Below, in pieces: positions 1-64,000 of a DNA stretch of 64,000 bases (positions are counted from its first letter, which is position 1; each line of letters opens with the position of its first letter). This DNA comes from Amphiscolops sp. MND2022. Lineage: Eukaryota. The position numbers and the translations under genes were made by a program. The stretch spans positions 89,342,001 through 89,406,000 of the forward strand of contig OZ076410.1 of the NCBI GenBank assembly GCA_964187785.1, in the 5' to 3' direction. The notes beneath the pieces are model-generated. The model did not search any database. It had not been told where the DNA came from and saw only the letters and a list, made by a program, of their open reading frames with translations.

Positions 1-1632
1 TCCACACCATAGATACAATCTCCGAAACCTCCCTTCACGCCGGCTTAGTAGAGATACTTCGACACCTAATTTCTCTGCTCTTTCAAGTAATTCTGTATTA
101 CGACTCGCAAGACAACACGCACAACCTTTATCTTCTGATACACACTCTTCGGAACTTGTTCCTCGATCATATCTTACATCTGGTCTTAAAGCCGTTTCAT
201 TACTATCGTCAGATGCTCAAACAACTGCATTCCTTTCAGGAAACATTTTTCTGAAGTTATAATTCCTACTCCTGCACAGAGTAGACTACCTGAATATTAC
301 ACAGCAGATCATTCCAGACCTCCAACTCCTAACTTTGCAGACTACCCTTTGCAGATTCTAGTTGACGTAATTACTATGTACGACCCAAAAAACGATCCAA
401 CTACATCAAACGTATCAAACTACATGACAACTCGTTCAAAAAGATAATTAAAACCCATCAAACTGACAAACCTAGTGACAGATTACGACACCCATCTCAA
501 AACCAATCTTATTTACCTCCTCCTCCAATAGATAGAACTACCAAAACTCATTATAAACTGAGACACACCAATCAAAAGTGGATTATAGACTTTTTATACC
601 ACCCTCAAAACTTTGAAACCAATCATTCACTATACTGGCTCAATGAAAACTGGTCAATGAAAATTGATAAAACTGTCGAAACTGTGAATTTAGTCTATGT
701 ATAAAAAATAAAGTACACACTATTATTCTGGATGCTTCTTCTGATACATCTCCTTCTGCTCCAAGTCTATCTAATATTACTGAATCTCAAACCACTACTA
801 CAACTCAAACTCAAAATGTAACCCCTATAACTCCTTCCAAAAGACCAAGATCCAAATTACTGATACATCTTCAACTACTACAAGTAGACCACCCATAACT
901 GAAATCCCTATTACCCTCGTTCTCAACCATCACCAGTTAATACTCCTTTGGTATATATACCAAACCCAGAATATGTTGAACGTAGCGTGCATTACAAACA
1001 ACCTACAGCTATTAAAACTGTTAGACTTCAACCTAAACTAAATCTTGTACACATCCCTGATACTGAATATACACAACTACCTCCATTATAATTACCATCA
1101 GAAAGAAGTAACAATTCTTCCGAAATATATCCTCAACTAAAACCTCTTAGAAAGTCATCTAGATCACTATCAAACCTTTTAGATAATACGTCTGACTATT
1201 TACCATCACAAGAATCTTCAAGTTCACTTTTTGTTCCACATCATAGATATAATCTCCGAAACTTCCCTTCACGCCGGCTTAGTAGAGATACTTCGACACC
1301 TAATTTCTCTGCTCTTTCAAGTAATTCTGTATTACGACTCGCAAGACAACACGCACAACCTTTATCTTCTGATACACACTCTTCGGAACTTGTTCCTCGA
1401 TCATATCTTACATCTGGTCTTAAAGCCGTTTCATTACTATCGTCAGATGCTCAAACAACTGCATTCCTTTCAGGAAACATTTTTCTGAAGTTATAATTCC
1501 TACTCCTGCACATAGTAGACTACCTGAATATTACACTGCAGATCATTCCAGACCTCCAACTCCTAACTTTGCAGACTACCCTTTGCAGATTCTAGTTGAC
1601 GTAATTACTATGTACGACCCAAAAAACGATCC
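1..1632 (+). repeat. Direct duplication, 1-398 repeated at 1235-1632 (offset 1234)
   Basis: Near-identical text from TCCACA(C/T)CATAGATA to AAAAACGATCC in both copies; they diverge after 398/1632. Confidence 0.95.
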
Positions 1633-2070
1633 CCGTTTCCCAATTCGTACAGAACGCTTTATTACAAATAACGATCTACTCCCTGACAAAAATAAAGAAA
1701 CAGAACTTAAAAGACTCCAGACTTCTAACCTAGAACTACTGTTTGAAGTTAAATCACATTTCAAGGTTTAAACCCACATCCAGTGTTTCACGTTGCAAAA
1801 ATAAAACACAAAGATACCCCTACTCCTTTCGAAATTGTACATATTGATCTTGAACGAGATCCTCAACTTCCCACTTCAACATATGGCAAGATTGTATTTC
1901 ATATCCCATACTCTGGTCTTAAATAGACAACCTCCTTATAAACTCTATACCTTCATCTATATAACAGATATATTACTCCATTCATTCATCCTAACTTTCA
2001 CATCTACTATACCGATAACACCACCTAATACAGAAAACTCCCATCAGACTATCCAAGTATTACAAATCTT

Positions 2071-4058
2071 ATGGTTTCTCACTATGATTGTAAAAAACAA
2101 TATAATCTGAGACAATTCAATTTATTAAAAGTGAAACAATGTACAGAAGATCCTTCAAACATCCAATACGCTAGTGTTAAAGCCCGAGTCTATGTTAGAG
2201 CAAAAGCTAAACGCATTAAAGCTTACAAATTTGTTGCTTATACCGACAAGGAAAAAAGATTCGTTTCCAAGGCTCAGTTAAATATCGACGTGTGGATCGA
2301 ACTGTATGGAACCATAACACTATGCCACTTCCTGTTACACTTGATTCTTCAGAATGTAAAAATATTATTAGACATCTCAACGGTACAAACAATAAAACCT
2401 AAACGAATTACATTACAAAAAACTTTTACACTTTTGGAAGATCACTACTTCCAAGAACGATTAGAACAATATCGGACTCCTTTTACAGTACATCAACTCA
2501 ATAAAATGTACACAGGCACTTTTACTTTTTTGCTGCCTGCAGATAAAGATTGGATATATGACCCAACAAGAAAGCCTTATTACAACTGTCCTGCTAATCA
2601 TCAATTCTAAGTCAACCTAGTTAGTTGGCGATTAGAAGTTTCTGAAATAGAACTTACATATGACGATACAGAAAACGTTATTATAAAGGCTGGACATGCT
2701 CTTCCATGCTACTTTGTAGATTGTTTTTGCAAACCAACAACTAAATCTCCTTTCACTCTCGTTTGTTTTAGCAATGATTTTTGCCTAATCTTTACATTAC
2801 AAGACTTGGACGAATGACAAAAATTGAAGATCGATATTGGATTGGAACAGATTCTTTTGTACATTCATCACATTCGACAAAACATGATGCAACATCTGGC
2901 ATTAAAGGTACAGCACACCTTTATGTACATGCTCCACATACACAAAACCCAAATAATCCTAGTTATTCACGTTTTGAAGTATATCCAAATGCTCAAACTT
3001 TCTGTGGTAAACCTGACCCTCTTTATTCTACACAATACTCTGATCTTTTTGTAACAGATACAGATGGTTTCAACATGCATACAGGACAACCAAATCCTCA
3101 ATCTATGATTAACGAAAATATTTCTGGTAAAATTGTATTAGGCAATTCTAACACCAAATTTATATTTCCTGCATTAAACGTTTCAAATAACTTTGCTACA
3201 ATTGATTACGATGCACATGTAATTACAAAAATTGACTACACTATAAACCATGTTTTTCGCTCTGTGACAGTACAAGAATTGAACACTCTTCATACAGTTT
3301 GTGAACTAGAACGAAATCAACTCCTTACAATACTTGCAATGTCAGTACAAAACCCTCAACTTGCTGGATTCCTTATAACAGGAAATCGTAGTTACTTCCT
3401 ATACGTTGAAGGCTCAACTGCCTGGCTTTACGATTGTCCACACGTTTTTTCTCCTTTATACAAAGCTGATCGATGCTTTGATTGTATACCTATACATTTT
3501 AAAGATACTCTGATGAACGTAGACCCAATTACAAGACAGACTTATAACTGTGCTGCTCCTATTGCATGTGATAATAATCCAAGAAACATTATTGAACTAG
3601 ACACTGATTCTGATGATCAAGATTTTTACATTCTTTTACCAGAACCTATTAAACGAAAACCACCACTTATGTTTACACCTTCTCAAATTAAAACTACAAT
3701 ACGACCTAATATTTTCACAGCCCAAGGTGCTGGCATGTTTTCTAATGCTGAACTTGATCAATTTTGGAACAGAATTTTAATTGCAAAACATTCTGACTCC
3801 ACACTTCAACTCTTAGGAAAAGCTCTTAGTTATTCTTTCATTTCATCTGATACACCTAACTATGATGCAAATTCACCTCATGAAAATCCTTACAATACAT
3901 TACGCATTGGTTTACATGACAAACTAATATTTCTAACTCCTCTTTTCACACCTACATGGTTTTCAGATGCTTTTATTGCACTGTTTGGATACCCATGTTA
4001 CATTTTAACTCAATGTGGAATATATTTTTCTCAATTTTTTCTATACAAGCAACCCTAA
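2071..4058 (+). pseudogene. env: Envelope glycoprotein (class III, chuvirus-G/gB-like), frameshifted
   Basis: ORFs 2071-2610 and 2781-4058 align by eye with the 42658 env: VSHYDC..FNLLKVKQC vs VTHFDC..YALNQVEQC, and CELERNQLLTILAMSVQNPQLAGFLITGNRS..WLYDCP..VDPITRQTY vs CEQERTQILTILMLSMENPRLAGYMLTGNRS..WLYHCP..VDPITRQTY. Confidence 0.85.
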
Positions 4059-5223
4059 CAATGATTATAAAACTATATATAACAGTTTCAATTAAATACA
4101 ATTTTTAACAAAATGTTACTATATTTAGATCAATAGCACATGGATTTTTTAACATTCTCACAGCTGAAATTGTGAACGACTTTACTGATACTCATCCTAA
4201 GAAACCCAAATTAGCACCCCAAACTTCCCCAAAGTCTTTGACACATGTGACTGACAACCCACTAGATGACTTCTCTGAAAACCAAACAAATTCAATTAAT
4301 AACCCAACTGGTATTACTTCCCCTCCACATGGTTATACAAAACGTCCAAATAGACTTCACATGACATGATTCAAATTATTTCCAAAAAGGAAAAAATTTC
4401 ATCAACCCAAAACTCATCATAGAACTTTCACACTTCATTCCTCATCAGTGCAACACCCAATTTTACCTAATTACTCAAATGTCAATACAACTCCAAATGA
4501 CATTATCGTTGATATCACTACTGTCATTGATGACACTGACAGCCCTATCAAAGTATATGCCAAAACAAATTACCCTTTTCCTCCACCATCTTTTTAAACT
4601 CAATTCATTCTGCTTCCACTTCTCCTATAGAACCCTTGCCTGCCAAATCCAACTCTTTTCTCACTTGAAAAACTCTTCAAAATTGAGCTCCTTTCTCCGC
4701 CTCAAACAACTTCAGTTGTCGAAAATAGAATACACCGTCCACATAATCCTTCATTAAAAGTTCGCGTGTTAACACAAACGCCTACTAAAGTCGATAAAGC
4801 TACTCGTTAGTGTAACTTTCTTTTTATTACAAAATTTTCACAATGACACAAGCACAACTCGATCTTCAAAAACAACTAGATTAAACTTCTTCTGATCTTA
4901 CTACACAACCTCTCTTTAATGATTCTCCTCTTCTGTTTCTTGAACCTATTGATGAAGTAAACGCTCATTCTTCAGAACAAAGTGAACAAACTGAACATAC
5001 CACTTCTTCCAAAGTTCACACTCTTCCTGATAATATACATGAAAAACCACCACCACCGAAAAAAACGCTACGAAATTATGAAAGATCCTGTCTTTCTCTC
5101 TTCACCCATATCTCCTCCTACCTTACCTTCTAAACCTTCACTTTCTACAAACGATGATGATCACTTGAACTACTTCTCTCGTAAGATAATTTCACGTTTA
5201 AAGCACAACTGACTTCTGTCCAT

Positions 5224-5991
5224 ATGCATCCTACTGACTATACATTCCGTCTATATGACAAAAATCAAGATTTTTTCACATCCATTGCTTCCAAAATATT
5301 CTCTCTATACCAATACTGGCTTGACAATGAAGGAGTAAAAATCTTCTTTCTACAGTTCAATTTTCTACGCCCATCAAAATATGATTTAAAACGGACGAAT
5401 CTGATCATTCTTTCTCTCAGTTTCACAAAAGCTTCTCATCATGAAACATACACTAATTTTCTATAGCACACCAAACCACAGAACTACATTTTTGTTAATT
5501 ACAATAACACTTCACCATACACAATGACAAATTTATACACAATAGACCGACCTCGCTTAACAGGCTATCTTCGTCACTATGATCCTATAAAACAATCTTT
5601 CTGTCTACTTCCTTACAATGTCACATCACGCCCATTTATTTTACCTCAAGAATATCTCTTACACTTCGATGATTTTTTGTTGCCTTGCAACGTGCCTACT
5701 CAAATTGTGAAACCTCTCACAGTTATAAAACATCTTGTTTATTCTCCACTCGATAATAAAGACAAATTTATTATTTCGTTCTTGCTAAACAATCACAATC
5801 CTTTAACGAATTGCTCTTTATTGCTGCCAAAAATCATTTCATATATGGTAAAAACAGAGCACAAAGCAGAACATAAACCGCCTCCTATTGAACATATATC
5901 ACCTACTCGCAACACTTGTGAAAAGTTTTCATCAGTACTCAATAAACGTACTCTTCGCGATAGAACACACCTATTGGACCCGTACAACTGA
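5224..5991 (+). CDS. Family C post-env accessory ORFs (80 aa and 155 aa), unknown function
   Basis: ATG-started ORFs 5224-5466 and 5524-5991 downstream of env, with protein-like composition and no recognised domain. Confidence 0.35.
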
Positions 5992-8900
5992 AACTCCACT
6001 GAATCTCTTATCACCACTCTCACACATTTAATACACTGATATGACAGAACACACAAACTCCTACAATCACTCGACTTAGATTCACAATGTATCACACAAT
6101 CATCACAAGCAATACAATCTGATCTTGAATCTATGACTACTTTTTTTTAACTCAACTAATCTTCATTAAATCTTTACACAAGGTAATAAAATTTCTCTAA
6201 GGGTTTTCTCACAAGGTAATTCCTATGGAACACTATTTGTCACTAATGTTTTGATCTTCAATACAGGTAATATTTTTGTACCTTTTTATCTGAATCTTTC
6301 CCCAGTTCATATATGAAACTTTTTCTTAAAACTTATGGTAAATATGTCCTTCTCTTTCATACATACACTTGTCTACTCTTTGAACTTCTGATACATGCAT
6401 TGTTTTTCTCTTATACTACACTTAAAGCCTTCTGGATTGAAGGATTGAAAACATAAAATACAAGAAATTAGACATTTTTATGGGGATTAAAAACATATAG
6501 AATACAAGAATTTAGCACCCAATTATGATACTATATAGTACCAAACCGTATAGCACACATGTTGAACAACGCATGCTGAAAATTTGTTGACAATTTCCTC
6601 AGAACTTCTCTGTTTTAAAAACATCTCTTCTTCCTTCTCTTTCCTCTTTCCCCATTTGGCTGAATCCGTTCACTGTGACCTCCCACTACCAGGACTTCTC
6701 GCAGACTCCACCAACTGTTGTCACATCATCGTATTACCAAAATTCTCAGCATAGCTCCTCTTCAGGACCCTAAAGAAAAAACAAAAATTTCTCTCCTCTA
6801 CGAAAGCCAATAGCCTAAAAGCCGCAATCTTTCGCACCATTGCTTTAAAAATGTCTCTCGAGATTAATAATGATAAAGTCACGATACCTACAAAAAGATC
6901 TTTTCTCAAGGACTTATATAATGTCTGCAAAGTAAAAAAAAGAAGCACATTAATTTTGAACAATATGCTCGCATCCACCTCGATGGACCCAAGATAGCAT
7001 TTTGCGAAACCGTATGGGACACGGTTTTCCTATTAAATGCTTCCTTTACAACTAAAGATAAATATTTTTGTGCTGCGGTCGATGAAGCTTGCGAAGCTTT
7101 TAACAAAATGATGCAAGACTTCTGGTATACACAAAACTAGAAATCTACGACCCACATAAGCATCAAACTCATCCTCCTCAACAACATCCACTATACTAAC
7201 TTTGAATGCAAACTCTCTTCACTTTGCAATCTCTCTTCATTTCACTACTTGACAGTTCTTCATCTCTCTTCAATGAACGTAATCGAAATAAAACTTCTCT
7301 ACTTCTCTTCCAAATCTCCACACAAACAATTTTCTTCACTGCGTTGCAGCACCTTTTTCTCTTCGATTGGTCATCATCATCCATCGTCTTCACTGGCCCC
7401 ATCTTCTTCGCTCGCCCACCCACCCTTTGAACTGGTCTCCAACACTTTGCCGCTCTCAACTGCTTCAACTGGTCTTCAACACTTCGCGACTTGACAACCC
7501 ACTGGTCTTCACTGCTTCAACTGGTCCTCTGGTCACTGGACTGATCATTTGCAACCCAGAATTGAAGTACAATATTTCAAAGTCAACTGAGATTCAACTC
7601 CACTTATTGCAAAAACAACTTGACTTGTATCTTTTTTACTTGTATTACTCGCGTAATCTCAAAATTAGCATCTTTTGTAATCGTAATTATAATCGTATAG
7701 CCCCAATAACTAGTGTTTTTGTATCCTCCTAATAAATGTAGTATAACTACCTTGTAACCACAAAATTTGTCTCTACAATTATTTATAATTACCCATATTT
7801 TCTTCAGTATGATACAACTCTATAATACAACTATTATTCATTTTTCTTATATAGTACAAAAGTCTTTCTTATGGAACAAAAATTTTGCTAAGATTTCTTT
7901 ACAGAACACAAAAAGCTTTTCTTTGAAACATGTGAAAGAATCTTTTAATCATTTTAACTTTCACTCAACAAATGTGGAAAAATTTTTTTCTCAATATCTT
8001 TTGGTACAACAACTTTTCAAACGTTTGAAACATTTCAAATGTAGACCAAATTCTTCGCATCCGCTTGCTAGTCACTTTTGTGGAAAATGAACTTGAACTA
8101 GAACCTAGACTTTCCAAAACTTCTTCACTTTTGGTTCAAAAACCCGCCACTGTTTGTTCACAACTCATTGACACCTTCATAGAATCTCTCTTCAACTCGA
8201 AAAAGTTTTGAACTCCGAAAAACTCGTGTTGAAACACACAAATTTTTCAAACAAGCTGATGGCAGATACAAAAATTAGCACATAGTAGTAAACAATTTGT
8301 CAAACAAAAACTCGAACACAACTGTCAGTCACCTCAAACTGAAATTTTTGCACCAATTCAAACCGTCACTCACATAAGAAGTCAAATCGTCATAGGTTTT
8401 TCTCACTTCTCAAGTATGGTACACTTTGGAACAAAACCCTTGCATACCACATCTGGAACTCATGCATACAACATCTGAAATAAACACTTTTAAAGAACTC
8501 CTCAATTACAAAATGCAGATACATGATTTTAATTTTCAAAAATTCCCGGTTGATTGTGATGCCATGATGCATGTCCTCAAGAAGTTTCAAATGTGTATCT
8601 AACTTTGAAAGCCACCAACTTTTCTAAAGACAGATGTCACTTCAATTCGAAGTCTATTAGACTGCTGACACCCGAAGATAACTTCATTAATACTTAATCA
8701 ACATCTTGGGATAACCTAATTACTAACCCATCTTGCTGTTGTCACTTTAGATTGTTTAGCTTGACAATTTGATTAGTATAATCATTGATAAAATTGTAGA
8801 ATATATCTACTCAGAGAAAATAGACTATGATCTGAAGAACAGTCTTCCCTTAGGAGAAAGACCTAACTGAGATCTCAGAGATACTTGAAAATAGAAATAG

Positions 8901-9363
8901 CTAGCTAGTTTGACTCGGTACCTTAGACGACTTTGCTGTTAAGAATTTTAGACTTCTTATGTGCTCGATAAAAGAACTAAGAGCAATAACAACACACATT
9001 TTTAACAGCTCACAAGACGTTTACAAAGAATGTTTCCAGTAAAAACAAATTTGAAAAACTATGTTGGTTGACAGCTGTCTAAGTTTTACATCTATTCTGT
9101 TTGCAGCGTGCACAAATCAGTGGAGACATGACACAATCGCATGAAGTTCGGTGTATGTTTATCTTGAAGAGTTTCAACAATTCCAATTTTTATCCCTGTC
9201 AGTTTTTTAACGGTCGCTAAACTCATTCAGGGCACTTTTCGTCACTTCTCATGTAAACTTTGGGCTAGCATGTGTTCGTTTACCTTTGAAAAGGTGGATT
9301 TTCCAACGCGCTGCACTCTGGGCACGGAAATTTTTAGTGTCCGATTTTTTGACGTAAGTTTAC

Positions 9364-9799
9364 CTGTGGTATATTCGTTGAGGACCATTCGAAGAAGCGC
9401 CAATAGACACCCGGGCACCCCTCCAATCCTGGATAAGGTAAACTCCATGGATCTTACCGAAAGGCCATCGTTTCGAAACATAAATACTTCCTTCTTCACA
9501 TTCCGATAACTCACAATCTCGAACACAAAATTGGCCATTCCAGGTCCAATTATGTCGACAACAGCTTGCAACGCCAACGGGAAGAACTTCAAGTCGCGGA
9601 ATCCTTTGTTTGTGGCAAGGAACAACACCAGAAGTGAGTTCAGAAAGACGCAAAGTGCACTCAGCAACAGGGAGCTGTAATGCTTGACCACAAAAACGGT
9701 CCCCACTGAGTCATCCCATAAATATTTCACTTCCTTTTCAAAGTATACAAAATCACTATAGAAATGCGAAAAGACATGTGGATTTTCTGTCAGTGCCAT
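9364..9799 (-). CDS. First coding exon of a rhodopsin-like (class A) GPCR, TM1-TM3; probable host gene
   Basis: TM1 SLLLSALCVFLNSLLVLFLA (conserved N), TM2 FPLALQAVVDIIG (LxxxxxD), TM3 start GCLLALLRMVLNE (conserved C). The ORF passes a donor ACA G|GTAAAC at 9364/9363, after which similarity is lost. Confidence 0.65.
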
Positions 9800-10439
9800 T
9801 TTGGATGATTTTCCTCCTTCTTCTGAACTTTTCATCAATCAAACCTACACAAAACAAGTTTCTGATAAAGAGCAATTTGATGAAGATGTGCAGAAGTTTT
9901 TAATCTTCTATATCTTTTATATCGGTGGTCTTTCTTTGAGCGAAGCTCTGCATTGTAAGAAGTACGGTGGTTTTTTCCATAAAGTAACATGGATCCGATT
10001 ACGTGAGGAATTCTAGGAGTGAATTAAATTTTACAAAGGCAACAAAGATGAGTCTTATATTGACTTATATTGACAAAAACGTATGTGTTGTTATGAGATG
10101 AAGGTGTCATTCAGTGTTCATGGAGATTCGGTAGTTAAAACAAGTAGCATTTTCATAGAAAGGTTAAGGGCGGGAAATACTATGGATTGAGTGGAAATAT
10201 GTATACTTTGTGATGAATTAGGTTAAAATTAGAGTTTTGGCAACTTTGATTGTATAAATATAAGAGAAGAATCAGTTCTCTTTTAGCTTTGCGTATTATA
10301 TGTTTGACTTTATTCCGATACTATTTGTAGTTGTTTTTATGGTCATCACATGGATTGTCAATCCACTTTTGATACAGTTGGTCTCGTTAAAGCAGTGCTA
10401 TATTATTGACTTTGCTATCCATTGATTATCATTTTTGTG

Positions 10440-12270
10440 CAAAATCAGTTGTTCCGGGGCAAACTTATCGACACATAACATTCTTGATTCAGATATTCGA
10501 GCGTGGAAGTCATCAGCGGGGGAGTCCAACGATATCCTGTCGAGATTCTGATTGAGGAGAAATAAATTTTGAACGTTCTATTCCGTTGAAATGATTTCAA
10601 ATTTCTTACGACTAGTTTTTCACAGGTCTTTTTAAGTCTTCCGTTCTTCGGAAATGTTACTAACACGCTGTAGTGGTCACTAACTATTTTTTAAAGGTTT
10701 CTATCAGAATTTCATTCTGTGATACCATTTGATCAACACAAGTTTTAGACTTAGAGACTTAGGTGTGACTCAACATCTTAGTGAGTCATAAGCACCCAAA
10801 AATGATACAATATTTTAATGATCTCACAATCTGTTTTTAGAGTATGAATTTTGAAATCCCTAAAAAGTATTGATTCTTGATTGAAAGAGATTATAAAATG
10901 CAGAACTTCTTCACTTTTTGAGAAAAATTGGATACTTCTCACTGTCTCTGGTCTGTAGACAACGCAAACTAATTTTACATTGTCCTCATTGAATTGTATT
11001 TCCAAAAGTTTGCATTCTATGTCAGTGGCAAAGGAAACAGGCCTACACTCGATACTTATTTGAAAAAAGTGAGAAAATTTGTACAGACGGTACTACACAG
11101 CATGATAATCCGACTGTCCGGAACTTGCCTCTAGTATGTGATCTGCCTGGTTCTAGCAAGTCCAACATGAAATCAGAAGGCTTGTATGAAGAAAATATAT
11201 CATGAAAGACGGGACCATAAAAATGGGCAAACAAATAGAGTTGGAGTTCGATTTAGGATACCGTTTGAGAATATGGAGTCTCTTTCAAAGTTTTAAGTAG
11301 AGGTGATTGGTTAAATTATTGTAATTATTTATTATTAATATTAATTATATAATTAATAATTTATTATTATTAAATTAACTCTGATTTTTTCAAGAGTTGT
11401 TCGTTTTTCCAGTTGTTCTTTTGTCAATGTTTCTTTTTACCTTATGTGGATTTCGGGCAAAAGTTGTCATCGGCTTAGAGTTAGTGTGATAGAGACGGGG
11501 GTAAGATTAGCAGATAAGAAGTCTCTGGAATCAGAGCCAATTTAAAACGAATGTAAGAAATAAAAATTTTGCAGGTTTTAAAAATTTAGCGTTAGTTCAT
11601 CATGTTGAAGAACATTTGTTTTCAAGTTTCTTTTCGTTTGCTTCTAGCGGTGTTCGTTTGGGAAGTGACCTTGATTGACAGACGTGAGTGGAACAGGAGA
11701 AGATCATTTCATACAAGGCTTTTACAATTGTGAAGCAGGATGAAAGTGACAAAGAGTCTTAGCTTTCATGTCACCTAAGGATTGGTCTTTGTGTTTTTTT
11801 TATATATACACTTTTACACTTCAACATAATAAAGGGTTCCATGGTTGTAAATACTTCACTCAAAACGGCAGCGTGACAAAATTGGGTGTTGAAGGTCATC
11901 GTTAGTCAAAATTTGCTCAAAATGAGTTCAAAATAAGTAAGCAAATGTTTTAGCTAGAAGACTTGAAAAATTGTAGGAGTTGGTTTTAGAACCGACGTTA
12001 TAGAGAAGTTTTTTCAGAGAAAACACTACGAGAAGTTGTAATACAGGCGAAAGCACCATAATGGAAGGTATCGAGCTCGGTAAAACGGACAGGGTAGTGT
12101 TCAAATTCAAGGGGGTGTTTTTTAATATCTTCAGGCAATGATATTTCATTTTCAATGGCAATTAGTTGAGGATTATTTGTACCACAATGGTTTGTGTTTG
12201 CATGTTTAGATTTAGGAGGGTGTAGCGTTCCATGGAACATTGATGGTAATCCGTGCGATTATGGCGACGA
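10440..12270 (-). other. Degenerate minus-strand ORF remnants, probably a retroelement accessory region
   Basis: Several 60-80 aa ORF fragments (10445-10666, 10778-11005, 11043-11234, 11928-12240) abutting the truncated family B LTR; no domain recognised. Confidence 0.3.
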
Positions 12271-12271
12271 T

Positions 12272-13784
12272 ATTGTCGCAGGCGGCCGCCTGCGATGGCA
12301 ACTGGAACTCAATAGCCTACAATTACTACAACACTTTGCCCGGCTCGATCCCCCTTGATTAAGGAAGAATGGACACGCTGTCCAGGCGACAACAAACTGA
12401 AACTTATTTTGTGATTTGTAGTTATTTTTATATGATATATCAATATTCGGAGCTATGAAGTAATAACCTTCATGTATTTCAACTTCATGTATTCCGTTAC
12501 TGATTTTAAAACATGTAATTGCAGTGATATATTACGCATGTAAATACTTATTGAGTTGTTCGTAATTGGACACCAAGGCGTACAGGCAGAGGAAACGAGT
12601 TCGAATGGTTCCTCTCCTGTCGCCGCGAACAACCAGTCCGGATGGAATTTTAACCAATCACATTACAGCATTACACTGAGTGCTTTAATATCGTACTTCC
12701 AAGTAATGGACACTATGGCCAAATGCCGCTTACCTGTAAATATTAAACTATTAGTTGAGGCAATAGGACAAATTAGATTGCCAATTGATGGTGGTAGTAA
12801 TAGTCTTGATTTGAAGAACAGAATTATGTACAACCTGCCCTGTCAAAAAAGGTTCTACCACTAATCGCCCCCTTGTTTTCCTCGAAAGCCGTGTAGGCTT
12901 TGCTCTGATACTCCTGCCTGAATTACACATGTATCTGCCTAACATGAGATTGTTTTATGAATGAAACAAGTAGTGTTGCCATTTTGTTTATGAAAGTGCA
13001 ATTGTCCTTCAAGCACGTTAGTCGAATTAGATGGAAACGGCGACGCACCGCCTTTGAAGTCGCCAATAGGTCATTACGCCACGTTGTCTATAAATAGTTG
13101 ATGCTATATTTAGATTGGTTATTAACTATTTTTAGATCATGACATTAATATTTCTGATAGTCAGGCAAATGGTCCTAAATATAACCGGGACATGTGGACC
13201 GGAGGACACAATCCTTATATTTTTGCAGCCTATCAAATGAGCATTGTCGTTGTTTGCAAAGGCATATGGACATGATGTCCGACTTTCAAAATATAGACGT
13301 CATGCTAGGAAAAAAGAACATTAACACGATTGAGCGAGAACTTTCAAACGTAATTAGAAATACAGGAGACCACTTTGATACTGAATACAATCTCGAACCG
13401 GAAGAAAATGAAACTCGTGAAAACGATGTTGGACATTTTGTCCGCGAAACTGCAATCCCTGGACAAGATATGTTCCACGAAACAATGGAAACCTTTACCA
13501 GTGATTTCAATGTGAGACTCTCGCATGTAAGGGATTCAATGATAGCCATGATGCATAGCCAAATAAATAGGGCAATTAACACAGCAATGGCTGGAAGAGT
13601 AAGACCGGAGATTCAAAATATGGTCAGTTCATTGTCGTCCTCAGGGAATAGGGACAACGAGGCAAGTTCGTCCCCTAATAGTTAGAGAATACTGGGACGA
13701 ACAGTGGGTTTAAAAGTAAAACTACGAAAAAGCACCAATGGTCTGTCGGTGACTTAAGGGCCCCTACAGACAGTAGTCCTTACA
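12272..13784 (+). repeat. Family B 5' LTR (5'-truncated), including the gag N-terminal coding region
   Basis: Similar to ~25755-27331; ends ...CCTTACA immediately before TGGTGACAGG. Confidence 0.6.
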
Positions 13785-13794
13785 TGGTGACAGG
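13785..13794 (+). promoter_or_regulatory. Putative primer-binding site TGGTGACAGG (resembles a tRNA-Leu PBS, TGGTGTCAGG), lying inside gag
   Basis: TGG directly follows ACA; repeated at 27332; the junction matches where solo LTR D ends. Confidence 0.55.
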
Positions 13795-14904
13795 TGCCTT
13801 CGACACCCAACGGCAATATCCTGAGTTCCTGACTGGACGAATCCACTCACACCCGACTCTTGAACGACAGGAATTGGCCCAAACTGTCTCTCTGGATACG
13901 ACTCTGCCAGTCCCAGAAGCCGAGGTGCCACAAACACCCCAGAGTCCGTTAAACAGATTGGCTGATGTTCTAGTTAATCTACAGAACAAACCACAGTCAA
14001 TGACGATTAGACCAGTTACAACCACTCCCATGACATTCGACGGAAAGAGTGAAAAATTTGAGTTTTTTGAGGACTTGTACCATACAATGATCAAAATGTT
14101 ACCCGCAGTGACTGAGCAAAATGAAAATTATTCGTTTTCACTCCTTGCTGCGCAAAGGGGCATTGCAGGCATTCAGGAACATAAACTCCATTAACCGTCA
14201 TACACTTGAGGACGTGCTGGTCATATTCCGACGCAAATATGTAAAACCGGAATCTGGAGCGACGGCAAAACATAAATGGCATAGGCTCATCCTCGATCCT
14301 AATACCACGAAAATGCCTGACTTCTTAGAAAAATTGAACCAAGGCGCCGAGAAAACCTTCGGTGAAAATGCAAAAAGCATGATTGAGAGCTTGCTAAAGT
14401 ACGCTAAAATACCACCAAAGCTGAGAAGATCTGTCAACATGGCACGTTTGGAAAACGGTACATATGAAGAAAGTGTAGCTCATTTAAAACTCGATCTTAT
14501 TGCATTGGAGGAATCATATGACCTACCAGTTGTCAGTATGCCTCATCATCTTCTAATAGCCGCAACTTACTGTCCACTGGTATTGATTCCAGCAAGAATG
14601 TGCCTACTGCAAGGCAACCAGACATTTTTACAAAAATTGTCCGAAATTGAAAAAGAAAATGGAAATGGAGGATAAAAATGGCAAGAAACCAACACACTCA
14701 ACCTACCCGCCATGTGATACATGTGGGAAAAAGAATCACCCTACGGAAAAAGGTTGGCAAGGCGCTGGCAAACATCTACGTCCCAAGAGGACCGGATACG
14801 ATGAAAAAGCCAATGATGACTCAAATGATGAAGGAAAACCCAAGAAGTCAAACAATAATGAAGACTCATCCTCAAGCCAATCCTCCTTTAAAAAGTCTAA
14901 GTCA

Positions 14905-14911
14905 AAAAAAC
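14905..14911 (+). promoter_or_regulatory. -1 ribosomal frameshift heptamer A_AAA_AAC (family B)
   Basis: In gag frame directly before the TGA; the -1 frame is open (KKLSSPRLQ...). Conserved at 28457-28463. Confidence 0.7.
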
Positions 14912-17900
14912 TGAGTTCGCCACGACTCCAAATACATGACTATTTGTTGGTTCGACAATATGTCATATCAGATCCTCCAATGATTACATTTCACCAATGT
15001 ATCAAGGACACCAATGGCACTCCGTCCGTTGTCTGGCAGCAACAGATGGAAAAAGCCTACATCAAAACCTACAAAGAAGTACATAACGATCGCCCAGACC
15101 GATACTATGATTTTGACTACACTAAAGACTTTGAGACTCGATTTCACCCCTCACAATTGATCGAAGATTATAACCCTCAATATATTGACCCTGAGTACGG
15201 AAAAGACCCATATTGGGATGATGAATTATACGAAACACAAAATCTACAGTTTAGACGTGACGACTATCCCCCAACTGATGATGAGGATGATCCCGAAATA
15301 GACGACAACAGACTCTCGAGCCCTCATTGAACTAGGGCAGTCAAACTCTGAAGCAACTTTTCAAGAAGTAGAGGAATCATACCGACAAGAAGACCACCAA
15401 GGCCCTTTTAGCTTCTTGGATGAAACAGCCTTCTTGCATCTCCTAGTAGAAAAGGAATGAGAACCATCATACTTTCCCCTTTCAACTAACCTTGGACTCA
15501 AATTCAAAAGACGGATGGTGTACTCCCCAATGGATTTTGAGGAGCTCACCATAGACGGCCTAATAGAAACCGGGACCCACTCCAGTGCAATACCAGAAGC
15601 AGACCTCAGGAAAATACGCCTATTGACACCTCAATCCATAGTAAAAGAGGGAACTGCCCCATCGTTCCAAAAATTGGTCGCAAATGGAGGAAAGCCCAAA
15701 GGGAACCGTCGAACTAAAGTTTGAAGTCGGAGACATAGAGTTCCATGAAGTTGTTATTGTAATGTGAAAATTGTCTAGTCCCATAATTGGACTGATGCTC
15801 TTACAGAGAACTCACACAGTCCTAGACATGCGCCAAGATATACTAAAGTTTCCCTATTCGTCAATGCAACTCAAAACGGCTGACCACAAATACTCAAATG
15901 TATTGGAACCTACCCTCATCCCCGAGGATGTCACGATTCCGCCGAATGACCATGCAGTCATCCCTTTTCAGTCCCAAATATACGCCGAAAATGCGGATAC
16001 TGGAAGATTACAACCCAGCGACCTTCTGCATGAAGAGGGCGACGTAACTTTTTGTTATAGTCACATTACATGAAGGGACTATGAGGATACATGTCAACAA
16101 TTTCACAGTTCAACCTTACGAACTCAAGAAAGGGTTGCATATTGCAAAATTCTCAGTGATGACTCCTGAGCAGATGAAGTATGTCAGGCCAATGGACCCA
16201 GTGTCCACCTGGCATTTACTCAATGAGAATGGGGAAGATGCAATTTACTATCTTAACAGTCTTCTTAAAGCCAACAGAAACAATGACCAATACGAACAAA
16301 ACTGGTTCCCAACACCCGAGAATCCAGGGGACGAAGCGTCCCATACACCAATACAACAAAGCATTCTCAGACAATGGCGAAACTTACAAGAAATAGAAAA
16401 ACTCAATCCGCATGATGATGCAGAATCTCGGCGAAAATTCTTCAGTAATTTTGATTGGAAAGACTCAATGCTACAACAGCATGAGATCAAACAAATAGAA
16501 ACTCTATTAATAGAATGCCATGATATCTTCGCGCGCCATAGATTTGATATCGGTGTCAACGAGGATTTTAAGGTCAAACTGACCCCGAAGGACGAATCTT
16601 CTGCTTACAGTCAGAGCCTACCTACTCCGGTCAACCTCAAAGAGGACATATTGGTCGAACTGGCGTTACTTCATAAACATGGAGTTATAACGACATTATT
16701 CTCAAAGAGTGCCAGTCCCATTTTCGCGCGCAAAAAGCCCAACGGTAAACTGAGACTGCTGGTTGATCTGAGAAAAATTAATTTTCTATTTCAGATGATT
16801 ACATAAATAACAACCACCCAGTCAGCACCTTGACGGACGCAACGCAACATATGGCCCATATGGCCGGGAAAAATCTCTTCTGCAAACTCGACTGTTCACA
16901 AGCCTATCATTGTCTCCCCATAGCGGACCAGAAGTCCATTGAACTGCTAGCCTTTCATTTTGCAAGCACGACCTTTGCCTATAGGAGATTAGCACAAGGA
17001 CTCAGTCAAGCCCTATCGGTTTTCTCCAGCTTCATGAGAGAATATTTGGATTGTGTGATAAAAGCCGACCAATACGCTCAAAATGTAGACGATATTGGCG
17101 TCGCCGCAATTGATGCCAACAATCTCATCACCAACTTAAGAGCGACATTTGAATGCATCAGAGACGCCGGATTAAAATTGTCTATGCAGAAGTGCCACTT
17201 TGGCGCTATGGAAATCGACTTCCTTGGGAGAACAATTACCCCTGAAGGAGTGAAATCCAAAAAGGAACGAATTAGCAATTTTTTGGGAAAAACGAAATTT
17301 CTGAAGTCCAAGACGGCCTTACAACGTTATCTTGGCTTCCTCAATTACTAAAGGAATTACATACGGAGATTATCCGAGAATTTAGTTCCATTCTTCCAAC
17401 TTCTCAAAAAGGACGAGAAGGTCCTAGTGACAACAGAACTAGTAGAACAGTTCAACGAGATCAACAGAGACCTAGACAGGTGTAACCAAATAGCGCTGAA
17501 ACAACCCTTACCAAACAAACAATTGGTCCTTATGACGTATGCAAGCTTCACAGCTGCCGGTTACGCCATACTGACCGAAGACGACCCAAATCAGAAGTAT
17601 ACTTCTGTCAAAAAGTCCTATGCGCCAGTTGCGTACGGCTCAAAATCTTTTACTCATTCTCAGCTCAAATTCTCAATATATGCAAAGGAATTTCTAGCAA
17701 TGTATTACGCCTTCAAGGAGTTTGGACATATCTTCTGGGGAACACCTAAATCAATAATTATCCTTGCGGATAACAAAACAGTCACAAGGTTCTTTCAGAC
17801 CAAGATACTACAACCGCCCCTCTGGAATGCTTGTGATTTTGTAATTCATTTCAATTTCTTTATTCCAGGCAAAATTATCACAGCGGCGGACTACCTGTCC

Positions 17901-19730
17901 CGTATGGAAATGGTCTCTAATGAAACGTTAGTCCTGAAAACACGAGAGGACGTAGAAACACGACCAATCGAGATCAATGTCCAATCAGCCGAAGTGTCTG
18001 AAGAGGAACAAGTCTTCTTTACTGAAGACGATAACGAGACAGAAGAACAAATTTGGGAGCGGATAAACAATCCCGAAAGGGACTCAAGGTCCCTGAGCCA
18101 AAATTTCAAATTGATGCAATATCAGAAGACACTGTGGATGAAATTACCAATTTCACCCAGAAATTACGACGAACGAATCATATACTCTTAGAGAAATCTA
18201 AAGATCAGATTCTACGCCAATTGAAAGCAAAAATTCAAAAGGAGGAACACTCTGAGGAAATCCTTCAACAGTACATCCAGTACAAACACTATCTACACAA
18301 CTTTGACCGACTGGTCCTCAAAGACGAAATTGTGACACGGCAGTAATATGATGAAACCGGACACGTAAAATATCATGAATTCGTACTGCCAAAACACCTA
18401 CTAAAGGAATTGTTGCAAGCAATACATGAAACGGCACATCGACACCCAGGCCTTTCAAAAATGCTTCAGGAAATCCGCCAAAAACTTTACTACCCCAAAT
18501 GTAGCCAAGGTTACAATTGATATAATGACGAAACACTCGTACTTGCCATCAACCCTCATCACAGACAAGGGGTCCGCATTTACCTCAACAATTGTAACGG
18601 AAGTAGCCAAAATTTTGGGTATAACACTCAAAAGTGGCACCACAAAACATCCGCAAACAATTGGCAAGCTTCAAAGGACACATGCCTCCCTAAAGTCTAA
18701 CTTGAAAATGGCCTCAGGGGAATATCGACACCAATGGCACAAAGACCTGCCACTAGTTGTGCTCAAATATAACACTACTTATCATTCCAGTATTGGATGT
18801 GAGCCCAGTAAAGTGTTTCATGGTCGAATTCCGTACAGTGTCCTTGATCACAAATTAAGAAATTTTCCTAAAAAAACTTCCTCCCGACAACTGAATTCGC
18901 GGAAGAAGTACAGCAAAGAACGCAATTCCTCATCGATCAAACGAACAAGAGTATTATACATTCGTCTTTAAAATATAAAGATTATTACCACCGTAAGGCC
19001 AGAGCGGCCAGGCTACAGGAAAACGACTACTATTTTGCTCTCCAACCTGAAGCGGATAGTGAAGGCTCTAAAATACCATTCAGGGACTACAGGTGGATCG
19101 GCCCTTCATTGTACAAAAAGTTCTACCAAACAAAAACTATAAAATACGTCGTTTAAAGACAAACAAAACACAGATTTACCCCGCATTAGACTCAAAAAAT
19201 ATGTCCTAAATGCCCCTGTGGAGGACAACTACAAAGAAGAAAAATTACAGCCTGACGAGAAGATAGTAGACGACTTGTATACTATTTCATTCGAATTAGA
19301 CACGCGAAAAGATAATTGGCCAGATACGGCCACACGTCTGCCGAACGACGCCGCGGACGGCGAAGTGGACTATTACGTCACCGAAGATGAACGCTGCAGC
19401 GCGGATGAAAATGAACAACGCAGCGGCGAACAAGCGAATGAAAGTGACGTCAACGAGAATGAAATAAGGCCGAGATCGGCCAGCAGCCGAGACACGACGT
19501 CCCCGTTGAATAAATTACCTAGTGGGACAGAAAATGCAACTGACGTCACTAATGATTTAGAAAGCACGGAAATTGCTTCAAACGGAGGCGCAGTTATTAC
19601 CGTGCCCGGAATATCAGAAAATGAAAAATAAACTGAAGATAATTCTAGCCCAAGAGGAGGGAAATATAACTTCCGACCTAACCCTAACACTAACTTTTCT
19701 GATGAAAACAGATACTATTCAGAATACTGA
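14905..19730 (+). pseudogene. pol: Family B pol (PR-RT-RNase H-IN), fragmented; integrase has an internal deletion
   Basis: ORF fragments 15515-19631 carry RT, RNase H and IN motifs; C-terminal GGKYNFRPNPN; the HH motif joins directly to the core without CxxC or the first catalytic Asp. Confidence 0.88.
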
Positions 19731-20118
19731 ATTATAAGTCCCTGTTTTGTTGTTTACCCGCAAAGGGTTATGTATTTGTACAAGGGACTACTATTGACTC
19801 CATTTTTTCTTGAACTCACAGAACAAACTGACTTGGTGGCGGGCAATATAAAGCCACAACTGGTATGTAGTAAAACTTACAAGAAAAGAAATTAATACAA
19901 TTCAGTTTATATTAAATACAAGTATGTTGACTAAAAACAAATGTACTCTATTTACACTTAATGATTTATAGACCCACTTTGCAATTCCTTCACGGCTTTG
20001 GTGACTTCAGAAGATGGAATAACTCCCTCATGGGCAGACTTCACAGTTTTCCCAGGTGAACGGAAAGCATTCCCGGAATCCTCATGAATAATAGAAGAAT
20101 ATCGACTGTGAACAATCT

Positions 20119-23100
20119 TCACAGGGCTAGTTTCATTCCCTTGGGACTGGTAGGAAGGTAAAAGAGACTTGTAATATTTCTCCTACCCGAAAGAATCAAC
20201 ATGGAACCAGGGGCCCCAGAAACACTACCTGAGTCAAAGCGGGACTCAAGCTCGTGAAACTTAGCCAAAGCTGACTCAGAGACACAAGAAGCCACGGAAT
20301 GAGGGACAGTTGATAAGGAAGACAGTGTGGGCAAAAGAAGACTTGACGAACACTACGGTATAAAGCTCTAAAGCAGAATAGGGTTTTTCCATTGGTTGGG
20401 TCAAAAGGACAGTGAGATCGAAGCTGGCCATCCCTCGAACAATGCCGGCAGTTAATCGTATATCCTTCAACAAGGAATCCAAGATATACACTATGCAACG
20501 TCGTGACTGAGTAGCGAAGTCGTCGCTTATCTCCTCGGCAAGCGTCTCGAGAACGGAGTTCAGATTCTTTTTTCCACTATTGTCCCGGGAGGCCTCTTCC
20601 AAGTTTAAATTCAGATTAGTCGAGTAAGGAAGTCTCGGCAAGACTACTCTCGGCACTCATCCAAGGGGAGCTGCAAGAGTCCCGACCAGTCGGTTTCGGC
20701 AGGAGTATGCTTAGGTAAGATGGCTCGGCTACACAACTTGCGAATGTACCGACAGTGCTCTCCGAAAACGAAAAAGCCCGAATCCCGTCGTCTCATTAGA
20801 CTTCGACTGAAGCACTTGTTATCTAAACGAAGCAAAATACAAAACGATATAATCCGCCGAGAACAATACCAGGAAGAAACGACAAATACGTACGTATTGT
20901 CACAACTATGTAATACCCATTTACGTTCAGGAACGCGATTACTTGTCTTACTTAGGCTAGGGAAATGGAAATACTTACAGCCTCGAACCGGCAGCCCAAA
21001 AAGCTCCAACTTGGCAGGAAACAAGTCGTCTGTGACGATACGCCACTTCAAGGCTCTGCAGCTGAAACAACACAGGAAAGCAGGTAACACTAGAACCAAG
21101 TTTCAAAAATGTGTGGTTTGCAAGTGTCTGGTTGTCGAAATCCTAAATAAAAGCTAGGGACTTACTGCGTATTTCACTCCTTGCTTAGCATCGGAAGGTG
21201 CATTCCTAGTGAGGAAGTCCAACACATGATCCCAGTGGACAATGAGTTCGGAATAAATGGCGGGGACACTCAAGATCTCAACATTGCTGGCCTCGTTTGC
21301 CTAAAAGTATGGAACACAATGTCGCCCAAGCCTACAACCCTAAGAGTTAGGTAGGAAAGAGGTGGTACTAACCTTAGTCAACTCAGGTGCCTGTTCAGTC
21401 TTTGGCTGGGTCAGAATGCCACCAAGAGCCAAGATCAGAAACTTGAGCTGGTAGGTGAAATCAATAGTCCGGAAAACGTTGGCTTCTCTCTGATATAAGA
21501 GCGTAGGGAGGGAGTAGGCATCAAATCGAAAAGAGTACTGTACCCCTTGAATCAACTGCTCGCTGTCATCAAAGGCATGTATGACAGAAACAGAACAGCC
21601 AGACACACTAACCAACTTGGCAGAGATGACTGAGGGAAGACGGGAGGCCCCAGCAACGTTACGCCCAGGGACGCCACCGGTTAGGGGACACCGATACATC
21701 TGGAATCGCACTAGGTTATCGTCCTTCCAGAAACGAACTGATATCAGGCCGGAGCGCCTGACAACCTCGAACTCCAACGAGTACATGTCGCTTGCAGCAA
21801 TCTTGGATGAGATTTCCTCAATCCCACAGATGAAGATGTGATGGAAGATCACCTAAATAAAAGGAAGGATAAATCCCAAGAAAAGGTACAATTGGAGTAT
21901 TGCTATGCAAAAGAGACATTACAGTGAGCTTGGTGGGCCCCCAATCAAAGGGCGCAAAAGCCCCCTGGTAATTCATGTATGCACCGACTTGGTTCCAGAG
22001 GGTATGCAAGAGACCCTTGTCGCCGGTTAAGAGGACCATTGTTGCAATTAGAGCAATCTGGGTACTGTCTCTAGCATCTGCCCTCTGAACGAGCGAGGTA
22101 ATCTTCATAAATAGGGAAATTCTCCCCTAATGTCTACTAGCAGAGCCTCTCATAAAAAGACTTCTCTTTTTCGAGTTCCAATGGTGTCAGCAGGACTCCG
22201 TTCCTTCCGCGTACTAGATGGGTCACCACTCCAGTAATCTCATTTTTTTCAGCTGAGGTGAGTATATCGCCACAACTGATCCTTCCTCAAGTGCGACTCA
22301 GATTGGTCGTGTCGCACAATTTCTTTGGCCCCTATAGAATATATGGACATATTGGTTTTACAGATCTTACAGTAGGTAACCGGACTTCAAGCGGACCGGT
22401 CACGAAAACCTTTGTCCACTGTATTCCTTTGGAATACGCCTCCTTCATTACTTTGCCGGGGCGTCCCATGTACCTCCTGCGTCTTCGGGGAGGACTCTTG
22501 GTAGTAGCAGCTTCATCAGACTTCGGGACAAGAGTAGATAGAGGGGCATAATCCCCAAGCTATTTCCACTTCCTGGACTAGAGGCAGTTTCTCGTGCTGG
22601 GTCAAAGACGTCCACATCCATTTGATGACCGGCTGAAGTCGAATATCCGTTTTGTTTGGTTTCGTCCCCACTCTAAGCAGATTGACAGACTACCTGGCTC
22701 GTCGTCCTTGTTAAAGAACCCTCTGGTATATCATTCTTTGGCGGAAATAACAACGGTCGATTCATCTCCTGAAGTGCTGAAATGTCCTTTAGGAGAACGC
22801 GTCGTTTGCTTACATGTCTACAACGTTCTTTGGTCAACACTTTTCCTGAAGTAGCTTGCAGGAGGAGGGAATTCATTAAATGAAAAGAAGACAAAATGGT
22901 TTCGTCGGAAATCGTTTTCAATACCGTGTGCATTTGTCCCTCGGTGAGAATAATGGTGGGATGAACACGAGGCAAATCAATCGGATCTTCTTCAACAAAA
23001 TACTTTCGAAGCAAAACGCGTCAACTAGCTGACAGTCGTCGCGATCCTGGCGTTTCTTACTGACTAGGGCCTCGTGACCCTTGAGAGAATTCGTTGTCAC

Positions 23101-23845
23101 TATTTGTCTCCTCACTTTGGACCTGTACATGCACAATTGTGGGGTTTGTCTTGTTAAGTGAAAAACCGGGGCCACCAATTCCAGAACTATCCATAAGTTC
23201 TTTAACCTCACCTGTGTCTGTGAAGTATTCTGTGGGGCCAAGGAGAATTTGAGTAGCAGCAACAACTTCGGCATCGAGTTCTTCATTTCTCTTGGCAGTT
23301 GAAGTGATTTTTTCCTCTTGGCTCAGTTGGGAAACAGATGGCCCTATCTTCGTCTTGATGGCAATTCCTTCGGACTCTGAGGACTTTGGCGTTACTTCGA
23401 CCACCTTTTCAGCCAGCTGAATTACGCCCGGTTTGGGGAGTGTAACACCGAGATAGTCTCGTGCAAGGATGGCTTCTACAGTCATTTCAGCGTATGCGGA
23501 CAAGCTTTCTGTAGCAGAACCACTGGAGGCGATTGTGGGAGTGTGGGCCTGTTCGTTCAGCGTCTCAACTAAAGTACCGGTAGCTGTGGGTCGTGAAGGA
23601 CCTTGAGTCCCATCTGGTTCAGTTAGCCCATCTCCAAGGCCTTTGGTATTTTGAGCAGAAACAGGTTCACTCAGCTCTCTAGACGTCAGGTATAAATATA
23701 AAGAAATCAAATCAAGCTGGAACTTTTCTGAATATGAATCCAGTACCGCGTTTCCAAATCTTTCGGAAGTTGTTAATTTTGAACTGAAGTTAACACTTGC
23801 GTTATTTGACAGGTAGTACATGAATGAAATGAGAGCCTTGATCAA
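20119..23845 (-). pseudogene. Antisense accessory coding region of family B, including a BED-like zinc finger and a hAT/DUF4371-like segment
   Basis: Chain of overlapping minus-strand ORFs. Manual translation of 22374-22291 gives YCKICKTNMSIYSIGAKEIVRHDQSESH; downstream IEEISSKIAASDMYSLEFE..LISVRFWKDD. Confidence 0.55.
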
Positions 23846-24664
23846 GCCTCAGAATAGTTCAAACTTAAAATGAGCGGATGAAGATACTTGAAGTCACTGA
23901 CCTGTTCGAATCGTGCTACAAAGGATACCCTCCTGGTGACGTTTCGTATGAATGAAGAGAAAGCTAATGTCTCTGAGTTCGGACGCAACTTGATGCAAGG
24001 GATGGGAGATGTGATCAGCAGTCAAGTCTTTCGGCTGTGGGAGAGCGATGAAGTTGGTAGTAGTCCTTCTTCTGGAAAAAGAGTAGGCCGAGGATGACTG
24101 AGAGTCACCGACTAAAGACTCAATGTCGATAGTCCAAAGGGTTTAGTGTTATGCTGGAAGACCGAGACGAATGGACCAGGCGTCCCAAAGATATTGTATA
24201 AATAAAAGACTTCAAGTAAATACGTCTGAAAAGTACCTTAAAGATTGAAGGTCTAAAAACAAATGGCGATCAAATGCGGGAAAAAATTGAATGTAAAGAA
24301 TAAAAAGATGAATCAACAATGTGACAAAGTGTCAAAACTGGAGTTCGTGGCTATACAGTTTGGTGTCAAATTTACAGTTATCTTAAGGATTAGTAGGTAC
24401 AGTCTGCCAGCATTACCTACATCGTTTTATTTATTTCAAAACTTTGTCATTTCTTATAACTATTTCATTATTTTACAATTCTTTTAGTATTTCATTATTA
24501 TTGTGACATTTTATTTCATTTACAAGGTCATGTTATTCTGTTCCTTATATGGACTTGTGACCTTGGACCGCCATTTTGTGAATGAAGATATTTTACTACG
24601 TTCTGATTGGTTACCTCAGAAAAAGCGAGACAGCGTGGTCTTAGGCCATATCTTCAACCACTTC

Positions 24665-24675
24665 AAGTAGGGAGA
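24665..24675 (+). promoter_or_regulatory. Polypurine tract of family B (AAGTAGGGAGA)
   Basis: Purine run directly followed by TGTG, the proposed LTR start. Confidence 0.55.
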
Positions 24676-27331
24676 TGTGTGTTAATAAACACTTATCTCG
24701 ATGCTCAATAAACGAGAGTGTCAATGAAAGTTATGAGTGTCAACAAGGCCGTTGTCGGCAATTTCAAAGTGGTTTTAGCGGCTAGTTGAAAAGAATAACA
24801 CCGGGGAAATCTTGTTATTGAGAAAAAACTCGGAAAACGAAGTAGAAAACCCGGGAAAGGAGAACCCGTGACGCGACGAAATTTCCGTGAAGCGGTGAAA
24901 AGGGGAATCGCCATCCTTGCGACTTCAACCATTCAGATCAGCTGCTCCTAACACCCCTAGTGGATCCAAAATACTCTAATTCTCTCTCAAAATTAACAAA
25001 AAAAATATTCACAAAAAGATACGCCATGGATCCGGGAGAAACATTTCCGATGCACTGCATCGGTGCCGCACAATCCGAAGAGAGCCGGCAATAATATACA
25101 TCTCTAGTGACGAGGATGACCACATGGAATACATTAGTTCAGGGTAAATAAGCGACTTGGCCTCTTCATCAGATGAGGAGACGGAAGAGATTCGTGTAAT
25201 GGCAAGGTGTATTGAGAGACAATTGGCCGATCAGATACCAATTCCGTCAGCTGGGGCTTCCGACACACAAAAAAGGTGTTCAACTCTAAGACCAAACAGA
25301 CCACCGTTCCCCACTTTCAACCAGAGTTATTTTGAGCTCGGAAACGGCAATGGGCCATTAGTCTGTGACGATAGGGTGAGAAAAACCATCCTCTCATTGT
25401 GTGCCGAAACTTAGTGCCTCAGTTAGACACTCCCCCGTCTCCCCCTGCTGCTCAGAGAGGGCCAAGCTCCGAAGAGAATGCCCCCAGTAGCACACATTCC
25501 AATGAAACTGTCACTGTAGACTCAATTTCCAGCCACTTCAGAGGAATGGCTGTTTCGGAAGAGTCAATGCTGGTGGACTATTCGGAATGCGTGGTTTGCG
25601 GCAAATCAGTGGCACACATTCAATCAGAAGCTGTTATGGACAATCTGAGCAAAACAGCAGTGCCGGGAGAAACGTTGGCCGAACGCGAGACGAGGAAGAG
25701 AGCCATCTTAGACGGAATGTCAGCGGGTACCTTCCTACTCATGCCAGGGGGAGTGTCGCACACGGCCGCCTGCGATGGTAAGTGGCACCTTCCCCTATGA
25801 TTAAGAAAGAATGGGCACGCTGTCCAGGCGACAACACACTGAAACTTATTTTGTGATTTGTAGTTATTTTTATATGCTGTATCAATATTCGGAGCTATGA
25901 AGTAATAACTTTCATGTATTTCAACCCGTTTCATGTATTTTAAAACATGTAATTGCAGTGATATATTACGCATGTAAATACTTATTGAGTTGATCGTAAT
26001 TGGACACCAAGGCGTACAAGCAGAGGAAACGAGTTCGAATGGTCCCTCTCCTGTCGCCGCGAACAACCAGTCCGGATGGAATTTTAACCAATCACATTAC
26101 AGCATTACACTGAGTGCTTCAATATCGTGATTTCAAGTAATGGACACTAAGGCCATATGCCGCTAACCTGCAAATATTAAAGTATTAGTTACCTGCAAAT
26201 ATTAAAGTATTAGAGGCAATAGGACACCGAGTCCAAATTAGATTGCCAATTGATGGTAGTAGTAAAAGTCTTGATTTGAAGAACAAACTTATGTACAACC
26301 TCTCCTGTCAAATAAAGGTGCTACTACTAATCGCCCCCTTGTTTTCCTCGAAAGCCGTGTAGGCTATGCTCTGATACTTCTGCCTGAAATACACATGTAT
26401 CTAGCTAAACATGAAATTGTTGTATGAATGAAACACACGCCTTTTTGTTTATGAAAGTGCAATTGTCCTTCAAGGACGTTAGTTGGAAGAGATGGAAACG
26501 GCGACACACCGCTTTTGAAGTGGCCAATAGGTCATTACGTCACGTTGTCTATAAATAGTTGATGCTAATTTTAGATTGGGTATTAACTTTTTTCAGATCA
26601 TGATATTAATATTTCTGCAAATTGTCATGCAATTGGTCCTATATATAACCGGGACATGTGGACCGGGGGACACAATGCTTATATTTTTGCAGCCTATCAA
26701 ATGATCATTGTCTTTGTTTGCAAGCCTAAGACAATTGAATCTTACCTCTTGTAGTAGTCTCTTATGCCGTCCACAAGAAAGCAAAAGGCGAAAGCTAGAA
26801 AGTCAAGTGAAATGGACATGATGTCCGATTTTGAAAACATAGACGTCATGCTTGGAAATAAGAACATTAACACGATTGAGCGAGAACATTCAAACGTACT
26901 TGGAAATACAGGAGACCACTGTGATACTGAATCCAATCTCCAACCGGAAGAAAATGAAACTCGTGAAAACGATTTTGGAAATTTTGTCCGCGAAAATGCA
27001 ATCCCTGGACAAGATATGCTCCACGAAACAATGGAAACCTTTACCAGTGAATTCAATATGAGACTCTCGCATGTAATGGATTCAATGATAGCCATGATGC
27101 ATAGCCAAATAAATAGGGCAATTAACACAGCAATGGCTGGAAGAGTAATACCAGAGATTCAAAATATGGTCAGTTCATTGTCGTCCTCAGGGAATAGGGA
27201 CAACGAGGCAAGTTCGTCCCCTAATAGTCAAGAGAATACTGGGACGAACAGTGGGTTTAAAAGTAAAATAACGAAAAAGCACCAATGGTCTGTCGGTGAC
27301 TTAAGGGCCCCTACAGACAGTAGTCCTTACA
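24676..27331 (+). repeat. Family B central LTR (~2.66 kb), shared by copy 1 (as 3' LTR) and copy 2 (as 5' LTR)
   Basis: Starts TG after the PPT and ends CA before the PBS; its 3' part matches 12272-13784. Confidence 0.55.
25026..25800 (+). pseudogene. LTR (U3)-encoded ORF of family B, frameshifted, with SIM-like motifs and CxxC
   Basis: Fragments PAIIYISSDEDD, ISDLASSSDEE, ECVVCGKS, AACDGKW; the C-terminus is also seen at 12272-12360 (SQAAACDGNW). Confidence 0.5.
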
Positions 27332-29280
27332 TGGTGACAGGTGCCTTCGACACCCAACGGCAATATCCTGAGTTCCTGACTGGACGAATCCACTCACACC
27401 CGACTCTTGAACGACAGGAATTGGCCCAAACTGACCCTCTGGATACGACTCTGCCAGTCCCAGAACCCGAGGTGCCACAAACACCCCAGAGTCCGTTAAA
27501 CAGATTGGCTGATGTTCTAGTTATTCTACAGAACAAACCACAGTCAATGACGATTAGACCAGTTACAACCACTCCCATGACATTCGACGGAAAGAGTGAA
27601 AAATTTGAGTTTTTTGAGGACTTGTACCATACAATGATCAAAATGTAACCCGTAGTGACTGAGCAAATGAAACTTATTCGTTTTCACACCTTGCTGCGCA
27701 AAGGGGCATTGCAGGCATTCAGGAACATAAACTCCATTAACCGTCAAACACTTGAGGACGTGCTGGTCATTTTCCGACGCAAATATGTAAAACCGGAATC
27801 TGAAGCGACGGCAAAACATAAATGGCATAGGCTCATCCTCGATCCTAATACCATGAAAATGCCTGACTTCTCAGAAGAACTGAACCAAGGCGCCGAGAAA
27901 ACCTTCGGTGAAAATGCAAAAAGCATGATTGAGAGCTTGCTAAAATACGCTAAATTACCACCAAAGCTGAAAAGATCTGTCAACATGGCACGTTTAGAAA
28001 ACGGTACGTATGAAGAAATTGTGGCTCATTTAGAACTCGATCTTTTTGCATTGGAGGAATCATATGACCTACCAGTTGCCAGTATGCCTCATCATCTTCT
28101 AATAGCCGCAACTTACTGTCCACTGGTATTGATACCAGCAAGAAAGCCCAATGTGCCTACTGCAAGGCAACCAGACATTTCAACAAAAATTGTCCGAAAT
28201 TGAAAAAAAAATGGAAATGGAGGATAAAAATGGCAAGAAACCAACACACTCAACCTACCCGCCATGTGATACATGTGGGAAAAAGAATCACCCTACGGAA
28301 ACAGGTTGGCAAGGCGCTGGCAAACATCTACGTCCCAAGAGGACCGGATACGATGAAAAAGCCAATGATGACTCAAATGATGAAGGAAAACCCAAGAAGT
28401 CAAACAATAATGAAGACTCATCCTCAAGCCAATCCTCCTTTAAAAAGCCTAAGTCAAAAAAACTGAGTTCGCCACGACTCCAAATACATGACTATTTGTT
28501 GGTTCGACAATATGTCATATCATATCCTCCAATGATTACATTTCACCAATGTATCAAGGACACCAATGGCACTCCGTCCGTTGTCTGGCAGCAACAGATG
28601 GAAAAAGCCTACATCAAAACCTACAAAGAAGTACATAGCGATCGCCCAGACCGATACTATGATTTTGACTACACTAAAGACTTTGAGACTCGATTTCACC
28701 CCTCACAATTGATCGAAGATTATAACCCTCAATATATTGACCCTGAGTACGGAAAAGACCCATATTGGGATGATGAATTATACGAAACACAAAATCTACA
28801 GTTTAGACGTGACGACTATCCCCCAACGGATGATGAGGATGATCCCGAAATAGACGACAACAGACTCTCGAGCCCTCATTGAACTAGGGCAGTCAAACTC
28901 TGAAGCAACTTTTCAAGAAGTAGAGGAATCATACCGACACGAAGACCACCAAGGCCCTTTTAGCTTCTTGGATGAAACAGCCTTCTTGCATCTCCTAGTA
29001 GAAAAGGAATGAGAACCATCATACTTTCCCCTTTCAACTAACCTTGGACTCAAATTCAAAAGACGGATGGTGTACTCCGCAATGGATTTTGAGGAGCTCA
29101 CCATAGACGGCCTAATAGAAACCGGGACCCACTCCAGTGCAATACCAGAAGCAGACCTCAGGAAAATACGCCTATTGACACCTCAATCCATAGTAAAAGA
29201 GGGAACTGCCCCATCGTTCCAAAAATTGGTCGCAAATGGAGGAAAGCCCAAAGGGAACCGTCGAACTAAAGTTTGAAGTC
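26764..29280 (+). pseudogene. gag: Family B copy 2: gag and 5' pol, truncated at 29280
   Basis: 294-aa ORF from ATG 26764 plus following fragments, nearly identical to 13266-15730; similarity stops at GTTTGAAGTC. Confidence 0.9.
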
Positions 29281-29690
29281 TAATAAAAATATCATAGGGG
29301 TTGTTACTAGTGTGAGGAAATTTGTTGAAGGTGAGGAGATAGACAAGAAAGATTGTTTGAATGTGTTATAAAAAATTGCTTGCAGCATTCGGCATTACAT
29401 TTTAAATTAGTCAGGGTAAATATGTGCGAATATGTGGACGAACAGGAGGCGAATCTCTAACAATATGTTTAAGTTGTTAGTGTTAAAGTATGAACAGAGA
29501 CTCAAATTTAACTGTGGTGTGAGGGAATTGGATGTGGGTTTAAGTAGTGAAAATCAACGATGATTTCTATTTTGAGTCGTAGATTATAAGAATCTAATCT
29601 TAAAACTTCTTTTCAGCGATATTTGGGAGAGGTAGTAGTTTTAGAGTTTGGTTTATTAGTTGCAAGATGATCAAGTCTTCACGAGGATAG
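29281..29690 (-). mobile_element. Family C-like Gypsy fragment (left part of the target into which element A inserted)
   Basis: The reverse complement shares TTAAACCCACATCCA and EKEVLRLDSYNL ~ ETELKRLQTSNL with 1690-1780. Confidence 0.55.
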
Positions 29691-29755
29691 TGTCGCGTTA
29701 TGACTAACGCTTAATCAATAATACAAATGCAACTACAACAATAAAGTGCTCAACA

Positions 29756-30022
29756 AAAAACACCTGATTTAATAAAAAGCTCTACAAACATCCCAGGGAT
29801 ACTCTCCCGTTTCTAATCAAAAATTCCCCTGCAAAAATACAAAGCTAATCAATTCCCTTTGTGCTACCGCGCAGTTTATGATTAAAAACACCTGATTTAA
29901 TAAAAGGCTCAACTATCTTCCCAGGGCTTCGGAGCCGTTTCTAATCAAAAATTCCCCTGCAAAAATACAAAGCTAATCAATTCCCTTTGAGCTACAGAGC
30001 AGTTTATGATTAAAAACACCTG
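29756..30022 (+). repeat. 128-bp tandem repeat in U3 (about 2.1 copies)
   Basis: CACCTG at 29761, 29889 and 30017; same structure in the 3' LTR. Confidence 0.9.
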
Positions 30023-30221
30023 CATAAACAAAGCACAAAATTGAACTAACCTGGAGACGGAGGGAGATGAAGATAAAAAATTAATAAAGTAGGGCGGCTG
30101 GCAAAAGAAAGGGAGGCAGCAGAATAATAAAGTAAATTCTCGGGGGACGCAAATACCGTGGGATTGCACAAATGAAAAAATTCTATTATTCACCGCGGAG
30201 ATCCGAAATCTAAAGCTAAGC

Positions 30222-30300
30222 TCTGATTGTCTGAACGAAAACCAGACCAATCAGGCACTTCGGCAGAAGTGCTGAGCTGTTCTTATACGGCGCGCGCAGG
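30222..30300 (+). promoter_or_regulatory. Putative LTR promoter: inverted CCAAT boxes and a TTATA-like element
   Basis: CTGATTG(G/T)...CCAATCAG followed by CTTATAC and a pyrimidine-rich initiator-like region; the first box is intact (ATTGG) in the 3' LTR. Confidence 0.5.
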
Positions 30301-30583
30301 CTGGAGCCTCTTTCTTCCCTCTAACCGGCAGAGCTTCAACACCTAAAAAGCTCTCTCCCACTTTCTCTTCTCCTCAGCTTCTCTCCACTTTACTCAAAAA
30401 CTCATTTCCCACTTTTCTTTTCCCTCGGTCTTATTTCTTCAAGACCAAAAAATTTCTATCTTTCATTCTCCTCGTCTCCTTCCTTTGGTCTTAAAATATT
30501 TCAATCTTGTGCTAAGTCCCACAGCACCAGCAGAATTTTCTATCTTAGAAAATTCTCCTCAACTCAATTTGGACTCCGGTTTG

Positions 30584-30589
30584 GTGAGT
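30584..30589 (+). promoter_or_regulatory. Candidate major splice donor G|GTGAGT
   Basis: Consensus donor downstream of the putative promoter and just upstream of the hairpin array. Confidence 0.45.
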
Positions 30590-30646
30590 GAAAAATAACT
30601 TAGTTTCTTTTTGTGGAGATTTCTGATTCTCCCTTTTCTAACTAAG

Positions 30647-31062
30647 TTTTATCTTAGTAAAATTCCGCTGATTTCATTCAGCGGTTGTTTAAATTTTTTC
30701 TTAGTAAAATTCCACTGATTCTACTCAGTGGTTATCTGAATTTTATCTTAGTAAAATTCCGCTGATTTCATTCAGCGGTTGTTTAAATTTTATTTCAGTA
30801 AAATTCCGCTGATTCTACTCAGTGGTTATCTGAATTTTATCTTAGTAAAATTTCGCTGATTTCATTCAGCGGTTGTTTAAATTTTATCTTAGTAAAATTC
30901 CACTGATTCTACTCAGTGGTTATTTGAATTTTATCCTAATAAAATTCCGCTGATTTCATTCAGCGATTGTTTAAATTTTATCTCAGCAAAATTTCACTGA
31001 TTCTACTCAGTGGTTATTTGAATTTTATCTTAGTAAAATTCCGCTGATTTCATTCTGCGGTT
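30647..31062 (+). repeat. Array of nine 47-bp hairpin units, alternating types A and B (94-bp dimer)
   Basis: Stem starts at 30665, 30712, 30759, 30806, 30853, 30900, 30947, 30994, 31041; seven units in the 3' LTR (about 47361-47682). Confidence 0.95.
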
Positions 31063-31839
31063 ATCTCATTTCTAATTACAAAAATATTAAATAAATGGTT
31101 GGCGTTACACTAGTATTTACAAAATCATTTCACCGTGTTTACCTAGTTAGTTTGTTCCTTATAAAAAGTCCTAATACTGTCTCTCCACCCAACAGAGCAG
31201 TGACTTCAAAAAACTAAAAATTGCTGGTTTAAATTATCACCGGCTAAAATCATTTTTCATTTGCGGCAGATCTAAAGCATTTTCAATATGAAAGTGTAAA
31301 AGCTTGCATTTTAGTCTGTAAATTTTAATACTAATTTTCTGATGTACATAAATGCTCTCTGATATATTTTGTGAAGCTACTTTGCTCAAAATTGGAACAA
31401 ATCTTTCAAATTAACTGAAGTGAAGTAAGTAGTTGTTTTGCTGCTGTATTTAACAAAAGATGGAATAGATACTGAGATGCCTAAAAAATTTTATTTAGTA
31501 CTATTGTATGTTCACGTGATATAATTCAACATATTTCCTTTCAATACTTTTCCACTTTTCAGATGACTCATTTACATACACTGCCTTGCACTACTCACGC
31601 AACTCCCTTTGTTCGCACGTACACGCAAGGCATTTCCTTTCTAGTATTACACGGAGTAAGCTTTGAGACTTTCTTACTCATTTACAATCAATAATAGAAC
31701 AGCCACCTGAAAGTACTTTGCAAAATGCTACATAAGCTGAACTGACTAATACTGATAACAACTGAACAGTCACTTGAAAGGGAAAGTGATGCAAACAGGA
31801 AAAAGTAAATAGTAAAATTCATCCATGCGTGCGACAAAC

Positions 31840-31856
31840 TGGTGCGACCAGTGAGG
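31840..31856 (+). promoter_or_regulatory. Primer-binding site TGGTGCGACCAGTGAGG
   Basis: 3 nt after the LTR end. The complement reads as a T-stem strand (CTCAC) + 7-nt acceptor strand + A + CCA, like elongator-Met or Ile(UAU) tRNAs; exact tRNA not assignable. Confidence 0.8.
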
Positions 31857-32866
31857 CACCTTTCTCTCTCTTAGTAGAGAAGTAAATGAGTTATCTATTA
31901 GAATCCCTACTCTCAGAAGTTAGGGTTAACTACCTATTTCTCTTAACATTACTTCTGATCTTCTTTTTTCTCCTATTGCCCCAATATGTGGCTTCTTTGG
32001 TCTATATAAAGCATAGAACTGCTAGAAAATACTCCAATAGAATCTCTCCACCTTAATAGCCTTCAAAGAGACTGTGCACTACTCAACTTAGTCCTCTTAA
32101 TCCCCAAAACGGTTAGAGTTAATTTACTTCTTCGGAAATGCAAGACTACATTCGGTCCCAAAACAAGAATGAAAATGTTTTCTAACACGGAACTTAAACC
32201 TACAGTTGGGAAATTCACTCTTGTCCAGACGGACACATATTAAGTAAAAGCCCGCCTAGGTCTCCTCGGAGGCTGATTGAAGGCCGTGAGCCCAGTGGGT
32301 GTCCCGGAACCTGTGTAGCATTCCAAGAGGGAAACCTAGTATTCTAGTGATAGTACCCAAGTGTTTGCATGATAGTGATCTTGGCCCCGCGCACTTAATC
32401 CTGAGGACGAGAGTGACTCCCTCTGTTTGTTTATTGTATTACCTCTACAAAGGACATTGTAAGGCTAGACTAGCGAACTGAGTACCTTTTGGGACCGACT
32501 GTACTCTCCACATATATTTTTTTTTGGGTTAAATCGGAGGAGTGGTATACCCCAAACTGCCCTTTCCTTTACTCAAATAAATTTAGCGGGATTTGTAAGT
32601 ATCCCCTAAAAATTTGGGATTTGAGTATTAAACCCGGAGGACTAACGTAAGCTGAGAGGAGAGATCAAAATTTTTTTTGCATACTATTGAGTATATGCAA
32701 AGCCAGACCTGCCTAGCGCTTATCATCTTTAGAACTCTTGCAAGAGCGTGTTTTACCTTAGTCATTTGCGGTCATTTACAGAGACCTGGAGTATCCTACC
32801 TAATCGAATCTTTAATTTATTATTCGTTGCTACAATTTCTTTCTCTAATAATTTCAACAGCTCACA

Positions 32867-34324
32867 ATGGCTGCGCAAAATTACTTGGCATATCCAGACC
32901 TCGGCCGAGACCAATTCACAGGAACAGACCCAGATCAAGATCCTGAACAATTTATACAGCTCATTGAAAAGAAGTTCCGGTTTTCTCATGGTGATACCCC
33001 AGCCAACGGACCAGCACTTGATGACTACAACTTTAGAAGAAAATCCTATTTTGCTACACTATTAAGAGGACCCGCAGCAGAGTGGTTCGAGACCAGCATC
33101 ACAGACGCTAACACTTGGGCAGAAATCAGAGAGAGGTTCATCACACGATTCGCAGATGGCAGAAGCAAATTTAGACACATGATGGAAGCCGAACATGTCA
33201 TCAGACGAGATGGAGAAGAAATAAAGAACTTCCTACACAGAATCAAAATAGTAGTGGGAAAAGGATGGCCAGATGACATAGCCGGAGTTGCACAGAACAA
33301 TAGAGACGCCGAAAGGGCAGCTCAAGACAGACAAAGAAGACAGAGATGCATTGACTACTCCCTAAGAGGCCTTAGACCTCCAAAGCTGAGGGAAAAGGCA
33401 CACGAATATCTAATGGACCACCCGAACGCAACCTGGGAGCAATTTTCACAAGCAGTAATAAATAAAGACCTTTACTATACTGTAACTACCGCCCTAACTG
33501 GCGGAGAGTCACACGCAGACCCACTCATACAAGAAATGCGAGACGATCTGAAGGGAATTAAACTACAAATATAAGAACAGATGAATAACACGGTCAACGC
33601 GGTAGAGAAAACGGTAGACCCTAATGCTACAGGAAGAAGAATGGCCACACGATTCTGCGGCTATTGCCGAACAAACGGGCATACACCTAACTGGTGCAGA
33701 AAGAAAATGAGAGATGAGGAGGTCAAGAAGGTTCAAAACGAAGCTAACGCAGAGAGAAGAATAACATTCACCAACGATTACAATAAAAGAACTGGACCTG
33801 AGCACGGCTCAAGATTTCAGACAAGACTACCCGATTCAGAGATCCGAAAAAATATGGCGGTTGCACATCAACTGGCACTTGCGGGAGCCATGCAAGCAAC
33901 CCCCTCATGGAACCGATTTGATAGATCGCAGAACAGAAACTTTAACCCAGAACGCAGATCTACAAATTCTAGATTTAGCTCCGGTAACCAGAGATTTTCG
34001 CAAGAGGTTAGTAGACCTTTTTCCAATAATTCTAACAGTTCCAGAAGCATTTCCCCAGGACCACAGAGAGTTAGATCTCCTTTTAACTTCAACAGAGACC
34101 AGCCTAACTCTTTTAATCGCAACATACAACCTCTCCCACCAAGGAATAACTCAGGTTTCCAGAGACAACAACAAAACAGAAACGAAAGATCCAATACTCC
34201 TACTCAGTCTTACGAGCAAAGATTCCCGAAAACTAACGACATGGGAAGATCTAACACAGTACAATTTTTAGAGACTGACTACTCAGTGAACTCAGTAGCC
34301 GATTTTCGTCCTTTAAACTACTAA
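32867..34324 (+). CDS. gag: Family A Gag with CCHC knuckle; one in-frame TAA at 33572-33574
   Basis: ORFs 32867-33574 and 33581-34324 are in the same frame; capsid-like LLRGPAAEWF and knuckle CGYCRTNGHTPNWC. Confidence 0.92.
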
Positions 34325-34401
34325 GGTCTCCGAAAAATAAAAGTAGCAGCAGTGCCCCACTAAAATTTAGTCTTAATCTTTATTATTTTGCTGCCGGAGA
34401 C
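34312..34401 (+). promoter_or_regulatory. -1 frameshift signal T_TTA_AAC with 7-nt spacer and stem GTCTCCG/CGGAGAC
   Basis: The heptamer is in gag frame, separated from the TAA by one codon; the -1 frame is open into the protease; stem arms at 34326-34332 and 34395-34401. Confidence 0.8.
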
Positions 34402-37400
34402 TCACAAAAAGATAGTGGCTTGGAAATTGAATTTCTACTGGACACTGGGGCAACATCTTCAATCATCAACTATAGAACATTTAGAGAACTTTGTCAATTT
34501 CAACAAGATCTTGAACTCAGTAGGAGCAACAACACAACACGGAACTACTCTGGTCAAATCATCCCTATGATGGGATACATTTCGCTAAGACTCTACTATG
34601 ACTCCGACGGCCAACATAACTTCCCTCTGACAATCTGGATCACCGAAATGAAGACACAGAACCTTCTTGGAATGAATTTTTGCCAAGAACAAGTCAACAA
34701 AATACACTTCGATCTTCCCGGCATAGAACTCAAGAAACCGACTAATACCTTCTGTTACGGCAGTCTTCAACTCAACAAAAGTTACCCTTATGTATCGCAA
34801 ATCTTCTCTGTCCGGATTCCTTACTCAATGTATATCGAGCCAAAAACGACAAGGTGTTACAAATTTGCACCGGAGAACACTAAGAACTCTTTTCCTCCTG
34901 GATCTACGTTCCTACCCAACAGAAAGGCAGTCTCTACAGGACTCAACTTCATAAATGTCCTTTGTACACGGTTTGAGAAGACTTTGCCAATCGTTATGGA
35001 AAACAACAAGAACCATACAATCACGCTAGTAAAAGGAACAATAGGATACTCCATGCTAGACGTCATAGACAAAGAAATCCCAAAATATCAGATTAGAAAT
35101 CCTACCGAACCCGCTTACACCATTTTAAGCGAAAACGAAGAATACAATGATTGCTTCTTACTACACTCTACTATCCCTTCACAAGATATGAACGATTGCC
35201 TCAGAATAGAAGGAGGAAATTCCACAACAATACTCAGCAGACCAGATTCTGTCATCATCTTTGTCCCGGCTGATCTAAAGCCAGCCAAAGGCTTCTCTAA
35301 AGAAATTTTAACAAAAATACCTTCACTAAAAGACTCTTGCGCAAAACAGAAGCCACAAAAAGGCGACACAATACCATACTGGGATACAACTCTAAAGCGA
35401 TTTATATACGTCCTAATAACTAAAGCTAAATCGAAAGACAAAATCGACCCACAAATCTTAGCCCAATCGCTGGAAACACTAAAAGCCCACGCTAAAATGA
35501 ATAATATCAAAACTGTTTCTATGTTACGAGAAGCATCAGAACTAGAGCACTTCCAATGGCAAGACGTTACACAAATTATTCAAGACATTTTTGCCTACTC
35601 AGAAATACAACTCCGAATTTATACAAGAAACGAGCTAGATGTCTACGCCATGACTACCAGAGGAGACCCCGAATATGCACTAGAAGATGAAATACAACAC
35701 TTTTCAGAAGAATTCCACTTGAAGCACAGAGAACTGGAAACTGACTTTACTAGAGACGCAAAGTCCTGTCAACCACCTTGTGAAGAACAATTCAAGATAT
35801 TTAGGCCCAAAGAAGACAACGAACGTCTCATTGAATACTACCTACAATATCAGAACAAGGAAGCAGTTCAATACATCAAGGAATTTGACTTTCGCTACTC
35901 AGACCTCACAGACGAAGAACTTGTTCTTCTAATAGACCTACTAATGGATGCTAGAGATGTATACTCACAACACAAGTTCGACGTTGGAAAGACTAGACAG
36001 AAATTTAACATTAAGCTGGAACAGGGAGCAATTCTGAAGAGACAGAGACCTAGCAAAGTACCACTACACCTACGTGAGAAGTTAGAAAAACTACTAACAC
36101 AGCTCAAAGAGGCTGACATAATAAGAGAAATGGGAGATGACGACGAAATGGGATCCCTATTCGTAAACCCCATCATCCTACAACCAAAACACGATTATGT
36201 TAAGCTGATGATAGACGCAAGATACCTGAATTCAGTAACTGATCTAACAAACTACTCCTGGCCCTTGGAACCAATCCAAACCATAATGACGCTCATCAAC
36301 GGGAAGATATTCTCAGTAGGCGATCTCTCTTGCGCTTTTCACCAAATCCCACTAGATGAGCCCACACAGAAGCTAACTAGCTTTATAATTGGCGGTAAAC
36401 AATACACATTCACCAGAGGATTCTACGGACTTAAAGGATTACCCAGCTTCTTCAGCCGTATGATGACAATCCATTTTGAACCCCTCATCAAGAAGAAACA
36501 AGCAATAACCTACATAGACGACACGTTAATGCAGGCCAAAAACAAACAAGAGATGTTCACAGTTATCCAAGAATACCATGACCTACTACGGAAAGCAGGA
36601 CTCAAGGCAGCTCCCGACAAAACACTATTCTTCTTGCGAAAAGTTAAGTTCCTGGGACATGTGATTGCAGCAGACGGAATACAACCTGTAGCTAAGCGAG
36701 TCAGGGATCTTCACAATCTCAAATCGCCAAAAACAAAAACTGAGGTAAAAAGCTTCCTAGGGGCTCTGGGATTCTATAGCTGTTACATCAAGAATCTACA
36801 TGTCGATAGCCGGCCTTTCTACGAGCTGACCAAGAAAGATACAAACTTTTGTTGGAAACAAGAACATGAAGACCTCTTCCAAGAAATAAAGAAGAGAATC
36901 AGCGAAGACACAGTTCTTGCAGTACCTTCAACAAAACACCCATTTCATATACACGTAGACTCGTCCAATGTGGGGACAGGATGTATACTCATACAACAAT
37001 TTCCAGAGGGGAAACGGATCATCTCTTTCAATTCCAGAATTTTCGCAAAAGAAGAACAAAAGATGTCCGCACTACTTAGAGAACTATGTGGAATAGTCTC
37101 AGCACTACAAACATATGAGCACTATATCATTGGATCTCCCTTCCCGATCTATCTATATTGTGACCATAAACCAATTCTTTATCTCTGGGGACGAAAAGGA
37201 CAGGTTTCACCGCGATTCTTTAGGTACCAAGTGATTATTTTCAAGTTTCCCAATCTAAAGATAATATGGACGCCGGGAAGCAACCTAGCCTTCCCCGATA
37301 TACTCAGCCGAAATGTCTCAATCGAAGAACACAAGAAACACCAACTTAGCCACAAGATCCTACCCAACGACATACACTTCTTCGACGAGCACGGGACTCA

Positions 37401-39949
37401 AGTTCACTACAAAATCAAACACGAGGAAAACGACGAAACTTCAAAGAACGACTTCTACCCTATATTGTACGAAAAGGGGGATGAACGGAAAATCCTTCAC
37501 CTACAAAACGACGGTAATAACTTCACAGTTAACAATGTCTACGAGGAACCTAACCTGCCGAAGATTGAATCGGCACAAAGTTGTTTTGACGCCGGAAAAG
37601 AAATCAGAAATTACGAAGAGCTACGAATCAGATCTGGCACGCGAGAAAGCACTTCCGATATATCACAAAATACTTACAGCTCGGTTAACAGCGACGCCGA
37701 TGACGAAGCCCCTGCAGATGATGAACGTCAAGAAGTGAACGAAACAAATTATGAGCCTAATACGAGTTCCCCGACACTCCAAGAACGTACCCCTGAAAAT
37801 GATAAGGCAGCCGACAATTACGAGCTCCTTAAAACCACAATAGGAAAACAAAAGACATCAACACGAGAACTCATAGGCCAACTCGATAAGATTTCCAAAG
37901 AAGCGGAGCTAAACGTCACAACAATTTTACAAGAACAAATTAATGACCCAGTCCTCAGTGTGGTTCGACAATGGATGAAGACAGGAAACAAGCCTACGCC
38001 AAAGTCACCAGAACTACAACATTCGAAAGGCCTCATGCGCTACTTTCAGGAATTTGACCGACTAACTATAGAAGAACAGGGAAATCTCCTCTGCTACAAC
38101 GAGCCAACTGACGACCCGGCCGACGAAAACCTGAGAATCTGCCTACCTCTCTCTCTATTTCTAGCTTGCTTCCGTATGGGACATTACAACGACCTGGGCG
38201 GCCATATGGGGGCTGAGAAAACTTACCTAAATGCTAAAAGATTCTACTACTGGCCCGGAATGCACGACTGGATCTGTGCCCTCACACAAGACTGCGTTAG
38301 TTGCCAATCTAACAAATCCAAACAAAGAAGAAATAACGAAGTCCCACTGGAAGACTGTGAAACAGAGACCCAAGTATTCAGAACAGTTCATATCGATCAT
38401 AAAGGACCACTCAACCCTCCCAGTCGTGGAAATTCACACTGCCTTCTCATCATTGACGCATTCTCGCGCTATTTGATGGCATACCCGGTCCGAGACACAG
38501 GAGCGCACTCAACAATCAACGCTATGGAAAAATGGATAATGCACTACGGGATACCACAATCTATCATAGATTGTGGTATCCCGTAGTGCATTATCCATTT
38601 TTGTATTATGATGTATTATGATAATACATGATAGAGGAACAGCTTTTGTAAACACTGAGTTCGTCAACTGGACAAAAGAGTTTGGCATTACTCTTCGACC
38701 AAGAACTGCACACTCACCCTGGACAAATGGCAAAGTCGAGACGCAAAACCAACACATCGCAAGGTACTGGAGAAACTTCCTAAATGAATCAGGAAATAAC
38801 TGGGCCCAACTAGCCGCTAAACTTGCATTCGCCCACAACACAAGCGTCAACTACACAACAGGAAAGACACCCTACGAGATAGTGTTCTGCAACAAACCAC
38901 AAATACCTATGAGTCTGAAGCTGGGACTATATAGGAATAAAAACAAGAACTGTAAATCACAATTCTGTAACGGACTACCTCCACACCGCCATAGTGAAAA
39001 CCACGTAAAAAACGAACTATTAAATGGACTATTACGACCACAACTATCCCAAAACTTGCTGGAAAGAGAAACAGCCTTCAAAAAGATCTACTCATCCACA
39101 TACGAAAAGTGCAGACAACAAACAGCTCGATCACACGCCTACAGAAACAGATTTAAACTCGGAAACCACCTCAACATAGGACAAAAGGTCCTGCTAGAAA
39201 ACCATCGAAAAGATCTTTCTAAAAGCCAAAAACTTCAGCAACTACGATTAGGACCCTTTACAGTCACCAAGAGAATCACCTACACAACTTACCAAATAAC
39301 CGAAGATCGAAATCCAGAGAACCTCCGAACTGTACATAGAAATCACCTAATAGAATATTTTCCCAAAGAGGAAACACTCCCCCCTCTAATCGAAGAATAC
39401 ACAACTCCCCACCGTGGAGACACGGATTTTTATAACAATCTCGTCAAGGGAAGAATTGAACAACTTAATGTTTCAGAACCACAAACAATGGGAGATCTCT
39501 GCATATTGCCAGTTCGGACCCAACAAGATCAAATACTTGCCCGCAAAAGAGAACAAACCCCACAGAGCACATACTCTGGTATCATTTCTCCAGAAAACCA
39601 GTTGTTGGCAACCCCACAAACTCCCGATCAGCCTTCGACCTCACATCCTCGCGACACCGCAACCCCTATCCTAACGTTGACTCAACGTCAACTAACTCCA
39701 GCACGACCAACTAACAACCAGGCGTCTTCAAATAAATCACCGACCCCTTTGCAAGAATTACGAAGAGCTGTAGCCCGCCACATAGAAAGAAATCCACGAT
39801 ATCAACGAGCACAGCCCAATCAACCAGCACAACAGTCCGTCCTTCGTGAAAGGACTCGAATTGGTTACAAAGATAAAACCTTATCATGCCTTGCCATAAA
39901 GTATATCTACAATTGCCCTGGCAAGTTCCACGAGAACTTCAGTCCTTAG
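34312..39949 (+). CDS. pol: Family A Pol: protease, macrodomain, RT, RNase H, integrase; frameshifted by a 58-nt insertion at 38569-38626
   Basis: LLDTGATSS; GDLSCAFHQI..YIDD; HVDSSNVG..ELCGIV..CDHKP; H-H-CVSC zinc finger; IDHKGP..HDRG..GKVETQN. Confidence 0.96.
35200..35625 (+). CDS. TARG1/OARD1 (Poa1p)-like macrodomain within Pol
   Basis: RFIYVLITKAK..QSLETLKAHAKMNNIKTVSM..LEHFQWQDVTQIIQDIF parallels TARG1 [48 protein letters not shown]. Confidence 0.8.
38528..38602. repeat. Perfect 37-bp inverted repeat with a 1-nt loop (foldback insertion in integrase)
   Basis: 38528-38564 is the exact reverse complement of 38566-38602. Confidence 0.97.
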
Positions 39950-40272
39950 GTGTTCTCAACGTAACAATTACAAAAATCTACTGGACCTACACCAACAAGC
40001 TAGTTAGAATCTGCTTCTACTCCAAAGACCCAGACCCGAGCCATAATAAACAAACAACGCCCCGAAAATCAAACATACCTATACGCCCAGAATCTAAGAC
40101 CTTTGCTCTTCTATATCAACACCTCGCATACTATGCAGTCACACACCACGACCCTATCCTAGAAGAACTCCTATCCTACATGCCTACCCTAATACCTGAC
40201 CTACAACCTTCCCTACCTAATACTAAAATGGACCTATTCTGCTGCTCTACTATCTCCTCACCTAGCTCCTAG
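39886..40272 (+). CDS. Accessory ORF a (128 aa), small paralogous family
   Basis: ATG-started ORF overlapping the pol end; shares VYLQLPWQVP and ITKIYW..LVRICF with ORFs b-d. Confidence 0.6.
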   Translation: MPCHKVYLQLPWQVPRELQSLGVLNVTITKIYWTYTNKLVRICFYSKDPDPSHNKQTTPRKSNIPIRPESKTFALLYQHLAYYAVTHHDPILEELLSYMPTLIPDLQPSLPNTKMDLFCCSTISSPSS

Positions 40273-40442
40273 CCTGCCACGAATAGTAAAAAGGTTTTCT
40301 TATCATTTTTTATTATTGTTTGCTTTGGTTTACCGATACTGTTATATTATTTGTGCAATCCCGAAAGAGCCATACAAAAGGCCACAAAAGACTGAAGCAT
40401 ATAGAAAAATAGGGAAGTTTAAGAGTGGAGAGACTTCAGAGC

Positions 40443-41033
40443 CTACTCCAGCTCTAAATAGCCCCCCATCTCCGCCAGTTTCTTCAATTGCTGGACCCGC
40501 TCAGAATTTGTCCATGCGGGCCATAACCGACGAAACTGACCCCGCTGAAACGAGGTTAATCGGGAATTGCCCAAGATATGACTCCTGTGCTGGAACAGGA
40601 GCACTTCCCCCTGCCCGGCCAGGAGTCTTGACTCCCAGGCCCTACCATACTGTTGTAGCAGGAACGAAGCAAAGGCATCCGAAAGGGGAGGTCTACCGAC
40701 CATGTACCCCCGTACACCCCTCGTCCCTCGGTTGTCCTCCACCCACCTCTCCAACCGCGTAACATCCCCCCAATCATAGAGATCCATGAACGTTTCTCTG
40801 TCCGGGTTACTAATGAGCCCTGGTATTAATCTAACCAGCGGACGAATAACACGGGGCGCGGGGGAAGAACCAACAGGAACCGAAGTGTCCGGGCGACTAG
40901 GCCCGGCCACAGACATTGCTGAGGAAGCAACAACAGCAGCAGACGAAGAAGAGACGACGACAGTAGACGTAGTCGGGGCCGTAACGCCCGACGACCCACT
41001 AGGGGCAAGATTATTGGTATTATTGCTGCTCAT
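40443..41033 (-). CDS. Antisense accessory ORF (about 196 aa from ATG 41033), unknown function
   Basis: Uninterrupted ORF with a Ser/Thr/Val-rich N-terminus and a globular C-half; bounded by AT-rich gaps, with a minus-strand AATAAA near 40310. Confidence 0.6.
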   Translation of the reverse strand: MSSNNTNNLAPSGSSGVTAPTTSTVVVSSSSAAVVASSAMSVAGPSRPDTSVPVGSSPAPRVIRPLVRLIPGLISNPDRETFMDLYDWGDVTRLERWVEDNRGTRGVRGYMVGRPPLSDAFASFLLQQYGRAWESRLLAGQGEVLLFQHRSHILGNSRLTSFQRGQFRRLWPAWTNSERVQQLKKLAEMGGYLELE

Positions 41034-41232
41034 TACTAAATGCAAAGTAGCTATTGATAGTCATGTAAACCTAAATAAAAAATATATTGATTTAATACTT
41101 TTACGTCTTTATTTGTTTACCCTAGTATTCATAAATTCAATATATTATCTGCCCTTTATTCCTCGGTAATTAAACACGAAATCATCTGAAGTCGTGTTAA
41201 TAATTTTTACTGTAAGACTGTTTTCAAACGCA

Positions 41233-41531
41233 ATGAAAATAACTGATGATTACATTCTCAGATTTGCTCTGTTTGATGAACACAAACCACGAGGCAAAAC
41301 ACCCCACAGATGATCATAATATTCAAAATCGACAATAGACATTCACAGATCACGGACATTCAGAAGGAGCCCTCAACACAGAACATCATCATACAAGCCT
41401 ACGCAATAGCAGAGGAAGAAAGTGAAACCTACACTTGTGTGCCAGCATCACCCATCTACCCACTACTGGAGAGCTTGCTATATAACAACACCCCTACTGA
41501 AGTCTTCACCAGAGCCAAATCAGTCATTTAA
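41233..41531 (+). CDS. Accessory ORF b (26-aa piece plus 73-aa piece joined by an ATGA overlap or a frameshift)
   Basis: MKITDDYILRF...R* overlaps ATG 41310; paralog pattern ITDIQ..NIIIQAY. Confidence 0.5.
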
Positions 41532-41926
41532 TGTCCTCTCCCGCAGTAGCTGTCTTCCGCGGAAATAATTACTACTTCCACACCCAATTTCAACCTTCTG
41601 TTCCTTGGACGCCCATACAACTCAAGGGCCAATACGAAATACAGTCAATTTTCTACGAGATCACTACTTCTGCGATTCAAGTTCGTATCCTCACGCCAGA
41701 GGACAAAGAAGCTCTAGTCCTCTTCCCTATTCACTTCGGGTCCAAGGAATACGCCTACTTATTTCTTTCGTTCAAGCAATACATACTCCAACACCCCACC
41801 GTCCTCAAAGACAAGGCCTTCGACGACTTGGTTTATTTCATGGACATCACTCTCACCTCCAACCCCTTTGAAGAAGAAGTCCGAATCAAATACCTTCATA
41901 GCCTAGTCGACACCTACGATGTTTAA
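41531..41926 (+). CDS. Accessory ORF c (131 aa)
   Basis: Starts in a TAATG overlap with ORF b; pattern IQSIFY..AIQVRI..SKEYAYL. Confidence 0.65.
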   Translation: MSSPAVAVFRGNNYYFHTQFQPSVPWTPIQLKGQYEIQSIFYEITTSAIQVRILTPEDKEALVLFPIHFGSKEYAYLFLSFKQYILQHPTVLKDKAFDDLVYFMDITLTSNPFEEEVRIKYLHSLVDTYDV

Positions 41927-42260
41927 GATTCAACTCAAATTTCTCTGGCGGCATCCAGAAACAAACACCCTCCTAGAAATCCTCTCTATCGCTTGGAAAG
42001 ACAGCGCTCCAGTGATCCAAATAGAAATCCATAGTCTTCGACCGCACCAGCCAGGCCACTGGCTCATCCCGGTAGAAACCGACTCACAAGAAGCTGCCGC
42101 TCTCGCACAATCCCTCAAGGAATACAGACAGATAGCATACTTAAATCACATTCACCCTCTTACACTCTTCCTCCTCAACAAACTCATCGACTTCATCGAC
42201 TCGAGAAGAAAAAACAAACCCTCTCCCAGTCTGCAATTCATCAGTGACAATTACAGCTAA
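41919..42260 (+). CDS. Accessory ORF d (113 aa)
   Basis: ATG overlaps the end of ORF c by 8 nt (ATGTTTAA); pattern IQLKFLWRHP, ILSIAW..VIQIEI..SQEAAAL. Confidence 0.65.
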   Translation: MFKIQLKFLWRHPETNTLLEILSIAWKDSAPVIQIEIHSLRPHQPGHWLIPVETDSQEAAALAQSLKEYRQIAYLNHIHPLTLFLLNKLIDFIDSRRKNKPSPSLQFISDNYS

Positions 42261-42320
42261 ATCTTCACAAATGGTTGAAGTTAGTCTCTTTCAAATACTC
42301 TTCATAGGCACTCTTTTTCT

Positions 42321-42588
42321 AACAGTAGTGAGGTTACTACTATAAAATTTTAGCCTCCGCTTAGCGCAGTGCCCGCTAAGCTGCCGGTTTGATATTACGG
42401 CTTGCCTTTTTACGGTCTTACTCCTGGATCCATTACCTTAACTACAACTAAAAGAATAACAGACTTCTCTTTTTCTTAGGTACGTGTGAACAGTAGTGAG
42501 GTTACTACTATAAAATTTTAACCTCCGCTTAGTGTTGTACCAGCTAAGCTGCCGGTTTGATATTACGGCTTGCCTTTTTACGGCCTTA
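42321..42588 (+). repeat. Two 100-bp direct repeats (42321-42420 and 42489-42588) with pseudoknot/hairpin potential, flanking a splice acceptor at ~42479
   Basis: Near-identical copies; TTCTCTTTTTCTTAG|G lies between them; env ATG is 70 nt downstream of copy 2. Confidence 0.9.
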
Positions 42589-42657
42589 CAACGGATCCAC
42601 ATCTTCGAATAAAAGATTTCACATGATTGATTTTGCGAAGATTGCAAAATTTCAAAA

Positions 42658-44802
42658 ATGAAACTATTTTTCCTACTCTTTTTATGCGCCTATTACGCGC
42701 CCGTTGTGATCTCACAACGCCCTACGCCAAACCTCGCTAGCGTTGCTAAAAAATTGCGAGTTACTCATTTCGACTGCGGCGAAATGACCCAAAACAAGCT
42801 CTACGCATTGAATCAAGTAGAGCAATGCAATGTGGCCCCAGAAAACTTAGAAGTAAGTCGTGCTAGCGTAACGTTATACACTAAACACTTTCGCCGCACT
42901 ATCAACGCCACTATGTGCCGTGTGAAACATCAGAGTGAAGAATGGCATTGTGGTCATCACGACCACTCCAGTATGTCAATTCTACACAACGGAATCACTA
43001 GCGATCTTTCCTTGTCCCCCGAAACCTGTAAGGCAATGGGTGAAGGAAAAGAAGTCATAATCCATGGACAACTCCTTAGATTTAAAAAAGGAGTGAAACA
43101 AGTACAGACGAGAAACGCCAAATACGGAAAAAGTTGGGACGGGGTACGCGACCCTGATACCCGCAATGAGTGCAAAACAGGAGGATGGATCAAACGCGAA
43201 ACTTTCGAATCTCACATCCAAGACGCTGAGTTATCAGTCAAAACCCGAGATGGAAAGGTCCTCACACCGTTTCAGATGGTCCTTCCCTGTCCTTTGGAGC
43301 AACTTGGTTGTGAAACGACGTCACTGGACCCCTACGCATACACATGGGCAGAACCCGATAATTGCGTGCTTGCAGTACACAGAAAGGAAATGGTGAACAT
43401 GATAAAACACGGATCTAACTACTATTTTGTCAGCGGCAACGATTCCACTACCAAATTTTTATTCGAGGTCTACAACAGACCACAAAAGTACTGCAACAAA
43501 CCCGACGATGTATACCCGACCAACTACGAATCCCTGTACGTTTCAATCCAACTTGGTGGCTTCGACATGACCTCCGGCAGAAGACTCGGCATCTCCATGG
43601 GCGAGACATCTAAACTTCAATATTACTCACCTGACGATGGTTCTGGTAATGGCCGACTCCACCTCTTCAGAGGACCCAGCGACTCTAACCCCAATACACC
43701 ACATTATCTCAACATGGATTACGAGCTCCACCAAGGAACAAAGTTAGATTATCTCTTTTTTGAGAGCACCCGCTTACTTGAAGCTTCAGAAATCCAGCTT
43801 TTGAAAGCTCAATGTGAACAAGAAAGAACACAAATCCTCACCATCTTGATGCTCTCCATGGAAAACCCACGACTTGCCGGATACATGCTCACGGGAAATC
43901 GCTCAATGTTCCTGAACACAGATGGTAGCCTAGCATGGCTCTACCACTGCCCAGAATCCCACTCACCTCTTCACACGATGAACCAATGCTACGACCGCAT
44001 ACCCATCTTCTACAAAGGAGTGGTCGCCTTCGTGGACCCCATCACCCGACAGACTTATCCTAATGCGAACGTGCACAATTGCAGCGATCGCATTAAGAAC
44101 CTCTTCCAACTGGACATGGAAGACAAAGATTCCTGGTTTACCCTCACTCCTTCACCCGAACACCGTGACCGACCTGCTATCTTCGGACCCAAGGACATCC
44201 AACCACTGATTACCAGATCCTTTCCTGGATCACAAGACGCAGGAATGTACACGCCAAAACAACTCTCGGAATTTTGGGATAACATCCTCATCAGCGCAGC
44301 TTCACGAAATGCCCTCCAGAAGTTTTCACGAGAACTCATCATCCCTTCAATGGCCCATAGCGGACCCGAATCATTTGCGTATTATGCACCCCGTACCGAT
44401 TTTTACGTTGACGGTATGATATCACCCGACTACTTCAAAAATCAATTCCTCGAAACCTTCGGAAGTATATCGTACGTCCTCGAACTCTGCGGCGCGTATT
44501 TTGGCGCCTTTCTTTTTATTAAATTCGTTATAGATATCACGGTCCTAGTCTTCCGCTATTTCGAACTTCGTCACCTTACTGGTAATACCCTGAGCTTCAC
44601 TAAAACCTTGCTCAGTGCTTCGTACAATCTTTTCTTTACCTCCGTTTTAACTTCCGTATTCACCCCGCGGGCCCCTCTCGAGGATAGCATTGAAGAAAGA
44701 ACAAAAACGGAAGACGAAATAAAAGCGGTAGAACTTCAAAATCTGAAACAAAAAGAGGAACCACTATACCCCTCAATACAGAGCTTCGTAGCTCCAATTT
44801 AA
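42658..44802 (+). CDS. env: Intact envelope glycoprotein, 714 aa, class III fusion-protein-like (chuvirus G / herpesvirus gB type)
   Basis: Signal peptide MKLFFLLFLCAYY; Cys-rich ectodomain; QCEQE..NPRLAG..G..C..CYDRIP resembles gB WCELQ..NPNAIAS..G..C..CYSRP; C-terminal hydrophobic anchor. Confidence 0.88.
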   Translation: MKLFFLLFLCAYYAPVVISQRPTPNLASVAKKLRVTHFDCGEMTQNKLYALNQVEQCNVAPENLEVSRASVTLYTKHFRRTINATMCRVKHQSEEWHCGHHDHSSMSILHNGITSDLSLSPETCKAMGEGKEVIIHGQLLRFKKGVKQVQTRNAKYGKSWDGVRDPDTRNECKTGGWIKRETFESHIQDAELSVKTRDGKVLTPFQMVLPCPLEQLGCETTSLDPYAYTWAEPDNCVLAVHRKEMVNMIKHGSNYYFVSGNDSTTKFLFEVYNRPQKYCNKPDDVYPTNYESLYVSIQLGGFDMTSGRRLGISMGETSKLQYYSPDDGSGNGRLHLFRGPSDSNPNTPHYLNMDYELHQGTKLDYLFFESTRLLEASEIQLLKAQCEQERTQILTILMLSMENPRLAGYMLTGNRSMFLNTDGSLAWLYHCPESHSPLHTMNQCYDRIPIFYKGVVAFVDPITRQTYPNANVHNCSDRIKNLFQLDMEDKDSWFTLTPSPEHRDRPAIFGPKDIQPLITRSFPGSQDAGMYTPKQLSEFWDNILISAASRNALQKFSRELIIPSMAHSGPESFAYYAPRTDFYVDGMISPDYFKNQFLETFGSISYVLELCGAYFGAFLFIKFVIDITVLVFRYFELRHLTGNTLSFTKTLLSASYNLFFTSVLTSVFTPRAPLEDSIEERTKTEDEIKAVELQNLKQKEEPLYPSIQSFVAPI

Positions 44803-44838
44803 AAGATAAACCTTTCTCATCAAATGTATTACTTTTAG

Positions 44839-45327
44839 CAACTAGACTCAATTTTCGACCTACCAAACCTGGACGAAGACAACCCTAACCCTAACCTCGA
44901 GGATGACTTAGAAATCGAGCCCCTATCACCATCGGACCTGCTATCCCCAATATCACCCACAACAATCAACTTCCTCCTAGACCCACCAGACTCAACAGTT
45001 TCCTCTCCCCCAAGGGTGCCTACAACAACAACCTCATCAACAACATCAGAGCGACCCCCCTTTCCGCTGTCGTTCACAGAAGAGGTAGCACCTATCCCAT
45101 CAACTCAACATCCACCCCGATTCGGCGGAAAAGATATAAGAAGAATCTTCCCCAGAAAACACCACCACCAATGGAACAACGAGATAGCGGACCAGGCACC
45201 ACTAAATAAACAACACAAAAGGGAATACTATACAAAAAGGGCCCGATATGTTAAAAGGCCTAGATTCAATGCAGACTTAAAGTATACCCTACTTCCCCAA
45301 TTCTCATCATGGAACATCGTTTTCTAG
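44839..45327 (+). CDS. ATG-less open frame after a TTTTAG acceptor: acidic, Pro/Ser/Thr-rich, with a basic C-terminal cluster
   Basis: The frame is open from 44839 (QLDSIFDLPNLDED...) to the TAG at 45327 and contains KRARYVKRPRF. Confidence 0.45.
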   Translation, partial: QLDSIFDLPNLDEDNPNPNLEDDLEIEPLSPSDLLSPISPTTINFLLDPPDSTVSSPPRVPTTTTSSTTSERPPFPLSFTEEVAPIPSTQHPPRFGGKDIRRIFPRKHHHQWNNEIADQAPLNKQHKREYYTKRARYVKRPRFNADLKYTLLPQFSSWNIVF

Positions 45328-46430
45328 GACAACAAGAGACAAGAATACACTATAGAGAACCCTGCACTCAAAGGACAAAGACTAACTGTCCCCTTAAGAT
45401 CAATATCCGCACAATGAATCACAGGCTAAATCCTAATGCTGCCCCCTTCATCCCAAAAAATAATCCTTCCTCCCATACTACTACACCCGATTGGCCACCC
45501 ATATCAAAACCAGATGATCCAGAAGAACAAGAGACTCTCGAGGGAATAGAAAGATTGAGCAAATGGATATCAGAATTAAAAACCTCAACCAAATCACGTT
45601 GCCAAAACGAAAAACTACTAGAAACCCCGGTTCTTCGGAAATCATTTCCCTTAACAGAAACCTTACAGTCTAAAACGAAACTTGATGGCAAAGTGAAACA
45701 ACTCTACAATTCGGCAGAAGAAGCAAGGACTAGATGTCTACAATTAGAGACCACAATATCCAACTTACAAGCAACTATAAAATACCAATGCTCCCTCCTC
45801 AGAAAAACTAATATCATCGATGGGAGAAACAATGAACCCTTCCTGTGGCAGATTCCCGCATTTTCTACACTATACCGGAAAGCAAAAACCTTCCCGAATG
45901 AACCACTAAGCAACTTCAAATGTAGCTTCACCAGCCCCATCTATACCACTCACCTAGCAGGCTGCAAAATATCCCTTAGACTATTTCCATATGGGATAAA
46001 CCTCTTTCGTGGAACCCACTCCTCCATTTGCTGTGAGCTCCATTTTAGCGACTTCACCCTCCCTCGAACATGGCCCTTCGAACGACAATTAGAAATCTCC
46101 ATCATAGATCAAAAAGACAAAAACAACAAGTGGTCTACCTACTTCCCAAACAACTCTGACAAGAACAACCAAGACGACACCCACGCCGGCACCTACACCC
46201 TTCCTGAACTCATGCGAGAAGATTTCATCCCTCACACAAAACTATTGGTCAACTTCAGGGAAGCCTTTTTAAACAACGACTCTGTAATCCTCCAAATTAA
46301 ATTTAAAAATCCTCCCCCTTTAAAATCCCAAGTGCTAAAGAATCCCCCCTTCATTTCTGACCTACCCCAGATACCTCATTCTTTTCTCCCTGCCAGGGGG
46401 GTGAGCTGTCGCGTTATGACTAACGCTTAA
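45309..46430 (+). CDS. PAM2 motif + coiled coil + TRAF-C/MATH domain protein (373 aa; probable start ATG 45414)
   Basis: LNPNAAPFIP at 45426-45455; helical heptad-rich region; MATH 45840-46304: FLWQIP..FTSPIYT..GCKISLRLFPYG..RGTHSSI..WPFERQLEISIIDQ..FLNNDSVILQIK. Confidence 0.88.
   Translation: MEHRFLGQQETRIHYREPCTQRTKTNCPLKINIRTMNHRLNPNAAPFIPKNNPSSHTTTPDWPPISKPDDPEEQETLEGIERLSKWISELKTSTKSRCQNEKLLETPVLRKSFPLTETLQSKTKLDGKVKQLYNSAEEARTRCLQLETTISNLQATIKYQCSLLRKTNIIDGRNNEPFLWQIPAFSTLYRKAKTFPNEPLSNFKCSFTSPIYTTHLAGCKISLRLFPYGINLFRGTHSSICCELHFSDFTLPRTWPFERQLEISIIDQKDKNNKWSTYFPNNSDKNNQDDTHAGTYTLPELMREDFIPHTKLLVNFREAFLNNDSVILQIKFKNPPPLKSQVLKNPPFISDLPQIPHSFLPARGVSCRVMTNA
46395..46406 (+). promoter_or_regulatory. 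Polypurine tract of family A (AGGGGGGTGAGC)
   Basis: G-run immediately 5' of the 3' LTR. Confidence 0.8.
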
Positions 46431-48455
46431 TCAATAATACAAATGCAACTACAACAATAAAGTGCTCAACAAAAAACACCTGATTTAATAAAAAGCTCTA
46501 CAAACATCCCAGGGATACTCTCCCGTTTCTAATCAAAAATTCCCCTGCAAAAATACAAAGCTAATCAATTCCCTTTGTGCTACCGCGCAGTTTATGATTA
46601 AAAACACCTGATTTAATAAAAGGCTCAACTATCATCCCAGGGCTTCGGAGCCGTTTCTAATCAAAAATTCCCTTGCAAAAATACAAAGCTAATCAATTCC
46701 CTTTGAGCTACAGAGCAGTTTATGATTAAAAACACCTGCATAAACAAAGCACAAAATTGAACTAACCTGGAGACGGAGGGAGATGAAGATAAAAAATTAA
46801 TAAAGTAGGGCGGCTGGCAAAAGAAAGGGAGGCAGCAGAATAAAAAAGTAAATTCTCGGGGGACGCAAATACCGCGGGATTGCACAAATGAAAAAATTCT
46901 ATTATTCACCGCGGAGATCCGAAATCTAAAGCTAAGCTCTGATTGGCTGAACGAAAACCAGACCAATCAGGCACTTCGGCAGAAGTGCTGAGCTGTTCTT
47001 ATACGGCGCGCGCAGGCTGGAGCCTCATTCTTCCCTCTAACCGGCAGAGCTTCAACACCTAAAAAGCTTTTCTCCCACTTTCTCTTCTCCTCAGCTTCTC
47101 TCCACTTTACTCAAAAACTCATTTCCCACTTTTCTTTTCCCTCGGTCTTATTTCTTCAAGACCAAAAAATTTCTATCTTTCATTCTCCTCTTCTTCCTTT
47201 GGTCTTAAAATATTTCAATCTTGTGCTAAGTCCCACAGCACCAGCAGAATTTTCTATCTTAGAAAATTCTCCTCAACTCAATTTGGACTCCGGTTTGGTG
47301 AGTGAAAAATAACTTAGTTTCTTTTTGTGGAGATTTCTGATTCTCCCTTTTCTAACTAAATTTTATCTTAGTGAAATTCCGCTGATTTCATTCAGCGGTT
47401 GTTTAAATTTTTTCTTAGTAAAATTCCACTGATTCTACTCAGTGGTTATCTGAATTTTATCTTAGTAAAATTCCGCTGATTTCATTCAGCGGTTGTTTAA
47501 ATTTTATCTTAGTAAAATTCCGCTGATTCTACTCAGTGGTTATTTGAATTTTATCCTAATAAAATTCCGCTGATTTCATTCAGCGATTGTTTAAATTTTA
47601 TCTTAGCAAAATTTCACTGATTCTACTCAGTGGTTATTTGAATTTTATCTTAGTAAAATTCCGCTGATTTCATTCTGCGGTTATCTCATTTCTAATTACA
47701 AAAATATTAAATAAATGGTTGGCGTTACACTAGTATTTACAAAATCATTTCACCGTGTTTACCTAGTTAGTTTGTTCCTTATAAAAAGTCCTAATACTGT
47801 CTCTCCACCCAACAGAGCAGTGACTTCAAAAAACTAAAAATTGCTGGTTTAAATTATCACCGGCTAAAATCATTTTTCATTTGCGGCAGATCTAAAGCAT
47901 TTCCAATATGAAAGTGTAAAAGCTTGCATTTTAGTCTGTAAATTTTAATACTAATTTTCTGATGTACATAAATGCTCTCCGATATATTTTGTGAAGCTAC
48001 TTTGCTCAAAATTGGAACAAATCTTTCAAATTAACTGAAGTGAAGTAAGTAGTTGTTTTGCTGCTGTATTTAACAAAAGATGGAATAGATACTGAGATGC
48101 CTAAAAAATTTTACTTAGTACTATTGTATGTTCACGTGATATAATTCAACATATTTCCTTTCAATACTTTTCCACTTTTCAGATGACTCATTTACATACA
48201 CTGCCTTGCACTACTCACGCAACTCCCTTTGTTCGCACGAACACGCAAGGCATTTCCTTTCTAGTATTACACGGAGTAAGCTTTGAGACTTTCTTACTCA
48301 TTTACAATCAATAATAGAACAGCACCTGAAAGTACTTTGCAAAATGCTACATAAGCTGAACTGACTAATACTGATAACAACTGAACAGTCACTTGAAAGG
48401 GAAAGTGATGCAAACAGGAAAAAGTAAATAGTAAAATTCATCCATGCGTGCGACA
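46407..48455 (+). repeat. Family A 3' LTR (2049 bp)
   Basis: TGTCGC...GCGACA followed by the TSD ATAG. Confidence 0.97.
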
Positions 48456-48459
48456 ATAG

Positions 48460-49037
48460 GTATTAAGGTTGGTATTTCGAATATTCGGCAGCAGGTCTAA
48501 ATATCGGAAGACGAGGTAGTCTAGACTTAACCTAAAACTTTAAGTATCCAATTATAGAGGACAATCAAAGATCAGGCTTCATGATCTTTGGAGGAAGATG
48601 TCTTAAGCTACAAGGTGAGTCAGGAGCACGAACAAGAGTAGATGCAGTTTGATTCACAATCCGCGATGAAACGATGCCTTGTTTGACTAGAATTCGGTTC
48701 GCTCTCGTTTTACGGAAAATAAACTTTACTCTTGATGGTAAATTCCACTTTGCGACGGTATATGTATCGTATTGATCATTGGATGGTCCAAAGGTGTAGT
48801 CTGGAGTATCAGCAAAAGGTGGATAAGATTTCTGGAAAGTGAGAGGTAGAGTATGAAGGAAAAAATATAAATAGGATTTGGTTGCATTTCATTTTCGGAA
48901 TCAGAACTGAAAACTTCCTGGGAATCATAATTAAGATTAGCAATAATTTTGCATGGTGAGGCATGGAATTTAAAAAAATTTTTCGACATTAAGTAAAGTT
49001 TTTTCTGGGGGGATCAGAAACGGTTCTAAAAGAAGAG
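48460..49037 (-). mobile_element. Family C-like Gypsy fragment (right part of the insertion target)
   Basis: Continues the flank across the TSD; minus-strand ORF remnant 48726-48989 (YDSQEVFSS ~ YLPSQESSS at ~1200). Confidence 0.45.
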
Positions 49038-49237
49038 NNNNNNNNNNNNNNNNNNNNNNNNNNNNNNNNNNNNNNNNNNNNNNNNNNNNNNNNNNNNNNN
49101 NNNNNNNNNNNNNNNNNNNNNNNNNNNNNNNNNNNNNNNNNNNNNNNNNNNNNNNNNNNNNNNNNNNNNNNNNNNNNNNNNNNNNNNNNNNNNNNNNNNN
49201 NNNNNNNNNNNNNNNNNNNNNNNNNNNNNNNNNNNNN
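49038..49237. other. Assembly gap (200 N)
   Basis: Run of exactly 200 N; adjacency across it is not established. Confidence 1.
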
Positions 49238-52200
49238 GTTCATCGTTGAAAAGAACCTATTTCACTAACAAAAGATCTCCAAAAATAGTGTATAATGCAC
49301 TGTAGTAAAAATGTGAAAAAACGACAAATCGCAATACATGTTTTTTTTGTATGATTGGTAGAAAAAAATTAGGCATCGCCAGTGTTTGCGGTTCGCTCTT
49401 TTTTTTTCCACTTCCCCATACTTTATAGTGACCTTCATGCTTTGAGAGGTTGATCCCTTCTTGAACAGTTGGTAAAAAGAATTAAATTGCGATAGAACGA
49501 ATTCCAATGTTGATCTTTCATTCAGAATCTATATAGATCTGTGAGCCTTTTTCCCTTGAGGATCTATGAAGATCGTTCCACTCCTTCGGTAGGACAGGTG
49601 CAGTTCTGCAAGGATCTTCACAAATATTCAAGTTTTCTGTACAACTTTTTGGAATTTTTCAACAAGCGTTTTTCGGAAACCATTTTTTCGCTTTAATGAG
49701 TATTTTGGCCAATGTTCAGTCTCTTGAAACTCTCCACCACTCACAAATCGCTAACAGGAAAGTTTTTTTTGGTTAAAAGAAAAAGTTCACACACAGTAAT
49801 TTATCCATTTCATTTGAACTTTCCAGAAGTAGTTGTTGAATTTTGAGAGGCTCGTCTGCCAAAGTGACTTCGTTTTGGCGGATGAAATTAGATGAGTGAC
49901 CACCGTCTGGGTTGACACAGGTGTTCATAAAATGCTGTTGTTGTAATACTCCGGTTTGTTCGAGTAGTTTTGCTAATTGGTGGTAACTCGGAATACGTTA
50001 TAGTAATTAATTGGTTTTAGTTAATTTTCGAAAAATCTTGGAATATCTGTCAGGATCAGTACAGATAAGAGCCGTCTTTATCTTATAGAGCAGTTTTTAA
50101 TCGTCTAGTTTCAATTTCAACTATTTTCGACTAGTTAATTGTTAACGAATCCGGATACAGATTCGCAGTGAGAGCGCACGTGGGCTTGGCTCCCAAATTG
50201 TTACGTACGCCGTGTGGCACGCATCTCATGGTTTCGAAATTGCTAGAATCAGTCAGCTGTCTTTCATTGCTTTATGTGACAAGCATTTTGTTTACTCCAG
50301 AACCATCGGGAAAATAGTCTTTTAAAACGTTGCCAAAAGAAAAGTCAGTCCACAGGCGACAAATTCATTTCTAAAAAACAATTAGTACCTTCCGAGCCAA
50401 AAACAATTTTACCTAATTAGGTCACAACGAAAACACGATGAATGGCGCCCCAACTGGCGAGCGATAATTTAGTCTAATTGCTTTTATCTACACATTCTAC
50501 TACGTGAAGAAATATAATCCTGAATGCTTTTCAGGAATGTTAATGCAACTTTCATTATTACTATAGTTTTCCAAGTTATTTGGTTCAGGATGATTGGTTT
50601 TCAAACTTTCAGATCTGGTTATTACCATAGACAAGATTGAATTGAGTAGTGAAAAGGTTTTAGATAGATATAGATTGGCTTTGGAACAGAAATCAGTTTT
50701 AGGTTATCAGGTGTAGTCAGTAACAGCGTGTTATAGAGCACCAAAATTTAACGCATGAGATTTCGATCGTCAGAAAATGGTGATAGTTTGTTGCAGTGAT
50801 CAGAAGCTGCCATAGGTTTACCAGCAACCAATGCTTGATAAGTTGGACCAAAACTATCCATCTTGTTTTTCCGCAGTAGCATTCGGATCACTTGCTTCAA
50901 TTCTTCTGTCGTTACTTTTTTCTTTTGATTTTCGGTTGCAAAGGTCCGCGTCTTTCTCTGATGGAACCGAACTTCTCGAAATCTATATCCTTTTCTTGTG
51001 ACATGACTTCAATGACTTGTTCAATGGCTTCTGTTTTCTGTTGAAACAACAGCTCTGAGGTTTGTGGCCAAGCATCTTTTTCTCTGGGAGCCATGCCGGC
51101 CCTGTGAACCATGTGCAAGTCCACAACTCCGGCATTTTGTGATAAATATTCAATTTGATAGTCATCTCAATCATATGACTCAACTACAATGCCAAATTCT
51201 TGAAATTTATCTCATCTTCTGGAGATAACTGTTCGTCCCACGTTTGTCCATGCTTCTTTTAAATTCTTGTGAGCAACAACTTCATCCTCACTGTGAAAGG
51301 GGAAAACAATACCAACGGAAAAAACACAGAGGATATTTGAGGTAGGACAATTCTTTGAGTTACCTTGACAGGTATTTCTTTTCCCATACCGCGGCAGATT
51401 TAAATCTTGTGTGACTTCAAAATCCATTGGCGTCCCAAAATAGACGGTGCCAAGAGTTCTGCTTCGAATGTCTTGCTTGGCGCGACTGATCTATCTTCAG
51501 GAGGTATTTGTTCCGTTTTTCGGAGATGCAAATCCATCTCGTTAGTTGAAATCCACGATCCGCTAAGGCTTTTTGCATGCTTGTGTACACTTCAACTGCT
51601 TCTTCCTCTGAAGCTACTGACTTCACAAAGAGAAACTTCTGTTGATCAACTTTGATGTCATCACATTGTCATCTCTACAGTCTCTTCCATATTTATACAC
51701 AGAGACATGTTAAGTGTTGTTTTCTCTCCACAAAAATCTGAGTACATTGCAGTCTGCAGGGGGTCCTTTCGCTTGGAGAAACATCGCTTCAACGTCTGCT
51801 GTCAAGGCAATCTGTTTCTACCTGAATCTGAAAATTACTCCTTTGAGCGATTGTAGAAAGAAGACACCGGACATCATATTATTATTGAGTAAGACTCCAC
51901 CGAGCTTTGAAGCTGCGTTGCCGACCCATCTCACTTTGTCTGGCTTGCTCGGGTTCAGCACAAGAAGATGTGGAACGTACCACTGAGGGTCTGTTTCAAT
52001 GTTTTCGAGCTCAATTCCATGCAAAATTCTCACAACTCCCTTTTTTACGTCCATATCAATATTCTACTAGTAGCGTTGTCTCAAGTTCTCATCCTTTTCC
52101 GTTCAGCACTCGAGAGGCTTCAATTGACTCACTGCTGAACTGTAATTGTTTGGCAAATGCAGTATTGCATTTTTCCAAAATAGTCCGACCTCATACTTCT

Positions 52201-53198
52201 CTCCGTCAATTTTTGTGAGTGCCTTTAGCAATTTGAGAGCACGGTCATCTTCCTTGGACCTACCGGAAACGCTGCAAATGGAAGCATACGATTCCATACT
52301 CCACCAAGACTTCACTTAATTTGCCAATGGGTCCACTTCTGCAGCAACTAGGCTTTAAGTTGCGAACTTCGCACTCTCTTGTTGAGGCAAGGGTCCACTG
52401 AGCGTCCATCCCAACATCGTTCGCTCTACCCAAGGTTTGGCGTTTCGACCTTTTCTCTTTTCCGTTGCTCTACAAAAGTGATAACAAATTTTGCCTTTGA
52501 CATCTTTAAAATTGACGGTAGAGTTTTAAAAACTGACAGGTGAAGATATGCTTCCTTCAATTTCTTGAAGTTGTACGTTCGATTTCCGACTTTACGTTGG
52601 GATGACCATAAGCAATGATATCTTCATTGACTTCTCCGTCTTGATCACCAATCTTGACACGAAGTCGTTTACTACTGATATCTGACGTTCCATGAACCCC
52701 TTCAACATTCAAATCAAATGGCGGTCCCGTCAGATTTAGCGCTTTTATTAGACTCTCATCAATTTACAACAGACTCGCTCCAGATTTGCTCCAAGCGAAC
52801 GTTTTTAACGTTTTGCTCCCTCTCCCTATCGTTACTGGAGTGACTGGTAGGACACCACTGCTTCTCATTCAGGAAGTTACGAACCTCCTCGACTTTTTCT
52901 TTCACGTTCTTGTATGGTCGATGAAGCAATCTGTGATGAGATTTTCCGAAACCAATGACATTGGAGAGACTGCCAGAGCAAATTCGCATCTGATGTGCGT
53001 CTGACAAACATTTGAAGCACAGTCTCACTTCTTTCGCTTTTTGTCCTCTTTCTTCGACATTCATCATTTCGAAATTCTCACCTTTCCCTCTCAGCACCCA
53101 CTCTTGCTGGGTTTTCGAGTTATCCTTCGATGTGCTTGATGCTGATGTTGCAAACGTGGAGCCTTTTCGCCTTTTCTTTACTGCTCGACTTCGCGCGA

Positions 53199-53759
53199 TT
53201 AGCATTCGGGTTTGAAGACAGAAGCAATCAATTCATGTTGCACATCTGCTGTGTCAGGGAGCCATTCACTGAACTCAGCTAGTCCAGGTTGATACAGGTT
53301 CATTTGGTCGGCATAAGTGAGCAACTTTGAACTCATGTCCAGTGTTACCTTCCTTGGGGCGCTGCCCAGAACTCCTTTTGAGTTTACGTCTCCCACGTAG
53401 TTGAATTGTGACAAAACAATCACGCAACTCGACACTATTCTCGCAAGCTTGAATGATGTAGCTTCATCATAAAGTTTCATCGGTAGAAAGGAGTAATTTC
53501 GCTTCAGCTGAGCTTTCACAACCTTTTGAGGTTTCCCAAAATTACAAACTCGCACCTTCCACCTCACATTATACATCTCTGCAGTGTGTCCCAGGCCACC
53601 AATCTCCTCTTTGGCTTTACCCGTCACCATCGTTCTCAAGTGATTCGACTTTACACTGTCGTCCATGTTCGCTGCGTGGACGGTTGCTTGGAATAGTTGC
53701 GACCACTCTGGCCACCCCAATGGATCTTCGGAAAACTCTGGTAGCTTTAACTTTGGCAA
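53199..53759 (-). pseudogene. gag: BEL/Pao gag fragment, copy 1
   Basis: DUF1759-type motif, 186 aa. Confidence 0.8.
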
Positions 53760-56605
53760 GCTACATCTGATGGAACAGCCATCTTTCTTTGCATTTGGAG
53801 CAAAAAATTTGGCCTGTGACTTGTGAATACTGCTTCTACATCAAATGCCAACTCGGATTGCTTCCAGTGGATGTAGTAACCACTTCTGGCCTGCACCTAT
53901 GGCCCTTGACGGTATCGATGTGGCGAAGTTCACTTCTGGTTGTACTGTTCCTTTTTGACTGTCAGCACCGTGTCAGTTTTTGTTCTGTCCCTTCCATTTT
54001 CTCGCACATCAGCTTCGGAGGATATGGTTGGTTTCACTAAGGTTTTAAAGACCCTTGCTTGTGCGGTCCGCTGTCATCCGTGCGTTGATTCCACTGTACT
54101 CACTGGTTTTGATACCGGCGTTTGCGGGTATACTATTGGCACGGTAAAAGGCTGAGCCGCATTTTCGGTTGCAACGTCCATCGATCCTGAGAAGTTCGTC
54201 AAACAGTCGTCTGCTGAACCGACCGATGAGATATATTGCAAGCTAGGCCCGCAACTACTCGAAAAGTTTTATTTCCTTTTCGGGTGTTCTGCTTCTGTCG
54301 TTACTTTTTTCTTTTGATTTTCGATTGCAAAGGTCCGCGTCTTTCTCTGATGGAACCGAACTTCTCGAAATCTATGTCCTTTTCTTGTGACATGACTTCA
54401 ATGACTTGTTCAATGTCTTCTGTTTTCTGTTGAAACAACAGCGCTGAGGTTTGTGGCCAAGCATCTTTTTCTCTGGGAGCCATGCCGGCCCTGTGAACCA
54501 TGTGCAAGTCCACAACTCCGGCATTTTTTGATAAATTTTCAATTTGATAGTCATCTCAATCATTTGACTCAACTACAATGCCAAATTCTGGAAAATTTTC
54601 TCATCTTCTGGAGATAACTCTTCGTCTCACGTTTGTCCATGCTTCTTTTAAATTGTTGTGAACAACAACCTCATCCTCACTGTGAAAGGGGAAAACAATA
54701 CCAACGAGTCAAACACAGAGGATACTTGAGGTAGGACAATTCTTTGAGTTACCTTGACAGGTATTTCTTTTCCCATACCGCCGCAGATTTAAATCTTGTC
54801 TGACTTCAAAATCCATTGGCGTCCCAAAATAGACGGTGCCAAGAGTTCTGCTTCGAATGTCTTGCTTGGCGCGACTGATCTATCTTCAGGAGGTATTTGT
54901 TCCGTTTTTCGGAGATGCAAATCCATCTCGTTAGTTGAAATCCACGATCCGCTAAGGTGTTTTGCATGCTTGTGTACACTTCAACTGCACTGCTTCTTCC
55001 TCTGAAGCTACTGACTTCACAAAGAGAAACTTCTGTTGATCAACTTTGATGTCATCACATTGTCATCTCTGCAGTCTCTTCCATATTCATACACAGAGAC
55101 ATGTTAAGTGTTGTTTTCTCTCCACAAAAATCTGAGTACATTGCAGTCTGCAGGGGGTCCTTTCGCTTGGAGAAACATCGCTTCAACGTCTGCTGTCAAG
55201 GCAATCTGTTTCTACCTGAATCTGAAAATAACTCCTTTGAGCGATTGTAGAAAGAAGACACCGGACATCATATTATTATTGAGTAAGACTCCACCGAGCT
55301 TTGAAGCTGCGTTGCCGACCCATCTCACTTTGTCTGGCTTGCTCGGGTTCAGCACAAGAAGATGTGGAACGTACCACTGAAGGTCTGTTTCAATGTTTTC
55401 GAGCTCGGTTCGATGCAAAATTCTCACAACTCCCTTTTTTACGTCCATATCAATATTCTTTTAGTAGCGTTGTCTCAAGTTCTCATCCTTTTCTTTTCCA
55501 GTCAGCACTCGAGAGGCTTCAATTGACTCACTGCTGAACTGTAATTGTTTGGCAAATGCGGTATTGCATTTTTCCAAAATAGTCCGACCTCATACTTCTC
55601 TCCGTCAATTTTTGTGGTTGCCTTTAGCATTTTGAGAGCACGGTCATCTTCCTTGGACCTACCTGAAACGCTGCAAATGGAAGCATACGATTCCATACTC
55701 CACAAAGACTTCACTTGATTTGCCAATGGGTCCACTTTTGCAGCAACTAGGCTTCAAGTTGCGAACTTCGCACTCTCTTGTTAAGGCAAGGGTCCACTGA
55801 GCGTCCATCCCAACATCGTTCGCTCTACCCAAGGTTTGGCGTTTCGACAATTTCTCTTTTCCGTTGCTCTACACAAGTGATAACAAATTTTGCCCAAGAA
55901 GACTTTGACATCTCTAAAATTGACGGTAGAGTTTTAAAAACTGACAGGTGAGGATATGCTTCCTTCAATTTTTTGAAGTTGTACGTTCGATTTCCGACTT
56001 TACGTTGGGATGACCATGAGCAATGATATCTTCATTGACTTCTCCGTCTTGATCACCAATCTTGACACGAAGTCGTTTACTACTGATATCTGACGTTCCA
56101 TGAACCCCTTCAACAATCAAATCAACTGGCGGTCCCGTCAGATTTAGCGCTTTTATTACACTCTCATCAATTTACAACAGACTCGCACCAGATTTGCTCC
56201 AAGCGAACGTTTTTAACGCTTCGCTCCCTCTCCCTATCGTTACTGGAGTGACTGGTAGGACACCACTGCTTCTCATTGAGGAAGTTACGAACCTCCTCGA
56301 CTTTTTCTTTCACGTTCTTGTATGGTCGATGTAGCAATCTGTGAGGAGATTTTACGAAACCAAAGACATTGGAGAGTCTGCCAGAGCAAATTCGCATCTG
56401 ATGTGCGTCTGACAAACATTTGAAGCACAGTCTCAGTTCTATCGCTTTTGTCCTCTTTCTTCGACATGCATCGTTTCAAAATTCTCACCTTTCCCTCTCA
56501 GTTCCCACTCTTGCTGGGTTTTCGAGTTATCCTTCGATGTGCTTGATGCTGATGTTGCAAACGTGGAGCCTTTTGGCCTTTTCTTTACTGCTCGACTTCG
56601 CGCGA

Positions 56606-57166
56606 TCAGCATTCGGGTTTGAAGACAGAAGCAATCAATTCATGTTGCACATCTGCTGTGTCAGGGAGCCATTCACTGAACTCAGCTAGTCCAGGTTGAT
56701 ACAGGTTCATTTGGTCGGCATAAGTGAGCAACTTTGAATTCATGTCCAGTGTTACCTTCCTTGGGGCGCTGCCCAGAACTCCTTTTGAGTTTACGCCTCC
56801 CACGTAGTTGAATTGTGACAAAACAATCACGCAACTCGACACTATTCTCGCAAGCTTGAATGATGTAGCTTCATCATAAAGTTTCATAGGTAGAAAGGAG
56901 TAATTTCGCTTCAGCTGAGCTTTCACAACCTTTTGAGGTTTCCCAAAATTACAAACTCGCACCTTCCACCTCACATTATACATCTCTGCAGTGTGTCCCA
57001 GGCCACCAATCTCCTCTTTGGCTTTACCCGTCACCATCGTTCTCAAGTGATTCGACTTTACACTGTCGTCCAAGTTCGCTGCGTGGACGGTTGCTTGGAA
57101 TAGTTGCGACCACTCTGGCCACCCCAATGGATCTTCGGAAAACTCTGGTAGCTTTAACTTTGGCAA
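56606..57166 (-). pseudogene. gag: BEL/Pao gag fragment, copy 2
   Basis: Near-identical to 53199-53759. Confidence 0.8.
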
Positions 57167-60100
57167 GCTACATCTGATGGAACAGCCATCTTTCTTTGCA
57201 TTTGGAGCAAAAAATTTGGCCTGTGACTTGTGAATACTGCTTCTACATCAAATGCCAACTCGGATTGCTTCCAGTGGATGTAGTAACCACTTCTGGCCTG
57301 CACCTATGGCCCTTGACGGTATCGATGTGGCGAAGTTCACTTCTGGTTGTACTGTTCCTTTTTGACTGTCAGCACCGTGTCAGTTTTTGTTCTGTCCCTT
57401 CCATTTTCTCGCACATCAGCTTCGGAGGATATGGTTGGTTTCACTAAGGTTTTAAAGACCCTTGCTTGTGCGGTCCGCTGTCATCAGTGCGTTGATTCCA
57501 CTGTACTCACTGGTTTTGATACCGGCGTTTGCGGGTATACTATTGGCACGGTAAAAGGCTGAGCCGCATTTTCGGTTGCAACGTCCATCGATCCTGAGAA
57601 GTTCGTCAAACAGTCGTCTGCTGAACCGACCGATGAGATATATTGCAAGCTAGGCCCGAAACTACTCGAAAAGTTTTATTTCCTTTTCGGGTGTTCTGGT
57701 TTTGCGAGCCAGCTCTTCTTGCCAATCACCTTTTTCACTATCTTTTGCTCCACGGCTCACTTTTTGCAGTTCTTCTAGCCCTTTCAAAGCATTTACCTCC
57801 AAGACGAGTTTCCGATAACACGGGTGTCTTGTTGCTTTTGGTGCTCCACCTTGCGAATGTATGCTTAGTTCTTGTATTGTCAAAGATATAGCTTCACTTC
57901 TTGGCTCTGGGCTACCATTCCGTTCTGACCGTCGTGTTCCTTTTGTTCGTCATTATGTTCCAGATGTTTTCGTGGCGAACTGTCTGTTTTACCGGCTTTA
58001 ACTACTGCCGAATATACCCGAACAGTCTCTGCCAGTCTTTGCTCGGCGTCTCCCAAACTCCGAGGAATGGCTCCCACGTCTCCTGCTTTCAATAAAGCAT
58101 CGATTTCTACTTTGAGTTCAGATCGTTTCCGGAATGCTTCTTGGTTTTCATAAGTTTAAGCATATTCATCAAAGTCTTCGCTGTTTGCGATTTGATCATC
58201 GCGTCTAATTTCATTCTGAACGATGGTTTCGTCAATGAGACGTTTCTTTTTCTCCAAAAACATTTGTATCTCATTTTCATTGTGCAATGCTGACATCAGT
58301 ATATTCACGCTTCCAACGCTAGACTTTTGTTGATGCATCTCACCTAATAGAGTTCTTATGAAAGTTCTCACCTTTGTTGATATCAAATCGTTTTGACTGA
58401 GTCATCTTTTTACTTTTCGATTGATTGGTGTTCCCAAAGTCACAATAGCGCAAGTTCCCTGATTCACAACAGCCCAAACTTCCAGCGACTCAATAGCCAA
58501 AGCTTCCAGAGACGCAATAACCCAATCTCACAGAGAAACAGCCCAATCTCCCAGAGTCACAATAGCCCAAACTCCCAGTGTCACAATGGCCCAAAATCTC
58601 AGAGTCACAAACATGTCACTCTTCTTGGGCAATCTTCTTCAGTTGTGTCCACCAACGAGTTGACTTCTTCCTCGTATTCTTCCTTGTGCGGGTCGGCGGA
58701 CCAAGTTTAACTGCTGCTTGCCCTTATCTTGCGCTGAAGCTGGACAAGCTTCACGCCTCTCTGATCCGTTGTTTAGTACCGTGACCGTTACTAAACAAAT
58801 TCTGGTTTCTTTTTGTTTTAGAGAACTGTATCTTTTGGCTGGTGCGTTCGATGTGACCCGTAAGACCTCCTGGTACTCCTGCTTTACATAGGGTTGGATC
58901 TTCTGAGATCCGTCACAATCGTCTCGCTCTCTATCTTCACGCGCTCGGACTCTCCAACTATGAGAGTAAATACTTGTTCGCTCTGTCTTTTGCGAATGGT
59001 TGTAAAGATGTGGAAAGATAATTAGTCTCGCGATCCCGAGGCCTTACTTTACTATAGCTATTCAGTCGGTCATATCTCTATCTGGTAATGATGAAAATCT
59101 GGTTTACAGTTCTACATTAAATATGTCGAAATATGTGGTAAAATATATGACCTTTGTTAATTTTTAAAGCTATTGGCAATGTAAACAAACCACATGGTGG
59201 GTCTTGAACATTGGTTAGGTGGTCGCATAAGCATGTTTACACAAAGTAAATTTCACCAATTGCAACAGAGTTACCTTGTTAAGAAGTCATACGGTAAATA
59301 ACAATGTTTACATTTTGGCTCAATGACCTTGAATACTACACATCTGAGGTCTGAGGGGTAAAGAGGGTTATAATGAGTGAATGACCGTGAAACTTAGCCT
59401 GCTGTTTGGGTTAGGTACTTGCATACGTGTGCCAAGCTTCAAGTCTCTATAATTAATAGTTGTAAAGAAAACTCCAATGTGGGGTTTCGATTTTGCAAAG
59501 TGCGGTTTTCGTCAAATTTTCGTCCAAGTTTTAAGATTTTAGGTTCTTGTTTCTCAACCAGTACGTACCAAATAGACTTTCTCTGCCTGCTGATGACTGG
59601 CGCCAACAACGCTGATAAGTAATTTCAACCTCGATTCCTTTACTCCAAGGCTGTTCAGTCTACCACTTTTGTCGTTACCATTTTTACCGTGTCTTTGTGA
59701 AAATGATGGATGTCCGGGTGTGCATTAATGCAACGATTTTTGTTCCCAATTGGCCCGGAACTTGAAGCAGCAAATGTTTGATATTATTTGCTATTTGATC
59801 AAAGGTTTCGTAGGATTGTTACGGGCTTAAGTCATTGATTTTTTTTCGAATAGTTTTTTAGGGTTCTTTGTTTGAATTTTATTGGGTTCCACTTTTGAGC
59901 GGAACCGTTTGGGACTCGTTATAAATCGGAAAGTCGCGTACATTGAATCCTCCCTTACTGTTTTTCTCAGAGACTATTATTCGCAGAGACGTGAAATTTG
60001 GTACCTATGTTCAATGACGAATATCTGTCTATGAGGTCGGAACTGCGTCTAGGCCGAACGTGCAACAAGTCGACCCCAACGGATGCGTCGGCAACATTCC

Positions 60101-61119
60101 TAATAGGTTAGATCATCCATGGAATCAATAACCATTGCACATTGAGCCATTCGTGTATATGTTTGGACCCCTAAGGCGCGCGTATATAACAGTAAGGCCT
60201 TATGAACATAAACTCTGATGTTATGTGAGTCTTAACCAGTCGTTCCTACTTTCATAGAACTTCATTCGAACATTCATTCAAAGTACTCATCTACAAGTCC
60301 CAGATGGAATTCATACAAGTTACATTCATCGTTCGAACGCCTGAATTAAAAAGGGTGACTTGTCTAAAGTTATCATCGTGACACTGAGGGATAGTGTTCA
60401 CCAAAGAGCATCTACAACATTTAATTTCGGCAAGGCTCCTGGCCTCCGTTCTTGATAAATTGGCCCATTTTGTAAGAACCCATCCGTTCCAAAGCCCCAG
60501 TCTATCAACCCCCACAATTTACCCAGTCTATCAACCCTGAGGGCTTCAGACACAAACCTAACCAATCGCAGGAATACCACATTTGGGTGTGTGTCAATCT
60601 CCTTAAAAAACAGTCCCCAAAAAACAATCACCACAGTGAACCGTAACAATCAACCGTATTGCACTTGACGAGACCCACGTGGCCTCCTTCGGGTCTCAAA
60701 AAAAGTAAAGCACTATAGGCTCCAGGGGTTTGGTACTGCAGTGAATTCCCAAATCGAATTTAGAGAAGTTTACCAGTATCATGGTAGTTGATGCATTTGA
60801 ATGACTCTGAAACCTGATTTATTATAGCCAAAAAACTCCATCAAACTGCAGATCATAAGGTCATACATTGACAACGATAGATTGGAAAGAATGAAAGCTC
60901 CTGGTTATCTTATATTGCAGTGAATTCTTAAATCGAATTTAGATAAGTTTATGATGCAATTGAATGACTCTAATACTGTTTTCTTATCATGAAAAATGTT
61001 TCATGAAATTGAATTAAGTTGCTAAGAAGCCACAAATTTATCCTTTTTCCTAACGTTTCCCCAAGTTTTTAATTGTCTCGGGGAAAGGAAAAAGTTGCAA
61101 ATATTATTTCAGACCGATC

Positions 61120-61290
61120 ATAGTCTGAACCATATATGGCCCAGAATATGGTCAGGCTGGAACCATAAACTTTGCTTTTTTATGGAACCAGGCTGATCAT
61201 AGACTGGACCATATATGTCCAGAGTATGGTCAGCCTGGAACCATAAACCTTTATGGTCCAGAGTATGATCAGCCTGGAATCATACTGTGA
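61120..61290. repeat. Short degenerate tandem repeat (CCAGAGTATGRTCAGCCTGGAACCATA-like)
   Basis: The motif recurs about four times with variable spacers. Confidence 0.6.
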
Positions 61291-61644
61291 GTATGATGGC
61301 AGATTATGATTGACTTGTTCTTGTATGGGAGGGAAACCCGGGTTGTTTTTAAAGGTACGCGGTATCGGATTAACGGGTCCTGGAGACTGTACAAATGGAT
61401 CACAATAATAAAAGTAGTCGGTTGCTACCTGAACTAATTGTAAACAACGGTAATGAATGTTTAGTCGAACTATAAGTATGTTTGATAGAGACGTATCTTT
61501 GTGAACATGTATAAACACGCAATAATCAAATCAAATATACCCAAGAGGGGTTTGAAGTATGGGGACTGTTCAATTCGTCAAATATTCAATTAGTCGAACA
61601 CGTATTAATTTAGCGAGCATGGTATGACGTAACGGAATGAATTG

Positions 61645-62212
61645 TGTGATAATCCTCTATATGAGATTCTTCGTTTGAAAGTATTGTTACATCTACGTCT
61701 GATTCCTTTTGATACAATGGTTTCACAGGATGTTTCAAGTCTTTCGTTTTAGAAGCTCTGAGAGAATAATCTTCGCCTTCTGAATCTAAGTATTCGAAGT
61801 TCGATGCGTGCACTCCTATAGACTTATTCACCTTCGATATCGATGGTTGCATACCTTGTATTTCATTTGCTTCTGATCTGCGATTTGTTACATTCGATGC
61901 ACTTTTATTTGATTTGATTTCCTTAAGGATAGTTTCAACCTTGTTTTCCATCTCTTCACTCATTTTTTCTATTTTATCATTGTTCTTTTGTTCGATTACT
62001 TGGGTCCAGACTTGGATCTCGTTACTGATCTGACTAGGTTCAACTAATTGGTTTACTGAGTTGTTTTTACCTAAACTTTCTTGAACAACCGTATTAAAAT
62101 TAGTTAAAGTCTCATTACCTGTATTGAGAGTTTATACCTGAGTTCGTTCTACTTCTCTATCTGCGAACGGCGTCTCACGCCTTCTAGACCTTCGATTCCT
62201 CCTGTTTCCCAT
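61645..62212 (-). pseudogene. gag: Gag N-terminal region inside LTR D (189 codons, one stop)
   Basis: MGNRRNRRSRRRETP...EEMENKVETILKEIK...EDYH, ending exactly at the LTR end; placed like the family B gag N-terminus (basic start, helical middle, ends Y-A|TGG). Confidence 0.55.
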
Positions 62213-63205
62213 TTCTCCAGTGAAAAGTTTGTTTGCTTGCTGGGGAAGAAATTGAATTTTCAATTTAGACAAATGTCCAGTTGAACAAAGAATTCAACAA
62301 AAGTTGAAGGAAAACTGCATGTACAGTATTTCAGAGAAAATGAGCACAACTAGTTTCAAGTAAGGTTTTTTTCTGTTGTGTTCCTTATCCCAGCACTTTT
62401 CCTCAATTATTACACCAAGACACTCGCAATTTTACTTGTCATCATCACCAAGAGTATAAAAAACCTGACGTCATGTGACGCAATTCTATTTATAACCCAA
62501 TTATGTTTATTGCATGACATTCAACATCCACATGATAAGAACAGGTTTAAAACCCTGGAAAACTGCAATGCGATGTATATGCGTTACTAAGAGTCTGCAA
62601 GGTAACGTATAAACACTGCAAGGAATGGAATAAGGCACAGCATGATCAAAAGGGAATGTACAATATCATACATACACCCCGTCTCTTCCTCATAGAGACG
62701 TTTAGACGTTATGTAATCAACTTACAACGCGGTGTAATGGAAATGGCAGATTTCCGCATATTGACGTATATGCGACAGAGCTATACCGCATACCGCATGG
62801 TATAGTACAAGTGAGGAGTGAAATCAGCACAATGAAGTACATACATCACGATATTGATGTATAATGACTTAATGGCAATTATTCAGTAGTTTCATATGTA
62901 GTTCTCACTCTATTTCCATTCACAAAAGTGATCCAAATTCAATAGGATGACTCACCAAATCTTTATGCAATTTAAGTTAAAAGACTAAAATGGCCTATAT
63001 GTTACATATATCCTGATAAAACTTGAAAACAAATAATTACATGACTTGTTCAATGCCCAAGTAAGACAGGTACACAAACGGTAGAGAAAGAGAGTTTTTT
63101 TAGTTTATGGTTTTCAGACCGTCTGGGGCTTACTCCTTTGAATCGTACTCGAAGTTCTCTTTCAAGCTTGCACAACAAGTCCAGAGCAACCCCGAGGCTG
63201 CGACA
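61645..63205 (-). mobile_element. Solo LTR of Gypsy family D (1561 bp) with 5-bp TSD AATTG
   Basis: Minus strand runs TGTCGC...ATCACA; AATTG at 61640-61644 and 63206-63210. Confidence 0.6.
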
Positions 63206-64000
63206 AATTGATTTCGGCCAATCAAATTCGAGCATTCAAAATTACGATAAGTATTCAGCTATGTTCACATACTCCTTGTCCCCAAATGCAGGATTGAAGC
63301 GAAGCGCAGCGACGTGCCATATGGCCATGCCTCAATATTGCTACTTGGCGAAGGGAGCAAAGCGACAACAAAAATGCCAATCACCACAAATTATAACCAA
63401 ATGAAAATAATCGCGGGTATGGAATTCTTTCGACGCATTGAATAGTTTTTCATTTTTCGACGATTTGAACGTTCGACGAATTCAAGTTGCACCTTGAAGT
63501 ATAGTAGAGTAATAACATCCGAGTTGGAGAGCTAGCATGAAGTTAAGTCTCACGGAGGCAAGGTACGTGTTTGAGTTGGACTCGCGCTTCTCGATAGCGA
63601 ACGTAAAGGCCTGAGACCGACTCTGAGTGTTTCTAGTAGCGAAAGCAAATTTTGGAAATTTGTGGCTGATTTGTGGATTTTAATCTTTGCCAGTTTGTTA
63701 TGACCGAGTGAATATTGTCAAGAGTAGATTTGATTATTACAGGTTTTTATTTACAATTTTGCAGTTCTTGCATCTTGATCAATCATAATGGCGGAAACAG
63801 CGAAACGAACAATCACACTCTCATTGTCACGTCAAAGATGGATTTGATTTTTTCACCAATTCCTTCAAGATCATCATGGCTGGGGAGGAAAGTGGGTTGT
63901 CGGGTTTATTGCTCGGAATAATAGAGTGCGACGCGACAAAAAGCTGAGTTTTGATGCTTCTAACTAAATATTTGATATTTTAATCACGAAAAGAAAGTAA

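Follow-up and report, generated by a model that had tools for sequence, protein, structure and literature searches.

A Ty3/Gypsy lineage of Amphiscolops with a conserved multi-gene cassette 3' of pol and a probable mix of self-regulatory and host-directed functions

Accessory and regulatory genes are usually associated with the complex retroviruses of vertebrates. In foamy viruses, HTLV and HIV, accessory genes are found around env together with an antisense ORF, structured cis RNA and an acidic 3' ORF (foamy Tas). The 64,000-nucleotide stretch of the Amphiscolops sp. genome analyzed here (the window) raises the question of whether a Ty3/Gypsy element has assembled a comparable set of genes, and what such genes might do. 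An initial annotation had described the element as an independently evolved complex retrovirus equipped mainly with candidate anti-host genes. Our analysis suggests that it is probably one member, inserted recently and by now defective, of an abundant Ty3/Gypsy family that carries env and, as part of the same judgment, that the lineage carries a conserved 3' multi-gene cassette mixing self-regulation with host modulation.

The element is bounded by a 2.1-kb 5' LTR (29691..31836, + strand) and a 3' LTR (46407..48455, +), both with TG...CA ends, and is flanked by a 4-bp target-site duplication, ATAG, with its left copy at 29687..29690 and its right copy at 48456-48459. A primer-binding site (31840..31857, +) is complementary over 18 nt to host tRNA-Met. 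A search for the tRNA-Met gene pattern returned 4 host matches, compared to 0 with a reversed-pattern control, and ARAGORN identified the primer-matching host gene as Met/CAT. With the polypurine tract just 5' of the 3' LTR (46395..46405, +), all of the Ty3/Gypsy LTR hallmarks are present, and the target duplication, primer site, purine tract and gag-pol reported initially were all borne out. The LTRs, judged by eye to differ at roughly 15-20 sites, were found to differ by 16 substitutions over 2049 aligned columns (0.78%) and by 4 indels, one of which is 94 nt long and equals two 47-nt units. An array of such 47-nt hairpin units lies near 30640-31070 within the 5' LTR. The space between pol and the 3' LTR measures 6.46 kb, in agreement with the 6.5 kb of extra coding capacity first estimated, but only about 5.6 kb of it is coding.

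The predicted gag (32867..34324, +) matches Pfam Retrotrans_gag at E 9e-5, and pol (34279..39949, +) follows in the -1 frame, with protease, RT, RNase H and integrase in Gypsy order in the Pfam scan and a macrodomain between protease and RT. The closest PDB match to the RT is that of Ty3 (E 2e-31), followed by those of foamy virus (5e-22), MLV (1e-17) and HIV (3e-4); by sequence, then, the RT is nearer to Ty3 than to retroviruses. None of the 120 matches listed for pol was a named relative. The copy in the window is defective, with a stop at 33572-33574 in gag, a frame break in integrase and an early stop at 45325-45327 in the acidic ORF described below. The integrase break falls at a 37-nt perfect inverted repeat (38528-38602), which we considered as an RNA element and rejected because it coincides with the break and is a lesion. 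The wider family is mostly intact in gag: of the 52 best genome matches, 47 keep a stop-free open frame of at least 468 aa. For its part, pol has an open frame of more than 1800 aa in 24 of its 49 best matches. Many copies are near-identical, and the family is abundant and recently multiplied.

The env gene is a separate ORF 3' of pol (42658..44802, +) encoding 714 aa with a signal peptide, 16 cysteines and a C-terminal membrane anchor; no furin motif was found in it. Env matches PF24664 (Monjiviricetes_fusion) at E 2e-32, with 112 bits against a cut-off of 27, which places it among the chuvirus/gB-family fusion proteins rather than the retroviral class I type. The env of the initial annotation is supported as a member of the chuvirus-like fusion family, with its class III fold and its role in entry putative. 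Sequence searches gave no match to Env in the PDB and no relative in viral_contigs. Within the family, 42 of 48 full-length matches are stop-free, and dN/dS between subfamilies is 0.05-0.15. As a putative class III fusogen, Env would carry particles from cell to cell.

The ORFs at 39886..40272 (128 aa, overlapping the end of pol), 41531..41926 (131 aa) and 41919..42260 (113 aa), all on the + strand, are paralogues of one unnamed beta4-alpha3 family as judged from their sequences, the last having a predicted four-strand sheet and three helices. Each was recovered by leave-out profiles (best E 6e-11, 5e-9 and 7e-10 on a single-comparison scale), and the comparison of paralogue with paralogue within the window alone was weak (probability under 10). 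The family search returned 71 matches, of which about six long repeat proteins were removed by a length cut and 65 were kept. The 73-aa ORF lying among them (41310..41531, +; dN/dS 0.01-0.16) has a stop that overlaps the next start, and the leave-out recovery that defines family membership covers the ORFs at 39886, 41531 and 41919. Fold searches with the 41919 model against the PDB, BFVD and a wide VIA search gave nothing significant; the best scores, Z 5.3 for ribosomal L29 helices and 4.8-5.0 for PH domains, were below significance. The ESM Atlas yielded no usable match, either for the 41531 protein or for the domain of the antisense protein.

In 8 of 8 loci, none of the six reading frames is open except that of the antisense ORF (40443..41033, - strand; 196 aa). 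Its product combines a low-complexity N terminus with a conserved C-terminal domain of about 120 aa, was without a family match, and has 98 genome matches and a dN/dS of 0.14-0.43 between subfamilies. Two long frames (40193-40762 and 40780-41169) are shadows of this ORF that are broken or divergent in other copies; the short ORF at 41310-41531, in contrast, is real. A 24-aa hydrophobic ORF (42271-42345), considered as a small fusogen, was rejected as truncated or absent in L031, L035, L037, L039 and L041. Sequence and profile searches found no named relative for any accessory protein other than the TRAF protein and the macrodomain.

Between these ORFs and env lies a tandem pair of structured RNA units (42307..42401 and 42479..42569, both +), the first folding into an H-type pseudoknot, two hairpins and a 5-bp long-range pairing. 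In the alignment of units, 96.6% of cells are paired, compared to none of 500 shuffles equally high and at most 56% in slid controls, and both sides have changed in 7 of 21 pairs; the pair counts are drawn from related sequences, which inflates their significance, and helix 1 is invariant. Long-range pairing of at least 5 bp occurs in 15 of 22 units, compared to a mean of 2.0 in shuffles. The existence of a structured RNA, as noted initially, is supported, in the form of a tandem, covarying pair with a predicted pseudoknot. A TATA-like hexamer is present in its invariant loop. No covariance model in Rfam 15 matched, none of its 12 weak matches overlapping 42300-42600, and readings of the unit as a twister, pistol, HDV-like, xrRNA or IRES element were rejected, since the helix order fits none of them.

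Beyond env, the acidic ORF (44839..45327, +) has no ATG of its own and follows an acceptor-like site (near 44838) that is conserved in 5 of 5 loci, while a crude splice-donor scan found a single consensus donor, inside the 5' LTR. Members of this family have an acidic, Ser/Pro-rich N terminus, a basic helix and a small conserved beta domain. Fold searches with the domain gave no significant match, the scores against chromo, Tudor and SH3 barrels were Z 3.9 or less, and its derivation from the integrase C-terminal barrel failed as an explanation (probability 0.18). With an activation-like N terminus, basic helix and putative small beta barrel, the protein may act in the nucleus as a transactivator or may handle RNA, and the tandem pseudoknot may be a signal in cis by which the 3' RNAs are exported, stabilized or translated. 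L045, a relative with neither env nor TRAF, retains the RNA unit together with the acidic ORF, which fits a self-regulatory pair.

The last ORF (45414..46430, +) encodes a PAM2-like motif, a putative coiled coil and a TRAF-C (MATH) domain that matches MATH_2 at 46 bits (cut-off 32) and TRAF5 at E 4e-7; it has 108 genome matches. Domain searches detected no RING and no zinc fingers, which are also absent from the N terminus of TRAF1. The PAM2-type motif is kept in 27 of 30 loci and is also found in L040, although its Pfam score of 16.6 is below the cut-off of 20 and MLLE binding is putative. The description of this ORF as PAM2-TRAF holds for TRAF-C and, as a putative motif, for PAM2, with host interference as a putative function, and env and the antisense and acidic ORFs were likewise found where they had been described. 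The protein is a candidate decoy adaptor resembling TRAF1 that may modulate the host, and in this subfamily PAM2 would tie it to poly(A)-binding protein.

It is hardly credible that these ORFs are open by chance or are neutral passengers of an element that was recently active. Near-identical copies are numerous enough that openness alone proves little, and two long frames in the window did turn out to be shadows, but an excess of silent changes refutes this reading for all eight ORFs tested. In dN/dS across copies, the check suggested in the initial annotation, purifying selection between subfamilies is evident for env and for seven accessory ORFs, with values mostly of 0.01-0.4 and below 0.45 in every unsaturated between-subfamily comparison. 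Silent changes outnumber replacement changes several times over, up to saturation (Fisher p <1e-4 in all between-subfamily pairs). The one exception is a young pair for the 39886 ORF, with a dN/dS of 1.22 on 2 silent and 8 replacement changes. The accessory frames also remain open at 30-68% protein identity between families, and the layout persists in divergent ones, which contradicts the concern that they might be absent or neutrally evolving in other copies. In 50 of 60 loci, a listed pol match precedes the TRAF ORF on the same strand, mostly at a distance of 9.7-10.7 kb, and gene order is the same in L040 and L042 (pol 76-77% identical). In L041, whose pol is 61% identical, small ORFs, env, acidic ORF and TRAF follow in the same order, and L041-type TRAF has 123 matches, mostly stop-free. 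In L041, neither a PAM2 match nor a clear antisense ORF was found, and env is preceded by a different repeat, indicating that these three components are not universal. Its TRAF is also nearer to cellular TRAFs (E 1e-14 versus 4e-7), which suggests that TRAF-C is older than PAM2.

A selected cassette could be mainly an anti-host arsenal, in which a TRAF decoy, an ADP-ribose eraser and translation interference act beside paralogues that are diversified antagonists of host defense proteins; we consider this rather unlikely. TRAF-C without a RING is the classic decoy build, and the small paralogue family, which has grown by tandem expansion, is divided among about 65 clusters at 50% identity. The macrodomain within pol (35225..35645, +) is TARG1/OARD1-like (E 4e-11 to TARG1 structures), and a literature search found no description of such a domain in Gypsy pol. 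Two motifs, which we take to be the ADP-ribose-binding loops, are kept in 21 and 22 of 27 aligned macrodomain rows, respectively, and the canonical motifs are retained in sister families, but both are missing from the window copy, P0013 and P0014. ADP-ribose counter-defense, as first proposed, is accordingly not upheld for the window's subfamily, where the domain may be a non-catalytic relic or a binding module. Identity between subfamilies is only 38-60% for the TRAF and antisense proteins where env reaches 95-96%, as might be expected of an arms race, but silent divergence is equally high (dS of about 2, versus 0.5 for env), pointing instead to module exchange by recombination, and no between-subfamily dN/dS is above 1. 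The persistence of the RNA unit and acidic ORF in L045 also argues against a purely host-directed cassette. In favor of the anti-host reading, the apoptosis and ubiquitin domains of the planarian element Burro have been interpreted likewise (PMC6431247).

Conversely, the accessory genes might all work in the particle and RNA cycle of the element itself (packaging, export, translation, budding); TRAF-C would then be no more than a trimeric scaffold for recruiting poly(A)-binding protein, with host signaling untouched. The widely kept PAM2-type motif, a four-strand-plus-helix topology resembling single-strand nucleic-acid binders (MRP1/MRP2 appear weakly in the 41919 fold list, at a non-significant E of 0.3) and translational coupling, which suggests fixed stoichiometry, are in its favor. 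We regard it as improbable, since TRAF-C appears to have come first, in an L041-type form closer to cellular TRAFs, and the fold matches are non-significant.

We therefore favor a cassette that probably combines both roles, resting on the observed anatomy, recent multiplication, selection on env and seven ORFs, three-ORF paralogy and covarying RNA. The genome RNA would prime on tRNA-Met and yield Gag and a frameshifted Gag-Pol, and shorter RNAs would serve for the 3' genes, among which overlapping stops and starts would couple 41310 to 41531, 41531 to 41919, and the acidic ORF to the TRAF ORF. This explanation is supported by precedents in the spliced regulator CERV (PMC10309623) and the internal env promoters of Tor elements (PMC4402516). 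We consider less likely than not the bolder possibility of a full, independently evolved complex-retrovirus program: the acidic protein and tandem double-pseudoknot as a new regulator/response-element pair like Rev/RRE or Tas, the beta4-alpha3 paralogues as a new RNA- or host-binding family that grew through tandem duplication, the antisense gene as an HBZ-like switch, a PAM2-TRAF decoy that blunts host signaling, and Env moving particles between cells.

Comparison with known systems shows which features are shared. As in complex retroviruses, accessory genes surround env, with an antisense ORF, structured RNA and an acidic ORF placed like foamy Tas, but the RT is Ty3-like and Env is not of retroviral class I. 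Accessory genes maintained by selection are a further point of likeness. No homology to retroviral accessory genes was found, with 1 of 58 members touching Gag_spuma_C at E 0.23. A literature search found no description of this gene layout. Novelty of the combination had nevertheless been overstated, as Burro/GYPSM1 elements are already reported to have a Gypsy pol, an env matching mononegavirus fusion proteins, MATH_TRAF_C, accessory ORFs and proposed host meddling (PMC6431247), and gB-type env is described as widespread among Gypsy elements (PMC13524379). The HSV/gB-type env-carrying "ancient errantiviruses" described by Chary and Hayashi share the gag-pol-env order, a chuvirus/gB-family env with signal peptide and anchor, and recent multicopy spread; here, by contrast, five accessory ORFs and the RNA array occupy a 2.7-kb pol-env gap, and two genes lie 3' of env. 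A term search of that paper's available text for macro or TRAF gave no match, and the initial screen applied there to non-insect genomes set upper limits of 1 kb for the pol-env interval and 10 kb overall, with later manual steps reaching further (PMC13524379). Surveys that require env near pol can miss such elements.

Burro itself exceeds 30 kb and encodes a 4,900-aa polyprotein in which env sits in frame, flanked by gag and pol, and which also includes BIR, BCL2, ankyrin and SUMO-like parts; MATH_TRAF_C is a separate ORF in Dugesia tigrina (PMC6431247). The element here is no such giant: its genes are separate and 3' of pol, and a Pfam scan of its 13 frames found no BIR, BCL2, ankyrin or SUMO-like domain. 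For Tor elements of Oikopleura, env-bearing LTR elements whose env RNA arises by splicing or from an internal promoter, no accessory cassette is described in the portion available (PMC4402516). By analogy, CERV of the Caenorhabditis elegans element Cer1 may offer the closest functional parallel to the acidic ORF: it is reported as a spliced, phosphorylated regulator needed for genome RNA export, although Cer1 has one regulator where this element has a cassette, and the proposed likeness is one of function (PMC10309623). The Gypsy cases found so far are single regulators (CERV) or polyprotein giants (Burro), whereas in this lineage selection maintains an entire modular cassette in several families of a single genome. 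The cassette includes two protein families, an antisense domain and a pseudoknotted RNA, all of them unnamed and each small enough for separate study, and it makes convergent Rev-like or Tas-like control and TRAF decoys testable outside Retroviridae.

The Gypsy element at 29691-48455 (+ strand; host assembly 1.07 Gb) is bounded by LTRs that differ by 16 substitutions over 2049 columns plus four indels, close to the roughly 15-20 sites estimated by eye in the initial annotation. The target duplication, primer site, and gag-pol described there were likewise recovered: ATAG lies on either flank, an 18-nt match to host tRNA-Met lies at 31840-31857, and a Pfam scan returned gag, protease, RT, RNase H, and integrase, arranged as in Gypsy elements. 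Pfam also assigned env (42658-44802) to the Monjiviricetes fusion family (E 2e-32) and the last ORF (45414-46430) to MATH/TRAF-C, and Ty3 is the nearest relative of the RT with a solved structure. The copy itself is defective, with a gag stop at 33572, a pol break at a perfect 37-nt inverted repeat (38528-38602), and an early stop at 45325 in the acidic ORF (44839-45327), all on the + strand. We regard these as lesions of this copy because many other copies are open over about the full length of gag (47 of the 52 best genome matches), pol (24 of the best 49), and env (42 of 48 full-length matches). Both LTRs contain 47-nt units (30640-31070 and 47355-47690) in two alternating variants, most folding as a 7-bp hairpin, with two more units in the 5' LTR than in the 3' LTR; a tandem duplication of ~128-139 nt, 90% identical, lies near each LTR start (29756-30022).

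Just to the left lie gag-like remnants with a zinc-knuckle pattern (27649-28882), from which we judge that an older element was probably the insertion site of this one. A second env-like ORF (2778-4058; 35% identity to residues 269-622 of the element's env) and decayed pol pieces (16851-17903 and 18555-18857) point to another env-bearing element nearby. An assembly gap of 200 bases (49038-49237) lies 580 bases right of the element.

The accessory ORFs recur across the genome and show selection. The TRAF ORF has 108 genome matches, in identity groups of ~85-96, 64, 57-60, and 35%, and at least 50 of its best 60 loci have a same-strand pol match upstream, mostly 9.7-10.7 kb off, a lower bound drawn from the pol matches listed. 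The accessory region was taken from 12 other copies, and the window was compared pairwise with three or four per ORF. As the initial annotation had proposed, dN/dS was computed per ORF, and in unsaturated pairs it fell in the purifying range: 0.08-0.39 for ORF 39886 (except one young pair at 1.22 on 10 changes), 0.14-0.43 for the antisense ORF (40443-41033, - strand), 0.01-0.16 for ORF 41310, 0.02-0.17 for ORF 41531, 0.04-0.30 for ORF 41919, 0.05-0.15 for env, 0.09-0.40 for the acidic ORF, and 0.15-0.26 for the TRAF ORF. Fisher p was below 1e-4 in every between-subfamily pair and above that in five young pairs. Beside these values, we give almost no credence to the extra ORFs being neutral cargo. 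The antisense ORF also held up as a gene, since in 8 of 8 loci none of the other five frames is open; the long frames 40193 and 40780 were rejected as shadows. Within one pair of copies, dS ran from 0.5 (env) up to ~2 (TRAF), suggesting that modules are exchanged by recombination. A mainly anti-host cassette, which we think unlikely, gains no arms-race proof from low TRAF protein identity alone.

ORFs 39886, 41531, and 41919 are paralogues, a relationship not noted by the initial annotation. They align with three ORFs of L041 (a distant copy, pol 61%), and each was recovered by the remaining profile after its close relatives were left out; ORF 41310 was not convincingly recovered by the family profile. 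Searched against 1.84 billion proteins, the profile returned 71 representatives at 50% identity, 65 of them short and apparently true members. AlphaFold predicts four strands and three helices for the ORF 41919 protein (pLDDT 81), a fold with no significant match in PDB, BFVD, or a wide search. In protein P0230, a family member continues straight into a gag-like N terminus, which suggests that these ORFs lie upstream of gag in other families.

The macrodomain (35225-35645) within pol (34279-39949) is TARG1-like by sequence; at least 30 of the 120 pol relatives listed have one, a good number of the 120 being too short to contain it. Two motifs that we take to be ADP-ribose-binding loops are kept in 21 and 22 of 27 aligned rows, and both are lost in the window, P0013, and P0014. 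Sister families could therefore plausibly use the ADP-ribose counter-defence once proposed for this element, whereas for its own family that role is not plausible. Pol relatives at 41-47% identity (P0058, P0068, P0090-P0107, and P0162) are fused gag-pol proteins with about 640 residues ahead of the gag domain; no macrodomain was found in them, and the N-terminal part had no Pfam match.

The 101-nt repeat before env (42307-42401 and 42479-42569) forms a tandem array of 2-5 units in each element, and its pattern has 181 genome matches versus none when reversed. We propose that the unit folds as an H-type pseudoknot with two hairpins after it. Across 17 units, 96.6% of cells pair (0 of 500 shuffles as high) and 7 of 21 pairs changed on both sides. 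In a set of 22 units, 15 allow an upstream 5-mer to pair with the first-hairpin loop, against a mean of 2.0 and a maximum of 8 after shuffling. Relatedness inflates these counts, but the changes are seen repeatedly, in different helices and in different lineages. G-U pairs favor the sense strand. This covariation upholds the earlier suggestion of a structured RNA element, which had no Rfam match. A metagenome contig (L045) without env or TRAF carries one unit, in which more compensating changes are seen and which immediately precedes an acidic-ORF homologue, along with a purine tract and similar LTR start (1260-2300). L041 has a different structured repeat before env in five copies (3190-3940), whose likeness to the window unit is limited to an A-rich linker and to a terminal hairpin whose loop is GUUU-like.

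The acidic ORF lacks an ATG in the window and in copies L037, L039, and L040, and an acceptor-like site, at which splicing may occur, precedes it in 5 of 5 loci. In L037 and L040 the ORF ends in a stop that overlaps the start of TRAF. It has 188 relatives, and the N terminus is acidic, with a median net charge of -8 across 70 residues among the 120 listed; the family also has Ser-Pro motifs and a basic helix, as well as a three-strand domain that is conserved and weakly like chromo, Tudor, and SH3 barrels (Z 3.9 or less). This build suggests that the protein could be a nuclear regulator.

The layout extends to related subfamilies. Copies L040 and L042 (pol 76-77% identical) keep all ORFs in order at 30-75% identity and carry an additional 176-aa ORF, open in both (L040:2129-2659, L042:5713-6243), for which Pfam gave nothing; by eye it had looked MATH-like, which further comparison did not support. 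In L041 there are four small ORFs and an env at 57%; its acidic ORF begins at a start of its own, and its TRAF protein contains a coiled coil. No clear antisense ORF was found there. Because L041-type TRAF is numerous (123 genome matches), stop-free in most, and nearer cellular TRAFs (E 1e-14 versus 4e-7 for the window's), TRAF-C capture is old in the lineage. The PAM2-TRAF gene of the initial annotation stands for TRAF-C and for a PAM2-type motif in 27 of 30 loci and in L040, but no PAM2 match was found in L041 TRAF, which points to a later gain or a loss in L041.

We consider it fairly probable that the cassette mixes self-regulation (by the acidic protein and the RNA array, perhaps joined by the antisense protein and the small ones) with host modulation, in which the TRAF protein would act as a decoy, and that Env would give spread from cell to cell. 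The data directly establish the element's anatomy and copy number, selection, paralogy, and covariation; all functions, as well as splicing and infectivity, are inferred. A purely self-serving cassette, without the TRAF decoy's host-modulating role, seems quite improbable. That this Gypsy lineage runs a full complex-retrovirus programme, with a regulator/RNA pair, an antisense switch, a PAM2-TRAF decoy, and Env spread, is a tentative and somewhat doubtful proposal.

By its sequence, the element is a member of Ty3/Gypsy and not a retrovirus, so the complex-retrovirus architecture first claimed survives only as a likeness in keeping accessory genes under selection. The sections of published accounts that we drew on report gB-type env as common in Gypsy elements (PMC13524379), a Rev-like CERV encoded by Cer1 (PMC10309623), internal env promoters in Tor (PMC4402516), and varied third ORFs in rotifer elements (PMC5408684); those of PMC4695847 and PMC12440569 contain nothing on macrodomains in Gypsy pol. 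Our searches of the literature found no description of this layout. Burro already combines env with TRAF-C (PMC6431247), and that joining is common to both elements. The content of the cassette is unusually rich and unnamed.

Follow-up and report, generated by a model that had tools for sequence, protein, structure and literature searches.

The envelope gene (env) described here probably belongs to a Ty3/Gypsy element that has transposed recently and is one of the gB-type 'ancient errantiviruses', and its lineage is a 'complex' variant with about eight selected accessory units. It was found in a window of 64,000 nucleotides (the whole stretch of DNA analysed) from Amphiscolops sp. MND2022. A more ambitious scenario, possible if on balance unlikely, is that this Gypsy lineage independently became a complex retrovirus-like agent. 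Such an agent would spread between cells by means of a class III envelope, carry about eight accessory genes, including a TRAF that acts as a dominant negative and an eraser of ADP-ribose, both directed against innate defence, and possess a new small-protein family growing by duplication.

The host of env was a Gypsy element of 18.8 kb (29691–48455) with an LTR identity of 99.2% (16 substitutions in 2049 aligned bases between the 5' and 3' LTRs; Table 1). Hallmarks of Ty3/Gypsy (Metaviridae) were present: paired TG...CA LTRs, a short target-site duplication, and motifs resembling a primer-binding site and a polypurine tract. A 14-mer of the primer-binding-site motif occurred 337 times in the genome, versus once for a control, and no tRNA gene was found at any of the six loci scanned. 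Gag and pol overlapped in the −1 frame, with a canonical slippery heptamer seen at 34312–34318. Pol had the order PR-RT-RNaseH-IN with the Gypsy-type Pfam profiles PF17917, PF17919 and PF17921; the matches to PF24626 and PF03732 in the element were under the Pfam cut-off. The Pfam search revealed no BEL/Pao domains (DUF1759, Peptidase_A17) in the element's ORFs, while DUF1759 did match in an unrelated element at 53202–53840. Domain order and Pfam set support a Ty3/Gypsy host, as proposed in an earlier note on this DNA, rather than a BEL/Pao one. An env-less Gypsy family was also present in the window.

Other copies of the element had LTR pairs that were 99.0–99.9% identical, and many env copies tied in score. 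Among the top-scoring candidates, 48 full-length env matches of at least 94% were found in the genome, 42 of them stop-free. In the window copy, gag had an in-frame stop (33572–33574) and pol was split into two pieces (34279–38586 and 38612–39949), with a small inverted rearrangement near 38570–38620 interrupting the integrase frame. The earlier note had contrasted these lesions with an intact env. The lesions were real, but the contrast did not exceed chance: at the lesion density of gag-pol, the probability of a lesion-free env was 0.40–0.54, and the intact env beside a broken gag and integrase therefore carries no weight.

Table 1. Features of the env-bearing element and of the second family in the window (positions are those of the window).
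Feature	Position	Strand	Remarks
Decayed remnant of family F2	2..7196	+	includes F2's own accessory ORFs
Broken env of second, distant family F2	2029..4058	+	other copies have a ~900-aa env; overall identity 26%
5' target-site duplication, 4 bp	29687..29690	+	identical 4-mer at 48456-48459
5' LTR, TG...CA, ~2.15 kb	29691..31836	+	with 47-bp-period tandem array
Primer-binding-site-like motif	31840..31856	+	begins TGG, 3 nt past LTR
gag	32867..34324	+	Retrotrans_gag, zinc-knuckle-like motif
pol, PR-RT-RNaseH-IN-SH3/p58	34279..39949	+	PF13975, PF00078, PF17917, PF17919, PF17921, PF00665, PF24626
TARG1/OARD1-like macrodomain	35239..35634	+	within Pol, between PR and RT; PDB 4j5q E 2e-10
Accessory ORF, 128 aa	39886..40272	+	third-position excess P 2.5e-5
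Antisense ORF, 196 aa	40443..41033	-	Ser/acidic-rich N-terminus, conserved C-half
Accessory ORF, 73 aa	41310..41531	+	dN/dS 0.02-0.06; open in 14/15 sister stretches
Accessory ORF, 131 aa	41531..41926	+	start overlaps preceding stop; dN/dS 0.02-0.06; open in 12/15 sister stretches
Accessory ORF, 113 aa	41919..42260	+	4-strand meander + helices; dN/dS 0.04-0.10
env, 714-aa type I class III fusion glycoprotein, chuvirus-G/gB type	42658..44802	+	
Open frame, 162 codons, after env	44839..45327	+	acidic/Pro-rich; dN/dS 0.11
PAM2-like motif, putative coiled coil, TRAF-C/MATH domain	45414..46430	+	Pfam MATH_2 E 7e-12; dN/dS 0.16
Polypurine-tract-like run	46395..46401	+	ahead of 3' LTR
3' LTR	46407..48455	+	

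The stop-free translation of env had a hydrophobic signal segment at the N-terminus, a single further hydrophobic segment of the transmembrane type (~aa 603–637), four N-glycosylation sequons and 16 Cys, which agrees with its earlier description as an intact type I membrane protein. Its sole Pfam match was PF24664, Monjiviricetes_fusion (E 2.5e-32; 112 bits, cut-off 27). In the Atlas, feature matches of 0.93–0.97 were to the Monjiviricetes G, rhabdovirus G and gB clusters, at a recognition value for env (1577) under the Atlas's reliable level. The best viral match in Foldseek was the G of Tacheng tick virus 4 (E 2.5e-25), and among the matches listed for the PDB every row was herpes gB. VIA gave a Z of 7.2 to gB and Mokola G, with an rmsd of 2.4 over 80 residues for gB domain II. 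Since the full-length monomer model was poor (pLDDT 56.6, pTM 0.37), Foldseek TM-scores were 0.12–0.28 and Z was always below 8, the fold call rests on the E-values and on the agreement between methods. Identity to named viral G proteins was merely 13–17%, and a sequence-only search of solved structures gave no relative. Neither Pfam nor the structural matches listed, which were class III, included a baculovirus/paramyxovirus F-type envelope. The class III (chuvirus-G/gB-like) assignment made in the earlier note is thus supported.

Fourteen ectodomain Cys were kept in 88–100% of aligned relatives, and the whole ectodomain, including both putative fusion loops and these Cys, was conserved down to ~28% identity. 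Of 35 non-redundant relatives, 25 had a tail motif (YxxPhi/YPxL-like), against an expectation of 4.4, and 8 had PT/SAP, which the window env lacks, against an expectation of 0.2; these motifs were picked after viewing the sequences, and the 35 relatives share ancestry. The YP motif may simply serve endocytosis. Sites resembling splice acceptors lay upstream of env but were not conserved across families.

Comparison of subfamilies showed that env evolves under strong purifying selection (dN/dS 0.03–0.04; dS 0.52–0.75, dN 0.02). DNA-only alignments of env had 175 and 190 mismatches at third positions versus 11–27 at other positions, while the LTR control was flat. Across eight elements, env and RT/RH identities co-varied (Spearman 0.97, from 28 identity pairs that are not independent), and the trees were not in conflict, the RT tree being partly unresolved and confined to these elements. 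Env diverged in step with RT across five families of the genome, and at least five multi-copy families carried env at the same position. The low dN/dS and the env/RT co-variation support an old and maintained association of env with Gypsy, in line with the capture history suggested before.

A homologous but broken copy had also been noted at 2071–4058. With the window env as query, tblastn recovered it at 2973–4049 (35% identity, aa 269–622, E 4e-62), with a weak N-terminal piece at 2068–2223, and PF24664 matched it with E 1.2e-13. This F2 copy contained stops and frameshifts and shared ~79% DNA identity with a high-copy family that has a ~900-aa env. In other copies, the accessory ORFs of F2 had 418, 449 and 179 codons and no Pfam match. 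Env relatives of ~40% identity were found on contigs of 11–14 kb. The idea that these are RNA viruses and the direct donors was rejected for one such contig, L061, which is a gag-pol-env Gypsy element; scans of viral contigs gave no relative.

Besides env and the macrodomain in pol, seven more ORFs flank env: four small ones, one antisense, one of 162 codons, and a RING-less coiled-coil and TRAF-C gene. The gap between pol and env holds 2.7 kb of selected ORFs, and two further ORFs follow env. The earlier note did not mention this gene set, and no report of such a set was found in the literature searched. Accessory ORFs had dN/dS values of 0.02–0.16, in agreement with the third-position analysis; as judged from these alignments, selection of the coding type acts on all seven flanking ORFs, though only weakly on the antisense one. 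The latter was present in the F1 subfamilies and F1b, with a weak third-position excess (P 0.003 and 0.03). The four small ORFs are apparently paralogues, and the 128-aa ORF is a probable member of this small-protein family. The 131-aa ORF had no Pfam or Atlas match. For the 113-aa ORF (model pLDDT 84, pTM 0.76), the fold search gave a best Z of 4.7, and several PH domains appeared in its rows beside unrelated entries; there was no fold match with Z ≥5 and no viral match at E ≤0.001. These results do not establish the fold as new, nor as that of a PH domain. The 162-codon frame had no ATG in the window copy; counterparts occurred in all four related families, those of F3 and F4 being ATG-initiated. 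A 176–182-aa ORF in F1b and in deleted copies looked MATH-like by eye, with an hhalign probability of 0.1% and a MATH_2 match (E 0.008) under the cut-off.

The TRAF ORF matched TRAF5/TRAF4 in the PDB (E 4e-7) and in a profile comparison (E 1.7e-23), and its MATH domain was of the TRAF type by profile. Neither Pfam matches nor Cys/His patterns indicated a RING or zinc fingers in six aligned ORFs. The PAM2-like motif at its N-terminus (Pfam E 0.006, under the cut-off) was found in F1 and F1b and was absent from F3 and F4. The ORF was open in just 10 of 15 sister stretches, and its rate of evolution exceeded that of env and of the small ORFs. Of the 12 best TRAF-MATH loci retrieved from the genome, 10 adjoined env. 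The macrodomain was canonical-looking in the F4 copy (E 2.5e-20) and degenerate in F1, without the Gly-rich motif that F4 keeps; the motif aligned to human IGCGLD was kept in F4, altered in F3 and lost in F1. A dUTPase-like reading of the spacer between PR and the macrodomain was discarded after a search gave no match. TRAF and macrodomain were present in four families, with none in the distant family F2 or in L061, so neither is needed for env function.

We consider the following mechanism likely. Env trimers in the host membrane would wrap Gag-Pol particles, and the tail motifs (YxxPhi/YPxL-like; PT/SAP in relatives) would direct sorting and budding. Two Cys-linked loops at the tip of a beta-rich domain would then drive fusion with another cell, which would probably open access to the germline. 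The accessory proteins are less certain. The RING-less TRAF-C protein might bind receptor or adaptor tails in competition with host TRAFs, and the TARG1-like domain might bind or remove ADP-ribose marks, both dampening host defence; this reading is close to evenly balanced, with doubt slightly ahead. That the small paralogues are adaptors binding host proteins is doubtful, and is suggested by their size, duplication and weak PH-like resemblance.

The accessory ORFs might instead serve the replication of the same fusogen-bearing element (RNA export, translation or stability via PABP-binding PAM2, particle assembly) and have no part in anti-immunity, which we regard as a tentative but substantial alternative. 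The PAM2-like motif in F1 and F1b fits such a role, as does the position of the macrodomain inside Pol and its degeneracy in F1; the extra ORFs of rotifer elements have been argued to have auxiliary replication roles, in the available portion of PMC5408684. However, PAM2 is under the Pfam cut-off and absent from F3 and F4, the MATH domain is TRAF-type by profile, and the faster evolution of the TRAF ORF would fit host interaction.

Env itself could be retained for some purpose other than infection, for instance to anchor particles to membranes or to move them within a syncytium, in an element that transposes inside cells only. According to the accessible text of PMC13524379, how gB-type errantiviruses enter cells has yet to be worked out, and herpes gB depends on helper glycoproteins; an env-less Gypsy family also shares the window. 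We nevertheless find this improbable, given the conserved ectodomain, fusion loops and Cys and the dN/dS of env. Far less probable still is a recent insertion of a chuvirus glycoprotein (EVE) carried passively by one Gypsy copy. The best viral fold matches are chuvirus G, and insect chuviral glycoprotein EVEs do occur near Gypsy fragments (PMC10084718), but identity to named viral G is only 13–17%, and an outside relative with 40% identity also proved to be a gag-pol-env element. The fixed env position in multi-copy families, purifying selection and co-divergence refute it. We give equally negligible probability to a domesticated, syncytin-like host gene under host selection: the intact env frame beside broken gag and integrase, which might suggest one, is expected by chance, and env is enclosed by young LTRs, flanked by a target-site duplication, and has dozens of dispersed sister copies.

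The element, possibly an infectious one, matters more for its gene set than for its envelope, which by itself extends an already published class by a single lineage. If the TRAF-C protein and the macrodomain act against defence, this would point to TRAF signalling and ADP-ribosylation as antiviral pathways that restrict retroelements in this animal. Env is also a tractable case for asking if membrane fusion by the envelopes of gB-type errantiviruses can do without helper glycoproteins. Lentiviruses and foamy viruses are characterised by complex sets of accessory genes; for Gypsy elements with env, the literature searched contained no description of such complexity. Surveys demanding env near pol would tend to overlook such elements.

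Among known systems, insect errantiviruses such as gypsy, ZAM and Idefix, which serve as the model of infection passing from soma to germline, likewise combine a Gypsy element with env. Unlike here, their env is of the baculovirus-F type, and they are not known to have a comparable accessory set. Sacco et al. are said to have described in 2022 the capture of a glycoprotein by a nematode metavirus. Jingchuvirales/Monjiviricetes glycoproteins (Tacheng tick virus 4 G) share Pfam family PF24664 with the window env and are its best structural matches, but identity is 13–17% and the element has no nucleoprotein or RdRp. The earlier note had assumed that gB/chuvirus-type envelopes occur mainly in BEL/Pao elements. 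This premise did not hold: the available text of Chary & Hayashi (eLife 2026, PMC13524379) describes them as widespread in metazoan Ty3/Gypsy and as abundant as the F-type; in that study, chuvirus-like baits from mosquito BEL/Pao elements were enough to recover 114 gypsy elements. Its prefilter allowed a POL-ENV gap of ≤1 kb in regions of up to 10 kb (relaxed to 3–5 kb for some phyla), and it required multiple near-identical copies (>98% across three ORFs). The gB-type envelopes are characterised there by a five-domain trimer with fusion loops and an assigned type of cysteine bridge. Like those gB-type 'ancient errantiviruses', as described there, the present element has the order gag-pol-env, a signal peptide, a Cys-rich class III ectodomain and a transmembrane segment, and is multi-copy and young with env diverging with pol. 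It departs from the published description in its length of 18.8 kb, in having 2.7 kb of selected ORFs in the gap from pol to env, and in the two ORFs that follow env. The words 'accessory', 'TRAF' and 'macro' were not found in the accessible main text of that paper, nor acoel terms in its accessible text and supplements, nor five peptide motifs and one primer-binding-site motif in supplements whose long cells are partly displayed. Anakin (Dezordi 2020, PMC7642597, in the text available) is likewise an LTR element that carries a chuvirus-like class III glycoprotein, but it belongs to BEL/Pao, whereas the element here has Gypsy-type domains and no BEL/Pao domain matches. Captured host-like enzymes or extra ORFs are shared with other LTR elements, as far as the available portions of those papers describe them: macro-domain ORFs in fish epsilon-like ERVs (PMC4977317), antisense ORFs in plant Retand elements (PMC11963269), and, in bdelloid rotifers (PMC5408684), single ORF3 types that take the place of env and do not clearly deviate from neutral evolution. 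In contrast to the rotifer elements so described, about eight units, including a TRAF-C gene, here coexist with env under purifying selection.

The envelope (env) ORF encodes a protein with a hydrophobic N-terminus, a single further hydrophobic segment near residues 603–637, 16 cysteines and four sequons. Its sole Pfam match was PF24664 (Monjiviricetes_fusion; E 2.5e-32). A second copy at 2029–4058, disrupted by stops and frameshifts, also matched PF24664 and was 35% identical to the intact protein over residues 269–622, in agreement with the earlier note, which had described an intact env and a diverged, broken homologue. An AlphaFold model from 28 sequences was weak overall (pLDDT 56.6, pTM 0.37), with residues 70–310 mostly at 70–90. 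The top viral Foldseek matches of this model were glycoproteins of chuviruses and their Monjiviricetes relatives (E 2.5e-25, 13–17% identity), with gB, rhabdovirus G and GP64-type proteins of orthomyxoviruses next; every PDB match listed was herpes gB. A class I/II or non-viral best match was not seen. VIA-align gave Z 7.2 against both gB and Mokola virus G, with an rmsd of 2.4 across 80 residues for gB domain II. Atlas features placed the protein with class III clusters at 0.93–0.97, with a low recognition value. The structural scores are modest alone (Z < 8, TM-scores 0.12–0.28), but since the fold matches agree with Pfam and the Atlas features, the previously claimed class III assignment was confirmed.

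Conserved features were surveyed in 35 env relatives, retained from 63 of at least 600 aa after removing those >70% identical or tail-less. Fourteen ectodomain cysteines were retained in 88–100% of aligned relatives. Two short cysteine-bearing loops at the tips of long strands were conserved and are likely the fusion loops. A YP-type tail motif occurred in 25 relatives (4.4 expected; maximum of 11 in 500 shuffles) and a PT/SAP motif in eight (0.2 expected), the motifs having been selected post hoc and the relatives sharing ancestry. Both motif types are tied to ESCRT budding and fit a trafficked, budded protein; the YP motif may alternatively be an endocytosis signal.

The element carrying env has a pol of the order PR-RT-RNaseH-IN with Gypsy-type profiles, in which no BEL/Pao domains were found with Pfam, and its attribution to Gypsy therefore stands. 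The gag/pol overlap is in the −1 frame and contains a canonical slippery heptamer. Only 16 substitutions separate the two LTRs over 2049 aligned bases, which marks a young insertion. In this copy, gag contains a stop and IN a small rearrangement. At this lesion density an intact env has a probability of 0.40–0.54, so the contrast drawn earlier between an intact env and broken gag and IN is no evidence. Four of seven sister left-half stretches had a full-length gag frame, and in four of seven the pol frame was open to the stretch end.

Features of the window and of related stretches (window positions unless a stretch is named)
Feature	Position	Strand	Remarks
LTR element (family F1)	29691–48455	+	18.8 kb; TG...CA LTRs, 4-bp TSD, PBS-like and PPT-like motifs
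env ORF	42658–44802	+	714 aa, no internal stop
Accessory ORFs between pol and env			128, 73, 131, 113 aa; antisense ORF 196 aa
Accessory ORFs 3' of env			162-codon frame; 338-aa ORF
LTR-internal tandem array	30545–31220; 47259–47840		47-bp period, two units alternating; 3' LTR ~97 bp shorter
YPDL at Gag start	32867–32910		In F1 and F1b (relatives FPDL or YPDI); presumably an ALIX-binding late domain motif
Direct repeat directly 5' of env	42321–42421; 42489–42589		101 bp (93%); pyrimidine-rich AG before each copy
Direct repeat in F2 remnant	1–398; 1235–1632		398 bp (99%); duplicated accessory-ORF part, not LTR
Hydrophobic frame	9242–9838	−	198 codons, no Pfam match; may be a host membrane-protein exon
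Second Gypsy element	12351–19631		Decayed, no env match
Partial duplicate of its 5' part	25792–29280		88–97% identical; ends ~400 bp before env-bearing element
Assembly gap	49038–49237		200 N
Tandem duplication	50903–57698		3.4 kb (97%); BEL/Pao gag fragments (DUF1759) on minus strand
176–182-aa ORF	L025 2464–2994; L072 4096–4644; L073 4084–4632		Weakly MATH-like; in F1b and internally deleted copies
Candidate host TRAF exon	L083 1414–1815		TRAF-MATH match, no env beside; 37% identical to F3 element TRAF
F2 accessory ORFs	L048 3465–4721, 7610–8959; L050 9315–9854		418, 449, 179 codons; no Pfam match
Three ORFs 3' of env, outside relative	L061 9651–12095		Coiled-coil-like; no confident Pfam match

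The genome contained at least five env families: that of the window element (F1), the related F1b, F3 and F4 (74%, 58% and 57% identical to F1) and the distant F2 (26%). At least 48 full-length F1 matches at ≥94% were found, 42 of them stop-free, among 62 scored candidates; a 14-mer from the PBS-like motif of the window element occurred 337 times. F2 env is ~900 aa long with 98 matches, and the 2029–4058 copy is a decayed member, so that two diverged families are present in the window as proposed. F2 elements occur in very many near-identical copies and have a single very long frame that runs from gag into pol, with ~700 aa preceding the Gag domain. A representative search returned 1255 relatives at E ≤0.001. 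Three database relatives (55–56% or 41% identical) had no close counterpart in the genome, pointing to related radiations in other genomes.

Between three F1 subfamily representatives, env had a dS of 0.52–0.75 and a dN of ~0.02. DNA-only env alignments held 175 and 190 third-position mismatches, versus 11–27 at the other positions, and the LTR control was flat. Env and RT/RH identities of eight elements ranked together (Spearman 0.97, pairs non-independent), and the env and RT trees did not conflict, the RT tree being partly open. The sole long outside contig read (L061), considered as an RNA virus, proved to be a gag-pol-env Gypsy element. Selection, co-ranking and this outside element together argue for an old env capture, as the earlier note had held.

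That note mentioned neither the accessory ORFs nor the macrodomain. Env and the accessory ORFs of this young, multi-copy family are under purifying selection. Between F1 subfamilies, dN/dS was 0.02–0.06 for both the 73-aa and 131-aa ORFs, 0.04–0.10 for the 113-aa ORF, 0.11 for the 162-codon frame and 0.16 for the 338-aa ORF. Every sense accessory ORF showed a third-position excess within F1 (P 2.5e-5 or better), which was weaker for the antisense ORF (P 0.003 and 0.03). Frames were open in 14 (73-aa), 12 (131-aa), 14 (next small ORF), 13 (env) and 10 (TRAF) of 15 env-selected sister stretches. The small pol-env ORFs, two to four per element, align as a single family that is also represented in F3 and F4; links are strong inside F3/F4 (E down to 1e-17) and weak to or among F1 ORFs (E 0.001–0.1). 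None of 71 relatives from a profile search had a Pfam domain, and structure searches with the confident model of the 113-aa ORF (pLDDT 84) found no clear match.

The 338-aa ORF, which lies 3' of env in F1, F1b, F3 and F4, encodes a RING-less TRAF-C domain together with a PAM2-like motif and a putative coiled coil. When the 12 best TRAF-MATH loci were retrieved from the genome, ten proved to adjoin env. Internally deleted copies with the 176–182-aa ORF keep a TRAF piece, with most of env and pol gone, and are possibly a non-autonomous family. The same four families carry a TARG1/OARD1-like macrodomain within Pol, between PR and RT; the F4 version looks canonical and the F1 version is degenerate. 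In F2 and L061 no TRAF or macro matches were found and the extra ORFs differ from those of F1; extra ORFs may be general in this clade.

Env-coated particles would probably bud and fuse with other cells, thereby gaining germline access as insect errantiviruses do. RING-less TRAFs act as dominant negatives, and the TRAF-C protein and the macrodomain may blunt host signalling and ADP-ribosylation, at slightly less than even chances. A role of the accessory genes in the element's own RNA handling, rather than in blunting the host, is a lesser possibility. The boldest reading, and a less likely one, takes the window element as a complex, retrovirus-like agent with putative anti-defence genes.

The premise that gB/chuvirus-type envelopes occur mainly in BEL/Pao elements is outdated. 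The part of PMC12440569 available restates the older view, and that of Dezordi 2023 (PMC10084718) reports no clear Gypsy capture in arthropods. A gB-type env in a Gypsy element is an already known kind, published by Chary & Hayashi (PMC13524379). The main text of that survey does not mention accessory, TRAF or macro genes; related elements could be present in its figures, its deposited sequences or the longer cells of its supplementary tables. No TRAF/MATH gene or TARG1 insert in a Gypsy element was found in the literature covered, which is weak evidence of absence as most subscription journals and Repbase were outside its scope. According to the excerpts available, rotifer LTR elements carry extra ORFs (PMC5408684) and fish ERVs carry macro domains (PMC4977317). 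As far as its accessible text describes them, the survey's filters favour short pol-env gaps, whereas the window element has several ORFs in this gap. Anakin, with its chuvirus-type glycoprotein, is described in the accessible part of PMC7642597 as BEL/Pao, in contrast to the Gypsy element here. Taken as a whole, the window element is a variant of the known gB-type errantiviruses whose accessory genes form a complex set under selection.

Follow-up and report, generated by a model that had tools for sequence, protein, structure and literature searches.

An LTR retrotransposon in the analysed window (the whole stretch of 64,000 nucleotides) carries a TRAF-type open reading frame (ORF) with a PAM2-like motif, and this ORF is under purifying selection. 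Comparison of its copies and relatives indicates with high confidence that it is a captured and functional accessory gene. The product is a TRAF-domain protein by its predicted fold, in which the RING and the receptor-groove motifs of signalling TRAFs are missing. Its main job in this lineage may be PABP-linked control of RNA by a trimeric adaptor with three PAM2 motifs, a reading that we hold tentatively, at somewhat less than an even chance.

The ORF resides in a Ty3/gypsy element of 18.8 kb whose env is of gB type, located at 29691-48455 of the window (Table 1). The errantivirus-like hallmarks observed were LTRs with a target site duplication (TSD), a primer-binding site, a polypurine tract, gag, a pol with protease, RT, RNase H and integrase in the Ty3/gypsy order, and env. 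The target duplication was 4 bp (ATAG on both sides), and the LTR pair showed 16 mismatches over 2,049 aligned bases. The copy in the window is damaged, with both gag and pol interrupted.

Table 1. Features of the element and of its PAM2-TRAF ORF (positions in the window)
Feature	Position	Strand	Remark
5' LTR (TG...CA) with 47-bp tandem array	29691..31836	+	TSD ATAG at 29687-29690
Primer-binding-site-like TGG	31840	+	just 3' of the 5' LTR
gag	32867..34324	+	Retrotrans_gag, E 9e-5; interrupted by in-frame stop 33572-33574
pol: protease, weak Macro-like segment, RT, RNase H, integrase	34279..39949	+	broken at about 38530-38610
Accessory ORF W, 73 aa	41310..41531	+	stop overlaps next start as TAATG; same length and junction in 4/4 subfamilies
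Accessory ORF Y, 131 aa	41531..41926	+	Z begins 7 nt upstream of where the Y stop ends
Accessory ORF Z, 113 aa	41919..42260	+	conserved junctions
Three-codon start exon of ORF-X (putative)	42271..42279	+	10 nt after Z stop, then GTTAGT donor; kept in 4/4 subfamilies
GT-AG intron (putative), 2,559 nt	42280..44838	+	contains env; exactly missing from natural copy L037
env, 714 aa, Monjiviricetes-type fusion glycoprotein	42658..44802	+	Pfam PF24664 (Monjiviricetes_fusion), E 2.5e-32
ORF-X body	44839..45417	+	in-frame stop 45325-45327 in this copy
ATGA overlap of ORF-X stop and PAM2-TRAF start	45414..45417	+	in 31/31 loci with a located Met before PAM2
PAM2-TRAF ORF, conserved start	45414	+	Met kept across subfamilies
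PAM2-like motif LNPNAAPFIP	45426..45455	+	residues 5-14 counted from the conserved Met
Coiled coil, residues 84-136	45663..45821	+	AlphaFold helix; predicted trimer interface
TRAF-C/MATH domain, remodelled peptide groove	45840..46301	+	Pfam, PDB sequence matches, Foldseek
Out-of-frame tail, this copy only	46305..46430	+	crosses the polypurine tract into the LTR
Polypurine tract	46395-46405	+	ahead of the 3' LTR
3' LTR	46407..48455	+	TSD ATAG at 48456-48459

The preliminary description had placed an open, intronless ORF at 45309..46430, and translation of this interval gave a frame of 373 aa without introns. Pfam matched this frame to MATH_2 (E 6.5e-12) and TRAF-mep_MATH (E 1e-7), and the best PDB sequence matches were TRAF5, TRAF4 and TRAF1. 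As had been stated, there was no Pfam match to RING or zf-TRAF, and the Cys/His pattern was missing from the N-terminal region. The ORF was also thought to be intact, which did not hold, because the window copy is frameshifted and departs from the frame of its relatives near 46305. The run into the 3' LTR is real in this copy and was rejected as a family trait, because the ORFs of the relatives stop ahead of the polypurine tract at a length of 300-334 aa. A start at 45309 was likewise rejected, because stops cut off that Met in other subfamilies and the shared Met is at 45414; the first 35 residues read from 45309 are an off-frame reading of the upstream ORF. Because the conserved Met is at 45414, the PAM2-like motif is N-terminal in the protein.

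The ORF is not confined to this copy, as the 1.07-Gb genome of this animal-type eukaryote has at least 113 matches to it (579 candidates, 110 of them scored). In the detailed set of 34 loci, of which 14 are near-identical (L017-L030), env was directly upstream in 33, the exception (L013) being a truncated copy; the described position between env and the polypurine tract was right as to env and overlooked ORF-X, which lies in between. The Met and the PAM2-like motif were found in 31 of the 34 loci, showing that the motif is kept among copies, and a frame of at least 295 aa was open in 23. A second MATH domain suspected by eye in the 176-aa ORF of another locus (L041) was unsupported (probability 0.2%).

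The AlphaFold model of a natural close relative of 314 aa (P0198; mean pLDDT 79) consisted of a long helix at residues 84-136 and a MATH beta-sandwich, in agreement with the coiled coil and TRAF-C/MATH domain first described. The TRAF-N coiled coil sits directly before TRAF-C, as in the TRAF family, and Foldseek matched the model to TRAF4, TRAF5, TRAF1, TRAF3 and TRAF2 with E values from 5e-12 (TRAF4) to 1e-8. The trimer model suggested in the preliminary description was also run. Three copies of residues 84-302 gave a score of 0.39 against 0.02 for the best control, with contacts along the coiled coil, contact agreement of at least 70% between runs and pLDDT of at least 66. The score mark was reached by 21/30 solved pairs and 0/23 single chains from microbes and by 17/29 solved pairs and 0/30 single chains from eukaryotes; unlike this pair-based calibration the job used three copies, and its pass may reflect likeness to solved TRAF trimers. 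Because such solved trimers exist, the model shows likeness rather than binding. We consider it likely that the PAM2-TRAF protein is a trimer.

The receptor groove was compared by counts of two motifs, FxRP and GxxxF, the latter with the beta7 Gly. Both were present in 8/9 host-type proteins, FxRP without the beta7 Gly was found in 2/2 proteins of sister elements and 33/38 of a second family (see below), and both were missing in 8/8 proteins of this lineage. These counts suggest a stepwise decay of the groove, from host-type proteins through the sister elements and second family to this lineage. According to PMC7215387, the TRAF2 segment that matches the lost motifs contains the hot-spot residues S453-S455, F456, C469 and G468; this mapping was made through TRAF1/TRAF5 alignments and is provisional as to the TRAF2 register. 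The Arg that begins strand beta3 was retained by 5/6 lineage proteins.

In a six-frame translation of the window, 127,996 residues in all, the pattern of LNPNAAPFIP, the motif named in the preliminary description, matched once, and it arose in 25 of 100,000 shuffles. By this simple test, with a pattern picked after the motif was seen, the motif exceeds chance. Its score of 16.6 bits, and those of its relatives (12.5-14), are below the gathering cut-off of 20 for Pfam PAM2 (PF07145). Many PAM2 motifs have Glu where this one has Pro. A preprint reports a 1000-fold affinity range among human PAM2 peptides (bioRxiv 10.64898/2026.01.10.698208); together with the sub-cut-off scores, this suggests that the motif may bind weakly. 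PAM2 proteins are described there as competing for MLLE and gaining by avidity. A search with the PAM2 peptide gave 0 matches among PDB chains of 20 or more residues.

The residues L, N, A, F and P are held in PAM2 spacing across lineages with about a quarter TRAF identity, and the residues between them vary. In the PAM2 codons, pN was below that of the next 21 (linker) codons in 15/15 pairs, which are non-independent. In addition, pS in these codons was lower in several pairs, and one pair gave 1.03; part of the conservation could thus come from constraint on the RNA at the restart site. The motif region had a pLDDT of about 50, indicating a low-confidence and probably disordered N-terminus, which suits a linear motif. 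None of the host loci or host-type proteins examined had the motif, which indicates that it was gained within elements. The host genome encodes MLLE domains with an ITGML core. Real binding of PABP by this motif is probable.

Next to env, ORF-X has an acidic Pro/Ser-rich N-terminal part, a basic stretch and a conserved C-terminal domain of about 65 aa. It has no ATG at its head and starts right after a T-rich AG, an acceptor kept across subfamilies. A database relative of ORF-X (P0206) starts with three extra residues that correspond to the ATG and two codons at 42271-42279. In the natural copy L037, the alignment to the window breaks off after 42279 and resumes at 44839, a precise loss of the env intron that is best explained by reverse transcription of spliced RNA. 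The exact 42279/44839 join had one genomic match, with the other 121 matches mismatched and 88 for a reversed control; the splice join is thus supplied by one copy, L037. A host TRAF gene (L044) uses the same donor hexamer GTTAGT.

The upstream ORFs W, Y and Z had no significant Pfam match, and ORF Y also had no usable Atlas match. They and the start exon adjoin through TAATG, ATGnnTAA and a gap of 5-10 nt in 4/4 subfamilies, and all 13 tabulated stop/start junctions lie between -7 and +11 nt. In all 30 loci with a located ORF-X marker peptide, the ORF-X frame ended at the ATGA, and the overlap persisted even in the most divergent subfamily, where ORF-X has two additional codons. PMC10275272 describes such stop/start overlaps as marks of termination-reinitiation in caliciviruses and influenza B, and SART1 as using reinitiation. 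Several ATGs inside ORF-X argue against leaky scanning. AG dinucleotides occur shortly ahead of the TRAF ATG, where a separate splice acceptor is possible, and 40 scored copies showed no shared truncation point that would mark a further splice upstream of W. UGGGA has the letters of the TURBS 18S-complementary motif; it was found 89-95 nt ahead of the TRAF ATG in 9/10 loci, where it is forced by Trp-Asp codons, and in 0/12 cases upstream of the W-Y, Y-Z and Z-X junctions. This arrangement suggests that TRAF probably comes last among five ORFs coupled stop to start on a spliced RNA, and that it is likely expressed from the env-spliced RNA by reinitiation.

The ORF-X C-terminal domain gave no significant fold match (Foldseek best E 0.099; best structural comparison Z 3.3, rmsd 2.5, 44 aligned). 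The top rows were often Tudor, KOW, chromo-barrel and SH3 folds, a weak SH3-like-barrel look that serves as a lead only.

For TRAF-C, dN/dS was 0.10-0.28 among six subfamily representatives (13/15 pairs with estimable dS), with synonymous sites near saturation. The C-terminal 71 codons of ORF-X were the most constrained stretch measured, with dN/dS of 0.02-0.03 in the 2/15 estimable pairs, the others being saturated.

A distant-TRAF search and a Pfam PF21355 search found two other multi-copy intronless TRAF sets in the genome, in which 98 of 958 and 150 of 440 candidates were scored. The one locus of each that was examined proved to be an env/ORF-X/TRAF/LTR element without PAM2, in which ORF-X has its own ATG and the gap to TRAF is 7 and 36 nt, respectively. 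These sister families have hundreds of candidate TRAF copies without PAM2. Since they keep TRAF, the older selected function cannot depend on PABP, and an older TRAF-linked role probably came first. TRAF-binding motifs noticed by eye in the env tail of this lineage were missing from the sister families.

A second PAM2-TRAF family, not in this genome (best identity to anything here, 34%), comprised 351 protein clusters. Among 120 listed proteins, 66 had the strict motif, which was at residue 3 in 59 cases; most of those without it begin at an internal Met, and off-frame N-terminal extensions are consistent with an upstream ORF-X. A decayed copy at a metagenome locus (L045) carries env, a T-rich AG, an ATG-less ORF-X, a same-register stop and PAM2-TRAF, so the order env/ORF-X/PAM2-TRAF is also found in another genome. 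No relatives of the second-family protein in viral contigs were found among 19 candidate stretches.

Host TRAF genes with introns (L042-L044) have the same MATH subtype and, before the coiled coil, the same FP[LI] motif; in L042, an exon further upstream contains Cys and His residues and by eye resembles a TRAF zinc finger. The TRAFs of the present lineage are about 28-29% identical to host TRAF exons. In a quick tree of 28 chosen rows, the element TRAFs and these host genes were set apart, with an SH-aLRT of 100, from conventional-looking TRAFs ("conventional" being a label for proteins without names). The two PAM2-bearing lineages grouped at 87, and the present lineage was on a long branch. 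A larger TRAF tree was made with 17 of 78 rows dropped for an unmatched domain start. The comparison supports capture from this host TRAF subtype, in line with the captured host TRAF first proposed. The suggested phylogeny with host TRAFs, run as quick trees, gave this grouping at the level of the subtype.

In the mechanism that we favour, a host TRAF would have been captured through its mRNA, with the introns and zinc-finger region gone. Removal of the env intron would yield an element RNA on which W, Y, Z, X and PAM2-TRAF follow one another, and ribosomes would get to the TRAF start by termination-reinitiation at the ATGA, giving small fixed amounts of protein. The coiled coil would form a homotrimer holding three flexible N-terminal PAM2 motifs, which may bind MLLE domains of PABP on poly(A) tails by avidity and compete there with host PAM2 proteins, e.g., eRF3 and deadenylase adaptors. 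The TRAF cap, without a classical receptor groove, could be a scaffold for other partners. Overall, the element RNA would be translated better or be more stable. The part of the earlier interpretation that proposed an adaptor for poly(A)-bound mRNA therein appears to fit best. A more elaborate version seems doubtful: within a complex-retrovirus-like programme of env-skipping RNA, five accessory proteins and serial reinitiation, the trimer would act as a three-armed PAM2 clamp that removes eRF3 from PABP and thereby adjusts how ribosomes terminate and start again on the polycistronic RNA of the element. The ATG-less ORF-X and in-register overlap are found in both PAM2-bearing lineages and in neither of the two PAM2-less families, but the two lineages are kin and the shared pattern is no independent support.

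The PABP adaptor is ranked ahead of four other explanations, one of which it does not exclude. The protein could join host TRAF trimers through its coiled coil as a subunit with no N-terminal zinc-binding region and no working groove, thereby dampening TRAF signalling in defence, stress or death, with PAM2 only localising it. Every family examined has TRAF, whether PAM2 is present or not, the FP[LI] motif is common with host TRAFs, and the host has TIR-domain genes (29 matches) and many TRAF-like genes; one zf-TRAF match was also found in the host. RING-less TRAF1 forms heterotrimers with TRAF2, as stated in PMC4858697. However, the long branch and low identity to host TRAF exons disfavour heterotrimers, and no Rel-homology (NF-kB) domain was found in the host genome, in a search weakened by introns. 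We regard this role as unlikely, though it may coexist with PABP binding. A TRAF-C cap that binds Px(Q/E)E-type receptor tails and so blocks host TRAFs is less probable still: the TRAF fold and the beta3 Arg are kept, but the groove motifs are lost in every lineage protein counted, and their TRAF2 counterpart contains hot spots (PMC7215387), which argues against a plain receptor decoy. The dominant-negative immune antagonist of the preliminary description may still hold; the missing groove motifs and the intron-weakened Rel-homology search are the findings that bear on it.

It is rather unlikely, though more likely than the receptor decoy, that the decapeptide is not a PABP ligand and instead reflects RNA-level constraint or another partner, with the TRAF scaffold serving a new partner. 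The sub-threshold Pfam scores, the reduced pS, the Pro in place of Glu and the absence from sister families would all fit, whereas the five residues held in PAM2 spacing and the probably disordered N-terminus speak for a linear motif of PAM2 type. A functionless passenger, that is, a transduced host fragment, is very improbable. Such a fragment would accord with the 11/34 loci without a full-length frame and the frameshifted end of the window copy, but it is contradicted by the TRAF-C dN/dS, with near-saturated synonymous sites, and by retention in the same slot in three or more families of this genome and in one from elsewhere.

Env-bearing LTR retrotransposons are usually described as three-gene elements. 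The HSV/gB-type errantiviruses of Chary and Hayashi (PMC13524379) are alike in LTR-gag-pol-env order, multiple copies and a gB-class fusion protein, as judged by genes and order; here, in contrast, env lies within a putative intron, with five accessory ORFs flanking it. "TRAF" did not occur in the text or 7 supplements of this survey, which covers Ty3/gypsy elements with env. Bdelloid elements (ORF3, PMC5408684) and Cer1 (CERV, PMC10309623) have 3' ORFs that are captured or novel. The mRNA for CERV is spliced so that a start further upstream is linked to a 3' ORF, which seems to apply to ORF-X as well, but the cargos of these elements are esterases, exonucleases or an RNA-export factor and none is a TRAF. 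Similar AUGA/UAAUG overlaps, with codons within 20 nt, occur in caliciviruses, influenza B and SART1 (PMC10275272), whereas here four junctions follow in a row and no TURBS-type signal is evident.

Among proteins, the iridovirus TRAF homologue ISKNV ORF111L is likewise a captured TRAF in a mobile genome. It belongs to a large DNA virus, binds TRADD and promotes apoptosis according to the abstract of PMC3352826, which makes no mention of PAM2; the present protein belongs to a retroelement and has a remodelled groove. Human TRAF1 (PMC4858697 and PMC7215387) is also RING-less, with coiled coil and TRAF-C and a trimer held by the coiled coil; it keeps the receptor hot spots, whereas in the element protein two groove motifs have disappeared and a PAM2-like motif has been added at the N-terminus. 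The PAM2 proteins eRF3a, PAIP1/2 and Ataxin-2 are alike in LNxxAxxFxP spacing, a flexible region and avidity (bioRxiv 10.64898/2026.01.10.698208). No retroelement-borne TRAF or PAM2-TRAF fusion was found in the literature searched (titles and abstract openings, with few subscription papers), and no retroelement PAM2 protein in the PAM2 literature searched. Thus, viral TRAF capture (iridovirus) and extra 3' ORFs (rotifer and nematode elements) are already known, and what appears to be new is a retroelement accessory gene of TRAF type with an unusual expression layout.

Across a whole clade of elements, purifying selection has preserved a captured adaptor of immune signalling in hundreds of copies. 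One branch, found in two genomes or more, joined this adaptor to a motif of PABP type, which points to a means of acting on the host cell that had not been described for such elements. If the favoured reading is true, invertebrate retroelements would have accessory-gene complexity known from lentiviruses and large DNA viruses, and the RNA would be a candidate animal case of a serially re-initiated polycistronic mRNA. The product would then be a natural multivalent PAM2 protein, an immune adaptor made into a translation regulator by a transposon. For annotation, most TRAF-domain matches in such a genome are transposon cargo and not an expanded host immune family.

Chains of small ORFs separated pol from env in all three families compared, namely the window element and the two sister families that carry TRAF without PAM2 (loci L035 and L036). 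In both L035 and L036, the small ORFs are paralogues arranged in tandem (E values down to 8e-39); they showed no link by BLAST to W, Y, and Z, the accessory ORFs of the window element, and none matched a Pfam family. The antisense ORF had a 57% identical match in L037, the copy without the env intron, and a weak match in L036. Family searches with this ORF and with the additional ORF of L041, the most distant subfamily, returned no match.

The spliced ORF-X, directly before the PAM2-TRAF ORF, consists of an acidic and proline-rich N-terminal part, a basic stretch, and a small, very conserved C-terminal domain with a weak Tudor/KOW/SH3-like appearance. None of its 73 relatives is named, and ORF-X may be a regulator in the manner of Tat, Rev, or CERV.

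Between the subfamily locus L002 and loci L017 and L033, dS was about 1.5 in TRAF-C and 0.56 to 0.75 in the C-terminal half of env. Because synonymous divergence in TRAF-C is thus two to three times that of the env half, these sequence comparisons suggest that recombination may have exchanged 3' modules among subfamilies. Genome-wide, the top TRAF-domain matches were mostly dispersed intronless sets with frames of equal length, and both of the two sets sampled were element cargo. Such element-borne sets would inflate host TRAF gene counts.

Features of the elements and of the window
Feature	Sequence	Position	Remarks
47-bp tandem array	Window	30580-31070; 47295-47690	One per LTR
Pol insertion	Window	about 35150-35650	Protease/RT interval; weak Macro-domain match, E 0.16
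Near-perfect palindrome (inverted duplication)	Window	38528-38602	75 nt
Antisense ORF	Window	40443-41033 (-)	196 aa; between pol and W
Small-ORF chain (W, Y, Z)	Window	41310-42260	
Small-ORF chain	L035	1529-2964	
Small-ORF chain	L036	1816-3552	
Additional ORF	L041	529-1059	176 aa; upstream of W
ORF-X	Window	42271-42279 + 44839-45417	Spliced
~110-nt repeat	Window	42321-42599	Two copies; env intron, upstream of env ATG
Other elements	Window	1-6000; 12342-29280; 50903-57698	
Second Monjiviricetes-type env	Window	2814-4058	Fragment
RT/RNase H/integrase fragments	Window	16851-18971	Flanked by long direct repeats

Within pol, the palindrome coincides with the pol break in the integrase region, and the insertion, judged by eye, looks similar to TARG1-type macrodomains. 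A GTGAGT donor-like site lies near 30585, ahead of the 47-bp array. The other elements of the window include a 3.4-kb tandem duplication.
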